Notes: generated by a model not told the origin, from the letters alone. Shown: positions 1 through 64,000, counted from the first letter of the stretch. The stretch is DNA of 64,000 bases from Candidatus Methylomirabilia bacterium (GCA_041478145.1 JBGOVO010000001.1:5702-69701); one strand, 5' to 3'. Numbers and translations: made by a program.

Positions 1-938
1 CCGCGCGGATCCGGGAGCAGGGCGAGATGAACGTGGTCAAGGTCATCGACCCTCCCGGCTTCCCGAGCAAGGCGCCGAACCAGCGCCGCATGCAGTTCGT
101 GGGGCTGGCGCTCGCCCTGGCCCTCGTGATCGGTCTGGGCGCCCCCGCCACGGCCGAGTACTTCAACCGTCCAATCATGGGTGAGGTGGACGTCAAGCAT
201 CTCACCGGTCTGCCGATCCTGACCGCGGTGCCCCAGGTCCACTCGCAGAAAGTGATGATCAACTCGGCCGACGACCAGACTGGGCGAGAGGACTATCACC
301 TCTTCGTCGACGCCTTCCGCCGACTGCGCGTCGAGCTGCAGATGCTCGGCGGCGAGACGCCCCTGCGACGGATCCTGGTGGCCAGCTCCCTGCCCTTCGA
401 GGGTAAGTCCACGATCGTCTTCAACCTCGGCCTGGCCTTCGGTGAGGTCGGCAAGCGGGTCCTCATCGCGGACGCCGACTTCCACCGGCCCACGCTCCAC
501 CGGATCGCCAACGCCACGCCGCGGAAGGGCTTCACGGACCTGCTGGCGGGCGCGACCACGCTCGCCGACACGATCACGTCGATCACGGAGAACGTGCACC
601 TCACTCCGCGAGGCAGCGCCCTTACCGCCCCCGCCAAGACGGGCCTCGGGACCGAGCGGCTCGCCCGGATCCTCGGCGACATGGCGGACGAGGCCGACTA
701 CGTGTTGATGGACTCGTCGCCCATTCTCCTGATTCCGGACAACCTGTACATGGCCGCGGCGGCCGACGGCATTGTGCTCGTGGTGGCGGTGGGGCAAACG
801 CGTCCCCGCGATCTCGTCCGGAGCAAGGCCATCCTGGAGCGGTCCGGAACACCGATCGTCGGCGTGGTGCTGAACCGCACGCCGCTGAAGCACCTGAACT
901 CCTACTACAAGCAGTACAGCGCGTACTACAGCGACTGA
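1..938 (+). CDS. Wzc-like polysaccharide co-polymerase / BY-family tyrosine autokinase, C-terminal part (5' partial; first in-window Met at 27 is probably internal)
   Basis: A TM segment (FVGLALALALVIGLG) is followed by a ParA/MinD-like P-loop domain (PFEGKSTIVFNLGLAFGEVGKRVLIADADFHRPTLH) and a tyrosine-rich C-terminal tail (SYYKQYSAYYSD), as in BY-kinases. The reading frame is open to position 1. Confidence 0.6.
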   Translation, partial: ARIREQGEMNVVKVIDPPGFPSKAPNQRRMQFVGLALALALVIGLGAPATAEYFNRPIMGEVDVKHLTGLPILTAVPQVHSQKVMINSADDQTGREDYHLFVDAFRRLRVELQMLGGETPLRRILVASSLPFEGKSTIVFNLGLAFGEVGKRVLIADADFHRPTLHRIANATPRKGFTDLLAGATTLADTITSITENVHLTPRGSALTAPAKTGLGTERLARILGDMADEADYVLMDSSPILLIPDNLYMAAAADGIVLVVAVGQTRPRDLVRSKAILERSGTPIVGVVLNRTPLKHLNSYYKQYSAYYSD

Positions 939-976
939 CCTTCAACCCCCAAACCGCACAGGGAGCACTGACAGCC

Positions 977-2287
977 GTGTGGACCAAGATCCTCCGCGAG
1001 AAACTGGAGACGCGCAGCGCGCGCGTGAGTGTCATCGGACTCGGCTACGTCGGCCTCAGTCTCGCCGTCGAGCTGGCCAAGGCCGGGGTGGTCGTCCGCG
1101 GTATCGACCTGGACCTCGAGCGGGTCAGCCTCCTGAACCGCGGGGAGTCGTACCTGGTGGACGTCCCCACCGAGGCCCTCGCCCCGCTGGTGGCGGACGG
1201 CCGCCTGACCGCCTCCACCGCCTTCGACGAGGCGGGCGGCGCTGACGCCCTCATCATCTGCGTTCCGACTCCGCTCCGGAAGACCAAGGAGCCGGACATC
1301 TCCTTCATCCTCTCGGCGGTGGAGAGCCTCCTGCCGCACCTCCGGCCCGGCCAGCTCATGGTGCTGGAGAGCACGACGTACCCCGGCACGACTGAGGAGG
1401 TCGTCCAGCCGCGCCTCGAAGCGAGCGGGCTCGTGATCGGCCACGACTTCTTCCTCGCCTTCTCGCCTGAGCGGGTGGACCCCGGCAACAAGTGCTTCAC
1501 CACCGCCAACATCCCCAAGGTGGTGGGGGGCGTGACACCGGCCTGCACGCAACTCGCGGCCGCGCTCTACCGGCAGGTCACCACGAGCGTGTTCGAGGTC
1601 TCCAGCCCTCGTGTGGCCGAGACCGCAAAGCTCCTCGAGAACACCTTCCGGAGCGTGAACATCGCGCTCGCCAACGAGCTGGCCTTCGCCTGCCGGAAGA
1701 TCGGCGTGGATCCGTGGGAGGTCATCGACGCGGCGGCTACGAAGCCCTTCGGCTTCATGCCGTTCTATCCCGGGCCCGGCATCGGCGGTCATTGCATCCC
1801 GGTCGACCCCCTGTACCTCTCCTGGAAGATCCGTCTCACCGGCTACGAGGCGCAGTTCATCGCGCTGGCTGACCAGGTCAACCGGGCCATGCCGGAGCAC
1901 GTCGTCACCCTGGTCGTCGACGCCCTGAACGAGCGCGGGCGGGCCCTGCGTGGCGCTTCCGTCCTCGTCATGGGCGTCACCTACAAGGCGGACGTCAACG
2001 ATATCCGTGAGTCCCCGTCGCTCGAGATCATCGAGATGCTCGAGAAGAAGGGCGCGCAGGTCTCCTACGCGGATCCGTTCACCCCGCAGATCGTCTCGAG
2101 CGGCATCAAGCTGAGCGCGGTCGAGCCCAGCCCGGAGAACATCGCGGCCGCCGACTGCGTGCTGATCCTCACGAACCACTCGAGCTTCGACGGCGCCGTT
2201 ATCGCGGATCGCGCCAAGCTCGTGGTGGATACCCGGAACGCGCTCAAGGCTCATCGGCAGAGCCGCGCCTCCATCGTCACCCTCTGA
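977..2287 (+). CDS. UDP-N-acetyl-D-hexosamine 6-dehydrogenase (UDP-glucose/GDP-mannose dehydrogenase family, WbpA/TviB-like)
   Basis: N-terminal Rossmann motif VSVIGLGYVGLSLAVELAKAG and a catalytic-Cys region GPGIGGHCIPVDP. Length about 436 aa, with a GTG start. Confidence 0.85.
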   Translation: MWTKILREKLETRSARVSVIGLGYVGLSLAVELAKAGVVVRGIDLDLERVSLLNRGESYLVDVPTEALAPLVADGRLTASTAFDEAGGADALIICVPTPLRKTKEPDISFILSAVESLLPHLRPGQLMVLESTTYPGTTEEVVQPRLEASGLVIGHDFFLAFSPERVDPGNKCFTTANIPKVVGGVTPACTQLAAALYRQVTTSVFEVSSPRVAETAKLLENTFRSVNIALANELAFACRKIGVDPWEVIDAAATKPFGFMPFYPGPGIGGHCIPVDPLYLSWKIRLTGYEAQFIALADQVNRAMPEHVVTLVVDALNERGRALRGASVLVMGVTYKADVNDIRESPSLEIIEMLEKKGAQVSYADPFTPQIVSSGIKLSAVEPSPENIAAADCVLILTNHSSFDGAVIADRAKLVVDTRNALKAHRQSRASIVTL

Positions 2288-2295
2288 GGTTCACC

Positions 2296-3297
2296 ATGCG
2301 TACCGTCCTTGTCACCGGCGGCGCCGGCTTCATCGGCTCTCATCTCGTCGACCAGCTCCTGGACGGCGGGGCCGCCGTACGGGTTCTCGACAATCTCTCG
2401 ACGGGCTCCCTGGTCAACCTGCAGGCGGCCGCCGAGCGGCACCCGCAGCAAGGCCGCGCGCCGAACCGCGGCCGTCTCGAGTTCATCATCGGCGACATCC
2501 GGGATCGGGAACTCCTTCGCAAGGCCCTCCGGAACGTCAAGTACGTCTTTCATCTGGCGGCCCTGCCGCCGAGCGCCGTCTCGGTCACGGACCCCGGTGA
2601 CGTCCATGCCGTGAACGTGGAAGGCACCTTGAACCTGCTCCACGGCGCCCTCACGGAGGGGGTGTGGCGCGTGGTCCTCGGGTCCTGCGCCTCCGTGTAT
2701 GGGCTGCCCGAGGTCGTGCCGGTCTCCGAGGACGCCCCCCTGCGGCCCACCAGTCTCTTCGCCGCCTCCAAGGTGGCCGCGGAGACGTACTGTCGAGCCT
2801 TCCATGCGCGCCACCAGCTGGACACCGTGATGCTGCGCTATTTCACGATCTACGGTCCGCGACAGAGAGCGACGGCGGCCGGGGTCATCGCCCCCAAGCT
2901 GATCGAGGCCCTCCGGCAGCGCCACCCCTTCGTCGATCAGGACGACCGCAGCGCCGAGGATTTCACCTACGTGGAGGACGCCGTCGCCGCCACCCTGGCC
3001 GCGGCGCGCGCCCCGCGGGCCGCCGGCCGGGCCATCAACGTCGGCTCCGGCCAGATGGTGGCCATCAGCGACGTGCTGGGCATTCTCGCCAGTCTCGTGC
3101 GCGTACCGGTCACCACCGGTTTCCCGCGGAGCCCGGACGCGCCAGTGTACCGGATCTGCGCCCAGACAACGCTCGCCACCGAGCTGCTCGAGTTCACCCC
3201 GCGCGTGTCGCTGATCGCCGGGCTGGCGCGCATGGTCAGCTCCCTGGACGGACAGCCTGAACGAGCAGCCCTCGCGCCCGTGGGCTCCGATGATTAA
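2296..3297 (+). CDS. NAD-dependent epimerase/dehydratase (WbpP/TviC-like UDP-HexNAc(A) 4-epimerase candidate)
   Basis: MRTVLVTGGAGFIGSHLVDQLL Rossmann motif and SDR fold. Lies immediately downstream of the dehydrogenase, as in the WbpA-WbpP / TviB-TviC gene pairs. Confidence 0.8.
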   Translation: MRTVLVTGGAGFIGSHLVDQLLDGGAAVRVLDNLSTGSLVNLQAAAERHPQQGRAPNRGRLEFIIGDIRDRELLRKALRNVKYVFHLAALPPSAVSVTDPGDVHAVNVEGTLNLLHGALTEGVWRVVLGSCASVYGLPEVVPVSEDAPLRPTSLFAASKVAAETYCRAFHARHQLDTVMLRYFTIYGPRQRATAAGVIAPKLIEALRQRHPFVDQDDRSAEDFTYVEDAVAATLAAARAPRAAGRAINVGSGQMVAISDVLGILASLVRVPVTTGFPRSPDAPVYRICAQTTLATELLEFTPRVSLIAGLARMVSSLDGQPERAALAPVGSDD

Positions 3298-4150
3298 CGC
3301 CCTGACGTTCGACGTTGAGGATTATTTCCACGCCGAGGCCTTCGCGGGCGTCGTGCGGCCTGAGGAGTGGCCTGGCCTCGAGAGCCGGGTGGTGGCCGCC
3401 ACCGAGCGAATCCTGAGCCTGCTCGGGGAGACCGGCACGCGCGCGACCTTCTTCGTGCTGGGCTGGGTCGCGGAGCGTCATCCGCGCCTGGTGGCCGCCA
3501 TCCGGTCCAAGGGCCATGAGGTCGCCTGCCATGGCTATGGCCACCAGATGATCACGCGGCTGAGCCGGCCTCAGTTCGCCGCCGATCTGGAGCGCGCGAA
3601 GGCCACCCTGGAGGACGCCGCCGGCGTCGCGGTGGTCGGCTATCGAGCGCCGACCTTCTCGGTGGTACGCGAGACCCTCTGGAGCCTGGAGGTCCTCGCC
3701 GAGACCGGCTTCCTCTACGATTCGAGCATCTTTCCGATCGTGCACGACCGCTACGGCATCCCGGACGCGCCGCGCTTCCCACACCGGCGGGCCGTGGGCT
3801 CCGGGAGCGCCATCGCGGAGTTTCCGCTCTCGACGGTCTGCCGGCTGAGGTGGCGCTTCCCGGTCGCGGGCGGCGGCTACTTCCGGCTGCTTCCCTACGC
3901 GGTCACGGCCTGGGCGCTCCGCCAGCTCAACCGGAAGGAAAGCCAACCCGCGATCGTCTACCTGCACCCGTGGGAGATCGACCCCGGGCAGCCGCGGCTG
4001 CCGGTGGACCGGCTCACCCAGTTTCGCCACTCGGTCAATACCCGCACCACCGAGGCGAAGCTCCGACGGCTGCTGCGCGACTTCCACTTCGCCCCGGTCC
4101 GGGACGTGTTGGCGGGCTCCGGGATCATGGCGGCCGGAGGAGTCTCGTGA
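3290..4150 (+). CDS. polysaccharide deacetylase family protein, PEP-CTERM-locus subfamily
   Basis: N-terminus MINALTFDVEDYFH is typical of the NodB-like deacetylases that accompany exosortase A loci. Its ATG overlaps the stop of the upstream gene. Confidence 0.8.
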   Translation: MINALTFDVEDYFHAEAFAGVVRPEEWPGLESRVVAATERILSLLGETGTRATFFVLGWVAERHPRLVAAIRSKGHEVACHGYGHQMITRLSRPQFAADLERAKATLEDAAGVAVVGYRAPTFSVVRETLWSLEVLAETGFLYDSSIFPIVHDRYGIPDAPRFPHRRAVGSGSAIAEFPLSTVCRLRWRFPVAGGGYFRLLPYAVTAWALRQLNRKESQPAIVYLHPWEIDPGQPRLPVDRLTQFRHSVNTRTTEAKLRRLLRDFHFAPVRDVLAGSGIMAAGGVS

Positions 4151-5235
4151 GGATTCTCGCCGTCGTCGGAGCCCGGCCGAACTTCGTCAAGATCGCGCCG
4201 ATCATGGCGGAGCTGGCGGAGTACCCCTACATCGCCACCACGCTGGTGCACACCGGTCAGCACTACGACGCGCAGATGTCGGACTCCTTCTTCGCGAACC
4301 TCGAGATCCCGCGGCCGGACGTCAACCTGAAGGTGCAGGCGGCAAGAGCGGTGACCCAGATTGCGGAGATCATGACGCGGATCGAGCCGGTGATCGAGCA
4401 CACGCGCCCCGACGTCGTGGTGGTGGTGGGTGACGTCAACTCCACCGTGGCCGCCACCCTCGCCGCGGTCAAGGCGGGACGGCCGGTGGCGCACGTGGAG
4501 GCGGGACTCCGCAGCTTCGACCGCAACATGCCGGAAGAGGTGAACCGGGTCCTCACCGACGCCGTCTCCGATCTGCTCTTCACCACGGAGTTATCGGGGG
4601 ACGAGAACCTCGCGCGAGAGGGTGTGGCCGCCGACAAGGTCCACTTCGTCGGCAACGTGATGATCGACACCCTGTTCCGCTACCGGGAGCGCGCGCGCCA
4701 GTCGGACGTGCTCGATCGCCTCGGTCTCGGGTCCGCCGGGTACGCCGTGCTGACGCTGCACCGGCCGAGCAACGTGGACGACGAGGGCACGCTGGGGCTG
4801 CTCCTGGGCGCCATCGCGCGCATCCAGGCCGAGATCCCGGTGGTCTTCCCCGTGCACCCGAGGACGCGGCGGCGGCTGGAGGCGCTTTCCGCCGTCCTTC
4901 CTCCGATGCCCGGCCTTCGACTGGCCGATCCGATGCCGTATCTCGACTTCGTCCAGCTCATGGGGGAGTCACGCTGCATCCTGACGGACTCCGGCGGCAT
5001 CCAGGAGGAGACTACCGCGCTGGGGATTCCGTGCCTCACCCTCCGCCACAACACCGAAAGGCCGGTGACCGTGACGCGCGGCACCAACCGCATCGTGGGT
5101 ACGGAGCCCGACGCGATCTATCAAAGCTGGCGCGAGGTGGCGGAGGGGCGCTGGCCCGCGGGCGAGCTGCCGGAGCTGTGGGACGGCAAGGCTGCGGGGC
5201 GGATCGTACGCATTCTCCTCGGGACCACCAAGTAG
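4147..5235 (+). CDS. wecB: UDP-N-acetylglucosamine 2-epimerase (non-hydrolysing)
   Basis: VRILAVVGARPNFVKIAPIMAEL...HTGQHYD...VVVGDVNST...VHVEAGLRSFDR is the WecB/MnaA signature. A GTG at 4147 overlaps the upstream TGA (GTGA). The longer track ORF from 3850 overlaps the deacetylase and was rejected. Confidence 0.85.
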   Translation: MRILAVVGARPNFVKIAPIMAELAEYPYIATTLVHTGQHYDAQMSDSFFANLEIPRPDVNLKVQAARAVTQIAEIMTRIEPVIEHTRPDVVVVVGDVNSTVAATLAAVKAGRPVAHVEAGLRSFDRNMPEEVNRVLTDAVSDLLFTTELSGDENLAREGVAADKVHFVGNVMIDTLFRYRERARQSDVLDRLGLGSAGYAVLTLHRPSNVDDEGTLGLLLGAIARIQAEIPVVFPVHPRTRRRLEALSAVLPPMPGLRLADPMPYLDFVQLMGESRCILTDSGGIQEETTALGIPCLTLRHNTERPVTVTRGTNRIVGTEPDAIYQSWREVAEGRWPAGELPELWDGKAAGRIVRILLGTTK

Positions 5236-5247
5236 GCCGGGAACGCC

Positions 5248-6273
5248 GTGGACATCCGACCGCTCACGACCGAGACCGTTGAGTGGGATGCCTTCGTGCG
5301 CAGCGCGTCGGGAGGCAGCCCCTTCCACCTGATCGCCTGGAAGCGTGCAGTCGAGAGCGCCTTCGGGCACCGGCCACACTACCTCATGGCCGTGCGCGGA
5401 GGTGGCCTCGAAGGCGTGCTGCCCCTGTTCGAGGTGCGCGGGCTGTTCGGAGGCCGCGGGCTCGTTTCCGTGCCCTACGGCGTCTACGGCGGCATCTGCG
5501 CGTCGGTCGCGCCCGCTCGCCGCGCGCTCGTGGAAGCGGCGCGCGAGCTGGGCCGCCGCCTCGGCGTCGAGTACGTGGAGCTGAGGCATCGGCCCACCCA
5601 GCAGCTAGACGAGCTTCCGACCAAGAGCATGTACGTGACGTTCTCGCGTTCCGTCTCGGCCAACGACGAGGAGAACCTCACCGCTATCCCGCGCAAGCAG
5701 CGGCGGATGACGCGCCAGGGCCTCAAGCACGGGCTCCGCGCCGAGATCGGTCTGCACCACCTCGACGCTTTCTGGCACGTCTATGCCCACAGCGTGCACG
5801 CGCTCGGCTCGCCGGTGTTCCCGCGCCGGCTCTTCCGCGCGATCGCCCACGAGTTCGGCAAGGAGTGCGAGCTGCTGACGGTCTGGAAGGACGAGCGGAT
5901 GGTCTCGGGCGTGCTCTCGCTCTACTACGAGGACCAGGTGCTCCCCTACTACGGAGGAGCCCTGTCGGACGCGCTGCCGTACGCGGTGAACGACTTCATG
6001 TACTGGGAGCTCATGTGCCACGTGGCGAAGGCCGGCTGCCGGATCTTCGACTTCGGCCGCAGTCGCGAGGGCACCGGCGCCTATCATTTCAAGCGGCACT
6101 GGGGCTTCGAGCCCGTGCCGCTCCCGTATCAGTACATCCTGGCGGGCGGTCGTGAGATGCCCAATGTGAGCCCGTCCAACCCCAAGATGCGCCTGGCCGT
6201 GAAGACCTGGAAGCGACTGCCGCTGCCGCTGACGAAGGTCGTCGGCCCGCTGCTGACGCGATACCTGCCATGA
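5248..6273 (+). CDS. FemAB-family protein, PEP-CTERM system-associated subfamily
   Basis: About 340 aa with a FemAB/GNAT-like fold (HLIAWKRAV...YYGGALSDALPYAVNDFMYWELMCHVAKAGCRIFDFGRS). This architecture is typical of the pepcterm_femAB proteins of exosortase A loci. Confidence 0.7.
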   Translation: MDIRPLTTETVEWDAFVRSASGGSPFHLIAWKRAVESAFGHRPHYLMAVRGGGLEGVLPLFEVRGLFGGRGLVSVPYGVYGGICASVAPARRALVEAARELGRRLGVEYVELRHRPTQQLDELPTKSMYVTFSRSVSANDEENLTAIPRKQRRMTRQGLKHGLRAEIGLHHLDAFWHVYAHSVHALGSPVFPRRLFRAIAHEFGKECELLTVWKDERMVSGVLSLYYEDQVLPYYGGALSDALPYAVNDFMYWELMCHVAKAGCRIFDFGRSREGTGAYHFKRHWGFEPVPLPYQYILAGGREMPNVSPSNPKMRLAVKTWKRLPLPLTKVVGPLLTRYLP

Positions 6274-7526
6274 ATATCCTCATGCTCGGACGGTGGCTCC
6301 CGCCGCCGCGGCGGCCCGTCAAGGCCACGCGCGAGTACCAGTTCGCGCGCGAGCTGGCCCGGAGCCATCACCTCACGCTCGCGTTCATCAACGACAATCC
6401 CGACGCGGCCGGCGTGATATCCGCGCTGCGCAGCGATTTCGGCGATCTGGAGTTTGCCTCGGTGCCACGCGCCTGGAGGTCGCTCGCCGGCGCCATCAGC
6501 CTCGCCACCGGCGAGTCGTGCACGCTGTCGTACTTCCGGTCGGAAGCCCTGAGAACCCGGCTCGCCGAGCGGCTCCGTCGCGCTCCCTACGACGCCGTGC
6601 TCGTGACGTCCTCCAGCATGCTCCAGTACGCGCTCGGGGTGGACCGGGCCATTCCCCTGGTCGTGGACTTCGGCTCCGTGGACTCGGAGTGGTGGGCCGC
6701 CCAGGGCACGCGGAGCTCGTTCCCGTCGGGCCAATTCTTCCGGACCGAGGCCGCCCGCCTTCGGGCCGCGGAGTCGGCGGCCGCCAAGCTAGCCGCGCGC
6801 TGCATCGTCGCGACCTCGGAGGCGGCGCGGATCGTCCAGTCGCTCTCGGCGGGAGAGCCGACCGCGGTGATTCCCAACGGGCTGGATCTCGACTTTTTCG
6901 GTGCGGTGCCGCGTCCGAGCACCAGCCCGACCGTCATCCTGAATGCCGCGCCGGGTGTCGACGACGGGCTCGCCGACATCGTGCAGTTCTGCCGCGAAGT
7001 CGTTCCGCTGGTGAAGGCGCGCTTTCCGAAGGTCCGGTTCATCGTCTCCACCCGGGACCCGCTCGCCGGCGGCAAGCGGCCCGCTAGTCTCCCGGAGCTC
7101 GAGATCGCGGGGCCGGCGACCGACCTCCGTGCCCTCTTCCATAGCCACGCGGTGGCGGCGGCCCCGGCCGGCTCGAGGGTGGACGTGCGGAGCAGCGTGC
7201 TCGAGCCCATGGCGGCCGGCATCCCGGTGGTCGCGGGTACCTATCTTCGGGATGAGCTCGGGGCCAAGGCCGGCGGGGCGCTGCTCGTCTGCGAGACCGC
7301 GTTCGATTTCGGCCTGCGGATCATTCAGCTCCTGGAAGATGCGGCCTTCCGGGTGGAGCTCGGGGCGCGGGGCCGGGCGTATGCGGCCGCCCATCACGCC
7401 TGGAGCGTGCTGACGCCGAGGCTCGCCGAGATCGTGGAGAGCCTGGCCAAGCCGACCTGCGGGCCGCCCTCGCTGGCCCCCGCCGCGCTCAATCCCCGAA
7501 CTCCACTCCACGGCGACGCGCAATGA
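6270..7526 (+). CDS. glycosyltransferase family 4 (PEP-CTERM/EpsH1-associated sugar transferase-like, divergent)
   Basis: MNILMLGRWLPPP... N-terminus parallels the MNILFLCHRLPYPP gene at 20644. C-terminal GT-B fold motifs are present (EPMAAGIPVVAG). ATG overlaps the upstream stop. Confidence 0.65.
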   Translation: MNILMLGRWLPPPRRPVKATREYQFARELARSHHLTLAFINDNPDAAGVISALRSDFGDLEFASVPRAWRSLAGAISLATGESCTLSYFRSEALRTRLAERLRRAPYDAVLVTSSSMLQYALGVDRAIPLVVDFGSVDSEWWAAQGTRSSFPSGQFFRTEAARLRAAESAAAKLAARCIVATSEAARIVQSLSAGEPTAVIPNGLDLDFFGAVPRPSTSPTVILNAAPGVDDGLADIVQFCREVVPLVKARFPKVRFIVSTRDPLAGGKRPASLPELEIAGPATDLRALFHSHAVAAAPAGSRVDVRSSVLEPMAAGIPVVAGTYLRDELGAKAGGALLVCETAFDFGLRIIQLLEDAAFRVELGARGRAYAAAHHAWSVLTPRLAEIVESLAKPTCGPPSLAPAALNPRTPLHGDAQ

Positions 7527-9367
7527 GCGGCGTGGCGGGGATCGTCTTCCGGGATCCGGAGCGGCCGATCGAGGTGTCGGCGGCCGTCGCGTTTACGCCG
7601 GGAGTCGGTGACCACCCGCGGCCGGCACCGCTGTCGGCGCCCGGTCTCTTCCTGCAGGGCGTCGGCGGAAGCACACGCTCGGAGAAGCGGCCAGACGCGC
7701 TCGTCGTCGCCGATCTCGACGTCACGAACCTCGACGACCTTCTCACGAGTGCGCGCAGCGCCTCCCCGGGAGAAGCCCTGAGCCGGCTCTATCGTCGAGA
7801 GGGCGCCGAGTTCCTGACGCGGCTCCGGGGACCGTTCGCCCTGGCGATCTGGCTCCCGGTCGAGCGCCGTCTCCTGCTCGCGGGGGACCGCTTCGGCATC
7901 CGTCGCATCTACTACGCCGCCAGCGGCGACGGGCTGGCTTTCGGTCCGCAGGCGCCCGACGTCCTGGCGCGGGCGGACGGTCCGAGGGACCTGGATCCGA
8001 GCGCGATCTACGCCTACATGAACTTCGGCACCGTCCCGGCGCCCCAGAGCATGTACCGCGCCGTCCGGCGTCTGCCGCCCGGGCAGGCGCTTCTCTGGGA
8101 TGACGGCCACGTCTCGGTGCGGCCGTACTGGGACCTCGCCTACGAGGAGCAGCGGCGCCCACCCGCGATGGCCGCCGCCGACATGGTGCGCTACACCGAA
8201 GAGGCAGTACGTCAGGCTCTGGTCGGGACCGATCCGAAGAGCACCGGTGCCTTCCTCAGCGGCGGCACGGACAGCAGCACGGTGGTGGGCCTGATGGCCC
8301 GACTGACCGGCGAGCAGGTCCATACCTTCTCGATCGGCTTCCGTGAGCAGCGCTACAACGAGCTGGCCTACGCGCAGCTGGCCGCGCGCCACTTCAGCGC
8401 CGCCCACTATACGCAGCTGGTCACTCCCGACCAGGCGTTCGCTTGCCTCCCCGAGCTCGTCGCGGGGTACGACGAGCCCTTCGGCAACAACTCGGCGATC
8501 CCCACCTACCTCTGCGCGCGCCTGGCCCGCGAGAACGGCATGGAGCGGCTCCTGGCGGGCGATGGTGGCGACGAGATCTTCGGTGGCAACGAGCGCTACC
8601 GGCGGGAGCAAATCCTGGCCCGCTACGGTGTCATCCCCGCGCCGATCCGGGCCCGGCTCATCGAGCCCGTGCTCCGCGCGCTTCCGGCCGGAGGCCCGAC
8701 CCTCCTGGGCAAGGCCCAGCGCTACGTCGCTCGGGCGTCGCAGCCGAATCCCGACCGCTTCTACTCGAGCGAGTTCCTTCTCGCCCACGAAGGCGGCCGG
8801 CTGCTCGACCCGGGCTTCCTCGGGCTCGTCGACCGCGACGGGCCCCTGGAGATCGCTCGGGGCCACTACCGGGCCGCCCGCGCCACCTCCAATCTCAACC
8901 GCCTCCTCTACGTGGACATGAAGATCACCCTCGGGGACAACGATCTGCTCAAGGTCTCGCGAGCGGCCGAGCTGGCGGGCATCGCAGTCCGCTTTCCGAT
9001 GCTGGACCATCCGCTGGTTGAGTTCACCGCCACCCTCCCCGCTCGCGACAAGGTCCGAGGGACCGAGAAGCGTTACCTCTTCAAGCGCGCCTTCGCCTCG
9101 CTGCTTCCCCGCGAGATCCTGGCGAAGACGAAGCACGGCTTTGGTCTCCCGATCAGCGACTGGCTGAAGAATCACGCGCCGTTCCGGGACCTAGCCCGCG
9201 ACACGCTCCTATCGGCCCGGTCCCGCCAGCGTGGCTACTATGCGCCCGGTGCCCTCCAGTGGCTGTTCGACCAGCACCAGGCCGACGGGACGCCGTACTA
9301 CGGCGACATCCTCTGGTCGCTTCTCATGCTCGAGCTGTGGCACTGCCATCACGAGGCCGGCGAATGA
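7523..9367 (+). CDS. asparagine synthetase (AsnB)-family amidotransferase paralog with degenerate glutaminase domain (Cys1 to Ser)
   Basis: C-terminal synthetase domain is intact (FLSGGTDSST, DEPFGNNSAIPTYLCARLARENG..LAGDGGDEIFGGNERY). N-terminus is MSGVAGIVF instead of MCGI, and the HRGPD and NGEIYN glutaminase motifs are absent. Confidence 0.8.
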   Translation: MSGVAGIVFRDPERPIEVSAAVAFTPGVGDHPRPAPLSAPGLFLQGVGGSTRSEKRPDALVVADLDVTNLDDLLTSARSASPGEALSRLYRREGAEFLTRLRGPFALAIWLPVERRLLLAGDRFGIRRIYYAASGDGLAFGPQAPDVLARADGPRDLDPSAIYAYMNFGTVPAPQSMYRAVRRLPPGQALLWDDGHVSVRPYWDLAYEEQRRPPAMAAADMVRYTEEAVRQALVGTDPKSTGAFLSGGTDSSTVVGLMARLTGEQVHTFSIGFREQRYNELAYAQLAARHFSAAHYTQLVTPDQAFACLPELVAGYDEPFGNNSAIPTYLCARLARENGMERLLAGDGGDEIFGGNERYRREQILARYGVIPAPIRARLIEPVLRALPAGGPTLLGKAQRYVARASQPNPDRFYSSEFLLAHEGGRLLDPGFLGLVDRDGPLEIARGHYRAARATSNLNRLLYVDMKITLGDNDLLKVSRAAELAGIAVRFPMLDHPLVEFTATLPARDKVRGTEKRYLFKRAFASLLPREILAKTKHGFGLPISDWLKNHAPFRDLARDTLLSARSRQRGYYAPGALQWLFDQHQADGTPYYGDILWSLLMLELWHCHHEAGE

Positions 9368-10368
9368 GCGCCCGGACCCGCGCGATTCGCGCCGTCGCCG
9401 GGGGGCTCTACCACAGCGGCCTGCTCCGGCCCCTCGCGGCGGCGGCCTCGCGGCTCCGGAGAGGCAACGCCTTCACCGTGTTGACGTTCCACCGGGTGAA
9501 CGACGAGGTGGATCCGTTCTTTCCGTCGCTCGCGACGGCGGTCTTCGCGGAGCGCATGCAGCACATCGCGCAGAACTACTCCGTCCTCGCCGTGGAGGAG
9601 CTCGTGGATCTCCAGCGGCAGGAGCGCGTGCCGCGGAACGCCCTCGCCGTGACCTTCGACGACGGCTACCGCGACACCCTCACGCATGCGGCGCCGATCC
9701 TGGCCCGTCACGGGCTAGCCGCGACGGTGTTCCTTGCCACCGGGTACATCTCGAGCCCGTCCATGCCGTGGTACGACCTCTTGGCCCTCGCGCTCAAGAC
9801 GACCCGGCGGGAGAGTATCGAGCTCGCGCCCGGGGAGCGGCTCGCGCTCGACTCGCCCACCCGGCGGCTGCAGGCGCTCGCGAGTGCCCTCCGTCACATG
9901 AAGCGGCTGCCGGACCCGGCGCGCCGGCGCGCCGTGGACCGCCTCGTGTCCGAGCTCGAACCATCCGGCTCGGAGCGCCAGAAGCGTCTCATGCTGAACT
10001 GGGATGAGGTGCACGCGCTGCGCGGCCTCGGCTTTTCGATCGGGGCTCACACTGTGAGCCACCCGATCCTGTCGCGGCTCGAGCCCGATGAGGCCTGGGC
10101 CGAGATCCACGGCGCCAAGCAGAGCATCGAGGAGAATCTCGGGACCCGGGTCAAGGCATTCGCGTATCCGAACGGGGGCGCGGACGACTATGACCAGGTC
10201 GCGCTCGGGCTCCTCGAGCGGGCGGGTTTCACCTGCGCTGTGACCACCCGCCGTGGACTCAACACGGCCCGGACGCCGCGCTTCGAGCTCCGCCGGGGCG
10301 GCCCCTGGGAGCAGCACTTGCCGACGTACGCGCTGAAGCTGGCCTGTTACCAGCTCAGTGGCATCTAG
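9364..10368 (+). CDS. polysaccharide deacetylase (NodB homology domain)
   Basis: Motifs VLTFHRVNDE, TFDDGYRD and HTVSHPIL. ATGA overlap with the upstream AsnB-like gene. Confidence 0.75.
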   Translation: MSARTRAIRAVAGGLYHSGLLRPLAAAASRLRRGNAFTVLTFHRVNDEVDPFFPSLATAVFAERMQHIAQNYSVLAVEELVDLQRQERVPRNALAVTFDDGYRDTLTHAAPILARHGLAATVFLATGYISSPSMPWYDLLALALKTTRRESIELAPGERLALDSPTRRLQALASALRHMKRLPDPARRRAVDRLVSELEPSGSERQKRLMLNWDEVHALRGLGFSIGAHTVSHPILSRLEPDEAWAEIHGAKQSIEENLGTRVKAFAYPNGGADDYDQVALGLLERAGFTCAVTTRRGLNTARTPRFELRRGGPWEQHLPTYALKLACYQLSGI

Positions 10369-10382
10369 AGAGGAGAGCGTCC

Positions 10383-12221
10383 ATGTGCGGCATCGTGGGC
10401 TACATCGGTGGGCGGGACGCGGTCGCGACCCTGCTCGATGGACTTCGGCGTCTCGAGTATCGTGGCTACGACTCCGCCGGGCTGGCGGTCCAGAGCGGTT
10501 CCCGCCTCGAGGTCCGGCGCACCGCCGGAAACGTGGATCAGCTCGAGCGGCTGCTCCAGGAGTCGCCGGTGGCCGGGACCACCGGCCTCGGCCACACGCG
10601 CTGGGCGACCCACGGGCGTCCCTCGGACGGCAACGCCCATCCCCACGCCGACTGCACCGGCGGGGTCGTGGTCGTCCATAACGGCATCCTCGAGAACTAC
10701 CTCGACCTCAAAACCCGGCTGGAGGCGGATGGCCACCACTTCCGGTCGGAGACCGACACCGAGGTCATGGCTCACCTAGTCGAGCACTTCCTGGCGGCGG
10801 GCGACGACCTGCACCGGGCGGTCAAGGCGGCGCTCCGGGAGGTCCGTGGCGCCTATGCCTTCTGCGTGCTCTCCGCGCGTGAGCCGGGGCGGATCGTGGC
10901 CGCGAAGCGCGGGGCGGGCGCGGTGGTCGTCGGAGTCGGCAAGGGCGAGGTCTTCATCGCCTCCGACATCCCGGCCGTGCTGCCCCACACGCGGAGCGTG
11001 ATCATCCTCGAGGACGATGAGCTGGCCGTCCTGAGCCGGAGCGGTGTCTCCCTCTTCCGCGCGGATGACACGCCGGTCGAGCGCACCCCTTCCATCATCG
11101 CCTGGGACGCCGCCATGGCCCAGAAGGGCGGGTTCGCCCACTTCATGCTGAAGGAGATCTACGAGCAACCCGACGCGGTGACCGCCACCTTCCGGTCGTG
11201 CGTGAGCCCCGACGGCGGCACCGTGACCCTACCGGAAGCCAACGTGACACCCGAGGTCGCCGGGCGGCTCCGCCGGGTGGTCCTCGTGTCGTGCGGGACG
11301 TCCTACCACGCCGCGCTCGTCGGCCGTCTGATGATCGAGCGGCTCGCCGGGCTGACCGCGGAGGTCGATCTCGCCTCCGAGTTCAGGTACCGGGATCCGG
11401 TCATCGGACCGGACACCCTGGTTGTGGCCATCTCGCAGTCCGGCGAGACCGCCGATACGCTCGGGGCGGCCAAGACGGCCCGCCTGCGCGGGGCCCCGGT
11501 GATTGCCATCACGAATGTCGTCGGCTCCGCATTGGCCCGCGAGGCGGGCGGGGTGATCTACACCCACGCCGGTCCGGAGATCGGCGTCGCGTCCAGCAAG
11601 ACCTTCACGGCCACCCTGACCGCCTCGTATTTGCTCGCGCTCGCTCTGGGGCTTGGCCGCGGCTTCCTGACCGCGCGCGATGGGCAGAAGCGTATCGAGG
11701 AGCTCCTGGAGGTCCCCGGACTGATGGCGCAGGCCCTCGCCGCGGAAGAGCCGGTGCGCGAGCTGGCGACACTGCTGGCCGGGCACCGGAATTTCCTCTA
11801 CCTGGGCCGTGGCGTCCATTACCCCATCGCGCTCGAGGGCGCGCTGAAGCTGAAGGAGATCTCCTACATCCACGCCGAAGGCTACGCCGCGGGCGAGATG
11901 AAGCACGGGCCCATCGCCCTGATCGACGAGAGCCTGCCGGTGGTGGCCCTGGTCCCCCGCGACGGTACCTATGAGCGGATGGTCGGGAACGTCGAGGAGG
12001 TCAAGGCCCGCGCGGGCCGCGTGATCGCGGTCTGTCACCGGGGCGATTCCGCGATCGCGAGTCGTGCGGACCACGTCCTGGAAGTACCACCGGCCGCGGA
12101 CCTCCTCGCTCCCATGGTCACGGTGATCCCGCTGCAGCTCCTCGCGTATCACATCGCCGTGCTCCGCGGGTGCCACGTGGACCGCCCGCGCAACCTCGCC
12201 AAGAGCGTGACCGTCGAGTAA
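10383..12221 (+). CDS. glmS: glutamine--fructose-6-phosphate aminotransferase (isomerising)
   Basis: MCGIVGYIGGRDAVATLLDGLRRLEYRGYDSAGLAV N-terminus, two SIS domains, and the C-terminal tail KSVTVE typical of GlmS. 612 aa. Confidence 0.9.
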   Translation: MCGIVGYIGGRDAVATLLDGLRRLEYRGYDSAGLAVQSGSRLEVRRTAGNVDQLERLLQESPVAGTTGLGHTRWATHGRPSDGNAHPHADCTGGVVVVHNGILENYLDLKTRLEADGHHFRSETDTEVMAHLVEHFLAAGDDLHRAVKAALREVRGAYAFCVLSAREPGRIVAAKRGAGAVVVGVGKGEVFIASDIPAVLPHTRSVIILEDDELAVLSRSGVSLFRADDTPVERTPSIIAWDAAMAQKGGFAHFMLKEIYEQPDAVTATFRSCVSPDGGTVTLPEANVTPEVAGRLRRVVLVSCGTSYHAALVGRLMIERLAGLTAEVDLASEFRYRDPVIGPDTLVVAISQSGETADTLGAAKTARLRGAPVIAITNVVGSALAREAGGVIYTHAGPEIGVASSKTFTATLTASYLLALALGLGRGFLTARDGQKRIEELLEVPGLMAQALAAEEPVRELATLLAGHRNFLYLGRGVHYPIALEGALKLKEISYIHAEGYAAGEMKHGPIALIDESLPVVALVPRDGTYERMVGNVEEVKARAGRVIAVCHRGDSAIASRADHVLEVPPAADLLAPMVTVIPLQLLAYHIAVLRGCHVDRPRNLAKSVTVE

Positions 12222-12226
12222 GCCCC

Positions 12227-13603
12227 ATGGGCCCGACGCGCGACCTCCTCCTGGTGGCGATCCTGATCCCCCTGGTCCCCATCAGCTTCCTCCGGCCCTG
12301 GATCGGGCTCCTCGCCTGGTTCTGGATCGCCTATTTCGTGCCGCACAGCTTCACGTGGGGGTTCGCCCGGAATCTCCCGCTCGCCATGATGGTGGGAGGC
12401 GCGGCGCTGGCCGGCTTCGTCTTCACCGAGGAGCGAGCGCCCCTGCCCCGCTCCGCCAACGTGCTGCTGCTCCTTGCCTTCTCCGTGCACGTCACCGCGA
12501 GCACGGTCTTGGCCTTCAATCCGGAGGAAGCGTGGGGCAAGTGGGACTGGGTGAGCAAGTCGCTCCTGATGACGTTCGTCACGATGTGCCTCTTCCAGGA
12601 CCGGCAGCGCCTCCACTGGCTGTACGTGGTGGTGGCGACCAGCTTCGGCCTCCACGGGCTCAAGGGGGGCCTCTGGGTGCTCCGCACGGGAGGCGGCAAC
12701 CGCGTCTACGGGCCGGAGCGCAGCTTCTTCGGCGACAACAACACGCTCGGCCTCGCGCTCTGCATGGCCCTCCCCATGCTCCTGTACCTCTCCCGCCAGG
12801 AGAGCCGGCTGTGGCTCAAGCGGGCCTATCGGGTAATGTTCGGCTTCTCGATCATCGCCATCCTGTTCACGTATTCGCGGGGCGCGTTCGTCGGGCTCGT
12901 GGTCGTCACCGGCATCCTGGTGTGGCGGTCACCATGGCGGATGCGCTTCGCGGTCGCCATCGTCATCGCGGCCTTCGTGACCGCGGCCGTAATACCCGAC
13001 CGGCTCAAGGAGCGGATCGGATCGATCAGCGACCAGGAGTCGAGCGAGACGCGGGACAGCTCGGTGGCCGGACGCTTCGACGCTTGGCAGACCGCCAGCC
13101 GCATCGCGTCCACCCATCCGGTCTTCGGGGCGGGCTTCCGGGCGCTCTGGAACGCGGACGTGTGGGAGACCTTCTACGGGAGCGACTACGTGGCCGCGCG
13201 CGACGCCCACAGCATCTACTTCGAGCTCCTGGCGGAGCAAGGCTTCGTGGGGCTCGGCCTCTACCTGACCTTGCTCGTGAGCACCCTCTTCGCCCTCGGC
13301 CACGTCCGGAGGCGGTGGCGAGGACATCCGGAGTACGGATACCTTTCCGGCTACGCTGAGATGAACCAGCTCTCGCTGTACCCGTTCATGGTCAGCGGAG
13401 CATTTCTCGGGGTCGCCTACTTCGACTTGTACTTCCTGCTCGTGGGCACGTCGGCCGTCCTCTGGGAGCTGTCGGCCAAGGCGGAGGCGGCGGTCAGCGC
13501 CGCGGCGACGGCAACGCCGTCGGCGGCGCTCGCGAAGGCCGGACCGCGGGGGCGGGCCCTGCGCCGGCCGATCCGGCCCGTGCCCAACGCCGGAGGTCGC
13601 TGA
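12227..13603 (+). CDS. O-antigen ligase / Wzy_C-domain membrane protein (exosortase A-associated O-glycosylation ligase-like; candidate polymerase)
   Basis: About 10 predicted TM helices. A central Wzy_C-like region (YSRGAFVGLVVVTGILVW) follows a periplasmic loop. The internal ATG at 12227 was chosen over the long upstream-extended ORF. Confidence 0.65.
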   Translation: MGPTRDLLLVAILIPLVPISFLRPWIGLLAWFWIAYFVPHSFTWGFARNLPLAMMVGGAALAGFVFTEERAPLPRSANVLLLLAFSVHVTASTVLAFNPEEAWGKWDWVSKSLLMTFVTMCLFQDRQRLHWLYVVVATSFGLHGLKGGLWVLRTGGGNRVYGPERSFFGDNNTLGLALCMALPMLLYLSRQESRLWLKRAYRVMFGFSIIAILFTYSRGAFVGLVVVTGILVWRSPWRMRFAVAIVIAAFVTAAVIPDRLKERIGSISDQESSETRDSSVAGRFDAWQTASRIASTHPVFGAGFRALWNADVWETFYGSDYVAARDAHSIYFELLAEQGFVGLGLYLTLLVSTLFALGHVRRRWRGHPEYGYLSGYAEMNQLSLYPFMVSGAFLGVAYFDLYFLLVGTSAVLWELSAKAEAAVSAAATATPSAALAKAGPRGRALRRPIRPVPNAGGR

Positions 13604-13604
13604 T

Positions 13605-15500
<1,896 letters not shown>

Positions 15501-15506
15501 TTCCCG

Positions 15507-16727
15507 ATGGACAGCGGGCGACCGGGCCGCATCTTGCACGTCCTCGACCATTCCCTGCCGATTACCAGCGGCTACAGCTACCGGAGCCGGAGCATCGTGA
15601 CCTGGCAGAAGCGGCTCGGCCTCGATCCGGCGGTGCTCACCTCGCCCAAGCACGGCAGCGATCGGAACCATTGCGAGATGCTCGACGGGATCGCCCACTA
15701 CCGGACGGGCCGGGCCGGGGGGCGCCTGCCGGTCGTCAGTGAGCTGCGCCTGATGGCCCGGCTGGCCCGCCGGATCATGCGGGTGGCCCGGGAGGTGCGC
15801 GCGGAGGTCATCCACGCGCACTCGCCGGTGCTGAATGGCCTTCCCGCCTTGTGGGCGGGCCGGCGGCTCGGCCTCCCCACCGTCTACGAGGTCCGGACGT
15901 TCTGGGAGGATGCCGCAGTGAGCCACGGGACCCACGGCGAGGGCTCAGTGCGCTACCGGCTGAGTCGGGCCATGGAGACATCCGTGCTCCGCCGGGTGGA
16001 CACGGTGGTCGCGATCGGCCGTGGCATCCAGGGCGAGGTGAGGGCCCGCGGTGTCGCCCCGGATCGGATCGTCATCGTGCCTAATGGCGTAGACGCCGAA
16101 TGGCTCGAGCCGCGCCCCAGGATCGAGGACCTCGCTCATCGCCTTGGGATCGGAGCCGGCCCGGTCTTCGGCTACGTCGGGTCCTTCAGCCACTACGAGG
16201 GCCTGCCATTCCTCATCGCGGCCATGTCCGATCTGGCGGCCCGCATCCCGGGCGTCAGGCTCGTCATCGCGGGGAGCGGCCGCGACGAACACGCGGTGCG
16301 TGAGGCCGCCTGGAAGGCGGGGCCGGCGGTCACCCTCCTGGGCCGCATCCCTCAGGAGCAGGTCCGGGATCTCTATACCCTGCTCGATGTCCTCGTCCTC
16401 CCGCGGCAGCGGATCCGGCTCACGGAACTGGTCACCCCGCTCAAACCGCTCGAGGCCATGGCGGCCGGGACGGCGGTTCTCGCCAGCGACATCGGGGGCC
16501 ATGCCGAGATGATCGTCGATGGGGACACCGGTCTCCTCTTCAAGGCGGAGAGCCGGGACTCCCTCGTCGAGCAGGCGACTCGACTCGCCGGCGACGCTCC
16601 CCTGCGGAGGCACCTTCGGGAGAACGCCCGCCGCTTCATCGAGAGCGAGCGCACCTGGGACCGTGTCGTCGCGCGTTACCTCCCGATCTACGCGGGCGCG
16701 GCTCGCCGCGCTGGGGGGACGGGTTGA
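15507..16727 (+). CDS. glycosyltransferase family 4 (PEP-CTERM/exosortase-associated sugar transferase-like)
   Basis: ILHVLDHSLPITSGYSYRSRS N-terminus and a GT-B fold. C-terminal E-x7-E region (EAMAAGTAVLASDIGG). Confidence 0.75.
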   Translation: MDSGRPGRILHVLDHSLPITSGYSYRSRSIVTWQKRLGLDPAVLTSPKHGSDRNHCEMLDGIAHYRTGRAGGRLPVVSELRLMARLARRIMRVAREVRAEVIHAHSPVLNGLPALWAGRRLGLPTVYEVRTFWEDAAVSHGTHGEGSVRYRLSRAMETSVLRRVDTVVAIGRGIQGEVRARGVAPDRIVIVPNGVDAEWLEPRPRIEDLAHRLGIGAGPVFGYVGSFSHYEGLPFLIAAMSDLAARIPGVRLVIAGSGRDEHAVREAAWKAGPAVTLLGRIPQEQVRDLYTLLDVLVLPRQRIRLTELVTPLKPLEAMAAGTAVLASDIGGHAEMIVDGDTGLLFKAESRDSLVEQATRLAGDAPLRRHLRENARRFIESERTWDRVVARYLPIYAGAARRAGGTG

Positions 16728-17959
16728 TGCGCGTCCTGGTCCTGAGCTCGGTCTATCCGAGCGCGACGATCCCGACGCGCGGGATCTTCGTCCACGAGCG
16801 GACGCGCCATCTCGTGCCGGCCTGCGAGATCGAGGTGGTGGCGCCCGTCTCCTGGTTCCCGTTCAACCGGCTGCTGCGCGGGCCCGAGCGCGCGCTCGTC
16901 CCGCCCGTCGAGGCTCGGGACGGGCTGACTGTCTTCCATCCCCGATTCGGGAGCTTTCCCCGTGTCGGTAAGAGCCTCGACGGTTTTCTCTACTTCGCCT
17001 CCGTGGTCCCGTTCCTGATTCGGCTGAGGCGTCGCTTCCGCTTTGACCTCATCGACGCGCACTTCGCCTATCCGGATGGCCTGGCCGGCGTTCTCCTCGG
17101 CCGCGTCTTCGGCGTTCCGGTCACCGTCACGCTTCGAGGCACGGAGGTGCGCCTGGCCCGCGCGTGCCTGCAGCGTCCGCAGCTCGCCATGGTCTTTCGC
17201 AAGGCGGACCGCATCATCGCGGTCAGCCAGTCTCTGGCCGACCTCGCCGCCGCCATGGGGGCGCCCCGGGAGCGGCTTCGCGTGATCCCGAACGGGATCG
17301 ACGGCGCGCGCTTCCGCCCGGGATCGAAGGTCGAAGCTCGGCGGCGCCTCGGTCTGGCCGGGGAGCGCCCGCTCATCGTTTCGATCGGAGGCCTGACCGA
17401 GCGCAAGGGGCACCACCGGGTTCTCGCCGCCCTCCCCGACCTGCTCCCGAAGTATCCTGATCTGCTCTTCGCCGCGGTGGGCGGCTCGAGCGTCGAGGGG
17501 GACACCGGCCCCCTTCTGCGTCGTCTCACCGCCGAGCTGGGCCTGGCGGAGCACGTCCTGTTGCCCGGGGCGACACCGCACGACCGGATCGCGACATGGC
17601 TGCAGGCGGCGGACCTCTTCTGCCTCGCCACCGGGAACGAGGGACGGCCCAACGCGGTCCTGGAGGCGCTCGCCTGCGGGCTCCCGGTGGTCACCACGGA
17701 CGTGGGCGGCAACCGTGAGATCGTGCAATCAGGTCGGGACGGCTTCCTGGTTCCTTTCGGGGAAGGGCCCGCGCTCTCCGACGCTATTCTGACCGCGCTC
17801 GCCGGCCAGTGGGATCGCGAGGCCATCAGCGCGCGGGCGCGCAGCCGGACCTGGGAGCAGACGGCCAGCCAGGTGGTCGCCGAGTTCGGCTCCGCGCTCC
17901 GCGAGGGCGCTCGCTCGACGCCCAGCCGGCTGGACGATCCAGCCCGGAGGCTGCCGTGA
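16724..17959 (+). CDS. glycosyltransferase family 4
   Basis: MMRVLVLSSVYPS... and a GT-B C-terminal motif (EALACGLPVVTTDVGGNREIV). ATG overlaps the upstream TGA. Confidence 0.75.
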   Translation: MMRVLVLSSVYPSATIPTRGIFVHERTRHLVPACEIEVVAPVSWFPFNRLLRGPERALVPPVEARDGLTVFHPRFGSFPRVGKSLDGFLYFASVVPFLIRLRRRFRFDLIDAHFAYPDGLAGVLLGRVFGVPVTVTLRGTEVRLARACLQRPQLAMVFRKADRIIAVSQSLADLAAAMGAPRERLRVIPNGIDGARFRPGSKVEARRRLGLAGERPLIVSIGGLTERKGHHRVLAALPDLLPKYPDLLFAAVGGSSVEGDTGPLLRRLTAELGLAEHVLLPGATPHDRIATWLQAADLFCLATGNEGRPNAVLEALACGLPVVTTDVGGNREIVQSGRDGFLVPFGEGPALSDAILTALAGQWDREAISARARSRTWEQTASQVVAEFGSALREGARSTPSRLDDPARRLP

Positions 17960-19341
17960 ACGACGCCCTGGTCCGGCACGTCCTCCTCCCGCTGCACGAG
18001 CGCCTCAAGCGCAAGCCCACCTTCCAGCGGCTGCACGAGCTCGAGCGCACGCAGTGGCTCTCGCCCGCGGAGCTAGCCGAGTACCGCGCCGCCCGCCTCC
18101 GCCGGCTGATCGGATTTGCCTACGACCACGTCCCGTACTTCCGTGCGCTGCTGGAGGAGCACGACCTCCCGCCGGCCCGTGTGCAGTCGTTCGCCGATCT
18201 CGAGCGGCTCCCCTTCCTGACCCGAGACGTGCTGCAGAGCCGCTTCGAGGACCTCCGCGCTCGCGCCGTCCTGCCTCGCGTCCACCGGCGCTCGTCCGGA
18301 GGCTCAACCGGCACTCCGGTCACCGTGCTGGTCGACATGAACCGGATGGGCATGGTGGAGGCGGGGCGCCTCCGCGCCCACGCCTGGTTCGGGATCCACC
18401 CGGGTGCGCGGGAGACCATCCTGTGGGGGACGCCGGCCCGGCTCTCCCGCGAGGAGCTCGTCCGCCGGATCCGGGACCGGTTCCTGAACTCGCGGCTCCT
18501 GTCGGCGTTCGACATGGGCGAGGAAGCCCTCCGCCGCCACGCCTCCGCGCTGTTTCGCTTCCGCCCCGCCAAGATCTACGGATACGCCAGCGCGGCCTAC
18601 CTGCTCGCCGCCCACTTCGAGCGCCATGGGCTCACACCCCCCCGCGGGCTCAAGGCCGTCTTCACCACCGCCGAGCCGCTCTTCGACTTCCAGCGGAAGA
18701 CCATCGAGGCGGGCCTCGGCTGCCCGGCGGCCGTGGAATACGGCTGCCGCGACGGCGGCCTGGTGGCCCTGGAGTGCCCGGAGGGCGGTCTCCACATCTT
18801 CGCCGAGAGCATGCACGTGGAGATCCTCGATCCCGACGCCGACGGGCGCGGGGAGATCGCGCTCACCAACCTCGATTCCCATGCCTTCCCGATCATCCGC
18901 TACCGCACCGGCGACATCGGGAGCCTGGATCCCACGCCCTGCCGCTGCGGGCGCACCCTTCCGAAGCTCCGCAGCGTGGAAGGACGCCGGACCGACTTTC
19001 TCGTCACCCCTGCCGGCAGGGTGCTCCATGCCCTCTCGGCAATCTACATCCTCCGGGACTCCCCGCTCGTGCACGAGTTCCGGATCGTCCAGGACGCGCT
19101 CGATCATCTCACCGTCCAGATCGTCCCGACCCGGCCGCTCGGCCGGGGCGACGAGGCCGCCCTGAAGGCGCAATTCGCGGTCGTCTTCGGCTCGGACCTC
19201 ACGGTGGACATGGTGCAGCTCGATCACATCCCTCGCACCGCGGCGGGGAAGTTCCGCTACGTCGAGTCGCGGATCGCCACGCCGATCCTCGAGCAGCTGA
19301 TGCAGCGTGGTGCCCAAGGAGCCTCCAAGAATGAGCACTGA
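17956..19341 (+). CDS. phenylacetate-CoA ligase / coenzyme F390 synthetase-family adenylating enzyme (CapK-like)
   Basis: PaaK-like N-terminal domain (LSPAELAEYRAARLRRLIGFAYDHVPYFRALLEE) and the adenylation core SSGGSTGTPVTVL. A GTG start overlaps the upstream stop. Confidence 0.65.
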   Translation: MNDALVRHVLLPLHERLKRKPTFQRLHELERTQWLSPAELAEYRAARLRRLIGFAYDHVPYFRALLEEHDLPPARVQSFADLERLPFLTRDVLQSRFEDLRARAVLPRVHRRSSGGSTGTPVTVLVDMNRMGMVEAGRLRAHAWFGIHPGARETILWGTPARLSREELVRRIRDRFLNSRLLSAFDMGEEALRRHASALFRFRPAKIYGYASAAYLLAAHFERHGLTPPRGLKAVFTTAEPLFDFQRKTIEAGLGCPAAVEYGCRDGGLVALECPEGGLHIFAESMHVEILDPDADGRGEIALTNLDSHAFPIIRYRTGDIGSLDPTPCRCGRTLPKLRSVEGRRTDFLVTPAGRVLHALSAIYILRDSPLVHEFRIVQDALDHLTVQIVPTRPLGRGDEAALKAQFAVVFGSDLTVDMVQLDHIPRTAAGKFRYVESRIATPILEQLMQRGAQGASKNEH

Positions 19342-20647
19342 GCCCAGAGTCTGTGTCGTCGGGACGGGCCACATCGGCCTCCCGCTGGCCGCCGTCCTCG
19401 CCGACGCCGGTTTCCAGGTCACGGGTTACGACACCAACGACGATCTCGTCACCCGCGTCAACACCACCGGCACCGTGGACTTCCGGGAGGAGGGGCTGGC
19501 GGACCTGCTGCGGCGCCACCTCCACGGGCGCCTCACGCTGACCTCGACGCCGGCGGCCGAACAGGACGTCTACATCATCACGGTTGGCACGCCGCTCGAG
19601 CGCGGAACCGACCGGCCGAACCTCCAGCTCATCCGGAATGCGGTGGAGCGGCTGGCGCCGAGCTTCGGTCCCGATCCTCTGGTCATCCTCCGCAGCACCG
19701 TGAGCATCGGGACGTCGCGGGGGATCGTGATGCCGGAGATCCGCCGGCGGACCGAGCGGTTCGGGCTGGCCTTCTGCCCGGAGCGGACGATCGAGGGCCG
19801 GGCCATTCCGGAGATGCGCTCCCTGCCCCAGATCATCGGCGGGCTCGACGAGCGGAGCGCCGACCGCGCGGCGGCTCTTTTCCGTCGGATCACCCCCCAC
19901 ATCGTCCGGGTGTCCTCCCTGGAGGCGGCGGAGATGATCAAGCTCATCAACAACACGTACCGGGACCTCACCTTCGCCTTCGCGAACGAGGTCGCGCTCA
20001 TCGGCGAGCGCCTCGGTCTCAGCGCCGGCGAGCTGATCCACGCCGCCAACGTCGACTATCCCCGGTCGAACGTCGCGCGGCCCGGCTTCGTGGGGGGCCC
20101 GTGCCTCGAGAAGGACGCCCTCATCCTCATCGACAGCCTCCACCAGATCGACTTCCGGCCGCGGGTCATCGAGGAGGCCCGGCGGCTCAATCAGGAGCTT
20201 CCGAACCATGTGGCGGCGCGGATCATCAGCCGCCTCGAGGAGATTCACGGCTCGACGGCCGGCCTCCGCGTGCTCGTCACCGGGTTCGCCTTCAAGGGGC
20301 GCCCCGCCACGGAGGACGTACGCGGCTCGGCCGCGGTGCCGCTCATGCGGCGCCTGCAGGCGGCGGGCATCGAGGTCTGGGGCCATGACTTCGTCACGCC
20401 GGAGAAGGTGATCGCCGATCTCGGAGCGCGGGCGTGCACGCTGGAGGAGGGCTTCACGGGGGCGGACGCCGTGATCGTCATGAATAACCATCCGGGATAT
20501 CTCGACGCGCGGCTCCCGGTCCTCGCGGGTCGCCTGAGGCGGCCGGCGGTGGTGTTCGACAGCTGGGGCCTCCTGAGCGCCGACGACTTCCGCGACGTAG
20601 CCGGACTGCACTACGGCGCCCTGGGGAGCCCATTCACGCAGTCATGA
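19331..20647 (+). CDS. nucleotide-sugar dehydrogenase (UDP-glucose/GDP-mannose dehydrogenase family; WecC-like UDP-ManNAc dehydrogenase candidate)
   Basis: VCVVGTGHIGLPLAAVLADAG Rossmann motif. Central GGPCLEKD catalytic-Cys region and a C-terminal UDP-binding domain. Confidence 0.8.
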   Translation: MSTEPRVCVVGTGHIGLPLAAVLADAGFQVTGYDTNDDLVTRVNTTGTVDFREEGLADLLRRHLHGRLTLTSTPAAEQDVYIITVGTPLERGTDRPNLQLIRNAVERLAPSFGPDPLVILRSTVSIGTSRGIVMPEIRRRTERFGLAFCPERTIEGRAIPEMRSLPQIIGGLDERSADRAAALFRRITPHIVRVSSLEAAEMIKLINNTYRDLTFAFANEVALIGERLGLSAGELIHAANVDYPRSNVARPGFVGGPCLEKDALILIDSLHQIDFRPRVIEEARRLNQELPNHVAARIISRLEEIHGSTAGLRVLVTGFAFKGRPATEDVRGSAAVPLMRRLQAAGIEVWGHDFVTPEKVIADLGARACTLEEGFTGADAVIVMNNHPGYLDARLPVLAGRLRRPAVVFDSWGLLSADDFRDVAGLHYGALGSPFTQS

Positions 20648-21858
20648 ACATCCTGTTCCTCTGTCACCGGCTGCCTTACCCGCCGAAGCGTGGGGGTAAG
20701 ATCAGACCGTTCAACATGATCCGGCACCTCTCGCGGAATCATCGCGTCACGGTGGCCACCCTGGCGCGGAGCGCGGAGGAGGTGGCCGAGGGGCGGCCTC
20801 TCGCGGAGCACTGCCACGAGCTCCACGTCGAGCGGATCACCCCGGTCGCCGGCTGGCTCCGGTTCGGGCTTCATACCGCGACCGCTTACCCCGCCACCTT
20901 CGGGTACTTCTACTCGCCGGCGCTCGCCCGCACCGTGAAGCAGGTGCTCGCGCGGGGTGACATCGACGCCGTCCTGGTCCACTGCTCCTCCATGGGCCCC
21001 TACGTTGCCGAGCATCGCGGCTGCCGCAAGATCATGGACTTCGGCGATGCGGATTCGGAGAAGTGGCTCGAGTACGGCCGCTCCGCGCCCTTCCCCATCT
21101 CGGTCGGCTTCCGGCTCGAAGGTGAAAAGGTGCGGCGCTTCGAGCGGCAGCTCGCCGAGCGCTTCGACGCCTGCTCCGTCACCGCTCCCCGCGAGCGCGA
21201 GGTCCTCGGCGCCCACGTGAAAGCCCCGATCCACGTGTTCCCCAACGGGGTGGACTCCGGATATTTCCGCTCCGTACGACGGCCGACGGAGCCCTATGCC
21301 CCGCACCGCCTGCTCTTCACCGGGAACATGTCCTACCGGCCCAACGTGGAGGCGGTGCAGCACCTGGTCGTGGATATCCTCCCGCGGATCTGGGAGCGGC
21401 GGCCGGAGGCGGAGCTCTACATCGTGGGAATGGATCCCGCTCCGGCGGTCCGCCGGTTGGCCGACGGCCGCCGCGTGGTCGTGACGGGGCGCGTGGACGA
21501 CGTCCGGCCGTACTTCGAGTCAGCGGCGGTCGCGGTGGCCCCGCTCCGAATCGCGCGCGGGCTGCAGAACAAGGTCCTCGAGGCGATGGCCATGCGGGTC
21601 CCGGTCGTCGCCAGTCCCCAGGCCTTCAACGGAATCAATGCCGTGGCGGACCGCGACCTGCTGGTCGCGGAGGGTCCGGAGGCGTTCGGCCGCGCGGTGG
21701 TGTCCCTGCTCGACGATCCCGTGCGCCGCGAACGCTACGCCGCCGCCGGTCGGGCGTGTGTCGAGGAGAATCACGACTGGGAGCGCATCCTCCACGACCT
21801 GGAGGCCCTCGTGGTGGACGGCCTGGAGCGGCCGACGGCGAGGATCGGCGCCGCGTGA
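20644..21858 (+). CDS. sugar transferase, PEP-CTERM/EpsH1 system-associated type (GT4)
   Basis: MNILFLCHRLPYPPKRGGKIRPFNMIRHL is the hallmark N-terminus of this exosortase-associated GT family. GT-B C-terminus EAMAMRVPVVASPQAF. Confidence 0.8.
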   Translation: MNILFLCHRLPYPPKRGGKIRPFNMIRHLSRNHRVTVATLARSAEEVAEGRPLAEHCHELHVERITPVAGWLRFGLHTATAYPATFGYFYSPALARTVKQVLARGDIDAVLVHCSSMGPYVAEHRGCRKIMDFGDADSEKWLEYGRSAPFPISVGFRLEGEKVRRFERQLAERFDACSVTAPREREVLGAHVKAPIHVFPNGVDSGYFRSVRRPTEPYAPHRLLFTGNMSYRPNVEAVQHLVVDILPRIWERRPEAELYIVGMDPAPAVRRLADGRRVVVTGRVDDVRPYFESAAVAVAPLRIARGLQNKVLEAMAMRVPVVASPQAFNGINAVADRDLLVAEGPEAFGRAVVSLLDDPVRRERYAAAGRACVEENHDWERILHDLEALVVDGLERPTARIGAA

Positions 21859-23330
21859 TGGAGACCCGGAGCGCGCCCCCCATCCGCACGCTGGCCATGA
21901 GGTCGGCGGCCTGGTACGGAGCCACCCGGCTCTGGGGTCAGTTGATCTCCTGGCTCGTCACGCTCCTGCTGGCCCGCCTGCTGCTGCCCCGGGACTACGG
22001 TCTGTTCGCGATGGCCCTGAGCGTTCTGTCCCTGCTGGAGCTGCTGCAGGAGTTCGGACTGGGCACGGCCCTCATCCAGCGCCAGAACCTCACGCAGGAG
22101 CAGATCAACAGTGTCTTCTGGGTCGTGGCCGGCGCGAGCCTCGTGCTCACCGCCGGGACCTTCCTGGCCGCCGGCGCGATCAGCGGCGTGTACGGTGAGC
22201 CGCAGCTCGCGTGGCCGCTGCGGATCCTGTCACTCACCTTCCTGCTGAACTCGCTCGGGATGGTCCCGTACAGCCTCATGACCAAGGCCATCAACCTGCG
22301 CCAGCGATCGCTCGCGGAGGCGTGCGCCACCACCGCCTCGGCGCTGGTCGCCCTCACGCTCGCCTCGATGGGCTGGGGCGTGGCGGCGCTGGTCCTCGGC
22401 CATCTCGCCCGGGCGGTCGTCTCCTGCGCGCTGCTGACGATCTTCTCCGGGTGGCTGCCTGGGCTCGCGGTCAGCCGGGATGGGGTGCGGGGTCTCCTCA
22501 GCTTCGGCCTGAAGGTCGCCGGGTCCCACCTCGTGGGTTCCGGCTCGACGGCGCTCGGAACCTTCGTGATGGCCCGCATGCTGAGCAGCGCCGCGGTCGG
22601 CCTCTACAGCATGGCGGAGAGCCTCACCGAGGCGCCCCATCGCCTGTCCACCGCCGTGATCAACCAGGTCTCGCTGCCCGTGTTCGCGAAGCTCCAGCAC
22701 GATCGGGAGAGCTTGGCCGCTCACTTCCTCAAGATCTCGAAGTTTCTCTGCGTCGTGTCGCTGCCCATGCAGATCGGTCTCGCCCTGGTGGCGCCCGATC
22801 TCATCCCGCTCCTGCTGTCGCCGAGCTGGTCGCCGATGACCGTGCCGTTCCAGATCCTCTGCCTACAGAGCACGATGGTGCTGTCGACGCTCACCTGCAG
22901 CCCCCTCCTTACCGCCCGGGGGCGGGCGACGCTCCTGTTCGGTCTCTCGGTCGCGTCGTTCGCCTGTCTGGTCGGAGGCGTGCTCGTGGGCAGCCTGTTC
23001 GGGCTGGTCGGCATCGCGGTCGCGCGCCTGATCACCACCCTGCCTCTGCGACTGGTGATGCTGCTGCAGACCCTGCGGGAGCTCGAGGTCACCTTCGGCA
23101 CCTTCCTCAAGACCCTGTCGGCGCCGATCGGGGCCTCGGCGGTGATGACTGCGGCCGTGCTTGCCGTCCGGCACGCCTGGATCCAGCCTGCTAGCCGCAT
23201 TGAGCTTCTTACCCTGAGCATTGCAGGGGGCGCCGTGACCTATGCGGTGGCACTCTTCTTGCTCGATCGAACCCTGGTTCCTGACCTCAAGATCATGGCT
23301 CGAGATCTGCGGGGAACCTCAAACGCATAG
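21858..23330 (+). CDS. Wzx-like oligosaccharide flippase / polysaccharide biosynthesis protein (MOP superfamily)
   Basis: About 12 TM helices. N-terminal region (WGQLISWLVTLLLARLLLPRDYGLFAMALSVLSLLELLQEFGLGTALIQ) is typical of Wzx/RfbX flippases. Confidence 0.7.
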   Translation: METRSAPPIRTLAMRSAAWYGATRLWGQLISWLVTLLLARLLLPRDYGLFAMALSVLSLLELLQEFGLGTALIQRQNLTQEQINSVFWVVAGASLVLTAGTFLAAGAISGVYGEPQLAWPLRILSLTFLLNSLGMVPYSLMTKAINLRQRSLAEACATTASALVALTLASMGWGVAALVLGHLARAVVSCALLTIFSGWLPGLAVSRDGVRGLLSFGLKVAGSHLVGSGSTALGTFVMARMLSSAAVGLYSMAESLTEAPHRLSTAVINQVSLPVFAKLQHDRESLAAHFLKISKFLCVVSLPMQIGLALVAPDLIPLLLSPSWSPMTVPFQILCLQSTMVLSTLTCSPLLTARGRATLLFGLSVASFACLVGGVLVGSLFGLVGIAVARLITTLPLRLVMLLQTLRELEVTFGTFLKTLSAPIGASAVMTAAVLAVRHAWIQPASRIELLTLSIAGGAVTYAVALFLLDRTLVPDLKIMARDLRGTSNA

Positions 23331-23333
23331 GAG

Positions 23334-23825
23334 ATGGTGGGTATCATGCTTAGTCGAATCGTTCTGGCAGGCGGCCTGCTGCTTGCGTCTCTCGTCGTCC
23401 TCGCCGTAGAGGCGAGGCCGATCGCGGCCCAGTCCAACGACCCCCTGACGAAGAACACGAAGGATCCGAAGATCATCGCCACCCAGATCAAGAGCGCCCT
23501 GCCTCTCGCGGAGCGCGGGTTCGCGATGCTCAACACCTCGATGGACCCCCAGCCGACGGAGAGCGCGGTGGAGCTGCTCCTGACGTCGTATCGCTATCTG
23601 CGCGCCGCCTACCAGAGCAACGACCTGATCCTCTCCACCTCGAAGGTGCCGGACCCGCTGCTGGAGCTCGAGAACAAGCAGATCATGTACGTCCGGCAGC
23701 GGCTGCTCGACTGCACCGGCAACCGCCAGTACCTCACCGATACGGGTCGAATCCGTACCACGTGTATCGAAGGCCTGGCCCTGGGCCTCCGCACGCTGCG
23801 GACTCTCGCCGTCACGCTGCCATGA
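23334..23825 (+). CDS. hypothetical secreted/periplasmic protein (signal peptide, no recognisable domain)
   Basis: N-terminal hydrophobic signal MLSRIVLAGGLLLASLVVLAVEA. 163 aa. It is translationally coupled to both neighbours. Confidence 0.45.
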   Translation: MVGIMLSRIVLAGGLLLASLVVLAVEARPIAAQSNDPLTKNTKDPKIIATQIKSALPLAERGFAMLNTSMDPQPTESAVELLLTSYRYLRAAYQSNDLILSTSKVPDPLLELENKQIMYVRQRLLDCTGNRQYLTDTGRIRTTCIEGLALGLRTLRTLAVTLP

Positions 23826-24979
23826 CCGCAGCGCGCCTTCGGCCGGTCGATGAGCGCCCCGTGATCGTCCATGCGGTGCACTCGCTCGCCGTGGGCGGGC
23901 TCGAGAACGGCGTCGTCAATCTCGTGAACGCCACCGAGCCCATGTTCCGGCACGTCATCGTCTGCATGACCACCGAGGGGCCAATGCGCGAGCGCCTTCG
24001 CCCCGGTGTCGAAGTGCTCGCGCTCGGCAAGCGTCCCGGCCACGACTTGCCTGCCTTCGTGCGCCTCGTGCGTACCCTCCGGCGGATACGTCCGGCGGTG
24101 GTGCACTCGAGGAACTGGGCGGCCTTCGATGCGGTGCCGGCGGCCCGTCTGGCCCGTGTCCCGTTCGTGGTCCATGGCGAGCACGGGCGCGAGATGAGTG
24201 ACCCGCATGGGCGGATGGGGCGGCGCAACCGGGCGCGGCGGACGCTCGCGCCGCTGGTGAGCCGGTTCGTGACCGTCTCCGAGGACCTGCGGCGCTGGCT
24301 GGTCGAGGTGGTGGGAGTGCCCCCGCACAAGGTCACGACCATCCAGAACGGCGTGGACCTCTCCCGCTTCGGGCATCTGGAGCGTTACCCGGCGCGCCTG
24401 CGGCTGGAGCTCTCGGGCGACTCCGTGGTGGTCGGCACCGTCGGCCGGCTCGATCCCGTGAAGGACCAAGCGGGGCTCATCCGCGCCTTCGCCACGCTGG
24501 CCCCATCTCACCCGGAGGCGGTGCTCGTCATCGCCGGAGACGGCCCGTGCCGCCCGGCTCTGACGCGGCTCATCGAGGACCTCGGGATGGCCAGCCGTGT
24601 CCACCTGCTCGGCGCCCGGCCCGACGTGCCGGCGGTCCTGGCCGCCATGGACCTGTTCGTCCTCCCGTCCATCGCCGAAGGGATCTCCAATACCATCCTC
24701 GAGGCCATGGCCAGCGGTCTGCCGGTGGTGGCGACGCGGGTCGGGGGGAACCCGGAGCTGGTCGAGCACGGAGTCGGCGGGGCGCTCGTCCCGGCCCAGG
24801 AGCCGGCGGCGCTGGCCGCCGCGATGGCCGCCTATCTCGACGAGCCCGGAATCCGCGCGCTCCACGGCAAGTCCTCGCGGCAGCGCGCGGCCGAGCGCTT
24901 CGGGCTCGAGCGCATGTGCAGCGCCTATGCCGGCCTCTACCGCGACCTGCTGGCCGGCGCCGCGGTGAGGAGCGCCTGA
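23822..24979 (+). CDS. sugar transferase, PEP-CTERM/EpsH1-associated type (GT4)
   Basis: VIVHAVHSLAVGGLENGVVNLVN N-terminus and a GT-B C-terminal motif (EAMASGLPVVATRVGGNPELV). Confidence 0.8.
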   Translation: MTAARLRPVDERPVIVHAVHSLAVGGLENGVVNLVNATEPMFRHVIVCMTTEGPMRERLRPGVEVLALGKRPGHDLPAFVRLVRTLRRIRPAVVHSRNWAAFDAVPAARLARVPFVVHGEHGREMSDPHGRMGRRNRARRTLAPLVSRFVTVSEDLRRWLVEVVGVPPHKVTTIQNGVDLSRFGHLERYPARLRLELSGDSVVVGTVGRLDPVKDQAGLIRAFATLAPSHPEAVLVIAGDGPCRPALTRLIEDLGMASRVHLLGARPDVPAVLAAMDLFVLPSIAEGISNTILEAMASGLPVVATRVGGNPELVEHGVGGALVPAQEPAALAAAMAAYLDEPGIRALHGKSSRQRAAERFGLERMCSAYAGLYRDLLAGAAVRSA

Positions 24980-24981
24980 CC

Positions 24982-26907
24982 ATGTGCGGCATCAGTGGAG
25001 TGGTGTACACGGATCGCTCGCATCCGGTGGACCGCGAGCTGGTGCGGCGGCTGACGAGCACCCTGGCCCATCGGGGCCCGGATTCCGACGGCTTCCTGTT
25101 CGACGAGGGGGCGGCGCTGGGGCACCGCCGGCTGAGCATCATCGACCTCTCGACCGGTGATCAGCCGATCTACAACGAGGACCGCAGCAAGGCGGTGGTC
25201 TTCAACGGCGAGATCTACAACTTCCGCGCGCTGCGGGCCGAGCTCGAGGGGTGCGGCCACCGGTTCGAGACCGCCTCGGACACGGAAGTGATCCTCCACG
25301 CCTGGGAGGAGTACGGCGACGGCTTCGTCTCGCGCCTGCGTGGGATGTTCGCGTTCGCGGTCTGGGACCTCCGTCATCGGCGGCTTCTGCTCGCCCGGGA
25401 CCGGGTCGGAAAGAAACCGCTCTACTACGCTCACGACGCCGAGCGGCTTCTCTTCGGGTCCGAGCTCAAGGCCATCGTTGCCGACCCGTCGGTCAAGCGG
25501 GCCATCAGCCTGGAGGCGGTGGACGAGTATCTGACGTTCGGGGCCGTCCCCGCGCCCCGCACGATCTATCAGAGCGTGCAGCAGCTGCCCCCCGCGCACT
25601 ACCTGGTCTGGGAGGCCGGACGCGTTCGCCTCGTCGAATACTGGGACCTGACCTACTCCCGGGTTCCGGCGCGGTCGGAAGCCGCGTGGCTCGAGGAGTT
25701 CGAGTCCATCTTCGAGGAGGCCGTGCGGCTGCGACTGATCAGCGACGTGCCCCTCGGCGCCTTCCTGAGCGGCGGGGTGGACTCGACCGTGGTGGTGGCG
25801 GCCATGGCACAGGCGTCCGACCGTCCCGTGGCCACCACCACGGTGACTTTCGATGAGCGCGCGTTCAACGAGGCTCCCCATGCTCGCGCCGTGGCCCGAA
25901 GCCTCGGGACCGATCATCAGGAGGTCGTGGTCGCGCCGCGCGCGGTGGACATCCTTCCCACCATTGCCTGGCATCTGGACGAGCCGTTCGCCGACTCCTC
26001 GGCGCTCCCGACCTACTATGTCGCCCGGGCCGCGCGCCAACGGGTAACGGTGGCCCTCTCCGGCGACGGCGGCGACGAGATCTTCGCCGGCTACGAGTGG
26101 CGCTACGGGCTCAACCTGCTCGAGGACCGGATCCGGCGGCGGATTCCCGGTGGGCTCCGGCGGGGGATCTTCGGGCCGCTGTCCGCGGTGTGGCCGAAGG
26201 CCGACCGGCTTCCGCGTCCGCTCCGCTGGAAATACCTTCTCCGGAACGTGAGCCTCGAGCCGGAGACCGCCTACTTCCAGGACCTGAGCCGGTTCACGCC
26301 GGCCGACAAGCGCGATCTGCTCACGCCCGACTTCCGGCGGAGCCTGCATGGCCACGATCCCTTCCAGGGCTTCCGGCGCCACTTCGACCGCGTCCGGGGG
26401 CTCGACCACCTCAACCGGATCCTCTACGTGGACCTCAAGACGTGGCTGGCGAACGACATCCTCGTCAAGGTGGACCGGATGGCGATGGCGAGCTCCCTCG
26501 AGGTGCGCTCCCCGCTGCTCGACCATCACATCATCGAGTTCGCAGCGACGCTGCCGCCCGACCTGAAGTTCCGCAACGGGAAGGCCAAGTACCTCCTCAA
26601 GCGCTATGCGGAGCGCCGGGCGCCGGCCTCCGTCATCCACCGGCCCAAGCAGGGTTTCTCGATTCCGCTCGCCGCCTGGCTCCGCACGGACCTGCGGCCG
26701 ATGGCCGAGGATCTGCTGCTCTCCGAGCGGGCGCTGGGCCGCGGCTACTTCCAGCCGGAGGTTGTGCGCGGCCTGTGGGGCCGCCACCAGGAGAGGACGC
26801 GGGACCACGCCCACCAGATGTGGGCCCTCATGATGCTCGAGCTGTGGCACCGGCTCTTCGTGGACCAGACGCCCGGCGCGGCGCCAGCGGCTCCGGAGCC
26901 CCGCTGA
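24982..26907 (+). CDS. asparagine synthetase-family amidotransferase (exosortase A-associated type)
   Basis: MCGISGVVY...HRGPDSDG...FNGEIYNF and SGGVDST, GDGGDEIFAGYEWRY motifs. The internal ATG at 24982 was chosen because the upstream part of the track ORF overlaps the preceding GT. Confidence 0.85.
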   Translation: MCGISGVVYTDRSHPVDRELVRRLTSTLAHRGPDSDGFLFDEGAALGHRRLSIIDLSTGDQPIYNEDRSKAVVFNGEIYNFRALRAELEGCGHRFETASDTEVILHAWEEYGDGFVSRLRGMFAFAVWDLRHRRLLLARDRVGKKPLYYAHDAERLLFGSELKAIVADPSVKRAISLEAVDEYLTFGAVPAPRTIYQSVQQLPPAHYLVWEAGRVRLVEYWDLTYSRVPARSEAAWLEEFESIFEEAVRLRLISDVPLGAFLSGGVDSTVVVAAMAQASDRPVATTTVTFDERAFNEAPHARAVARSLGTDHQEVVVAPRAVDILPTIAWHLDEPFADSSALPTYYVARAARQRVTVALSGDGGDEIFAGYEWRYGLNLLEDRIRRRIPGGLRRGIFGPLSAVWPKADRLPRPLRWKYLLRNVSLEPETAYFQDLSRFTPADKRDLLTPDFRRSLHGHDPFQGFRRHFDRVRGLDHLNRILYVDLKTWLANDILVKVDRMAMASSLEVRSPLLDHHIIEFAATLPPDLKFRNGKAKYLLKRYAERRAPASVIHRPKQGFSIPLAAWLRTDLRPMAEDLLLSERALGRGYFQPEVVRGLWGRHQERTRDHAHQMWALMMLELWHRLFVDQTPGAAPAAPEPR

Positions 26908-26915
26908 GACGAGCC

Positions 26916-27947
26916 ATGGCCGTCAAGATCCGTCCGGGCGACGTCGAGGCAGACCGCGCGGCCGCCATCTCGCTGCTCTCGCGCTATGTCAACCCGGCCT
27001 ACGACGGCGCCCGGTTCGACTGGCTCTACCGCGCGAATCCGGCCGGCCGCGGCCGCCTCTGGATGGCCGTGGACGGCTCCACCGGCGACCTCATCGGCAC
27101 CGCGGGCGCCTTCCCGCGCTGGCTGTCCACCGGCGGGCGCGACCTGCGCGGCTGGCTCCTCGCCGACTTCTGTATCGCGGAAGGCCACCGCGCGCTCGGT
27201 CCTGCCCTGCAACTCCAGCGAGCCTGCCTCGAGGATCTGGCCGCCGACGGCGCGGCCTTCTGGTACGACTTCCCCAGCCGGACCATGGAGGCCGTCTATC
27301 GGCGCCTCGGCGTGGCTCCGCGCGTTCAGGTCACACGGCGCGTCCGGTTGCTGCGGTCCTATGACGTGCTCCGGCAGCGCCTCGGCTCCCCGGTCCTGGC
27401 CCGAGCCCTGGGGCTCGCCGTCGACCTCGCCCTCGCCTGGGGCACACGGGCGCCTGCGTCACTGCCGGTGACGCGCCACGAGGGCCCCTGCGGCGGGGAG
27501 TTCACCGACCTTGCCCGCACTGCCGGGCCCGGGTACGGTGCCGTCGTGCGGCGGCGGGCGGAGTACCTCAATTGGCGCTATCTCGACAACCCGATCCGCC
27601 GGCATGACATCCTCGCCGCGCGCCGGGACGGCCGTCTGCTCGGCTACGCCGCGGTTACCATGGACGGGGACAGCGCATCCATCGTGGACCTGTTCGGGAT
27701 TCCAGACCCGCGCCTCATCGAGGGGCTGACCCGGGGCACCCTGGGCTGGCTCCGCCGGCGCGGCGCCGCCAGCGTGACGCTCTGGCTGCTTCCGCCCCAG
27801 GCCTGGGTCCCGGGGCTCCACCGCCTCGGGTTTCGGCCGCGCGAGACCGCGCCCGTGATGCTGGAGGCCGCGGCCTCGCCCGCCGGAGCGCCACGACTCG
27901 ACGATCCCGCCCTCTGGCTCCTCACGCATGGCGACGGGGACAGCTGA
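26916..27947 (+). CDS. GNAT-like acyl/acetyltransferase, two-lobed (hypothetical)
   Basis: About 343 aa with two GNAT-like halves. First gene of a translationally coupled run that continues into the carrier-protein module. Confidence 0.45.
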   Translation: MAVKIRPGDVEADRAAAISLLSRYVNPAYDGARFDWLYRANPAGRGRLWMAVDGSTGDLIGTAGAFPRWLSTGGRDLRGWLLADFCIAEGHRALGPALQLQRACLEDLAADGAAFWYDFPSRTMEAVYRRLGVAPRVQVTRRVRLLRSYDVLRQRLGSPVLARALGLAVDLALAWGTRAPASLPVTRHEGPCGGEFTDLARTAGPGYGAVVRRRAEYLNWRYLDNPIRRHDILAARRDGRLLGYAAVTMDGDSASIVDLFGIPDPRLIEGLTRGTLGWLRRRGAASVTLWLLPPQAWVPGLHRLGFRPRETAPVMLEAAASPAGAPRLDDPALWLLTHGDGDS

Positions 27948-27962
27948 GCCCAGGAGACCTCC

Positions 27963-28226
27963 ATGACCCTTCACCCGATCACCGTGCGGATCCGAGAATT
28001 CCTGATCGAGCACTTCCCGTCCGCGCGTAAGCACCCGCTGACCGAGGACGATCACCTGCTCGCCAACGGGATCGTCGACTCCCTCGGGGTCCTCGATCTG
28101 GTCGCGTATCTCGAGCGGGAATTCAACATCGCGGTCGGGGACGACGATCTCGTGCCCGAGCACTTCGAATCCCTTCGCCGCTTGACCGCATTCGTTCAAG
28201 ATAGGATGAGCGTCGGCTCTCGCTGA
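27963..28226 (+). CDS. acyl/peptidyl carrier protein
   Basis: 87 aa with a phosphopantetheine-attachment motif GIVDSLGVLDLVAYLE (DSL). An AGGAGA RBS lies upstream. Confidence 0.75.
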   Translation: MTLHPITVRIREFLIEHFPSARKHPLTEDDHLLANGIVDSLGVLDLVAYLEREFNIAVGDDDLVPEHFESLRRLTAFVQDRMSVGSR

Positions 28227-28238
28227 CGGGAGGAGGAT

Positions 28239-29804
28239 ATGGATTTCCTGATCCACCACATGCTCCAGGCGAGCGCGCGCCGCCATTCCGCGAAGGAAGC
28301 GCTCGTCCATGCCGAGGAGCGCCTGGCCTACGATGACGTGGCGCGGCGGGTCTCCGGCCTCGCCACCGGCCTCCGCGAGGCCGGGCTCGAGCGAGGCGAC
28401 CGCATCGGCATCTATCTGGACGCGTCGGTGCCGCAGGTGCTCTCCATCTTCGGCGTCTCCCAGGCGGGCGGGGTCTACGTGCCCGTGAACGGGCTGCTCT
28501 TCCCCGATCAGGTGGCCTTCATCGCTCGGGACTGCGGGATGAAGGGGCTCATCACCACCCCCGAGAAACTGGCCCCGCTCGCGCAGGCCTTGAAAGAGGT
28601 CCCGTCTCTCGAGTTCGTCGTCCTCGTGGGCGGCTTCGGCCTCGTGGACAGCCCGCTCGCCGTCCACGATTTCGAGGCCTGCTGCGCGCTCCCGCCGCCC
28701 TCGCCGTGGCGCGAGCAGGCCATCGAGAAGGATCTGGCCGCCATCCTGTACACGTCGGGCTCCACCGGGAAGCCGAAGGGCGTCATGCTGAGCCACGCGC
28801 AGGTCATGGCCGGCAGCTCCATCGTGTCCGCCTATCTCCGGATCACCGAGGCGGATCGGATCCTCGCGGTGCTGCCCTTCAGCTTCGACGCCGGCATGAA
28901 CCAGCTCATGACGGCCTTCCAGCAAGGGGCGACGCTCATCCTGATCAACTTCGTCTTCGCCCGTGAGGTCGTCCGGACGCTGCTCCGCGAGCGGGTCACG
29001 GGCCTCGCCGGCGTGCCCACGTTCTGGAGCCTCCTCGCGCAGCCCACCTCGGGCCTGCAGAAGCAGCCGCTGCCCGACCTGCGCTACCTCACCAACACGG
29101 GCGGAGCGATGCCCCAGACCGTGCTGGCGACGCTTCGGTCCCTCCTGCCCTCCACCGACATCTTTCTCATGTACGGTCTCACGGAGGCCTTTCGCTCGAC
29201 GTATCTCCCGCCCGAGGAGCTCGCCTACCGGCCCACGTCCATCGGCAAGGCGATCCCGGACACCGAGATCCTGGTGATCAACGAGCACGGCGGCCTCTGC
29301 AAGCCGGGAGAGGTCGGCGAGCTGGTCCACCGGGGCCCCACCGTGTCCCTCGGGTATTGGGGTCATCCGGAGCTGACGGCCAAGGTGCTCCGGCCGAACC
29401 CGCTGCTGCCGCCCGAGCTCGCCGACGTGGTCTGCTACTCGGGCGACTACGTGAAGATGGACGAGGAGGGGTATCTGTACTTCGTCGGGCGGCGCGACGC
29501 AATGATCAAGTCGTCCGGCTTCCGTATCAGCCCGACCGAGGTCGAGGAAGTCCTGTTCCGCAGCGGCCGGCTCAAGGGCGCCGCCGTCATCGGGCTGCCC
29601 GACGAGGTGCTCGGGCAATCGATCAAGGCGCTCGTGGTGGTCCGGGACGGCGAGCCGCTGGACCCGGCCCAGCTGCGCGAGTTCTGCGCCGCCAACATGC
29701 CGCGCCACATGGTGCCCAAGGTCATCGAGGTGCTGGACGACCTGCCGAAGACCCCGAGCGGCAAGGTGGACTATCCTGCCCTTCGCCGGCGTGAAGGGCT
29801 CTAG
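28239..29804 (+). CDS. acyl-CoA/AMP-forming ligase (adenylation enzyme), exosortase A-associated type
   Basis: LYTSGSTGKPKGVMLSH adenylation box, plus YGLTE and GDYVKMDEEGYLYFVGRRDAMIKSSGFRISPTEVE motifs. A strong RBS GGGAGGAGG lies upstream. Confidence 0.85.
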   Translation: MDFLIHHMLQASARRHSAKEALVHAEERLAYDDVARRVSGLATGLREAGLERGDRIGIYLDASVPQVLSIFGVSQAGGVYVPVNGLLFPDQVAFIARDCGMKGLITTPEKLAPLAQALKEVPSLEFVVLVGGFGLVDSPLAVHDFEACCALPPPSPWREQAIEKDLAAILYTSGSTGKPKGVMLSHAQVMAGSSIVSAYLRITEADRILAVLPFSFDAGMNQLMTAFQQGATLILINFVFAREVVRTLLRERVTGLAGVPTFWSLLAQPTSGLQKQPLPDLRYLTNTGGAMPQTVLATLRSLLPSTDIFLMYGLTEAFRSTYLPPEELAYRPTSIGKAIPDTEILVINEHGGLCKPGEVGELVHRGPTVSLGYWGHPELTAKVLRPNPLLPPELADVVCYSGDYVKMDEEGYLYFVGRRDAMIKSSGFRISPTEVEEVLFRSGRLKGAAVIGLPDEVLGQSIKALVVVRDGEPLDPAQLREFCAANMPRHMVPKVIEVLDDLPKTPSGKVDYPALRRREGL

Positions 29805-31128
29805 AGGCGTCGCGGTGGGTGCCGTGGCCGCCCTGGTCGACCGCAACTTCCCCGGGTCGGGGCGCGAGCTCCTCGTGGGCGGCTGCCCGGTCACCGAGCT
29901 CGCCGGGCGCCACGGCACCCCGCTCTACGTCTACGACACCGCCACCATCGATCGGCAGCTCGCGCGGCTGCGCGGCAGTCTGCCGCCCGGATTCTCGGTC
30001 TACTACTCCGTCAAGGCCAACCCGAGCCGCGCGCTGCTGCGCCATTTCCTCGCGCGGGGATGCGGGCTCGAGGTGGCCTCCGCGGGAGAGCTCGGCGGGG
30101 CGCTGGCCGCCGGCTGCCCGGCCGACCGCATCTTCTTCGCCGGCCCCGGCAAGACGGAGGCCGAGCTCGAGGAGGCCGTGGTCCAGGGCGTCGGCGAGAT
30201 CCACGTGGAGTCGCTCACCGAGGCCCGGCGGATCGGCGCTATCGCGCGTCGGCACGGCACCCGCGCCCGCGCAGCCCTCCGGGTGAACCCCGGTGCGGAG
30301 GCCCAGGGCGGCGCCATGCGCATGGGTGGCAAGCCCGCGCCCTTCGGCGTGGACGAAGAGCGGATCGAGGAAGCGCTGGATCTGCTGGAAGGCGATGCCG
30401 CCATCGACCTGCAAGGCCTGCATCTCTTCACGGGCACGCAGATCCTCGACCATGCCATCGTGGTCGCCCAGTACCGACACGGTCTCCAGCTCGCCCGGCG
30501 GGTGGCGGCCCGCCTGGGCCGACCACTCCACACGCTCGATTTCGGCGGAGGCTTCGGGATCCCGTACTTCGCCAACGAGACCGAGCTCGACATGGACAAG
30601 CTTCGAGAGGAGCTGCGCGCGCTCCTCGCCGCCGTCGAGGGCGACCCGCTCTTCCACGGCACCCGGTTCGTGGTCGAGCCCGGGCGCTACCTCGTCGGGG
30701 AGGCCGGGATCTTCGTCACGCGGATCACCGACATCAAGGTCTCGCGGGGCAAGACATTCCTGATCACGGACGGCGGGATGAACAATCATCTCGCCGCGTC
30801 GGGGAACCTCGGCCAGGTCATCAAGCGCAACTATCCGATCGCCATCGCCGGTCGCCTCGCTGAGGATCAGGCCGCTGCCGTGGATGTCGTGGGCCCTCTC
30901 TGCACCCCCCTCGATACCCTTGCGCGCGATGTCAGTCTCCCGCCCGCGGACATCGGCGACCTGGTCGTGATCTTCCAGTCCGGCGCATACGGTCTCACCG
31001 CGAGCCCGGTGATGTTCCTCGGCCATCCGGTGCCCGCGGAGGTGCTCGTCACCGACGGCCGGTCCGAGGTCGTTCGCGCCCGCACGCCGTCGTCCGGGAC
31101 GCTTGCGTCTGACAGGATGGGAACGTGA
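29791..31128 (+). CDS. PLP-dependent decarboxylase, Orn/DAP/Arg decarboxylase family 2 (diaminopimelate decarboxylase-like), exosortase A-associated type
   Basis: TPLYVYD...YSVKANP motif with the PLP lysine, and an alanine-racemase-like TIM barrel plus C-terminal beta domain. Start uncertain (GTG 29791, overlaps the ligase stop). Confidence 0.8.
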   Translation: MKGSRGVAVGAVAALVDRNFPGSGRELLVGGCPVTELAGRHGTPLYVYDTATIDRQLARLRGSLPPGFSVYYSVKANPSRALLRHFLARGCGLEVASAGELGGALAAGCPADRIFFAGPGKTEAELEEAVVQGVGEIHVESLTEARRIGAIARRHGTRARAALRVNPGAEAQGGAMRMGGKPAPFGVDEERIEEALDLLEGDAAIDLQGLHLFTGTQILDHAIVVAQYRHGLQLARRVAARLGRPLHTLDFGGGFGIPYFANETELDMDKLREELRALLAAVEGDPLFHGTRFVVEPGRYLVGEAGIFVTRITDIKVSRGKTFLITDGGMNNHLAASGNLGQVIKRNYPIAIAGRLAEDQAAAVDVVGPLCTPLDTLARDVSLPPADIGDLVVIFQSGAYGLTASPVMFLGHPVPAEVLVTDGRSEVVRARTPSSGTLASDRMGT

Positions 31129-32201
31129 CCTGGACGCTCCACTCGGCAGCCGAGGCCTTCGAGGGGCACCGGGAGACCTGGGATGCGCTGAACCGGGCGA
31201 ACGGGAATCACGTCCTGCTGGACTCGGGGTTCGTCGCCATCCTTCTCCGTCATTTCGGTCACGCGGGGGTGAAGCTCGCCGTGTCCGAGCATCCGGAACG
31301 GCCGGGCCTGGCCCTGCTCGAAAGGACCCGCGGCGGCTTCTGGCGGACATTTCAGCCCTCGCAGGCGCCGCTCGGCCTGATTCTGTTCGGCTCCCGCCAG
31401 GACATCTTCGGCCAGATCCAGCGGCTCATTCGCGCCCTGCCCGGGTACGCGCTGGGCCTGGCCGTGCTGCAACAGGATCCGGACTTCACCTGCTTCGGAG
31501 ACCTCGCTCCGAGGCCAGATCTGGAAACCCTCGACTACATCCGGACGGCCCGGCTGACCCTGACCGGCTCCTTCGATGACTACTGGAGCTCTCGCGACCG
31601 GCGCTGGTCTCGCGACCTCGCGCGGCAGCGGCGCCGCCTGGTCGAACGCGGGGCCCGCCTCGAGCTCCAAATCACCCGTGAGCCGGAGGAGGTCGGCGCC
31701 GCCATCCGCGACTACGGGGTCCTGGAGGCTGCGGGCTGGAAGGCGAAGCACGGTACGGCCATCGCGCCCGAGAACGCCCAGGGGCAGTTCTACCGGGAGG
31801 CCCTCGAGTACTTCTGCGCCCGAAATGAAGGCGTCATCTACCGGCTGCGCCTCGAAGGGCAGACGGTGGCCGCCAACCTGTCCATCGAGCGCGACACGAT
31901 GCTGATCGTCCTCAAGATCACCTACGACGAGAGCATCCCGACCCTGTCGCCGGGACATTTCCTCGAGGCGGAGATGCTGCGCGCGGTGTTCGCGGAGGGG
32001 CGCATCAAGGTCGAGGAGTACTACGGCCCCTTCAAGGACTGGCAGGCCCGCTGGACCGACGAGATCCGGACCATGCACCACCTGAACTTCTACCGGTCCG
32101 CGGCGGCGGCGAGGGTTCGTCAGCTCCTGAAGACGGCCGCCGGCGGCGTGCGTGATCTCCGGCGCCGGATCGCCGGGCGAGGAGCCAGGGAGCAGCCGTG
32201 A
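31125..32201 (+). CDS. CelD/BioF2-like GNAT-fold acyltransferase (FemAB-related)
   Basis: About 358 aa. GTG start overlaps the upstream TGA. C-terminal GNAT-like region (LEAAGWKAKHGTAIAPENAQGQFYRE). Confidence 0.5.
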   Translation: MTWTLHSAAEAFEGHRETWDALNRANGNHVLLDSGFVAILLRHFGHAGVKLAVSEHPERPGLALLERTRGGFWRTFQPSQAPLGLILFGSRQDIFGQIQRLIRALPGYALGLAVLQQDPDFTCFGDLAPRPDLETLDYIRTARLTLTGSFDDYWSSRDRRWSRDLARQRRRLVERGARLELQITREPEEVGAAIRDYGVLEAAGWKAKHGTAIAPENAQGQFYREALEYFCARNEGVIYRLRLEGQTVAANLSIERDTMLIVLKITYDESIPTLSPGHFLEAEMLRAVFAEGRIKVEEYYGPFKDWQARWTDEIRTMHHLNFYRSAAAARVRQLLKTAAGGVRDLRRRIAGRGAREQP

Positions 32202-33472
32202 CGCAGCGGGTGCTCATGGTCGCCTTCCACTACCCACCCTGCGTCGGGAGCAGCGGCGTCCATCGCACGCTCAAGTTCTCCCGCTACCTGCTGGATCACG
32301 CCTGGCAGCCCGTCGTCCTGACCGCGAACCCTCGCGCCTATGCCCAGCGCGCCGAGCACCAGCTCGCCGAGATACCCGCGGCGGTGGCGGTCGCGCGCGC
32401 ATTCGCACTGGACTCGCGCCGCCACCTGGCGATCCGCGGCTCCAGCCTGCGGCTCACCGCCCTGCCGGATGCCTGGTCGAGCTGGTGGCTCGGAGCGATT
32501 CCGGCCGGGCTCCGCCTGATCCGCCGGTACCGTCCCGCCGCACTCTGGTCCACGTATCCGATCGCCACTGCGCATCTGATCGGCTTGACGCTCCACCGGC
32601 TCACCCGGATCCCCTGGGTCGCCGACTTCCGCGACTCGATGACCGAGGAGTTCTCCCCTTCGGATCCGGCGACCCGGCGAGCGTTTCTCTGGATCGAGCG
32701 GCACACCGTCCGCGCCGCGGCCCGGCTGGTCTTCACCGCGCCGTCGACGAAGCGCATGTACCTCGACCGCTACCCCGGCCTACCCGCGTCGCGCTGCCTC
32801 GTCATCTCGAACGGCTACGACGAGACCGACTTCGCCGGTCTCCTGCCCTCGACGCCTCCGACACCGGCCCCGCTCCGGCTCATCCACGCCGGCGTGATCT
32901 ACGAGTTCGAGCGGGACCCGCGGCCCTTCTTCCGCGCCCTTGCGCGGCTTCGCCGGGAGGGGCGGGTCGGCGCGCAGAGCCTCCGCGTAGAGCTGAGGGG
33001 ATCGGGGACAGACGCTTACTGCGCCCGCCTCATCCGCGAGCTCGGGATCGACGACTTCGTGCACGTCCTCCCCGCGCTCCCGTACCACGAGAGCCTCGAG
33101 GACTGCATGACGGCCAGCGCCCTTCTCCTCCTCCAGGGGGAGAGCTGCAATCACCAGATCCCGGCGAAGGCGTACGAGTATCTCCGCCTCGGCAAGCCGA
33201 TCCTCGCGTTGACGTCGGCCACCGGGGACACCGCCGGGCTCCTCACCGAATGCGGTGGCAGCACGATCGAGGATCTGGCGGACGAAGAGGCCATCTACCG
33301 GATCCTGCCGGGGTTTCTCGACTCGCTGCGCGCTGGCACCCACGCTCTGCCCGAGCCCGCGCGGGCCGGGCGCTATGCGCGGCACAGCCAAGCGCGGGAC
33401 CTGGCCGCCTGTCTGTCCGAGGTTGCCGCGGCGCGGAGGGACGGCGCCGCCGTCGGAGTCGGCGATGGGTGA
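32198..33472 (+). CDS. glycosyltransferase (GT-B fold, GT4-like)
   Basis: VLMVAFHYPPCVGSSGVHRTLKFSRYLLDHAWQPVVLT N-terminus and a C-terminal GT-B half. A GTG start overlaps the upstream stop. Confidence 0.6.
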   Translation: MTQRVLMVAFHYPPCVGSSGVHRTLKFSRYLLDHAWQPVVLTANPRAYAQRAEHQLAEIPAAVAVARAFALDSRRHLAIRGSSLRLTALPDAWSSWWLGAIPAGLRLIRRYRPAALWSTYPIATAHLIGLTLHRLTRIPWVADFRDSMTEEFSPSDPATRRAFLWIERHTVRAAARLVFTAPSTKRMYLDRYPGLPASRCLVISNGYDETDFAGLLPSTPPTPAPLRLIHAGVIYEFERDPRPFFRALARLRREGRVGAQSLRVELRGSGTDAYCARLIRELGIDDFVHVLPALPYHESLEDCMTASALLLLQGESCNHQIPAKAYEYLRLGKPILALTSATGDTAGLLTECGGSTIEDLADEEAIYRILPGFLDSLRAGTHALPEPARAGRYARHSQARDLAACLSEVAAARRDGAAVGVGDG

Positions 33473-33479
33473 GCTGCTC

Positions 33480-34664
33480 TCAGGCCGTGCGGCCAGCTCC
33501 GGCGACCCGGCGGATCCCCTCGACGATGAGCTCCAGATCGCGTCGCCTGAGGTTCTGATGGACCGGCAGCATCACCAGGTTGTCGTAGAGGAAGTCGGCC
33601 CGCGGGAACTGCTCCCGCGAGATATCGGGTGGGCGGACGCCGTCCCAGGCCACGGCGGGAATACCCAATCGGCGGAGGTCGAGGTGCGCCTTCGGGCGTC
33701 CCTCGAAGAGCATCGGGTAGACCCACGGGCAGACGCCCTCCTCCAGCCGCGGAAACAGCGCCCGCGCTCCCATGACGTCCTGCGTGTGCTTGGACACGAA
33801 CTGGTAGTGCTCTCTCCGCCGCTGTCGGATCGCCTCGACGTCGGCGTGAGCGAGCAGCCAGCGGGAAGGGCGGCTCATCGGCAGGTTCAGCCGGCTCCGC
33901 TCGAACCAGCGGCACTCCTCGGCAGCGCCTGCGACCGCCGGCCGGGCCCCGCCCCGTCGGAGGAGCGCCTTGGGCCGCTGCAGCCATTTGTACACCGCGT
34001 TGACCTTGGTCCACTCCGTCCAGGTCATCGTACGATCGCACAGGTCCTTCGCGACCTGGAGCGTGTGCAGCGCGGTTTCCCGCTGCCACCTCACGGCGAC
34101 GGGACGCTCCGGCACGTTGACGATCAGCGTCGCGCCGTCATCGACGGGCAAGAGCTTCGGCCAGCTGAAGACCGCCAGCTCGCCGACCCGTCCGAGCGTC
34201 GGTTCGCCGCCCGCCCTCGGCAGTACGTGCGCGCAATCCTCGAGGAGCACGAGCCGGTGCCGGTTACAGAGCTCGCGGAGCGCGTCGAGCCGCTGCGGGA
34301 ATCCGAAGTAGTGGACGCACATCACCGCCCGCGTCCTCGGCTGTATCTTCCGCTCGAGCGCCCCGACGTCCACGCTGCAGTCGTCGCGCACGTCGTGGAA
34401 GTCCACCGTCGCGCCGAGCGCCATCACCGGCTTGACGGCGGCGATGCAGAGATACGCGGGGACGAGCACCCGGTCACCCGCCCCGATGCCCAGCGCCGCG
34501 AGCCCGTGGTAGATGGCATTCCTCGCCAGCAGGAACTGATACGAGCGGGACGTCCCGCCTTCGGGACGAGGCTCCTTCCGGCCGGCCCAGCGCACGAACT
34601 CCAGCGACGGATACTGCCGGATCGGCATGACGAAGGCGTCGTTCCCCGTATCCATCTCGCCCAT
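33480..34664 (-). CDS. DegT/DnrJ/EryC1/StrS-family PLP-dependent sugar aminotransferase
   Basis: ALAALGIGAGDRVLVPAYLCIAAVKPVMALGATVDFHDV and VMCVHYFGFPQ motifs of the AAT-I sugar aminotransferases. Convergent with the upstream GT, only 7 bp apart. Confidence 0.8.
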   Translation of the reverse strand: MGEMDTGNDAFVMPIRQYPSLEFVRWAGRKEPRPEGGTSRSYQFLLARNAIYHGLAALGIGAGDRVLVPAYLCIAAVKPVMALGATVDFHDVRDDCSVDVGALERKIQPRTRAVMCVHYFGFPQRLDALRELCNRHRLVLLEDCAHVLPRAGGEPTLGRVGELAVFSWPKLLPVDDGATLIVNVPERPVAVRWQRETALHTLQVAKDLCDRTMTWTEWTKVNAVYKWLQRPKALLRRGGARPAVAGAAEECRWFERSRLNLPMSRPSRWLLAHADVEAIRQRRREHYQFVSKHTQDVMGARALFPRLEEGVCPWVYPMLFEGRPKAHLDLRRLGIPAVAWDGVRPPDISREQFPRADFLYDNLVMLPVHQNLRRRDLELIVEGIRRVAGAGRTA

Positions 34665-34689
34665 AGTACCTCAGCGGGTTTCGCCCACC

Positions 34690-35751
34690 ATGGCGATCGA
34701 CCTCGTCACTGACGAAGACGCGCTGCTGCGTCTCGAGAACGACTGGGAGTCGCTCCTCGCCGACTCCGCGCACCCGTCCATCTTCATGTCGTTCGACTAT
34801 CAGTACGCGGGCTGGAAGACCTTTCATCGTCCGCACTCGGAGCCGTTCGTCGTCTCGGTGCGTGACGCCCGGGGCGGGCTGATCGGGCTGGTGCCGTTCC
34901 GGAGCTCTCGCGACCGCGGCTCGTGGGTGCGCTGGCGGAGCCTCACCTACCTCGCCTCTTTCGAGATCGACCGCCCCGCTCCACTCATCCGCCTGGGATC
35001 CGAAGCCGAGTTCTGGGCGGCTCTCCAGCGTTTCCTCGCGGACGCGGGCGGCGGCTGGGACGTCCTCCGGATGCCGGAGCTGCCCGCGGACCAGGTGGCG
35101 GCCGCCCTGGCGGCGTTCAGCTCGCCGCGGCAGCGCTTCACGGCCTCGCCCGGCCCCTCCGCCATCGGCGTCGACCTGCGGCCGTCCTGGGACGAGTTCA
35201 TCGGGCAGCACCGGAACCTCCGGAAGCACGTCCGGGGGGTCGAGCGGAAGGTGCCCGGGCTCGACGTCTGGCTCTACGACGATCCCAGCCGGATTCTCGA
35301 GGGCTTCGCCCTCTTCACGGAGGTCGAGAGCCGGAGCTGGAAGGCGGGCAAGGTCGGCGTCTCGAAGGACGCCCGTCATACGGAGTTCTACCGTGATCTT
35401 CTCCAGCGCCTGGTCCGCCGCAAGCGGGTCGCCGTCCGGATCCTGGCCGCGGGAGACCAGCCGGTCGCGGGCGACATCACCTACACGCTCGGGCGGCGCG
35501 TGTTCTTCCATCACGGCACGTACGACCAGGCCTACGCCGACTGGTCCCCCGGTACCTTCCTCACCTGCCGCCTCTTCCAGGACTACATGGACTGCGGCTA
35601 CGACTCGGGGGACTTCCTCTGCGGCTTCGCGGACTACATGCGACCGTGGTGCACCATCGAATGGCACACCACGAACGTGATGATCACCCGGGAGTCCGGT
35701 CTCATGCGCCTCAGCCGGCTCGCCCAGCGCCTCAAGGCGCCCCGGTCATGA
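34690..35751 (+). CDS. CelD/BioF2-like GNAT-fold acyltransferase (second paralog)
   Basis: Same architecture as the 31125 gene (FMSFDYQYAGWKTF...). Internal ATG at 34690. Divergent from the DegT gene across about 25 bp. Confidence 0.5.
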   Translation: MAIDLVTDEDALLRLENDWESLLADSAHPSIFMSFDYQYAGWKTFHRPHSEPFVVSVRDARGGLIGLVPFRSSRDRGSWVRWRSLTYLASFEIDRPAPLIRLGSEAEFWAALQRFLADAGGGWDVLRMPELPADQVAAALAAFSSPRQRFTASPGPSAIGVDLRPSWDEFIGQHRNLRKHVRGVERKVPGLDVWLYDDPSRILEGFALFTEVESRSWKAGKVGVSKDARHTEFYRDLLQRLVRRKRVAVRILAAGDQPVAGDITYTLGRRVFFHHGTYDQAYADWSPGTFLTCRLFQDYMDCGYDSGDFLCGFADYMRPWCTIEWHTTNVMITRESGLMRLSRLAQRLKAPRS

Positions 35752-36794
35752 CGGAGCCCACGGCACTCTCACTCTCGGGCGTCTCGGTGGTCATTCCGAC
35801 CCACAATCGGGCCGCCCTCGTCACCCGCGCGGTCGCTTCGGCGCTCGCCCAGTGCCGCGAGGGCGACGAGGTGATCGTCGTGGACGACGATTCCCAAGAC
35901 GAGACCGAGGCGCGCCTCGCGCCCTATCGCGACCGGATCGTGTATCGGCGGGTCGCTCATGGTGGCGCCGGAAGAGCCCGAAATGTCGGGGTCGAACTCG
36001 CCAGGAACCCGCTCGTCGCCTTCCTGGACTCCGATGACGAATGGGTGCCCGGCAAGCTGGACATCCAGCGCGCGCTCCTGGCTGCACGGCCCGACGTTCT
36101 CTTCTGCTTCACCGATCAGATGTATCGCCAGCCATCCGGGCAGGAGTTCCACGGCGTCCTGCGCTACCTGTGCGGGGACGACTGGATGCGCGAGGACTGT
36201 GCGCCCGCGTTCCCCTTGTCGTCGATCGTGCGGCTGCCCGAAGGGCAGCCGGAGATCTCCGTCTACATCGGCGATGTCTATCCCAAGCAGATGGAAAAGG
36301 AGTTGCCTTCGGTGGTCACGCTAGTCTACCGTCGGGAGGCCGCGGGCGAATCGGTCCGGTTCCCCGAGGACCTCGAGACCCGGGAGGACTGGGAGTTTGT
36401 CGGGCGTCTGGCCCGGCAAGGCCTCGCCGCCTATCTGGACTACGAGGCGGCGATCGTGCACCAGCACAGCGGGCCACAGCTCACCAAGCTCGACAACGCG
36501 CTGCTCGTCCCGGCTCGCCTGACGCTGCTGCAGCGCGTGTGGGGGTCCGACGAAAAGTTCCTGAGAGAGCACGGCCAGCGCTATCGGCAGGTGCTCGACC
36601 AGCTACGACTGCAGCGGGCCCGGGATCTCCTGGGCTTTGGCCGCGCTGGAGAGGCACGGGAGGAACTCAGGCAGATTCGCCAAACACCGATCGCCCTTCG
36701 GCTGTTGAGTCATATTCCCGGGATCTTTACGCGCGAGCTGGTTCGGGCGCGACGGTATCTCCGGAGTAGGCTGCGGGCCAGGGACGGGCGCTGA
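35748..36794 (+). CDS. glycosyltransferase family 2
   Basis: VSVVIPTHNRAALVTRAVASALAQ...VIVVDDDSQDET...LDSDDEW: GT-A fold with DxD-type motifs. Confidence 0.75.
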   Translation: MTEPTALSLSGVSVVIPTHNRAALVTRAVASALAQCREGDEVIVVDDDSQDETEARLAPYRDRIVYRRVAHGGAGRARNVGVELARNPLVAFLDSDDEWVPGKLDIQRALLAARPDVLFCFTDQMYRQPSGQEFHGVLRYLCGDDWMREDCAPAFPLSSIVRLPEGQPEISVYIGDVYPKQMEKELPSVVTLVYRREAAGESVRFPEDLETREDWEFVGRLARQGLAAYLDYEAAIVHQHSGPQLTKLDNALLVPARLTLLQRVWGSDEKFLREHGQRYRQVLDQLRLQRARDLLGFGRAGEAREELRQIRQTPIALRLLSHIPGIFTRELVRARRYLRSRLRARDGR

Positions 36795-36833
36795 GCGACG
36801 TGACCGAGGTGCATCCGTGATCCGGAGAGTCCA

Positions 36834-38210
36834 ATGCGCGTCACAATGATCGGCCATGCCGCGTTGCTGTGCGAGACGGAAGACCTCCGCATTCTGATGG
36901 ACCCGTGGATCGCGGGCCCGGCCAACTTTAGGAGCTGGTGGCATGTCCCCGAGGTGTGTCATGAGGTCGCGCGACTGCCGCGCGTCGACTACATTTACAT
37001 CTCCCATCTTCACGGAGACCACTTTCACGAGGCCACGCTGGCTCAGCTCACACAACGGCCGACGGTGCTGGTGCCCCGCCTATACCACGACCGGATGGTA
37101 ACCAAACTTCGCCGACTTGGGTTCACGAGTATCCGCGAGCTCCCCCACGGAGCGGAAGTAGGGCTGAGCGCCAGGACGCGCGTCTGCTGCACGCAGATGG
37201 GCAACGACAGCGTGATCGCGGTGGCAGACTCGTCGGCGGCCATGCTGAACGCCAACGATGCTTTGCAGGGATCGCGCCCAGACATCAAGCTGCCGCTCTT
37301 GCGCACGCTCAGTCAGCGCTATCGGTTCGATATCGCGTTTCTGGCTTTCGGGACCGCGGGGGCTTTTCCGAAGTGCTACCGCATCGAGGACATGTCGCCG
37401 AAGAGCATGGATCCCTGGCGGAAGGAACGGGCCATGCTGAGCAACTTCGTGACGGGAGTCAAGACGATCAATCCCAAGAGCGTCGTGCCCTTCGCCGGGG
37501 GCTTTGCTCTTTTGGCCGATCGCGTGATGTGGATGAACGAAGCCAAGACGACACCGGCGGACGCCCTGGCCGCCCTCGCCGAGGCGAAACTCTCCACGAC
37601 CGGCTTCGAGATGAACCCGGGCGATATCTGGGACAGCCGGGAGGGTCTTCTGCAGGTCCATCCGGCAGTGGACTGGACTCGGCGTCTGGATGTGATCCGG
37701 GAAATGCAGAGCACGCGGGCGGTCGAGGTGGCCCGAATCGAGGCCGATGATCGGCAGGGACCGGCGGACCTCTACGAAATCTTCCAGCGTCGGCTCAGTC
37801 AGAATGTACGCCGGTTCCCTCTTCTGCGGCGGCGGATGGACTGCTCGGTGCTCTTCGTTGTCGAGGGTGAGCCGGGAGGGCTGTGGGAAGTCGACCTCCG
37901 GAGACCATCCGGCTGGTTCCGGAACGGTGATTCAGGAGATTGGTCCCTGCGCGTGACCATTCCGGCGGGGCTCCTCGCCAGCGTGCTGAGTGACCCGGAC
38001 GGCTGGGAAACGCTGGGCATCGCCTATAAGCTCGACCTCTACATCCGGAAGGGGGCGCGCGCCAAGGAGGGGCTCCTCGATCGCTTGATCAATACACCCT
38101 CGCCGTTCTGGTTTCTTAAGGCGGTGCTGGCTCCTCGCTTCGCCGAGTTCGTGATTCACCGTCGGCTCGAGTTCTCGCAGATCCTCCGCGAGAAGATTTC
38201 GGGAACGTGA
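36834..38210 (+). CDS. MBL-fold metallo-hydrolase (function unknown)
   Basis: HxHxDH zinc-binding motif (YISHLHGDHFH). 458 aa. Local GC is noticeably lower than the flanking genes. Confidence 0.6.
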   Translation: MRVTMIGHAALLCETEDLRILMDPWIAGPANFRSWWHVPEVCHEVARLPRVDYIYISHLHGDHFHEATLAQLTQRPTVLVPRLYHDRMVTKLRRLGFTSIRELPHGAEVGLSARTRVCCTQMGNDSVIAVADSSAAMLNANDALQGSRPDIKLPLLRTLSQRYRFDIAFLAFGTAGAFPKCYRIEDMSPKSMDPWRKERAMLSNFVTGVKTINPKSVVPFAGGFALLADRVMWMNEAKTTPADALAALAEAKLSTTGFEMNPGDIWDSREGLLQVHPAVDWTRRLDVIREMQSTRAVEVARIEADDRQGPADLYEIFQRRLSQNVRRFPLLRRRMDCSVLFVVEGEPGGLWEVDLRRPSGWFRNGDSGDWSLRVTIPAGLLASVLSDPDGWETLGIAYKLDLYIRKGARAKEGLLDRLINTPSPFWFLKAVLAPRFAEFVIHRRLEFSQILREKISGT

Positions 38211-38247
38211 CGCGGAGCCACCGCGCGTCTTGAGGACATCGGATGCC

Positions 38248-38264
38248 CCTGTTCCGGGAACAGG
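38248..38264. promoter_or_regulatory. perfect 17-bp palindrome CCTGTTCC-G-GGAACAGG after the MBL-hydrolase gene
   Basis: Lies 38 nt after stop codon 38210, within the 158-bp gap before the secreted Cys-rich gene. It could be a terminator stem or an operator. Confidence 0.3.
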
Positions 38265-38368
38265 TACACTGCTTGTCTGGCCAGTCCCTGTATACTCGCC
38301 ATGCGTGTTAACCAATTTGGATGCGGCGGGGAGCGTCCTTTCCGTTGAGCCGGTCGAGGAGGTATTCA

Positions 38369-39445
38369 ATGCGTTGGGGGTTCCTTTTTCTGACAGTCTT
38401 GGTCGTCTCGGTCGTTTTCATGGGGGCAAGTGGCTCGACGCAGCGACTCCCGCTGGGTGACTGCTCGTCCGAACCTGGTCTCGCCGGGCGCTCGGACATC
38501 GTGTTCTGCGAGCCATGGGAGTCGCCGACGTGGTGGCGGCAAGGGTATTTACGCGACGGGCGGGTGGATCGTCCCTTGCCGGCGAGACCGGAAGAGCTCG
38601 TCGACGCCACGCTCGAGGGCAATGGGTGCGTTTCCGGGAAGTGTCTCCGTCTCACGATGAAGCAGTTCGAGACAACGGCCCTGAACCTTTACTGGCCCCT
38701 GAAGAACGCCGGGCTCCGGCCCGAGCAGCTCTATTTGCGGTACTACCTCAAGTTGGGGCCCACTTGGGATAACGAGAACTGCCGCGAGGTGAACGGCAAG
38801 CCGGTGCCAGAGGATGCGGGAGGAAAATTCCCCGGCCTCGCCGATATCCGCAACGACGGCGACCAGGCGGGTCAATGCGGTTATGGCGGAGAGCCCGGTG
38901 ACGGCATCGACTGCTGGTCCCACCGGGCCTACTTCCGCGACTGCTACAGCGGCAGCACCGGGAACCAGATCTGTCGGACGGTTCCGGGAGCGATCACTCG
39001 CTACGGGGGGTACGTCTATTTCGCGGGTCAGGAGGGCTTCACGGGCAACCCGGCCATCTGGGACAGCGATCCCTGGGGCCAGGCGTTTGGACGGGGCGGC
39101 TCGTGCGCCACCGATCCCACGGATCTCTTCTGCCCCGTCGGCCGCAACGCGGGCGTGCTCGTTCGGGAGCGCTGGTACGCGCTTGAGCAGTTCATCAAGA
39201 TGAACACGCCGGGCAAAGCCGACGGCGTCATCCGCGGGTGGGTGGACGGGGTCCTGGCCTATGAAAAGACCAACATGATTTTTCGGCTGCCCGGCCACCA
39301 CGGGCTGCACATCCGGCAGCTCTGGCTCGACGTCTACAAGGGCGGCGTCTATGGAGGATGCCGCGACGGCGAGGTGTGGCTGGACCAGCTCGTGCTCGCC
39401 ACTAACGCGCCGATCGGGCCGATCAAGCGGCCCGTCTCGCGCTGA
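38369..39445 (+). CDS. secreted cysteine-rich protein, possible beta-jelly-roll polysaccharide lyase/hydrolase-like (hypothetical)
   Basis: Signal peptide MRWGFLFLTVLVVSVVFMGASG, preceded by a GGAGG RBS 8 nt upstream of ATG 38369. Many Cys residues, and a C-terminal WYALEQFIKMNTPGKADGVIRGWVDG pattern reminiscent of lectin/lyase jelly rolls. Confidence 0.45.
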   Translation: MRWGFLFLTVLVVSVVFMGASGSTQRLPLGDCSSEPGLAGRSDIVFCEPWESPTWWRQGYLRDGRVDRPLPARPEELVDATLEGNGCVSGKCLRLTMKQFETTALNLYWPLKNAGLRPEQLYLRYYLKLGPTWDNENCREVNGKPVPEDAGGKFPGLADIRNDGDQAGQCGYGGEPGDGIDCWSHRAYFRDCYSGSTGNQICRTVPGAITRYGGYVYFAGQEGFTGNPAIWDSDPWGQAFGRGGSCATDPTDLFCPVGRNAGVLVRERWYALEQFIKMNTPGKADGVIRGWVDGVLAYEKTNMIFRLPGHHGLHIRQLWLDVYKGGVYGGCRDGEVWLDQLVLATNAPIGPIKRPVSR

Positions 39446-39451
39446 GGCTGC

Positions 39452-40498
39452 GTGACGATGGCCGCCGCCAGGGTTCCGGCCCTCCTCTTGCTCGCCACCG
39501 CCGCTCTGCTCCCGGCTGCGCCCCGGGCCGCCGCGGCCTCGGCCCTCGGCGACCTGGCCGCTTCCATGGCTCCCGGGACCTGGGCGGAGCTCAAGACGAA
39601 CGGGCTGACGCCGGCCCTCCTCCAGGTCCCGCGCCCCGTCATGATCTACAACGTGCTGGAGTACCAGAACAGCGGGGTCTGGGATCCTACCTCGCACCAG
39701 GTGCTCTTCGTGGGCGGGCCGCACGACGGCCTTGGGAAGTTCATCACCTACGACGAGCAGACCAATACCTGGCGGCAGGAGCCGGACCCGAAGCCAGAGG
39801 ACATGCTCGCGACCCACGGATACGACCACAACACGATCAATCCCAACACGGGTGAGCTGTACTTCCGTCCTTACGACAGCTCGAACATCTGGAAGTACCA
39901 CATCCCGACGAAGACGTGGAGCCGGCTGACGAGGATCCCGAACGAGGAGTACAACTGCTGTGGCGCCATCGAGTATTTTCCCGAGCGGAACGGCATCCTC
40001 TTCGTCGGCCGGAACGAGATCGAGTTCTACAGCTTCGGCTGGCGGAGCTGGTCCACGCCGTCCGCGACCATCAAGACGGGGCCGTACCATGCCACCGCGG
40101 AGTACAGCCCGGTGGACAAGGTCGTGGTGTTTGGGGGAGGCAGCGGCGTCAAGACCGTGTACGTCATGGACCAAAAGGGAGGCGTCAAGCGCGCCACCGA
40201 CTCCCCGTTCCCGCTCGACAGCGGAGGTCACGCCATTTTCACGGCGGACCCGGCCAGCGGGAAGTTCCTGCTCTTCGCCGAGGACGGGACCTTTCACGTT
40301 TACGATGCGGTCACCGATCGCTGGCAGCTCCAGAGCCAGCGGCCGCCCTTCTTCGACGTCGGACAATACGGCCCGGTGAGCTGCTCCATCGCGATCCCGA
40401 TCAGCACCCACGGCGTGGTGATGGTGCTCACCTACAATGCGCGCCGGCCCACGGTCTTTCTCTACAAGCACGCGGCCGGCCCCGCCGCGCCACGGTAA
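39452..40498 (+). CDS. secreted Kelch-like beta-propeller protein (hypothetical)
   Basis: Ala-rich signal peptide MTMAAARVPALLLLATAALLPAAPRAAAA. Repeated Kelch-like blades (ILFVGRNE, VVVFGGGSG, FLLFAEDGTFHVYD). Confidence 0.45.
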   Translation: MTMAAARVPALLLLATAALLPAAPRAAAASALGDLAASMAPGTWAELKTNGLTPALLQVPRPVMIYNVLEYQNSGVWDPTSHQVLFVGGPHDGLGKFITYDEQTNTWRQEPDPKPEDMLATHGYDHNTINPNTGELYFRPYDSSNIWKYHIPTKTWSRLTRIPNEEYNCCGAIEYFPERNGILFVGRNEIEFYSFGWRSWSTPSATIKTGPYHATAEYSPVDKVVVFGGGSGVKTVYVMDQKGGVKRATDSPFPLDSGGHAIFTADPASGKFLLFAEDGTFHVYDAVTDRWQLQSQRPPFFDVGQYGPVSCSIAIPISTHGVVMVLTYNARRPTVFLYKHAAGPAAPR

Positions 40499-40510
40499 GC
40501 CCGGAGCGTA

Positions 40511-42730
40511 GTGACCACCCTCCTGTCCCTCTTGGCTCCGTTCGTCGTGATTGGTGCCGTGTGGCTTCCTCATCTCGCCCACTACTACGTGGCCAGCCCG
40601 TACGTGCCTCCCGCGCTCCTTGAAGCGAGCCGCGCCACGCCGGACGATTCGCGGCTGCGCGAGCTGGCCAGCTTCGGTCCCGGGTTCGGAGTCGCCCTGC
40701 CCGTCTTTGCGCTCCCGGATGCGGTGCCGGCCGCCAGGAAGCTGCTCGCGGGGGAGGTGGATGTCCCCGGCCTTCGCCGGATGCGCGTCACACTGCCGTT
40801 CGCACCGGCCGACCTGGACAAGGACGACAACGAAGAACCGCTGAGCTTCGCCGGGCTGGTCCTGCCCCAGCTCCTGCTCCGCGCCTACTTCCAGAGCGGG
40901 GAGGACCGCTACCTCTTTGCAGCCCGGGATATGATCGTCGCGTGGGCCGAGTACGAGCGGCACGCATGGCTTCCGAGAGGCTTCCTCTGGAATGATCACG
41001 CGGTCGCGGCCCGGGTCCCTGTCCTCGCCGCCTTCTGGCTCGCCTATCGTCACCACCCAGCCTACGACCCGGCGGTCGGCGCGACACTTCTCACGTTCGT
41101 GGCCCGGAGCGGGTTGCTGCTCGCGCGGCCGGCGCACTTCACGGTCGCAACCAATCACGGTGTCATGCAGAACCTGGCGCTCTGGCACCTGGCCCTCGCG
41201 TTCCCGGAGCTGCCCGAGACCGCCCAGTACCGGAACACCGCGCTGGCCCGGCTCGACGAGGAGATGGGTTTCTACATCGATGACCAGGGCGTGGTTCTCG
41301 AGCATTCAGCAGGCTACCACCGGGCCGGCGTAGAGCTGCTCGCGATGGCCTTGAGATATCTCACCCTCATGGAGATGCCGCTCCCGGAGTCCTGGGTGCA
41401 GAAGTACGAGCGAGCGATCGACTTCTACGCCCAGCTGCGCCGGCCCGACGGCAGCCTTCCGGTCTTTGGCGATACCACTGGCGACCCCACTGACGATGCG
41501 TTTCCGGCCGGGCCGCTAACCACGCGGGTCCGGCCCGACGGCCGCAGCGAGCCGCTCGCGTATCGCGCGAGCTGGCCGGCAGCGCAGGCGCGGTCTCTCT
41601 ATCCGGTGGCCGGCTATTCGTTCTGGTGGAATGGCCTCGGAGCTACACGCGACTCGCGACACGCGAGCCAGACCGTGGTGGCCTGGTCGTATTTTCCCGG
41701 GCACGGCCACAAGCACGCCGACGAGATGAGCGTCCTCCTATGGGCGGCGGGCCAGACGTGGATCACGAACGTGGGCTACTGGCCTTACGGTGTGGCGGGT
41801 CGCTCCCGGGCCGAGTCGTGGAGTGGATCCAACGCGCCGCATCTCGTGACGGAGTCCCCGGCGAGCGCGCGCTCCACCCGGCTGATCTCATCCGCCTGGT
41901 CGGATCGTCTGGCCGCGCTCGACCTCGAGCGGCATCTCGATGCCGGGTACGTCGCCCGACGGCAGATCGTCCAGGTCGATCCGGACCTCTGGGTCATCGT
42001 GGATCATTCATCGGGAGCGCCGACGGAGACTGCCCGGATCCAGTGGACGACCGCGGCCGACGTGAAACTTCGGCGGGTCGGCCCGGTCGGGGTCTACCAT
42101 GTGGAGCCGCCGACAGCCCCGCCCCGCTTGTCGCTGCGTCTGGCCTCGTCATCGGGAGCCACGGTCCGGCAACTCCGGGGCAGCCTTGACCCGTTTGCCG
42201 GGTGGCACGTCGTGAACGACCGGCCGAAGCCGGCGGACACCCTCCTCGTCGATCAGCCAGCGGGGAACTCCTGGACGGTGGCCGTGTGGTGTCTCGATGC
42301 GGTGCCCGCGTCGAACCCCTGCCCGGACGATCCGGTCTCTACCCAATTCTCGGGCGACGAGGACTGGACGGTCACCGTTCCCCGGGCCGGCTCGTCCCTC
42401 ACGGTCGCCCGTGCCGGTCGAGCCGTGCGCGTCAGCCAGGCCGCGGTGGCCACCCCCGCCTCCGTGACGCTCCAGCCCCCCCCAGACGTCGCGGGTGCCA
42501 GAGCCCGGATCCGGGCCGCCTACGAGGCGGGGGTCAGGAAGTATCCACGGTTCCGCGATCTCGGTCCCTACCGCCTGCGCGTGACCTACGCATTGCTGGT
42601 CGTCGCCGGGCTCCAGGAGGTCTTCTTCGCGACGCTGTGCCCGACCGGATACCGGCTCTGGCTCCGACGCGTGGCGATTCTGGCGTGGGTAGCCATCGGG
42701 TTCTGGCTCGTCGCGGTCTACTTCGGTTGA
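40511..42730 (+). CDS. heparinase II/III-like family protein (alginate-lyase-like N-domain), membrane-anchored
   Basis: WSYFPGHGHKHADEMSVLLWAAGQTWITNVGYWPYG is the heparinase II/III signature. N- and C-terminal hydrophobic segments. GTG start. Confidence 0.7.
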   Translation: MTTLLSLLAPFVVIGAVWLPHLAHYYVASPYVPPALLEASRATPDDSRLRELASFGPGFGVALPVFALPDAVPAARKLLAGEVDVPGLRRMRVTLPFAPADLDKDDNEEPLSFAGLVLPQLLLRAYFQSGEDRYLFAARDMIVAWAEYERHAWLPRGFLWNDHAVAARVPVLAAFWLAYRHHPAYDPAVGATLLTFVARSGLLLARPAHFTVATNHGVMQNLALWHLALAFPELPETAQYRNTALARLDEEMGFYIDDQGVVLEHSAGYHRAGVELLAMALRYLTLMEMPLPESWVQKYERAIDFYAQLRRPDGSLPVFGDTTGDPTDDAFPAGPLTTRVRPDGRSEPLAYRASWPAAQARSLYPVAGYSFWWNGLGATRDSRHASQTVVAWSYFPGHGHKHADEMSVLLWAAGQTWITNVGYWPYGVAGRSRAESWSGSNAPHLVTESPASARSTRLISSAWSDRLAALDLERHLDAGYVARRQIVQVDPDLWVIVDHSSGAPTETARIQWTTAADVKLRRVGPVGVYHVEPPTAPPRLSLRLASSSGATVRQLRGSLDPFAGWHVVNDRPKPADTLLVDQPAGNSWTVAVWCLDAVPASNPCPDDPVSTQFSGDEDWTVTVPRAGSSLTVARAGRAVRVSQAAVATPASVTLQPPPDVAGARARIRAAYEAGVRKYPRFRDLGPYRLRVTYALLVVAGLQEVFFATLCPTGYRLWLRRVAILAWVAIGFWLVAVYFG

Positions 42731-42748
42731 CCGGAGCGACCTGGGGTG

Positions 42749-43543
42749 TCAAGCGGGACAACCAGTGGCCCGGAAGTAGAGGGAATCGGTCAGGATCACC
42801 TTGACGCGAGGATCCCGGGTGAGCTCGCACAGCGTGCCGGGATCATTGACGGTGAACAGGTGGATCGGCACGCGCGCGAACACGAAACCCACCGACCTGT
42901 CATATTGCATGTAATCGAGTGATACGGCGGCAAAGCTCGCTGAGCGGAATCGCATGCCGGCCACGAGGAGATCGCGTACATGCGCCAGGCGGCCCGCCCG
43001 CGTCGGGGTGATCTGGAGCCAGAGGCTGGTTCGCATCCCTAGGCTGGCCACTGCGCCGAGTCTCCTCGGATCCACGGACTCGACGATCGCCCGGTCACGC
43101 ATTCGGGCGGTCTCGAGCTCGGTCCGCAGGCTATCGGTGGCGCGCTGCGCATCCGTGTCGGACAGCGTTCTCAGGTTCCAAAAGTCCAGCCAGACCAGGC
43201 CGTGTGGCGGCACGGCGGCGAGCATTTCGGTCAGATGCAGAACCGCGGGCAGCCTCGCCGCAACCGCCTCTTCCGAGATCACGTAGAGTCCATTCCGCCG
43301 GGCATCGTAGATCACGTCGATCTCGACACCAGGTGCCCCGAGGGCAAAGGCGCGTCGGAGCCCCTGCGGAGAGTTCTCCGGCGCGCCGTCCGAGAGGGCC
43401 CGGTGAGACCAGGCCTTGCTCGGGCCCTGGTAGAAGACCGGCACCGTCGGATTCGGCCGGAGAACGTAGACGAGCGCCCCACCGAAGGCCAGGGGCGCGA
43501 TGGCAGCTGAGATCAGAATCGACCGCGCGGACCTGACCCGCAA
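42749..43543 (-). CDS. glycerophosphodiester phosphodiesterase family protein (membrane-anchored)
   Basis: GP-PDE motif HRALSDGAPENSPQGLRRAFALGAPGVEIDV with an N-terminal TM anchor. Last gene of the minus-strand operon. Confidence 0.7.
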   Translation of the reverse strand: MRVRSARSILISAAIAPLAFGGALVYVLRPNPTVPVFYQGPSKAWSHRALSDGAPENSPQGLRRAFALGAPGVEIDVIYDARRNGLYVISEEAVAARLPAVLHLTEMLAAVPPHGLVWLDFWNLRTLSDTDAQRATDSLRTELETARMRDRAIVESVDPRRLGAVASLGMRTSLWLQITPTRAGRLAHVRDLLVAGMRFRSASFAAVSLDYMQYDRSVGFVFARVPIHLFTVNDPGTLCELTRDPRVKVILTDSLYFRATGCPA

Positions 43544-43574
43544 GCTCTCTCCTGTCAGGCAGCGCCGCGGGCGC

Positions 43575-45461
43575 CTACGGGCGCGGCGGGCTAGAGGGCC
43601 GGGCCGGGCGCATCCGTGTCAGATTGACGGTTCGAACGACGGACGCTTCGTCGTCGACGTCACCGCTCACGAGCCCGGTCGTGTCGCCCGCGACCCGTAT
43701 CGTACCTTCCCGGCTCCCGCACTTGACGAAGATCAGGTCGCGGTCGTCGCCCCGCGCATGCATGATGCAGCGACCGGGCCTGGGCGGGTCGGCCAGGAAG
43801 GCACCCTCCTGCGGGCCCACGCAGTGCCGCTCGCCGAGCAGCGCCTCGATTGAGGCGCCGAAATCACGCTGTTGGAAGTGCTCGTCCAGCACTCGTGGCA
43901 GGGCGATGGCGCGGGTCACGATCACCCCCGGTATGCGCGTGACCGCGGATGCGCCGAAGCGAGCGAACTCGTCCTTCCGGAATGGCTCCATGGCCCGGTG
44001 GTCGCCGGTGATGAACAGCAGCCCGTTCTCGAAGAAGCGCGCGGCCATCAGTCGGTCGTAGAGCGCCCCGATTTGCGCGTCGGTCTCCCGGATCACCTGC
44101 TCCTCGCCGTGGAGCTGAGCGCCATCCGGAGTCATGAACGGGCGATGGCTCCAGTACGTCTGGATGACCGCGAAGTATGGTCGGCTCGCGGGCATCCCGC
44201 GGAGCTCCTCCAGCGCGACCGCGTAGAGCAGACGATCCGGCACCGAGTCGAAGGGCCCGCGCACGGTCTGTCCGTCGAACCGGGGATCGTCATGCCCGAC
44301 GAGCTTCTGGAAGCCCTGTGTCCGCAGCCACGTGTCCTGCCCGAGGAACCCCAGGTCTCCGCCCGCGATGAACTCGGTGCGGTAGCCCTGGTCCGACAGC
44401 ACCCGCGCGAGGGATCGCGAGGTATCCCCGAAGTCGGTGAGTCGCGGCGATCCCCACTTGTTGAACTCCGTCTTTTCCGGGACGAACGGAAACGTCCGCG
44501 TCAACAGCGAGATCAGCCCGCCGATCGTGGTCCACCCGTTGGCGTGGAAGTTGGTGAGCGACGTCTCCCGCTTCGCGATCTCATCGAGCCTCGGGGTCCA
44601 GTCCTCCACGCCCGAGAAGTATCTCGAGTGATACGCCGAGAGGCTCTCGACGATGAGGAGGATCACGTTGACGCGCCGCTGCCGGCTCAGGTGGCACGTC
44701 TCGGGCGGCGGGGGCGTCGCGAGTAGACTGGCGCGGAACGGGTCGGTGAAGTTGCTGTGGATGAAGAAGTTCGCGTTTCGCTCGAGGAAGTTCTCGAAGA
44801 GAGGCTTGTCACCGAACGAGTAGACATACCCTGGAATCGGAACGAAATGGAAGAACGTCAGCAGGAGGGCCGCAAAGACAAGAGACCGGCTCCGAAGAGG
44901 TTGGCGAGCCGGTCGGACGAAGAACAGGTAGCAGGTGTACAACGCCATCCAGACCACGACCCCGCCGACTGCGAGCTTGACGACGAGCTTCCAGGCCGGG
45001 ATGCCGAAGGCGATCAACCAGCCGGTGCGCAGCAAGGAAAAGATCGAACCAAGCTCCGCCGAGAAGGTGACGATGTCGCTGACGTAGAGGCGCGTGGCGA
45101 AGAAATAGTAGGCGAAGACGTCCGCGGTGTACAAGAGGACGATCGCGAGGCAGGTGACCATAGAAAGCCGGGACACGATGCCGGCGGCGCGGCTGGACGA
45201 GTGGCGCGCCACCGCCAGGGCCGCCGCGTAGAGGACCAGGAGCAGGGCGAGGATGGTCGCGTCGTGCTGGATGATGGCCAGGAGGATCCATCCGGTCGCG
45301 GCCGGTCGCATGAGCTTCACCTTGAAGAGGAGCGTCGCCATCACGAAGATCGCGAGGGCGAGCTCTGGACGGCGGACACGCAAGACAGAGAGGAGCCCCA
45401 CTTCATGGACAGTCGTGCGTTCCGTAGAGGGTTCGGAGGTCGCATCGCGCATCGGGTCCAT
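43575..45461 (-). CDS. LtaS/MdoB-like phosphoglycerol (or phosphoethanolamine) transferase, alkaline-phosphatase/sulfatase superfamily membrane protein
   Basis: Five N-terminal TM helices followed by a sulfatase-fold domain (NVILLIVESLSAYHSRYFSG ... FITGDHRAMEP). Confidence 0.7.
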   Translation of the reverse strand: MDPMRDATSEPSTERTTVHEVGLLSVLRVRRPELALAIFVMATLLFKVKLMRPAATGWILLAIIQHDATILALLLVLYAAALAVARHSSSRAAGIVSRLSMVTCLAIVLLYTADVFAYYFFATRLYVSDIVTFSAELGSIFSLLRTGWLIAFGIPAWKLVVKLAVGGVVVWMALYTCYLFFVRPARQPLRSRSLVFAALLLTFFHFVPIPGYVYSFGDKPLFENFLERNANFFIHSNFTDPFRASLLATPPPPETCHLSRQRRVNVILLIVESLSAYHSRYFSGVEDWTPRLDEIAKRETSLTNFHANGWTTIGGLISLLTRTFPFVPEKTEFNKWGSPRLTDFGDTSRSLARVLSDQGYRTEFIAGGDLGFLGQDTWLRTQGFQKLVGHDDPRFDGQTVRGPFDSVPDRLLYAVALEELRGMPASRPYFAVIQTYWSHRPFMTPDGAQLHGEEQVIRETDAQIGALYDRLMAARFFENGLLFITGDHRAMEPFRKDEFARFGASAVTRIPGVIVTRAIALPRVLDEHFQQRDFGASIEALLGERHCVGPQEGAFLADPPRPGRCIMHARGDDRDLIFVKCGSREGTIRVAGDTTGLVSGDVDDEASVVRTVNLTRMRPARPSSPPRP

Positions 45462-45479
45462 CCCTCCTTGGCGTGGGCG

Positions 45480-46421
45480 CTACTTCGGAAGAGCGGCTCG
45501 GCCGAAGATCGCGCTCAGCTCCGCGTGCAGCTCCTGGAGCAGCACGGTGCGTGCGCCGACTGCGCGTCGCGAGATCCGGCCGAGCAGCGCGAGCTTCTGT
45601 CGCGGGCTCAGGGGGCTGCGGCGGATCGCCCGCAGGTAGCCGGCGTAGTGCCGCCAGTAGTAGAACTGGGCGCGCCCCTTCTGTGTCGGCACCATGTAGG
45701 CGACCTTCTCTTCCAGCGACCCCAGGCCGCTGAAGGCCTCGCCGTGCATACGCCGGTAGAAGAGCCGCTCGTCGATCTCGTGGAATTGGCCATGCAGCGC
45801 GAGCTCCGCGACCAGCACCATGTCGGAGCCGAGGTAGCGCTCCATCAGCCCCGTCGTGATGAGCGCGTCCAGCCGCACCACGCCCTGCATCATGTTCACG
45901 AGGCCGAGCCGTCGGAGCACGGTCACGAAGCGCTCGCCCGGGTCCGGGTCCCGGACGTCCAGATCGTCGTCGTAGTCGCGGATCCGGCGGCCCTGCTCGT
46001 CGATCAGGGTCGTCCGGCCGAAGCAGGCGACCACCTCACAGTGAGCGTCCAGGACCCCGACACACTTCTCGACCAGGGTCAGGTCACACAGGTCGTCGGC
46101 ATTGGCGAGTTTGAAGTACGTGCCGGTCGAGAGGGTGATGACCCGGTTGAAGTTCCACGCCGAGCCGGCGTTGGTCTCGGCGCGATGGTAGCGGATGCGT
46201 GGGTCCATCGCCGCGTAGTCGCGGCAGATCTCGGGCGTCTCGTCGGTGGACGCGTTGTCGGAGATAACGATCTCGCTGTCCCGCCAGGTCTGGCCGACGA
46301 TGCAGTCGAGCGTCTCGCGGAGGAACGGCGCCCCGTTGAACACCGGGATCCCGATGCTCACCCGGGGACGCCGCTCCCGAGCCGCGTCAGCTGACATCCG
46401 GCGCCTCTCGCCTCCGCCCAC
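45480..46421 (-). CDS. glycosyltransferase family 2
   Basis: VSIGIPVFNGAPFLRETLDCIVGQT...VISDNASTDET: GT-A fold. Abuts the upstream stop codon. Confidence 0.75.
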   Translation of the reverse strand: MGGGERRRMSADAARERRPRVSIGIPVFNGAPFLRETLDCIVGQTWRDSEIVISDNASTDETPEICRDYAAMDPRIRYHRAETNAGSAWNFNRVITLSTGTYFKLANADDLCDLTLVEKCVGVLDAHCEVVACFGRTTLIDEQGRRIRDYDDDLDVRDPDPGERFVTVLRRLGLVNMMQGVVRLDALITTGLMERYLGSDMVLVAELALHGQFHEIDERLFYRRMHGEAFSGLGSLEEKVAYMVPTQKGRAQFYYWRHYAGYLRAIRRSPLSPRQKLALLGRISRRAVGARTVLLQELHAELSAIFGRAALPK

Positions 46422-47729
46422 CTAGTTACGCTGCCGCATGACCGGCTTCACCGGGCGGCCCAGCAGGTACTTGCCGATGCCTTCCTCGAGGGCCCGCCGG
46501 TACACGACGAGCGCCTCGCCCACGGCCTCCACCGTGCGATCGATGTCCTGGTCGGAGTGCGAGAAGCTCACCACCATGGACGGCATGATGAACCCGCGCT
46601 TCAGCATCTCCTGGAGGAACAACGTCCGGTGGGCCTGCGAGGGCTGCTTGTTCTCGTCGCGCGCCGCATAGACGAGGTTGCAAGGCATGCCGAGCACCTG
46701 GAAGTGCTCGGTCAAGCGGAGGCTGGCGATCACCTGCCCGAGTCCATCGCGCAGCCGCTGGCCCTGATGCCAGAGGTATTCGACGACCTTCTCCCGCTGG
46801 TAGATCCGCATGACCTCGATGGCGGCGGCCAGGCTGTGCGTCTCCGCGCCGTGCGTGGTGGAGAGCAGGAACACCCGGTCCCGGTCGTGCTGGAGACCGC
46901 CCAGGGCCATGATCTCCCGCTTGCCGACCATCGCCGAGACCGAGAAGCCGTTCCCCATCGCTTTCCCGAAGGAGGCCAAGTCGGGAACGACTCCGTAGTA
47001 CTCCTGGCCACCTCCCAGGTGCCAGCGGAAGCCGGTGATCATCTCGTCGAGCACGAACAGCGCCCCGTGCCGGGCGCACAGCCGCTGGACTTCGGTGAGG
47101 AAGCCGTCCACCGGCTCCATCGCGGTGGCCGGCTCGAGCATCACGCAGGCGATGCGCCCCGGGTACTGGGCGAACAGGGCCTCGATCCCCGCGCGATCGT
47201 TGTAGTGGAACTTCACGGTGAGCGCCTTCACCGCGTCCGGAATGCCCGCCGAGACCGGCGTGGTCCCGATGAACCAGTCCTCGACGGAGAAGAAGGGGTG
47301 CTCCGCGCAGACCGCCACCATGTCCCGGCCGGTGTAGGCGCGGGAGAGCTTCACCGCCGCCGTCGTCACGTCCGAGCCGTTCTTGGCGAACTTCACCATC
47401 TCGGCGCCGTGGATAAGCCCGAGGAGCTCCTCCGCGCATTCGAGCTCGATGGTCGCGGGGCGGGTGAAGTTGCTGCCGAGCAGCATTTGCCGCTGCGCCG
47501 CCTCGACCACCGGCCCGTAGGCGTGGCCGAGCGTCACCGCCCGGAGCCCCATGCCGTACTCGACGAGCTCGTTGCCGTCCGCGTCCCAGACGTGGCTGCC
47601 CGCTCCCCGCACGATGTAGGGCGCCGAGTGCTCGGGATACTGGTCGTCCCCCTTGGCGTAGGTGTGGCTGCCCCCGGGAATGACGGCGTGGAACCTCGAC
47701 TGCAACGCTTGCGATTTGGCGAAGTTCAT
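46422..47729 (-). CDS. class III PLP aminotransferase (glutamate-1-semialdehyde aminomutase-like)
   Basis: AVIPGGSHTY...YIVRGAGSHVWDADGNELVEYGMG...FVLDEMITGFRW...ASFGKAMGNGF: GSA-AM/AT-III signature including the PLP lysine. Confidence 0.8.
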   Translation of the reverse strand: MNFAKSQALQSRFHAVIPGGSHTYAKGDDQYPEHSAPYIVRGAGSHVWDADGNELVEYGMGLRAVTLGHAYGPVVEAAQRQMLLGSNFTRPATIELECAEELLGLIHGAEMVKFAKNGSDVTTAAVKLSRAYTGRDMVAVCAEHPFFSVEDWFIGTTPVSAGIPDAVKALTVKFHYNDRAGIEALFAQYPGRIACVMLEPATAMEPVDGFLTEVQRLCARHGALFVLDEMITGFRWHLGGGQEYYGVVPDLASFGKAMGNGFSVSAMVGKREIMALGGLQHDRDRVFLLSTTHGAETHSLAAAIEVMRIYQREKVVEYLWHQGQRLRDGLGQVIASLRLTEHFQVLGMPCNLVYAARDENKQPSQAHRTLFLQEMLKRGFIMPSMVVSFSHSDQDIDRTVEAVGEALVVYRRALEEGIGKYLLGRPVKPVMRQRN

Positions 47730-47748
47730 ACGCGTTTGGCCCCCGATG

Positions 47749-49095
47749 TCATGCGGTCGTGGTGCGCGGATGCTTCTCTCCGAACAGGGTGTCGAACTGC
47801 GACTCCAGCGCCCGCCGGCAGCGCCCGGCCTCCTCCTCGAGCCGGGCCGCGATCCGGGCTCGCGCGGACTCGAGCGCCTCGAAGCGCTCGGCGAGCGATC
47901 GGCTATCCAGGCCGGCCGCGGGCAGCAGGTAGGCGTCCTGGCCGGCCCGCTGCATCAGCTCGTCGATCTTGCTCTGGTACGATAGCCCCACCACCGGCTT
48001 GCGGAGCAGGAACGAGAGGAGGATGCCGTGGAACCTCCCGCTCACGACCAGGTCGAGCGTCGAGATCGTGGCCACGAGGTCGTCCACCGTTTCCACCGTC
48101 CGCTCCAGCACCCGCCCCGGCAGCCCCGGCCCGCGGGCGGCCAGCCGCGTCTTCAGGTCCGCGATCACGCGCGGGTCCGACCGCAGCTGCGTCGGGAAGA
48201 GCACCACCGAGTACCCGCGGGCGAGCAGCCACTCCGTGAAGCCCGCCAGGGTGTCCAGGTAGCCCTCGTACCGCGCGCGCTTCCCGCCCGGCCAGTACCG
48301 CGCGTCCTCGTGGGGAAACGGGTTGAGCCCGACCACCAGCGGCGCGCTCCCGGGCCGGGACGCGGCTTCCGCCTTCTCCACCCGCAGCGCCCACGCGGGA
48401 TCCGCATAGACCGCGCCCGCCACGCCGAGGGTCGCGATCAGCGCGCGCGAGCCCTCGTCGCGGAATGAGCGGTGGTCGCCGAGCCTCAGGGCGGCTCCGA
48501 CGAAGAGCCGGGCGAGGCGCGAGTCGAGCGGGCCCGCGCCCACGCTCACGAACAGCACCCGAGCCCCGGCCAGCCGCGCCATCACCGTCCACTTCAGGAC
48601 GAGGTACGGGAACGCCCACGTCCCGCCGAAATCGTCGGAGAGCTGGCCGCCGCCGCCCACCACGAGGCAATCGATCCCGCGCAGGGCCCTCACCGTCCGC
48701 GTGACGAAGGCCGCCTCCCCCACCAGACCCCGAGTTCCCGTCCAGAGGGCTCGCAGCCCACGCAGGAGCCGGCCCACGACCGGAGCGGCCCGCAGCCGCG
48801 CCTTGAGGCGGTCGAGAGCCGTGACCAGCCGGCCGCGCTGACTTGGGGCGGCGCTGACGACCTCGCGGCCGGATATCCTGGCGGCCTTCCGGGTCTGGCG
48901 CTGGGCGGGCAGCGCGATCACGCCGTGCCGGGCCTCCGTGTCCTCGGGGTCGAACGAGATCGCATAGAGCCGGGCCCCTTCACGCCGATCCCGGACCTGC
49001 TGCAGGATCGCCGCGAGCGTGGCTTCGTCCCCGAGGTTGCGGTTCCCGTAGTTGCTGAGGACCGCGATCGCCCCGACCCTGCCCCGGCGGTTCAC
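47749..49095 (-). CDS. polysaccharide pyruvyl transferase family protein (CsaB/WcaK-like)
   Basis: GNRNLGDEATLAAIL N-terminal motif and a C-terminal VVSGRFHGILLSF. Confidence 0.75.
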   Translation of the reverse strand: MNRRGRVGAIAVLSNYGNRNLGDEATLAAILQQVRDRREGARLYAISFDPEDTEARHGVIALPAQRQTRKAARISGREVVSAAPSQRGRLVTALDRLKARLRAAPVVGRLLRGLRALWTGTRGLVGEAAFVTRTVRALRGIDCLVVGGGGQLSDDFGGTWAFPYLVLKWTVMARLAGARVLFVSVGAGPLDSRLARLFVGAALRLGDHRSFRDEGSRALIATLGVAGAVYADPAWALRVEKAEAASRPGSAPLVVGLNPFPHEDARYWPGGKRARYEGYLDTLAGFTEWLLARGYSVVLFPTQLRSDPRVIADLKTRLAARGPGLPGRVLERTVETVDDLVATISTLDLVVSGRFHGILLSFLLRKPVVGLSYQSKIDELMQRAGQDAYLLPAAGLDSRSLAERFEALESARARIAARLEEEAGRCRRALESQFDTLFGEKHPRTTTA

Positions 49096-49102
49096 GAGCG
49101 CT

Positions 49103-49759
49103 TCAGCCCAGGATCAGCTTCCGGCCGTAGAAGCCTTCCGCGTATCCGTCCGGCGCGTTCGACTCCATGCCCCGCAACCTCAGGATCGCCTGGAAGGTCT
49201 CCTCCGAGAACCAGCGCCGGTCCGCCTGGCTCGGGAAGCTCCGGATGAGGTTCTCGATCTTGCGTCGGCAGAGAGCCCGGTCCAGGTGGACGAAGACGTT
49301 CGGCGACCCGAGGTCTCCGTCGAACTTGGGGATCTCGTACTCGAGGATCAGGTGGTCGCGAAAGGTATTCCACGTCAGCTCCGACACGAGCCGGTGGTCC
49401 TGGTGCAGGTCGGCGCGATAGTGCGTGAACACCATGTCCGGAGCCGCGATCTTCTTCAGCTCCTCGAAGGCCTCCTTGACCTCCGCGCCGTGGTACGGAA
49501 GGAACCCGTCGCGGAAGCTCTTGATCACGATGTGCTTTGCCTTCACGCCGGCCAGGATCGCCTCCGCGCTCGCGCGGGCCTCCCGGGCTCGCAGGTCGTT
49601 GGAGCTCCACACCACCCAGGTCACCGTCAGCCCCGGGTGCTCGTCCGCCAGCTTGGCGATCGTCCCGCCGCAGCCGATCTCGATGTCGTCGCAGTGAGCC
49701 CCCAGGCACAGGACGTGCCCGAGCCGCGGTTTCGTCCAGTCGAGTCCGATCGTGAGCAC
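49103..49759 (-). CDS. PIG-L/LmbE-family N-deacetylase
   Basis: VLCLGAHCDDIEIGCGGT and HQDHRLV zinc-binding motifs. Confidence 0.8.
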   Translation of the reverse strand: MLTIGLDWTKPRLGHVLCLGAHCDDIEIGCGGTIAKLADEHPGLTVTWVVWSSNDLRAREARASAEAILAGVKAKHIVIKSFRDGFLPYHGAEVKEAFEELKKIAAPDMVFTHYRADLHQDHRLVSELTWNTFRDHLILEYEIPKFDGDLGSPNVFVHLDRALCRRKIENLIRSFPSQADRRWFSEETFQAILRLRGMESNAPDGYAEGFYGRKLILG

Positions 49760-49771
49760 GCCGCCTCCCGC

Positions 49772-50644
49772 TCAGTCGGCGCGGCCGTCCAGCCGGCTCA
49801 TGACCTGCATCCGCTGCTCGTCGCCGTTGCCGTGGTGCGGGACCGGCTCCCCCGGAGCTCCCCTTCCGCCCGCCTTCCACACTTCCCACGGCCGCTCGCC
49901 CCGCGCGTGCATCTCGTCGAACAGCTGCTTGTCCTTCAGCGTGTCCATGCAGCCCCAGAAGCCCTCGTGCCGGTAGGCCATGAGCTGGTCACCCGCGATG
50001 AGCCGGTGGAACGGCTCCTGGACCAGCTCCTCGCCCTCGCGCATGTAGTCGAACACCTCGCGCCGGAACGCGAAGAACCCGCCGTTGATCCACAGCCCCG
50101 ACTTGGCCACGTGCTTGATGTCCTTCACGGCCCCTTCCGGGGAGAGCGAGACGAGATGGAAACTGTAGTTGGGCCGCACGCAGACAAAGCTGCCGACCTT
50201 GCCCTGGCTCAGGAAGTCGTCGAGATACCAGTCCAGCGGCAGGTCGGAGAGGCCGTCCGTATAGTTGGCGAGGAACACCTCCTCGCCGTCGAGGTACCGC
50301 TCCACCGCCTTGAGGCGCTGCCCGATGTTGGAGTGCTGTCCCGTGTCGGCGAACGTGATCGTCCAGTCCGCGATGTCACGCCCGTAGAGCCGTACGTCCT
50401 TGCCGCCCTTCGACAGCACGAAGTCGTTGGACAGGCACTCGTCGTAATTAAGGAAGTAATTCTTGACCATGTCGCCGCGGTATCCGAGGCAGAGAATGAA
50501 GTCGGTATGGCCGAAGTGGGCGTAGTACTTCATCACGTGCCAGATGATCGGCCGCGGCCCGATATTAACCATGGGCTTCGGGATGGTGTCGGAGTATTCC
50601 CGGAGCCGCGTCCCCAGTCCTCCGCAGAACAAGACGACCTTCAC
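49772..50644 (-). CDS. rfbF: glucose-1-phosphate cytidylyltransferase
   Basis: VKVVLFCGGLGTRLREYSDTIPKPMVNIGPRPIIWHVMKYY. A GTG at 50644 lies 6 nt downstream of GAGGGGG. The longer N-terminal extension in the track ORF overlaps the upstream gene in another frame and was rejected. Confidence 0.85.
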   Translation of the reverse strand: MKVVLFCGGLGTRLREYSDTIPKPMVNIGPRPIIWHVMKYYAHFGHTDFILCLGYRGDMVKNYFLNYDECLSNDFVLSKGGKDVRLYGRDIADWTITFADTGQHSNIGQRLKAVERYLDGEEVFLANYTDGLSDLPLDWYLDDFLSQGKVGSFVCVRPNYSFHLVSLSPEGAVKDIKHVAKSGLWINGGFFAFRREVFDYMREGEELVQEPFHRLIAGDQLMAYRHEGFWGCMDTLKDKQLFDEMHARGERPWEVWKAGGRGAPGEPVPHHGNGDEQRMQVMSRLDGRAD

Positions 50645-50693
50645 GATGGCCACCCCCTCTTCGCCCGGCAGGTGAAAGTTCCGATGCCGTCGG

Positions 50694-52010
50694 TCATTTC
50701 GCGAGCTCCTTGAGTAGGCCGTTGGCCTCGAGCAGATCGGCCGCTCGGCGGATCGCCCCCAGCTCGCGGTCCGAGCGCCGCGAGATGTCCAGCAGGGAGT
50801 GCTCCCCGTCGGACAGGTTGAGCACCCAGAGCAGGGCCAGCTCGTCCACCCCGTCCTGCGCGTAACCGCCCATCGACCGGTACAGGCCGCGCTTGCCGAG
50901 CTGCGGCTCACCCTTCGGGTTCTGGTTCAGGTAGCGCTGGTTGCCTTCGAGAGCGTCCAGGATCGCCAGGACCGTCTCGAGCGACTCCGCGAGCGACGCC
51001 GCCGAGACCAGGCCCGGGTTGTCGGCCGAGGTGTGGTACTCGGGGAAGCGTCCGTGCGGCGTGCGCATGAAGCAGCCGACCGGCAGGTTGAAGCCGGGCG
51101 AGCAGAACTGCCGCTCGTCGTACCCGTAGGGCGTGAACTCCTCAATCCGATGCGCGACACCCCGCTCCTGGAGCACGTGGGCGACCACGCGGTCCACCTC
51201 CGCGTCCCCGCGGCGACTCTTCTTGTAGGTGAAGGCCCCGCGGTCCCCCACGCACGCGAGCACGAGGCCGTGCTTGATCCGGTCCACCGTGGCCTCGTTG
51301 AGGGCCAGCCACGTGATAGAGCCGATGGTCCCTGGGATGAAGAGGAAGCGGTACGAGTACCGGAGCGCGCACTCGCGCAGCCGGCTGGCCAGCATCATCG
51401 CGAGCACGACACCCGAGAGGTTGTCGTTGGCGAGGGACGGATGGCAGACGTGGCAGGAGATCAGGACCTCATCCGACGTCGCTCCCGGCAGGTAGCACTC
51501 CCCGTAGGTGAGGGCGCCCGGCTCCAGGGTGGAGTCGATGCAGACCTCGTACTGGTCCTCGGGGAGGGTGGTCATCTGGCGGTGGCTGAGGCAGAACCCC
51601 CAGGTCTCGCGGTAGTACGACGTCCGGTACGGCACCCAGTCCGGCGCGGCCGGGAGGGTGTGCAGGTGGGGCACCAGCTCCTGCAGCGACATCCGCGCCC
51701 GGACAGGCGAGCTGTAGTTGACCACGTGAAGGTTCGAGCGACGGAAGTCGACCACCCGCTCTCCGCTCGAGCTGGCGATGTAGGCCTCCCGGATGTTCCA
51801 CTCCTTCGGCACTGCCCAGTCGAGCACCTGCGTTCCCGAAGGCACCTCGCGCAGCGCCAGCGGCGCGCGCTCGGCGACGTAGCGGAGCGTCTGCCGGAGC
51901 CCGTTGCCGGTGATGCTCCGGCACAGCGGGTAGAGGTCTTCCACGGCGCGGTACATGGCCGCGCCGGCCGCGCCCCGGTCGAGCCCCGCCCGCACGTCTG
52001 CGATCCGCAT
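50694..52010 (-). CDS. DUF4910/DUF2172-type aminopeptidase-like protein with C-terminal winged-helix region (polysaccharide-locus associated, function unknown)
   Basis: LYPLCRSITGNG N-terminal motif, an M28-like central fold, and a C-terminal wHTH-like tail. The start at MRIADV (ATG 52010) has a GAGG RBS and lies 10 nt after the RfbC-like stop. Confidence 0.55.
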   Translation of the reverse strand: MRIADVRAGLDRGAAGAAMYRAVEDLYPLCRSITGNGLRQTLRYVAERAPLALREVPSGTQVLDWAVPKEWNIREAYIASSSGERVVDFRRSNLHVVNYSSPVRARMSLQELVPHLHTLPAAPDWVPYRTSYYRETWGFCLSHRQMTTLPEDQYEVCIDSTLEPGALTYGECYLPGATSDEVLISCHVCHPSLANDNLSGVVLAMMLASRLRECALRYSYRFLFIPGTIGSITWLALNEATVDRIKHGLVLACVGDRGAFTYKKSRRGDAEVDRVVAHVLQERGVAHRIEEFTPYGYDERQFCSPGFNLPVGCFMRTPHGRFPEYHTSADNPGLVSAASLAESLETVLAILDALEGNQRYLNQNPKGEPQLGKRGLYRSMGGYAQDGVDELALLWVLNLSDGEHSLLDISRRSDRELGAIRRAADLLEANGLLKELAK

Positions 52011-52020
52011 GCCCGTCGCC

Positions 52021-52551
52021 TCAGGCCGGGAAGTCCGGATAGCTCCGGTCATGGTCGGAGATGGTCCGCTCGGCATCCGGCCACCGGATGCCGAAGACCG
52101 GATCGTCCCACCTCACCCCACGGGCGTGATCCGGCGCGTAGAACTCGGACATCTGATAGAAAACCTCGGTCTCGTCCTCGAGCGTCTGGAAACCGTGCGC
52201 GACGCCCTCAGGCACGTAGAGCATGCGGCGGCTGTCCGCGTCGAGCACCACCGCCTCGTGACGCCGGAAGGCCGGCGAGTCGGGGCGGAGGTCGATGATC
52301 ACGTCATGAATCGCTCCGCGCGTGCACCGGATGAGCTTGGCCTCCCGGTGTGGCACCGCCTGGTAGTGCATGCCGCGGAGGGTGCCCCGGCACTTGTTGA
52401 AGGACACGTTGCACTGCACGAGGCGGGGGTTGAGCCCCCGCTCCTGGAAGTCGCGCTCGCACCAGCTCCGCGCGAAGAAGCCCCGCGCGTCCTCGAGCCG
52501 CTCGAGGTCCACGATCCACGCGCCCGGGAGCGCGGTCTCGGTGAAGATCAC
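52021..52551 (-). CDS. NDP-4-keto-6-deoxyhexose 3,5-epimerase, cupin fold (RfbC-like)
   Basis: 176 aa covering only the C-terminal third of the 655-aa track ORF (the rest is off-frame junk). Motifs RGFFARSW, RGMHYQ and GVAHGFQTLED. GTG start overlaps the methyltransferase stop (GTGA). Confidence 0.8.
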   Translation of the reverse strand: MIFTETALPGAWIVDLERLEDARGFFARSWCERDFQERGLNPRLVQCNVSFNKCRGTLRGMHYQAVPHREAKLIRCTRGAIHDVIIDLRPDSPAFRRHEAVVLDADSRRMLYVPEGVAHGFQTLEDETEVFYQMSEFYAPDHARGVRWDDPVFGIRWPDAERTISDHDRSYPDFPA

Positions 52552-53786
52552 CGCACGACCTCGAGCCGCGGGATCGGGATCACGAACTGGCCGCCCCAGG
52601 TCCGGATCTCGACCATCTGCGCCATGATCTCGTCCTTGAGGTTCCAGGGCAGGATCAGGACGTAGTCCGGGCGCGTCTCCTTGATCTTCTCGGGATGGAA
52701 GATGGGGATGTGGGTGCCCGGCAGGAAGCGTCCGTGCTTGTAGGGGTTCCGGTCCACCGTGTAGTCGAGGAAGTCGGTCCGGATGCCGCAATAGTTGAGG
52801 AGCGTGTTGCCCTTGCCCGGCGCCCCGTACCCGACGATGGTCTTTCCTTCCCGCTTGGCCGCGATCAGGAACTCGAGGAGCCGGCGCTTGGTCTCCTGCA
52901 CCTGCTCGGTGAAGCGCGCGTACTTCTCGAGGCGGTCCAGGCTGGCCGCCCGCTCGCGGGCCAGGAGCTTCTCGACCCGGGGACCCCCCGGCCGCGACTC
53001 GTCCTCGGCGTGGCGCGCATAGATCCGCAGGGAGCCGCCGTGGGTCCAGAGCTCCTCGACGTCGAACAGGGTCAGGCCGTGCTTGGCGAAGATCCGCTCG
53101 ACGGTCAGGAAGGAGAAGTAGGAGAAATGCTCGTGGTAGATCGTGTCGAACTGGTTCTCGTCCATCAGGCGCAGGAGGTGGGGGAACTCCATGGTGATCA
53201 CGCCCTGCGGCTTCAGCAGCATCTTCATACCGGCCACGAAGCCGTTCAGGTCGGTGACCTGCGCCAGCACGTTGTTGCCGATGATCAGGTCGGCCCGGCC
53301 CCGCTCGGCCAGGAGCGCACCGGCCGTCTCCAGCCCGAACAGGCGGGTGGTGGTGGGCACGCCCTGCTTCACCGCCGCCGCCGCCACATTCGCGGCGGGC
53401 TCCACCCCGAGCACCGGGATGCTCTTCGCCACGAAGTTCCGCAGCAGGTAGCCGTCGTTGCTGCCCAGCTCCACCACGTAGCTGCCGGATCCGAGCTGGA
53501 GCCGGGAGGTGATCATATCCACGTAGGACTTTGCGTGCTCGAGCCACGCCGTCGAGAAGGAAGAGAAATATGCGTACTCGCTGAAGATCCGCTCCGGTCC
53601 GACGTACTCTTCCACCTGGACCAGGAAGCACCGCCCGCAGACATAGGCGTGCAGTGGGTAGAACGGCTCCATCTGGTTCACCTGCTCGCGGGTGAGGAAG
53701 CTTTCGCACAGCGGCGACATCCCCAGGTCCACGAAGGTGTGGTGGAGGCTCGCGCCGCAGAACCGGCATCCGGCCATGGTGGTCAT
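52548..53786 (-). CDS. SAM-dependent sugar C-methyltransferase with N-terminal zinc ribbon (TylCIII/NovU-like)
   Basis: Zinc ribbon CRFCGASL...CGRC, a class I methyltransferase core (VVELGSNDGYLL), and the C-terminal domain typical of NDP-hexose C-methyltransferases. Confidence 0.75.
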   Translation of the reverse strand: MTTMAGCRFCGASLHHTFVDLGMSPLCESFLTREQVNQMEPFYPLHAYVCGRCFLVQVEEYVGPERIFSEYAYFSSFSTAWLEHAKSYVDMITSRLQLGSGSYVVELGSNDGYLLRNFVAKSIPVLGVEPAANVAAAAVKQGVPTTTRLFGLETAGALLAERGRADLIIGNNVLAQVTDLNGFVAGMKMLLKPQGVITMEFPHLLRLMDENQFDTIYHEHFSYFSFLTVERIFAKHGLTLFDVEELWTHGGSLRIYARHAEDESRPGGPRVEKLLARERAASLDRLEKYARFTEQVQETKRRLLEFLIAAKREGKTIVGYGAPGKGNTLLNYCGIRTDFLDYTVDRNPYKHGRFLPGTHIPIFHPEKIKETRPDYVLILPWNLKDEIMAQMVEIRTWGGQFVIPIPRLEVVR

Positions 53787-53825
53787 CGCTCCTCTGACGG
53801 GTATGGGTGCGTGGGCGCGCTCGCG

Positions 53826-54857
53826 CTAGACGCGAACCCACCTCAGGTCGCGGTCCAGCCGTCCCTGGTCGAGCAGGTGCTTGATCTGGGTGAGGCGGAT
53901 GAATCGGCGCCCCTGGAACTCGGCCAGCGTCACGTCCGCGTCCTGGAGCGCGTCGTAGAGGTCCTTGGCGCCGAACGAGGCGTTCCACTGTGGCCGGAAA
54001 TCGGGGAGCGTCCGCGTCAGCTTCGAGAAGTCCACGCGGTAGCTGCGGGGGTCCGGGCCGGCACCTTCCGCGTACTCCACCGTGCAGCCCGCGACGGTGG
54101 CCCGCACGATCTCGGCCAGCTCGCGCACCTGATAGTTCTCGCCGTTCGCGCCCACGTTGAAGGCCTGGTTGTGGATGGCTTCGCGCGGCGCGGCCAGCGC
54201 GGCTGCGAACGCGCGCGAGATGTCCTGGACGTGCACGATGGGACGCCAGGGCGTTCCGTCACTCATGATGCGGATGCGGCCCGTCGTGTGTGCCCAGCAC
54301 ACGAGGTTGTTGAGTACGACGTCGGCCCGGAGCCGCGGGGATACGCCGTAGGCCGTGGCGTTCCGCATGAACACCGGGCTGAAGGAGCTGTCGGCGAGCT
54401 TGGCGACGTCTTCCTCGGTTCGCACCTTGGAGACCGCGTAGGCGGTGAGCGGTCGCAGCGGAGCGTCCTCGGTGAGCAGGTCGTCGGCGCCCGCCGCGCC
54501 GTACATGCTGCACGACGAGGCGTACAGGTAGCGCTTCACTCCCGCCTCGCGGGCGAGCCGGGCCAGGTCCACCGACGCCCGGTGGTTGATGTCGTGCGTC
54601 CACTCTGGATGCAGGTCCCCGAGAGGGTCGTTGCAGAGCGCGGCCAAGTGGGCCACGGCATCGAAGCCCTCCAGGTCGGACGATCGGATGTCCCGGATAT
54701 CCTTGCGGAGCACGGCGATGCGCTCGCTGCCATCCCTGAGGGTGCAGTCCTCGAAGAAGAACGTATCCAGCCCAACCACGTCGTGACCGGCCGCCTGCAG
54801 CACGGGAAGCATGACCGACCCGATGTAGCCGTTGTGCCCAGTCAGAAGAACGCGCAT
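53826..54857 (-). CDS. NAD-dependent epimerase/dehydratase (SDR; candidate CDP-hexose 4,6-dehydratase or 4-ketoreductase)
   Basis: MRVLLTGHNGYIGSVMLPVL Rossmann motif and a YAVSK catalytic dyad. First gene of the minus-strand operon. Confidence 0.8.
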   Translation of the reverse strand: MRVLLTGHNGYIGSVMLPVLQAAGHDVVGLDTFFFEDCTLRDGSERIAVLRKDIRDIRSSDLEGFDAVAHLAALCNDPLGDLHPEWTHDINHRASVDLARLAREAGVKRYLYASSCSMYGAAGADDLLTEDAPLRPLTAYAVSKVRTEEDVAKLADSSFSPVFMRNATAYGVSPRLRADVVLNNLVCWAHTTGRIRIMSDGTPWRPIVHVQDISRAFAAALAAPREAIHNQAFNVGANGENYQVRELAEIVRATVAGCTVEYAEGAGPDPRSYRVDFSKLTRTLPDFRPQWNASFGAKDLYDALQDADVTLAEFQGRRFIRLTQIKHLLDQGRLDRDLRWVRV

Positions 54858-54927
54858 TCCTGCTCCTCTCTCCTCTTAAAGGTCAGGGTGAGAACATCCG
54901 ACCCTGCCAAGTCGGGACGTGATGAGA

Positions 54928-54942
54928 GCAAACAAAGTGCCA
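54928..54942 (-). promoter_or_regulatory. sigma-54 (-24/-12) promoter for the minus-strand decoration operon
   Basis: The plus strand reads GCAAACAAAGTGCCA, so the minus strand reads TGGCAC-TTTGT-TTGCT, a perfect GG-N10-GC consensus. It lies about 70 nt upstream of the first operon gene, whose start is at 54857. Confidence 0.55.
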
Positions 54943-55158
54943 CCGAGGGGGGACTCTTTATTTCTAACCCATTGATTTATTTGGGGATAGAAGGCAATGA
55001 GATAGAGAAGTCGATTCGCTTCATTGGGAAACCGGATTCACTCCGATGTCGAAAGTGCGTGTGGATGCCGCGAGGACGGCCGAAACCTAGAAGAACACGC
55101 TTTGAATCAATTGGTTACGCCACACACTACCTACGCAAAACTTGCGCGACGGATCGAG

Positions 55159-56397
55159 TCATGGTTGGGGACTCAACTGAATCGGGCCGCTGGGTCGCTC
55201 GACCGCTCCGAGCGTCGGCGGGTTCCCGCGCTTCGAGCCGAAGAAGTCATCCGCGACCACGTCCTCACCGCGCACCCCCCCCAGCCCCTGCAGCAGGGAG
55301 CCCGGAGCCGGTGAGAAATCGAGGGCGTCGGGGTTCACAAAGCACGCTGCCCAGGTGCAGTCGACGTTGCCGCCCAGCCGCACGCCTACCCGAGGCCTGG
55401 GCAGGGCCGGGGTGCCGGACCGCACGTGCGCGGCGTTGTTGAGGATGCGCGCCAGCAGCAGTCCGGACTCGGGCGCGGTGATCCCACCCTGCCCGTTGTT
55501 GTAGACCGTGTTGTGGATCAGCGTGATGGCCCGGAGGAGTCCCCGCTGCTGATAGTTCTCCAGACCGATCCCTGCTTCCGCATTCCACCCGGAGATGTTG
55601 TTCCGGACGACGGCTGGGCCTCCCCCCACGACGATGCCCGACGAGGTGCGCGAGCCTCGCACGAAGTTGCGCTCGATCACGCTAACGAGCGTGATGTCGC
55701 GCGACCCGAAGACCATGATACCCGGGCCCTTCGTGCCCACGATGCGGTTGTCGCGAATCACCCCCGCCGAGTTCAGCTTCACCTCGAGCCCGTAGCCCAC
55801 CTCCTCGGGCACCGCCGTCACGCCGTGGATGTAGTTGCCCTCCACGAGCAGTCCGCTGACGGCGCACGCGGTACCATTGTGGCAGCCGAAGTACATGCCG
55901 GTAGAGCCGGAATCCACGATCACGTTGCCGCGAACCGTGAGGCCCTGCACACTCGCGTGGGTCGAGGCGATCGCGATCCCTCCCAGCTCGGAGAAACGGC
56001 AGTCTTCCACGGTGATGCGGTTGCCCGACATGATCCGCACTCCATCCGCTTCTCCGCGGGCCGCCCAGAAGTCGAGGCCCCGGATCGTGATATCGCTGGC
56101 GCGGATCTCGAGAAGATTGACCGGCTGGCCCGGATACACGAGTCGTGCCCGGTGGTCGGGATCCACCGACCGGATGACGAGCGGGCGTCCCGACTCTCCT
56201 CCGCGCCGCAGCTTGCAGCCTCCTCGATAGTCGCCCGGCCGGAGGACGAGCTCCTCGCCTGGCGGCAGCGCCCGGATGGCGGCACACAGATCCGACTCCG
56301 GACCGATCTCGAGCGCCCGCGCCGCGGCGGGGACGAGGCCGCCGGCCAGCAGGGCTGCCAAAGCGATGCCGGCGCCATCCATCAGTCGTGTCAACAC
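55159..56397 (-). CDS. secreted right-handed parallel beta-helix repeat protein (pectate-lyase fold; candidate polysaccharide lyase/depolymerase or C5-epimerase-like)
   Basis: Signal peptide MLTRLMDGAGIALAALLAGGLVPAAARA. Repeated beta-helix rungs (ITIRGLDFWA, ITVEDCRFSE, VQGLTVRGNVIVDS, LLVEGNYIHG, IRDNRIVG, VVRNNISG). Confidence 0.65.
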   Translation of the reverse strand: MLTRLMDGAGIALAALLAGGLVPAAARALEIGPESDLCAAIRALPPGEELVLRPGDYRGGCKLRRGGESGRPLVIRSVDPDHRARLVYPGQPVNLLEIRASDITIRGLDFWAARGEADGVRIMSGNRITVEDCRFSELGGIAIASTHASVQGLTVRGNVIVDSGSTGMYFGCHNGTACAVSGLLVEGNYIHGVTAVPEEVGYGLEVKLNSAGVIRDNRIVGTKGPGIMVFGSRDITLVSVIERNFVRGSRTSSGIVVGGGPAVVRNNISGWNAEAGIGLENYQQRGLLRAITLIHNTVYNNGQGGITAPESGLLLARILNNAAHVRSGTPALPRPRVGVRLGGNVDCTWAACFVNPDALDFSPAPGSLLQGLGGVRGEDVVADDFFGSKRGNPPTLGAVERPSGPIQLSPQP

Positions 56398-56490
56398 AGC
56401 ACCTCCTATGCGCTTGTCCGCTCCTGATCGTATACGCTAGACTCCCGTCGACGCCAATGTATAAGCCGAACACGCCTTGCCGGCTCCGCC

Positions 56491-56940
56491 ATGTCTGATG
56501 AGGCCGGCCCGACGCCCCGAATCTTCCCGGACATGGAGATGCGCCATCTCCTGGCCCGGGAGGTGCAGCGCTGCACGCGCTACCAAGCGTTCCTCTCGGT
56601 CTGTCTGATCCGCGCCGCCTATTCGGGCGCGCCGCGAGCCGACATGGAGAGCGCGATCGCCCGGCGCATCGCCGACATGCTGCGCTCCACCGATATCGTC
56701 GGCGTCATCGGGCAGGATATCGCGGTGGTCCTCGTGCACACGCCGGACACGGACGCGGCCACGATCGCCGACCGCATGCGTGATCGGGTCCAGAGCGACT
56801 CCTCCGGCGCGCCGCCGTCGGAAGGCCGCGTGGACCTCAGCATCGGCGTCGCCTCGTTTCCCACCGACGCCACGAGCGACCCCGGCCTTCTCGCGCACGC
56901 TCAGGCCCAGCTCCAGGCCGCGCGGCGCGCAGCCGGTTGA
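56491..56940 (+). CDS. stand-alone degenerate GGDEF-like domain protein (GQDIA in place of GGDEF, RxxD I-site retained)
   Basis: Aligns to the GGDEF core: RSTD-IVGVI-GQDIAVVLVHTPDTD corresponds to RxxD-5aa-GGEEFvvllPdtd, and the C-terminal VDLSIGVASFP corresponds to the ITvSiGVA element. The N-terminal substrate-binding part of the domain is missing. Confidence 0.5.
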   Translation: MSDEAGPTPRIFPDMEMRHLLAREVQRCTRYQAFLSVCLIRAAYSGAPRADMESAIARRIADMLRSTDIVGVIGQDIAVVLVHTPDTDAATIADRMRDRVQSDSSGAPPSEGRVDLSIGVASFPTDATSDPGLLAHAQAQLQAARRAAG

Positions 56941-56990
56941 GATGAGGCCAGAAGTCGGCTAACATCCCCCCAGCCCGGAGGAGGTAGGGC

Positions 56991-57650
56991 ATGGCTCTCT
57001 ACGTGGTCGAGCGCGATCTGAGCAATATCCCCCCGGAGCAATTGCGTCTCGACCAGCGCGATGTCGCCTCCGTGTGCATCCAGCTCAAGGCGCGGGGCAA
57101 GCGCATCCGCTATATCAGCAGCGCGGTGGTGCCGTCCGACGGACGCGCGCTCGATCTGTTCGGGGCGGAAAATGCCGAGCTGATCAAAGAGGCCCACGCC
57201 TCCGCCGGCGTCCACTACTCGCGCATCGTGGAGATTCTCGACCTCACGCCGAGCTTCGTCCACCGGGATACGTCGCGATCGAGGCGCTCACTGCAGCGAT
57301 CCGTCGGTGCCTCCGCCGATGCGGGCGCCGTGAAAGGGACCGGGCACACCATGACTGCAAACTCGGCGCCCGAGCTGGCACGATGGCTCGCCGACGGCCA
57401 GCGGCTCTTCGGCGTGTGCCTGGAAGCGCTCGAGAACCTGGAGCGCTTGCAGAGCCGGAGTCACACGCTGGAGAGGGAGAACGAGATGCTCCGGGAGGAG
57501 GTCGCGCGCCTGCGCCAGAAGGTCGATGTGCTGCAGGCAGACCGGTCCGAGATGGTGGCCGCGTTCAATGATCTCGCCGGCCACGTCACGCAGGTCGTGG
57601 ACCACATCCTGCAAAAGTCCGAGGACGGAGAAAACTCGAACCCGAAGTGA
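56991..57650 (+). CDS. DUF4242-like N-terminal domain protein with C-terminal coiled coil (hypothetical)
   Basis: MALYVVERDLSNIPPEQLRLDQRD...YISSAVVPSDGRALDLFGAENAELIKEAHASAGVHYSRIVEI resembles the DUF4242 (SCO4226-like) fold. C-terminus has heptad-like LERENEMLREEVARLRQKVDVLQ. A GGAGGAGG RBS lies upstream. Confidence 0.45.
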   Translation: MALYVVERDLSNIPPEQLRLDQRDVASVCIQLKARGKRIRYISSAVVPSDGRALDLFGAENAELIKEAHASAGVHYSRIVEILDLTPSFVHRDTSRSRRSLQRSVGASADAGAVKGTGHTMTANSAPELARWLADGQRLFGVCLEALENLERLQSRSHTLERENEMLREEVARLRQKVDVLQADRSEMVAAFNDLAGHVTQVVDHILQKSEDGENSNPK

Positions 57651-57668
57651 TCGCGAGGCAGCCGCGTC

Positions 57669-57685
57669 GGTGTAAAAGTTACACC
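57669..57685. promoter_or_regulatory. perfect 7-bp inverted repeat with 3-nt spacer (GGTGTAA-AAG-TTACACC); hairpin or operator candidate
   Basis: Lies 18 nt after the stop of the DUF4242-like gene. The extended arms pair over 8-9 bp (CGGTGTAA/TTACACCG). No U-tract follows. Confidence 0.3.
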
Positions 57686-58230
57686 GAACGTCGGTAAGTT
57701 CTTCGGGCGATCGACCCCGGAAAGATCAGCGCGGCGACGGGGGCCCGGTCCGTGACCGTTCATCCTGCCGCGCGTCAAAAACTCCGACACCATTTTCCGG
57801 GTCATGCTATGTGCAATTAAGATGTGCACACCGGGCGAGCAAGGACGCCGGCTCGCTTACGGGAGGGAGTCTCCTGGTTGCCGGGCAGCTTCGCAGAGGC
57901 GCTAACCATCCGGGAAGTCAGTCGAATTCGCCACTTCTTCTCCGCGGGCTGGAGTTGGCGCCGTACCGGAAGAAAAGTAGAAAGCTCGGTCACCGTGAAG
58001 CGCCTAGCACATTCCTTCGTAGTGCATGCAACAGTTGCGAGCGCTGAGCCTGCCCGGAAGTCATTGAATTCGGTGGCATTAATTCACGAGGAAACGCCAG
58101 CACGTCAGTCTTCATTAACAGTGGCGTCAGAAAGGAACTGGATTTCCCATTAAGTGAAGTTGATTGCCTCTCCACCGCGGCGTTCTGGTTCGGTAGATCA
58201 GGCACTTGCACACTTCAGTGATAAGTCCGG

Positions 58231-58245
58231 ATGGCACCTCCTTTG
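58231..58245 (+). promoter_or_regulatory. sigma-54 (-24/-12) promoter upstream of the enhancer-binding-protein operon
   Basis: TGGCAC-CTCCT-TTGCT is a perfect GG-N10-GC consensus, about 80 nt upstream of ATG 58325. Confidence 0.55.
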
Positions 58246-58324
58246 CTCTTCGTAACCACGCCAACGCGTATGGTCGGGATTTCACACGAGGGCTCATCTG
58301 AACCCCTGGACGAAAGATGACGCA

Positions 58325-59719
58325 ATGAAGAACAGACTAGTGCTCGTCGCTGCCCCGGAAGCGCGCTCCCAGCAGCACCTCGCCGCGACACTCAGCGAAT
58401 GGGGCTATGAGCCGGTGTGTACGAGCTCGCTCGAAGACGCGCTGCCGGAAATGGCGCAGCGACGGTTCTTGCTGAGCCTCCTCGACCTCGGCGCGAGCGC
58501 GGGAGAGCTGCTCCGCCGCCTCCGGACGCAAGGAGGCTCGCCGGGCGCCATCGTCGTGATCGCCGACGCCGACGCGGGCGAACGCGCTGTGGAGGCCACC
58601 TCGCTCGGCGCCGACGACTTCCTCCAGAAGCCGTTCACGTCCGACGACCTCGAGAACGTGATCAAGAGCGCCCTGTCACGCCCGCGGCGAAGCTGGGAGC
58701 GCACGCCCGACGACGAGACTCGGAGCCGACTCCACGAAGAGGTCGGGCTCTGGCGCAGCGCGAAGATGAGGGAGGTCCGCGACATCATCGAGCAGGCGGC
58801 CCGCGTGGACGTCACCGTGCTCATCTGCGGCGAGACGGGCACCGGCAAGGACGTCGTCGCGCGCGCGGTCCACGACGAGTCGATCCGCGAGAGCGGCCCC
58901 TTCGTCAAGGTCAACTGCGCCGCGGTGCCCCGCGAGCTGCTCGAGAGCGAGCTATTCGGCCACGAGCGCGGGGCCTTCACGGGCGCGCACCAGCTCAAGA
59001 TCGGCAAGTTCGAGTCGGCCGACCGCGGCACCATTTTCCTGGACGAGATCGGCGATCTGCATCCCGCGCTCCAGGGCAAGCTCCTGCACGTGTTGCAGGA
59101 CGGTCAGTTCTCGCGCGTGGGCGGCCGCTCCACCGTCAAGGTGGACGTCCGCGTGCTCGCCGCCACCAACCAGGATCTCGAGCAGGCGGTGGCGACGGGG
59201 CGGTTCCGGGAGGATCTCTACTACCGGCTGAACGTCATCCAGATCGTGGTGCCGCCGCTGCGCGAGCGCCCCGAAGAGATCCCGGTCCTCGCCGAGTACT
59301 TCATGCAGCGCTACTCGCAGCTCTTCCGCCGCGAGAGCCTGCGCCTCCCCGCGGAGACCGTGCAGCGGCTCATGCACCACCGGTTCCCGGGCAATGTCCG
59401 GGAGCTGGAGAACATGATCAAGCGCATGATCGTCCTCGGCGACCCGCTCCTGCGGCGCAGTCCCCTGCCCGGCGGCGTGCCCGTGACCGAGGAGAACGGC
59501 GCCCCGCGCCCGGCCAAGGCCGCGACGCTGTCGTTGAAGGACATTTCGCGCAAGGCCGCCCAGATCGCGGAGCGCGAAGCCATCCTTCAGGCGCTGGAGC
59601 AGACGCAGTGGAACCGCGTCCGCGCCGCCAAGCTCCTGGAGATCTCGTACCGGGCCCTCCTGTACAAGATCAAGGACGCCGGGCTGGACCGTGAGCGCCG
59701 CGGAGCCCACCGGTCATGA
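58325..59719 (+). CDS. sigma-54-dependent Fis-family transcriptional regulator (PEP-CTERM-box response-regulator PrsR-like) with atypical receiver domain
   Basis: AAA+ sigma-54 activator core (VLICGETGTGKDVVARAVH, ESELFGHERGAFTGA, GAFTGA-type loop) and a C-terminal Fis HTH (NRVRAAKLLEISYRALLYKIK). In the N-terminal receiver-like domain the acidic pair is replaced (LVLVAAPE), while LLDL and KPF are retained. Confidence 0.85.
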   Translation: MKNRLVLVAAPEARSQQHLAATLSEWGYEPVCTSSLEDALPEMAQRRFLLSLLDLGASAGELLRRLRTQGGSPGAIVVIADADAGERAVEATSLGADDFLQKPFTSDDLENVIKSALSRPRRSWERTPDDETRSRLHEEVGLWRSAKMREVRDIIEQAARVDVTVLICGETGTGKDVVARAVHDESIRESGPFVKVNCAAVPRELLESELFGHERGAFTGAHQLKIGKFESADRGTIFLDEIGDLHPALQGKLLHVLQDGQFSRVGGRSTVKVDVRVLAATNQDLEQAVATGRFREDLYYRLNVIQIVVPPLRERPEEIPVLAEYFMQRYSQLFRRESLRLPAETVQRLMHHRFPGNVRELENMIKRMIVLGDPLLRRSPLPGGVPVTEENGAPRPAKAATLSLKDISRKAAQIAEREAILQALEQTQWNRVRAAKLLEISYRALLYKIKDAGLDRERRGAHRS

Positions 59720-61299
59720 GCGACGCGGTCCGGGGCCTCGACGACGCGGCCGCCACCCCGCGCGGCTCCGGCCTCGGCCGCTTGCGCCTGGCCTGGAGCC
59801 GGCGGAAGTGGCTGGGCATGCTTGTGGCCTTGGTGCCGCTCACCGGCGGCGTCAGCATCATCATGGCGCTGCCGGATCTTTACCAGTCCACCGCCCTCGT
59901 GATGATCGAGCGCCAGCAGGTTCCGGAGGCGTTCGTCAGACCCACGGTGACGAGCCAGCTCGAGATCCGCCTGCAGACCATCAGTCAGGAGATCCTCAGC
60001 CGCTCCCGCCTCGACACCCTCATCACCCGCTTCAATCTGTACCCCGAGCTGCGGAAGGCCACCTCCTCCGAGGAGGCGGTGGACCGGCTGCGGACCGACA
60101 TCCGGCTCGAGCTGAAGGCCGACGCCGGCAGGGTCGGCACCACGACCGCCTTCGCCCTCTCCTACCGGGGACGCGACCCGCAGACGGTGGCGCTCGTCAC
60201 CAACACCCTGGCGTCCTTCTACATCGAGGAGAATCTCAAGGCGCGGGAGCGACAGGCGACGGGAACCGCCGAGTTCCTGCGTGTCCAGCTCACGGAAGCC
60301 AAGAAGCGCCTCGACGACCAGGAGACGCGGGTGAGCGGCCTGCGGCGCCGGTACCTTGGGCAGCTCCCCCAGCAGATGCAGGGTAACCTCGCCACCCTGG
60401 ATTCGCTCACCGGGCAACTCCGCATCAACAGCGACAACCAGGTCCGCCTGGCCGAGCGACGCGACCAGCTCGTCTCCCAGCTCGCCCAGGCCCGAATTGT
60501 CGCCGGCGACGAGACCGACGAGATGCTCCTGGCCCGGCTGCGGCGCGAGCTCAGCCTGCTGCGCATCAAGTACACGGACCTGTGGCCGGATATCATCCGG
60601 ATCAAGGACGAGATCGCCAACCTCGAGAAGCAGATAGCGGGGCCGAAGCCCAAGGCCGCGGCCAAGACACCGCCTCCGCCCAGCCCCGAGGTCATGCGGA
60701 TCCAGGAGGCGATCCAGATCGCCGAGACCGAGATGAAGCTGTTGAAGGTGGATGAGCAGCGCATCCGCCGCTCCCTCGAGACGTACCAGTCTCGCGTCGA
60801 GAACGCTCCCAAGAGCGAGCAGGAGTTTCTCGAGATGACGCGCGACTACGAGGGGACCCGGGAGCTCTACCAGACGCTCTCGAAGCGCTACGAGGAAGCT
60901 CTGCTCGCCGAGAGCATGGAGCAGCGCCAGAAGGGCGAGCAGTTCCGGGTCCTGGACCCGGCCCTCGCGTCCTCGGTGCCCACCGCGCCCAAGCGGTCAC
61001 GGCTTCTTCTCGCCTGCGTCGCGCTGTCACTGGCCCTCGGCGCCGGCGCCGTGGTGCTCGCGGAAATGCTCGATACCTCGTTCCATTCGACCGGCGATCT
61101 CCGTGCCTACACCACCGTCCCGGTCCTGGTGAGCATTCCGAGGATCTCGACCGGAGCGGACTCGCGGCGCGAGCGGTGGCGGTTCCGGTTCGCGGCCGCC
61201 GGCGTGCTCGTTTGCCTCGTGGTGCTCGCCGGCTCCTGCTACTTCTTCGCTCACGGGAACGAGCAGCTCGCCCAGCTGCTCTCCCGCGGGCGCGCGTGA
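59716..61299 (+). CDS. polysaccharide chain-length determinant protein, PEP-CTERM-locus subfamily (Wzz/PCP-like)
   Basis: N-terminal TM segment (WLGMLVALVPLTGGVSIIMAL), a long coiled-coil periplasmic domain, and a C-terminal TM segment (LLLACVALSLALGAGAVVLA). ATG overlaps the upstream TGA. Confidence 0.8.
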   Translation: MSDAVRGLDDAAATPRGSGLGRLRLAWSRRKWLGMLVALVPLTGGVSIIMALPDLYQSTALVMIERQQVPEAFVRPTVTSQLEIRLQTISQEILSRSRLDTLITRFNLYPELRKATSSEEAVDRLRTDIRLELKADAGRVGTTTAFALSYRGRDPQTVALVTNTLASFYIEENLKARERQATGTAEFLRVQLTEAKKRLDDQETRVSGLRRRYLGQLPQQMQGNLATLDSLTGQLRINSDNQVRLAERRDQLVSQLAQARIVAGDETDEMLLARLRRELSLLRIKYTDLWPDIIRIKDEIANLEKQIAGPKPKAAAKTPPPPSPEVMRIQEAIQIAETEMKLLKVDEQRIRRSLETYQSRVENAPKSEQEFLEMTRDYEGTRELYQTLSKRYEEALLAESMEQRQKGEQFRVLDPALASSVPTAPKRSRLLLACVALSLALGAGAVVLAEMLDTSFHSTGDLRAYTTVPVLVSIPRISTGADSRRERWRFRFAAAGVLVCLVVLAGSCYFFAHGNEQLAQLLSRGRA

Positions 61300-61306
61300 G
61301 CGCCCC

Positions 61307-62350
61307 GTGGCCATCTACGTCAACTTCTACGGGTTGGAGCGCGATCCCTTCGGGCCGACGCCCGATCCGGACTTCCTCTTCCTCACCCCGGGCCACAAGG
61401 AAGCCCTCGCCCAGCTGCTCTACGCCATCCAGGAGCGGAAGGGCTTCATCCTGGTCACGGCCGAGGTGGGCATGGGGAAGACGATGCTCCTGCAGGCCCT
61501 CCGCCAGGAGCTCGACAGCACGACGGCCGTCGCCTACGTGTCGAACTCGATGCTCCCCTTCCCCGGCATCCTCGAATACATGCTGGCGGAGTTCGAGATC
61601 CAGAAGCCCGGCGAGTCCCACGCCCAGCGGCTGGTGGCGCTCCAGAACTTCCTGCTCGAGCGCCACCGGACCGGGCAGAGCACGGTCCTGATCCTCGACG
61701 AGGCGCAAAACCTCTACCCGCAGACGCTCGAGCAGATCCGGCTCCTGTCCAACTTCGAGACCACCAAGGAGAAGATCCTCCAGATCGTGCTGGTTGGGCA
61801 GCCCGAGCTACTGGCCCGCCTCGATCTCCCGGAGCTGCGGCAGCTCAAGCAGCGCATCGCCATCCTGTGCACGATTCCGCCGATGACAGCGTCCGGAACC
61901 CGGAACTATATCCGGACCCGGCTGCGCCTAGCCGGTTCCCGGGATCTCGGGATCTTCACGGAAGAGGCGCTGGCCCGCATCTCGGCCCACGCCGCCGGCA
62001 TCCCGCGCGTGGTCAACACGCTCTGCGATCACTGCCTGCTCATCGGCTACGCCGACCAGACCCGACGCATCGACGGCGGCATCGTCGACCAGGCCGTATC
62101 CTATTTCCATGGCGGTCTGCCGGCCCGGCCGGCGCGGCGGGTGCGCTCGACCCCGAGCGTCGCGCGGCGGCGAGCCCGCCGCCGCATGGGGCCGCTCGGC
62201 TGGGGCCTTCTCGGCACGTCGGCCGCCGTCGTGGCCGCCGTCGGCGCCCTGGTCATCCTCCATCCCGGGCTTTTGCCCCAGGCGATGGGCCTCTCGAGCG
62301 ATCAGTTCTGGGACATGGCGCGCACCCTGCGCACCTTGATCGGCGGATGA
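61307..62350 (+). CDS. AAA ATPase of the PEP-CTERM/XrtA-locus secretion-ATPase type (ExeA/GspA-like)
   Basis: LERDPFGPTPDPDFLFLTPGHKEALAQLLYAIQERKGFILVTAEVGMGKTML contains the Walker A motif, and the Walker B motif is VLILDEAQNL. GTG start. Confidence 0.8.
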   Translation: MAIYVNFYGLERDPFGPTPDPDFLFLTPGHKEALAQLLYAIQERKGFILVTAEVGMGKTMLLQALRQELDSTTAVAYVSNSMLPFPGILEYMLAEFEIQKPGESHAQRLVALQNFLLERHRTGQSTVLILDEAQNLYPQTLEQIRLLSNFETTKEKILQIVLVGQPELLARLDLPELRQLKQRIAILCTIPPMTASGTRNYIRTRLRLAGSRDLGIFTEEALARISAHAAGIPRVVNTLCDHCLLIGYADQTRRIDGGIVDQAVSYFHGGLPARPARRVRSTPSVARRRARRRMGPLGWGLLGTSAAVVAAVGALVILHPGLLPQAMGLSSDQFWDMARTLRTLIGG

Positions 62351-63231
62351 GCAAGTTCTCGAAGGCCCTCGAGCAGGCGCAGCGAGACCGGGTCCTCCGG
62401 GCCCGGCCCGTCCCGACCGACAACGGGCACGCTGCCGAGCCGCGACCGACGCGACCGGTGCCCAAGCCCCCGTCGACGCGTCGGCGCGGGGTGGGACCGA
62501 CCGGAGCCGTCGATGACCACCTGGTGAGCCTGGTGGCCCCCGCGGGCCTGGAGGCCGAGCAATATCGCGCGCTCCGTCACGTGGTGGAGCAGCGGCGTCG
62601 GAGCGACAATCTGACCGTGATCGCCGTCTCGAGTCCCGGGGGCGGCGACGGCAAGACGATCACCGCCATCAACCTGGCCGGCGCGCTGGCCCAGGCGCCG
62701 GACGCCCGGGTGCTGCTGGTCGAGGCGGACCTGCGTCGGCCCTCGATCGGGTCTCTCCTCGGTCTCAACGATCCCGGCGCTCCGGGGCTGGTGCACGCCA
62801 TCCTCGATCCGGGTCTGTCACTGGCCCAGGTCGCCCAGACCCTGACGACGTTCAATCTGAGCGTGGTGCTTGCCGGCCAGACCCCGCCAAGCCCCTACGA
62901 GATCCTGAAGTCGCCCCGTCTGGCCGAGCTGCTCGACGAGGCCCGCCGCGACTATGACTATGTCGTCCTGGACACGCCGCCCCTGGTTCCGGTCCAGGAT
63001 TGCCGGCTGATCGCCCGCCTGGTGGACGGGCTCGTCCTCGTGGTGGCCGCCCACCGCACGCCGCGCCCGATGCTCGAGGCGGCGCTCGACGTCCTTGACC
63101 CCACGCGACTGATCGGTCTCGTCTTCAATGGCGACGATCACCTTCTGGCCGGCCGCCAGCTCGGGTACAACGCCGGCTACTACGCGCCGCCGAAGGCAAG
63201 GAGTCGGCGGCCCACGGATCGGTCACGGTGA
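62347..63231 (+). CDS. exopolysaccharide/PEP-CTERM-locus tyrosine autokinase (CpsD/CapB-like BY-kinase)
   Basis: Walker A VSSPGGGDGKTITAINLAGALA, plus VVLDTPPLVPVQD and a Tyr-rich tail (LGYNAGYYAPP). ATGA overlap with the ATPase gene. The upstream part of the track ORF is off-frame junk. Confidence 0.8.
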   Translation: MSKFSKALEQAQRDRVLRARPVPTDNGHAAEPRPTRPVPKPPSTRRRGVGPTGAVDDHLVSLVAPAGLEAEQYRALRHVVEQRRRSDNLTVIAVSSPGGGDGKTITAINLAGALAQAPDARVLLVEADLRRPSIGSLLGLNDPGAPGLVHAILDPGLSLAQVAQTLTTFNLSVVLAGQTPPSPYEILKSPRLAELLDEARRDYDYVVLDTPPLVPVQDCRLIARLVDGLVLVVAAHRTPRPMLEAALDVLDPTRLIGLVFNGDDHLLAGRQLGYNAGYYAPPKARSRRPTDRSR

Positions 63232-64000
63232 GCCTCGCCATCCTCGAGGGCCTCGTCTTGTTCCTGGCGGTGTCCGGAAGCATCTTCGCCTGGGGCCATC
63301 TCCTGCTCGTGGATTGGCTCGACGTCGCCACGCTGCTCTGGCAAGCCGCGGCAGTGTCGCTCTGCTGCATCGTCGCCTTCTACTACAACGATCTGTACGA
63401 CATCCAGGTCGTCCGGAGCTTCAGCCTCTTTGCGTCCCGGCTGCTCCAGTCCTTCGGCGTGGCCCTGATCCTGCTGGCCGGCTTCTACACGCTCTTCCCC
63501 GCGACGCAGATCCGCGAGAGCGCCTTCTTCTCGAGCCTGGTGGTCAGCGCCGGTCTCCTGGTCCCCCTCCGCGCCGTGGGCTATGCGATCATGCGCCGCC
63601 GGGCCTTCGCCGATCGCGTGCTCATCCTGGGCACCGGCCCCCTGGCCACGCGGCTGCTGCGCGAGATCGAGGCGCGGCCGAACTTCCGCTACTCGATCGC
63701 CGGCGTCGCCGATGAGGGCACCGGGGCTCCGCCGAGCGATCTCCCGTATCCGGTGCTCGGTCCGGTGGAGCGCCTGGACAAGATCATCGAGGAGGTCAAG
63801 CCCGACCGCATCATCGTGGCCCTCGCCGAGCGGCGCGGGCGAATGCCGGTGGGCCATCTCCTCGAGTGCGGCGCGCGGGGCATCCTGGTCGAGGACGGGC
63901 TGCGGACTTACGAGTACTTCACCGGGAAGCTTCCGATCGAGTCGCTCACGCCGTCGTTCCTCATCTTCTCGGGGGCCTTCCGCAAGTCCCGCCTTCAGCT
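63228..64000 (+). CDS. polyprenyl-phosphate sugar phosphotransferase, PEP-CTERM-associated (WbaP/CpsE-like priming transferase), 3' partial
   Basis: By-eye translation from GTG 63228 gives VSLAILEGLVLFLAVSGS...AFYYNDLYDIQVVRSFS...VLILGTGPLATRLLREIEARPNFRYSIAGV. This matches the TM plus Rossmann-like N-half of EPS priming transferases. The frame is open to the window end. Confidence 0.7.
   Translation, partial: MSLAILEGLVLFLAVSGSIFAWGHLLLVDWLDVATLLWQAAAVSLCCIVAFYYNDLYDIQVVRSFSLFASRLLQSFGVALILLAGFYTLFPATQIRESAFFSSLVVSAGLLVPLRAVGYAIMRRRAFADRVLILGTGPLATRLLREIEARPNFRYSIAGVADEGTGAPPSDLPYPVLGPVERLDKIIEEVKPDRIIVALAERRGRMPVGHLLECGARGILVEDGLRTYEYFTGKLPIESLTPSFLIFSGAFRKSRLQ

Follow-up and report, generated by a model that had tools for sequence, protein, structure and literature searches.

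A predicted sigma-54 promoter with a conserved proximal module precedes the activator gene of a PEP-CTERM-associated export/priming operon

The activator gene and its operon

We analysed a 64,000-nt stretch of DNA from a Candidatus Methylomirabilia bacterium (GCA_041478145.1, JBGOVO010000001.1:5702-69701), hereafter the window. The plus-strand open reading frame at 58325..59719 encodes a sigma-54 enhancer-binding protein of 464 amino acids with a receiver domain, an AAA+ domain, a GAFTGA motif and a Fis-type helix-turn-helix. The AAA+ sigma-54 interaction domain (PF00158) scored 243.9 bits over residues 144-307, a Walker A motif (GETGTGK) is present, the translation contains HERGAFTGA, and the Fis-type HTH_8 domain (PF02954) scored 43.1 bits over residues 415-450. 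These results bear out the original prediction that the gene encodes a sigma-54 activator. The receiver domain (PF00072) scored 33.5 bits, barely above the cutoff of 30.2. In 33 orthologues, with NtrC numbering, D54 was kept in 31 and K104 in 27, the D11 equivalent was never Asp, and the T82 equivalent was Ala in 27. The protein had also been called PrsR-like. Its score against the PrsR model TIGR02915, 344.6 bits, is below the cutoff of 502.6 and lower than its scores against the AtoC (368.8) and NtrC (353.6) models; the name holds as a functional analogy only. The scan of the window ORFs revealed neither PrsK/PrsT (TIGR02916, TIGR02917) nor any histidine kinase among those covered. The activator gene was the sole regulator in the set of ORFs scanned.

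Four genes follow on the plus strand: a chain-length determinant of the XrtA system (59716..61299; TIGR03007, 290.8 against a cutoff of 278.85), an XrtA/PEP-CTERM-associated ATPase-like gene (61307..62350; TIGR03015, 250.9, below the cutoff of 324.5), a polysaccharide tyrosine autokinase (62347..63231; TIGR01007, 110.2 against 108.05; TIGR03018, 138.6 against 230.65) and the N-terminal part of a priming glycosyl-phosphotransferase (63228..64000; partial matches to TIGR03013 and TIGR03025), which extends past the end of the window. The ATG of the chain-length gene overlaps the TGA of the activator gene in an ATGA at 59716, and a second ATGA lies at 62347. All three of the overlaps originally described are real, except that the one at 63228 is a GTGA, with a GTG start on the TGA, and not an ATGA. 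An 8-nt gap separates 61299 from 61307, where the start is GTG. Of the 12 genomic loci that are closest, 8 keep the activator, chain-length and ATPase genes in this succession, which, together with the overlaps, supports the proposed coupling of the activator to the export/priming genes. Upstream of the activator, a plus-strand gene at 56991..57650 encodes a 219-residue protein with an SCO4226-like domain (PF14026, 38 bits) and a C-terminal coiled coil; it precedes nearly all activator orthologues, with a gap of 400-650 bp between the two genes. XrtA-associated families above their cutoffs in the window were TIGR03006, 03007, 03019, 03087, 03088, 03097, 03098 and 04063. No exosortase A gene or PEP-CTERM protein was detected among the ORFs scanned, and these genes may lie outside the 64 kb.

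The sigma-54 promoter and its proximal module

The TGGCAC-N5-TTGCT element that had been placed at 58231-58245 is present, 1-2 nt from that position. The core promoter TGGCACCTCCTTTGCT occupies 58232..58247 on the plus strand, 93 nt before the activator ATG; its GG and GC doublets are exactly 10 nt apart, in non-coding DNA, and face a gene. Because the -24 GG lies at 58233-34 and the -12 GC at 58245-46, a transcription start site at about 58257-58259 is a reasonable prediction. Exact matches to TGGCAC-N5-TTGC number three in the window (23248+, 54942- and 58232+), compared with 0.07 expected, and three matches were reached in 0 of 100 shuffled windows. Only two full-score sigma-54 sites lie in intergenic DNA of the window. 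The match at 23248 was set aside as possibly fortuitous: it falls within the 3' end of a flippase gene, encodes a hydrophobic stretch and is not accompanied by the box described below.

The same element was found ahead of activator orthologues. At three loci (L001, L002 and L003), TGGCAC/TGGCAT-N5-TTGCT lies 78-162 nt upstream of the start and scores at least 19.5 of 20.5, against a background for such a score of about 0.0035 per 200 nt. Since these loci were retrieved by protein search alone, their conservation is free of ascertainment bias, and it supports the claim that the activator gene sits behind a sigma-54 promoter of its own. In orthologues that are more remote (L004, L006-L009), the sigma-54 candidates are weaker and the upstream DNA differs. 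Across dozens of orthologues, the 10-base core is kept at a fixed distance from several elements. We conclude that a conserved predicted sigma-54 promoter precedes the activator gene.

Upstream of the core promoter lies a module of four elements, all on the plus strand. The candidate enhancer, or box, is GTCAGAAAGGAACTGGATTTCCCATTAAGTGAA at 58126..58158, with a core dyad GGAA-N6-TTCC at 58134-58147. Its TTTCCCA, at 58143-58149, is exactly 89 nt before TGGCAC, and the box centre is at about -117 from the predicted start site. Two sites resemble the IHF consensus WATCAANNNNTTR, each with 2 mismatches. The proximal one, GATCAGGCACTTG at 58196..58208, is 36 nt before TGGCAC; of 33 related promoters, 13 have a match with no more than 1 mismatch at exactly -36, and L003 matches perfectly. 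The distal one, GAAGTCATTGAAT at 58057..58069 (YAANNNNTTGATW in reverse orientation), is at -175, and 14 of the 33 match there with no more than 1 mismatch, at exactly -174 to -176. The fourth element, a second candidate activator site, is the palindrome GCAACAGTTGC (GCAA-N3-TTGC) at 58028..58038, 204 nt before TGGCAC; among 36 orthologous gaps, 27 have it between -202 and -206.

A second promoter module was identified on the minus strand at 54927..55146, with the sigma-54 element TGGCACTTTGTTTGCT running from 54942 to 54927. It is located 85 nt ahead of the ATG (54857) of an epimerase gene, which heads a minus-strand 11-kb block of sugar-modification genes down to 43575. This promoter carries TTTCCCA at 55031 to 55025, 89 nt upstream of TGGCAC, perfect IHF consensus sites at 54965-54977 and 55105-55117, and the GCAA-N3-TTGC element CGCAAAACTTGCG at 55134-55146. 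The two promoters align without gaps from TTTCCCA through the -12 region and have in common the spacing of TTTCCCA (89 nt), of GCAA-N3-TTGC (-202/-204) and of the IHF-like sites (-35/-36 and -175). The window contains three GCAA-N3-TTGC palindromes of this kind, two of which stand at the equivalent place of the two sigma-54 promoters, and the fixed-geometry module pattern has 2 matches in the window, at these same promoters, with 0 expected. A search with the 17-mer of the box, allowing up to 3 mismatches, returned only the query itself. The box of the second promoter, which has GTGAA instead of GGAA, is shifted by a register of 1 nt and became visible once the two promoters were aligned. The box region also aligns gaplessly with L001-L003, in which TTTCCCA and TGGCAC are 88-89 nt apart. 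The window's own box is imperfect, with a left arm of GGAACT. An orthologue of the second promoter is present at L117, one of the metagenomic loci described below, and a relaxed module scan of 0.98 Mb gave no regulon members besides L002 and L003.

A metagenome scan with the fixed module returned 64 loci, in which the spacing and core bases are forced by the pattern used to find them. Positions not forced by the pattern were conserved as well: the G before GAA, TGAA, T.CC and the IHF-like block. At 34 of the 64 loci the module lies upstream of activator orthologues with 68-91% identity and the same gene order; activator and module are thus co-conserved at 34 metagenomic and 3 genomic loci. By their labels, the relatives are for the most part Methylomirabilota/Rokubacteria and other non-proteobacterial soil MAGs. 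At five loci (L094/L095, L109, L112, L123 and L125) the module core, consisting of the box, 82 nt and the sigma-54 promoter, is found 60-100 nt before genes whose products have a PEP-CTERM sorting domain (TIGR02595 scores of 20.4-29.8 against a cutoff of 16). GGAA...TTCC dyads in the same position also stand ahead of pilin-like and other genes (L083, L089, L091 and L130), so that this dyad geometry does not mark out a single regulon or a single activator. At L083, perfect GGAAAT-N2-ATTTCC dyads lie beside the activator of that locus. At L008, whose activator is 61% identical, an exact sigma-54 promoter follows the activator gene and precedes the export/priming genes, a position that ties the activator clade to EPS promoters; a clear box was not found at this promoter.

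Conserved elements farther upstream in the gap

The 674-bp gap has a GC content of 0.52-0.60, compared with 0.65-0.74 in the coding DNA on either side, and is thus AT-richer, as originally noted. It holds at least five conserved blocks. The two sites first put forward as upstream activator sites, the palindrome GGTGTAAAAGTTACACC (57669-57685, plus strand, unique in the window) and the dyad TGTGCA-N9-TGCACA (57810..57830, plus strand, with direct repeats of ATGTGCA at 57809 and 57822), are present as described and are conserved. The former occurs as GTGTAA-N3-TTACAC in 29 of 36 orthologous gaps; the latter occurs as TRTGCA-N9-TGCAYA in 30 of the 36, with its half-sites kept and its spacer free. 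Their proposed role is less well supported, since their distances upstream are about 560 and 420 bp and neither is present at the second sigma-54 promoter, whereas the closer module is common to both promoters. Since the second promoter has the proximal module but neither the -420 nor the -560 element, the shared enhancer would be the proximal one. GGAA-N6-TTCC/TTTCCCA is therefore the better enhancer candidate, and the sites at -420 and -560 are best explained as conserved extra inputs that appear particular to the activator promoter.

The palindrome at 57669-57685 could alternatively be a 3' stem-loop that terminates or stabilises the mRNA of the upstream gene. This would concern the palindrome alone and would be compatible with the main explanation given below. 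The palindrome starts 19 nt past the stop codon of the upstream gene and lies close behind the same gene in orthologues, and an extended hairpin at this place folds as RNA with -27.2 kcal/mol (z = -1.9). However, the GTAA...TTAC core is invariant over 28 distinct orthologous copies, changes at the outer positions are uncompensated, and conservation does not reach into the flanks by which the stem is lengthened in the window. In addition, an unpaired third half-site, GGTAAGTTC at 57693-57701 (plus strand), is conserved about 8 nt downstream of the palindrome, and a scan of the plus strand of the gap for a T-tract terminator found none, the sole terminator-like match being on the opposite strand. 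The conservation pattern fits better with a putative protein operator than with an RNA stem, and we regard the stem-loop as doubtful.

Two further conserved blocks lie nearer the gene, both on the plus strand. The block AGCACATTCCTTCG at 58006..58019 (-226 to -213) is found in 22 of 36 gaps and shows at least 80% identity across 32 sequences. The leader element GTATGGTCGGGATTTCACAC at 58268..58287, with the consensus TATGG-N8/9-TTCAYA, would fall at roughly +10 to +30 in the predicted transcript. An Rfam scan of 54800-58400 at E values up to 1 gave no match, so the conserved blocks are not accounted for by a known leader RNA or sRNA. The gap is unlikely to code for a protein or to hold a small ORF, as the blocks are 8-20 nt long and separated by unalignable DNA with indels, and an upstream ORF from the conserved ATG at 58270 was rejected, its length not being conserved.

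Autoregulation, alternatives and known systems

The best reading of these data is that the activator raises the transcription of its own operon, which we consider fairly probable on the evidence of sequence and conservation. The 674-bp gap would then be a composite sigma-54 control region. RNA polymerase-sigma-54 would occupy TGGCAC-N5-TTGCT at 58232-58247, and an enhancer-binding protein would assemble on the GGAA-N6-TTCC/TTTCCCA dyad, whose centre is some 117 nt upstream of the start site, with GCAA-N3-TTGC at -204 as a probable second binding site. Bending of the DNA at the two IHF-like sites, -36 and -175 relative to TGGCAC, would carry the bound protein to the closed complex. The transcript, from near 58258, would encode the activator followed by the chain-length, ATPase, tyrosine-kinase and priming-transferase genes, coupled by the ATGA/GTGA overlaps, so that the activator would boost its own synthesis along with the export machinery in a positive feedback and would co-activate the sugar operon. 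The local activator is the most likely binder of the box, because the same module heads the sugar operon and its core precedes PEP-CTERM genes elsewhere; this assignment draws on adjacency and co-conservation. The conserved dyads also stand at a distance usual for enhancers. Against this reading count the imperfect box and IHF-like sites of the window, the GTGAA of the second promoter and the need of a positive loop for a basal transcript, given that no sigma-70-like promoter was found in the gap. Positive autoregulation thus appears plausible, and better founded than it was from the single-sequence reading.

A different enhancer-binding protein might instead fire the sigma-54 promoter, in a cascade in which the local activator is a downstream tier that serves other promoters. 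Candidates for this part would be an NtrC-type protein acting at the 57810-57830 dyad and a genuine regulator of the PrsR type acting at the box. The -420 dyad, with its conserved half-sites and free spacer, has the geometry of the NtrC site consensus TGCACCAnnnTGGTGCA (PMC8743547), and a different activator could act there; the box geometry is found ahead of unrelated genes on unrelated contigs, and several activators may read similar dyads. The atypical receiver, which is without a kinase partner among the scanned window ORFs, and a second, divergent activator-like gene that adjoins the orthologue at L004/L007 would also suit a cascade. However, it is the proximal module, and not the -420 and -560 sites, that is common to both promoters; the activator gene is the only regulator among the scanned ORFs; and the activator is co-conserved with the module. 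We therefore consider the cascade unlikely. That the sigma-54 match is not a working promoter, with transcription coming from an unrecognised housekeeping-type promoter or from upstream read-through and the conserved blocks serving as operators of ordinary repressors or activators, is very improbable. In its favour, the upstream gene lies on the same strand with no plus-strand T-tract terminator behind it, at least five blocks are conserved, a feedback loop requires some basal transcription, and promoters of this phylum may follow a consensus of their own. Against it, the exact 10-base core is held at fixed spacing to several elements in dozens of orthologues, the same architecture recurs at the second operon and at PEP-CTERM genes, the scan of the gap found no sigma-70-like hexamer pair, and the gene downstream itself encodes a sigma-54 activator.

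If the activator does control its own operon, a self-activating master switch on export/priming genes would predict all-or-none matrix production, which bears on aggregation and biofilm behaviour of uncultured soil bacteria. Polysaccharide systems of the exosortase/PEP-CTERM type occur widely among bacteria of soil and sediment and among floc-forming bacteria, and their regulation has been described for Proteobacteria only (PrsK/PrsR with RpoN). As a tentative proposal, possible though short of probable, the locus may represent a second, non-proteobacterial PEP-CTERM system with an orphan activator (a degenerate receiver and no PrsK), its own box and its own regulon. Control of the activator may come from the SCO4226-like/coiled-coil protein whose gene is co-conserved next to it, the box may be a dyad GGAAA-N4/5-TTTCC exactly 82 nt before TGGCAC, and the regulon may comprise its own export/priming operon, the sugar-nucleotide operon and PEP-CTERM protein genes. 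The locus offers a testable candidate in the form of an activator clade, a rigidly spaced enhancer, two local operons and PEP-CTERM genes with the same box.

The closest known scheme is the PEP-CTERM box with its sigma-54 motif, described in Proteobacteria as a 17-nt motif ending in TTTACA, a spacer of 32-92 nt (mean 63) and then the sigma-54 motif (Haft et al. 2006, PMC1569441). In that study the box was confined to Proteobacteria, and other lineages were expected to use other proteins and motifs (PMC1569441), a gap that the second system, if true, would fill. RpoN dependence has been reported for pepA of Aquincola (PMC9850573). Both cis elements have two parts, with a motif of about 17 nt, a spacer of tens of nucleotides and a -24/-12 motif, and both stand in extended stretches of non-coding DNA, some 70 nt from the start codon, ahead of PEP-CTERM genes. 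However, the motif here is GGAAA-N4/5-TTTCCCA without the TTTACA ending of the proteobacterial motif as given in the published text, the spacer is about 80 nt rather than a mean of 63, the module heads the activator and sugar operons and not single PEP-CTERM genes alone, and the relatives are mostly Methylomirabilota/Rokubacteria and other non-proteobacterial soil MAGs. The locus likewise resembles the PrsK/PrsR/PrsT system in having an NtrC-family sigma-54 activator at an exosortase-type EPS locus, but the activator differs from PrsR in scoring below the TIGR02915 cutoff, in missing the D11/T82 equivalents and in having no PrsK/PrsT among the scanned ORFs of the window.

The glnAp2-ntrBC and zraSR operons are self-activating sigma-54 activator operons. 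In Desulfovibrio vulgaris, the activators of DVU3382-DVU3381 and DVU1949 are co-transcribed behind their own sigma-54 promoters and are thought to be self-activated (PMC4641369). As in all of these, the activator gene here stands downstream of a sigma-54 promoter together with its putative targets; unlike them, it carries a polysaccharide export/priming module as cargo. In those operons a cognate kinase or a ligand domain switches the loop, whereas the receiver here is atypical and has no adjacent kinase. The -204 and -420 elements are dyads that would suit Fis-type HTH dimers. The former resembles LuxO sites (TTGCAW3TGCAA, at -89 to -119; PMC11443567) in its 13-bp arm-N3-arm layout and the latter resembles NtrC sites in its TGCA-N9-TGCA layout, but the half-site sequences differ and both elements lie farther upstream than is typical. 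Vibrio vulnificus DctD2 is reported to be a sigma-54 activator of an exopolysaccharide cluster (PMC9040800). The likeness to our locus, a sigma-54 activator at EPS genes, extends to EpsI/Nla24, and these systems are unrelated to exosortase/PEP-CTERM. In Myxococcus, EpsI/Nla24 are sigma-54 activators embedded in EPS loci that turn on EPS clusters. We regard the locus as a variant, specific to its lineage, of the PEP-CTERM-box/sigma-54 scheme already known, one that follows a familiar regulatory logic and not a new principle.

The activator promoter and the gap before it

A sigma-54 core promoter, TGGCACCTCCTTTGCT, is located at 58232-58247 (+), with its GG at 58233-34 and its GC at 58245-46, 93 nt ahead of the ATG (58325) of the activator gene, which encodes a sigma-54 enhancer-binding protein (58325-59719, +). 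The original prediction had placed such an element here, with coordinates that were off by 1-2 nt. The window contains three exact copies of TGGCAC-N5-TTGC (23248+, 54942-, 58232+), against a chance level of 0.07 in dinucleotide-preserving shuffles, and none of 100 shuffles gave three. Furthermore, three loci that were picked by protein search, without selection for any DNA motif (L001-L003), all carry TGGCAC or TGGCAT-N5-TTGCT 78-162 nt ahead of the start, and the background for scores of this kind is about 0.0035 per 200 nt. In more distant relatives (L004 and L006-L009), the upstream DNA differs and the GG/GC candidates are weaker; in L008, an exact sigma-54 promoter lies 3' of the activator gene, ahead of a Wza-like export gene and a priming transferase gene. 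The match at 23248-23262 (+) lies within the 3' end of a flippase gene (21756-23330), 98 nt ahead of a gene for a 159-aa signal-peptide protein without family match (23346-23825). The TTTCCCA and GCAA-N3-TTGC elements are both missing there, so the site may be either an internal promoter or a fortuitous match in sequence that encodes a hydrophobic stretch.

The 674-bp gap before the activator gene is AT-richer than coding DNA, as predicted (GC 0.52-0.60, compared with 0.65-0.74 in the genes on either side). The palindrome GGTGTAAAAGTTACACC (57669-57685) and the dyad TGTGCA-N9-TGCACA with its two copies of ATGTGCA (57810-57830), both proposed as upstream activator sites, were found where expected. 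To define the conserved footprint, we compared 32-36 non-identical orthologous gaps, numbering positions from the T of TGGCAC. GTGTAA-N3-TTACAC followed by GGTAAGTTC occupies -500 to -650 (29/36 gaps), TRTGCA-N9-TGCAYA lies at about -420 (30/36), AGCACATTCCTTCG at -226 (22/36) and GCAA-N3-TTGC at -204 (27/36). IHF-like sites with at most one mismatch occur at -175 (14/33) and -36 (13/33), and between them lies the box, a candidate enhancer dyad (GGAA-N6-TTCC/TTTCCCA, 58126-58158) at -106 to -73, the conservation of which is partly imposed by the search pattern. The conservation of the palindrome and the dyad indicates that both are real, selected elements. Neither is found at the second promoter described below. 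The 57669 palindrome can fold in the window copy (-27.2 kcal/mol, z = -1.9); however, its core is invariant in the orthologues, its outer changes are uncompensated and a third half-site is conserved, which argues for a protein operator over an RNA stem. With its TGCA-N9-TGCA form, the 57810-57830 dyad shares the geometry of NtrC sites (PMC8743547), and GCAA-N3-TTGC consists of two arms separated by N3, as LuxO sites do (PMC11443567).

A leader element, TATGG-N8/9-TTCAYA, is found at about +10 to +30 (window copy 58268-58287, +), has no match in Rfam and could be an operator immediately 3' of the start site. In its longer form, (C)GTATGG-N8/9-TTCAYA, the ATG at 58270 is conserved across orthologues, and the short ORF that begins there (to the TGA at 58318-58320 in the window) varies in length.

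A shared promoter module

The sigma-54 promoter at 54942 (-) lies inside an AT-rich gap of 300 bp, 85 nt ahead of the ATG of an epimerase gene, the first of a minus-strand block of sugar-modifying genes that extends down to 43575. From the TTTCCCA element through the -12 region, this second promoter aligns without gaps with the activator promoter and with L001-L003. TTTCCCA stands exactly 89 nt before the T of TGGCAC in both window promoters, in L001 and in L003 (where it reads TTTCCTA), and 88 nt before it in L002. The second promoter also has GCAA-N3-TTGC, at -202, and IHF consensus matches fall at -36/-35 and -175, both of them perfect in the second promoter. Only three GCAA-N3-TTGC sites exist in the 64 kb, two of them at these promoters, and the fixed pattern GAA-N5-TTTCCYA-N82-TGGCAY-N5-TTGC matches the window at exactly these two places and never in shuffles. 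Within the sugar operon, a 435-bp stretch without a called gene (52113-52547) separates the DUF4910 gene from a C-methyltransferase gene.

A scan of a metagenome collection with the same pattern returned 64 loci, in which the spacing and 20 bases are forced, leaving free the identity of the downstream gene and several further positions. The conserved unforced positions are the G giving GGAA, TGAA, T.CC, the IHF-like block and the T after TTGC. At 34 of the 64 loci, the pattern lies upstream of activator orthologues (68-91% identity), where the 219-aa gene is followed by the gap, the activator and the chain-length gene. One locus, L117, is orthologous to the second promoter and is flanked by beta-helix and rmlC-like genes. 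Five further loci (L094/L095, L109, L112, L123 and L125), on contigs with GC from 41 to 66%, lie 60-100 nt ahead of genes for PEP-CTERM sorting-domain proteins (TIGR02595 scores 20.4-29.8, cutoff 16). Five among about 20 independent non-activator loci is, qualitatively, far above the PEP-CTERM share of genes and probably also above the PEP-CTERM share of sigma-54 promoters. Among the remaining loci are some before pilin-like genes, one before a FliL-like gene (judged by sequence alone), one before a gene matching TIGR02266 at a sub-cutoff score, and some probable chance matches.

In L112 and L123, on contigs of 65-66% GC like the window, the box of the PEP-CTERM gene lacks the -204 palindrome and directly follows the 3' end of an apparent tRNA gene; an apparent large membrane protein is encoded further on. 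The L083 and L111 contigs have 30% GC, and the promoter there lies between an activator gene of 37% identity, just upstream, and a membrane-protein gene (by sequence alone) on its downstream side; at about 8630-8741 (-) of L083, two GGAAATATATTTCC dyads, the second without its first G, precede TGGCAT-N5-TTGC at 82-nt spacing. The dyad-plus-spacing layout is thus used well beyond the PEP-CTERM context. In L089/L110/L118, L091 and L130, the genes behind the sigma-54 site (TGGCAT/TGGCAC-N5-TTGC) have prepilin-type N-terminal motifs, and GGGAAG-N4-CTTTCC or a similar sequence stands at an unchanged distance from that site. The L089 product passes the TIGR02532 cutoff and has a weak GspH match, and an activator with 41% identity lies near L130.

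The activator and its operon

In the activator (464 aa), a sigma-54 interaction domain scoring 243.9 bits, with GAFTGA and Walker A, is accompanied by an AAA lid and a Fis-type HTH; the receiver is matched only marginally (33.5 bits, cutoff 30.2). The protein had been called PrsR-like but does not qualify as a PrsR on the curated cutoff, as it scores 344.6 bits against the NCBIfam PrsR model (cutoff 502.6) and higher against the AtoC and NtrC models. In each of the 33 orthologues examined, the receiver (residues 1-125, 58325-58700) is atypical: it retains the equivalents of D54 and K104, Asp never occurs at the D11 position, T82 is replaced by Ala in 27/33, and the loop following D54 is three residues shorter. 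No kinase gene adjoins the activator gene.

Across the long gap lies a gene for a 219-aa protein (56991-57650, +), which begins with an SCO4226-like domain (PF14026) and ends in a coiled coil. Members of this activator clade nearly always have it as their upstream neighbour, as seen in L001-L003 and in about 30 of the metagenome loci. PspA is a coiled-coil protein that acts as partner for PspF, and by analogy the 219-aa protein might, as pure speculation, be a partner or sensor of the activator. Between it and the beta-helix gene, a 149-aa ORF (56491-56940, +) covers only the C-terminal two-thirds of a GGDEF domain, and no GG[DE]EF motif was seen by eye.

Downstream of the activator gene follow an XrtA-system chain-length determinant (290.8, cutoff 278.85), an ATPase-like gene, a tyrosine autokinase and the start of a TIGR03013-type priming transferase. 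The predicted overlaps hold as ATGA at 59716 and 62347, whereas that at 63228 is GTGA, with a GTG rather than an ATG start; 61299 and the GTG start at 61307 are separated by an 8-nt gap. The remainder of the window (68.6% GC) is a very large XrtA-associated polysaccharide locus with deacetylase, FemAB-like, stp1-3 glycosyltransferase, O-antigen-ligase-like, acyl-CoA ligase and amidotransferase genes; exosortase, PrsK, PrsT, a histidine kinase and a PEP-CTERM protein were not found among the window ORFs scanned. At the left edge, the end of a Wzc-like tyrosine autokinase gene (27-938, +; TIGR01007, 115.9 bits) indicates two chain-length/kinase sets, one per end of the 64 kb.

Searching one genome per species with the protein gave 12 close relatives (60-88% identity). 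These come from MAGs of soil and groundwater, most of which are labelled Methylomirabilota/Rokubacteria, and some of the labels are inconsistent. The order activator, chain-length gene, ATPase is conserved in 8 of the 12. In L004 and L007 (68-69% identical), an activator-like gene in divergent orientation, with GETGTGK on the opposite strand, takes the upstream place. In the gap, a strong palindrome, TGTCGAAAC-N4-GTTTCGACA, at about 2450-2500 in L007 and in a looser variant at about 2710-2760 in L004, lies about 130 nt ahead of a weaker TGGTAC-N5-CTGC site and represents a different candidate enhancer for a related operon.

Regulation and comparison with known systems

The layout is that of classical sigma-54 control, with enhancer dyads and bends followed by -24/-12, and the box centre lies about 117 nt ahead of the predicted start, a usual enhancer distance. 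The activator is the only regulator among the window ORFs scanned and is co-conserved with the module, which also serves the second operon and has its box-to-promoter core ahead of PEP-CTERM genes elsewhere. From this we infer, as the weak step of the argument, that the activator probably binds the shared module. Another activator could fire the 58232 promoter in a cascade, and the dyad geometry is also found at unrelated genes. If the activator does bind the module, it would turn on its own operon, export and priming genes included, and also the sugar operon behind the second promoter, and the -420 and -560 sites would bring extra signals to the master promoter.

Control of EPS genes by sigma-54 is well known. 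Activators behind their own sigma-54 promoters are also well known (PMC4641369). In Proteobacteria only, Haft et al. 2006 (PMC1569441) described a 17-nt motif ending in TTTACA upstream of PEP-CTERM genes, which a spacer of about 63 nt (32-92) separates from a sigma-54 motif; phylogenetic profiling linked it to PrsK, PrsR and PrsT, and the authors stated that other lineages must use other regulators and motifs. One such gene in Aquincola was shown to be RpoN-dependent (PMC9850573). The module follows the same logic as this proteobacterial box system. However, the activator clade differs, as does the box sequence, judged against the text description of the proteobacterial motif; the spacer is longer and fixed; and, unlike the proteobacterial case, the box also fronts the activator's own EPS core operon. 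Overall, the locus reads as the known sigma-54/PEP-CTERM logic built from different parts.
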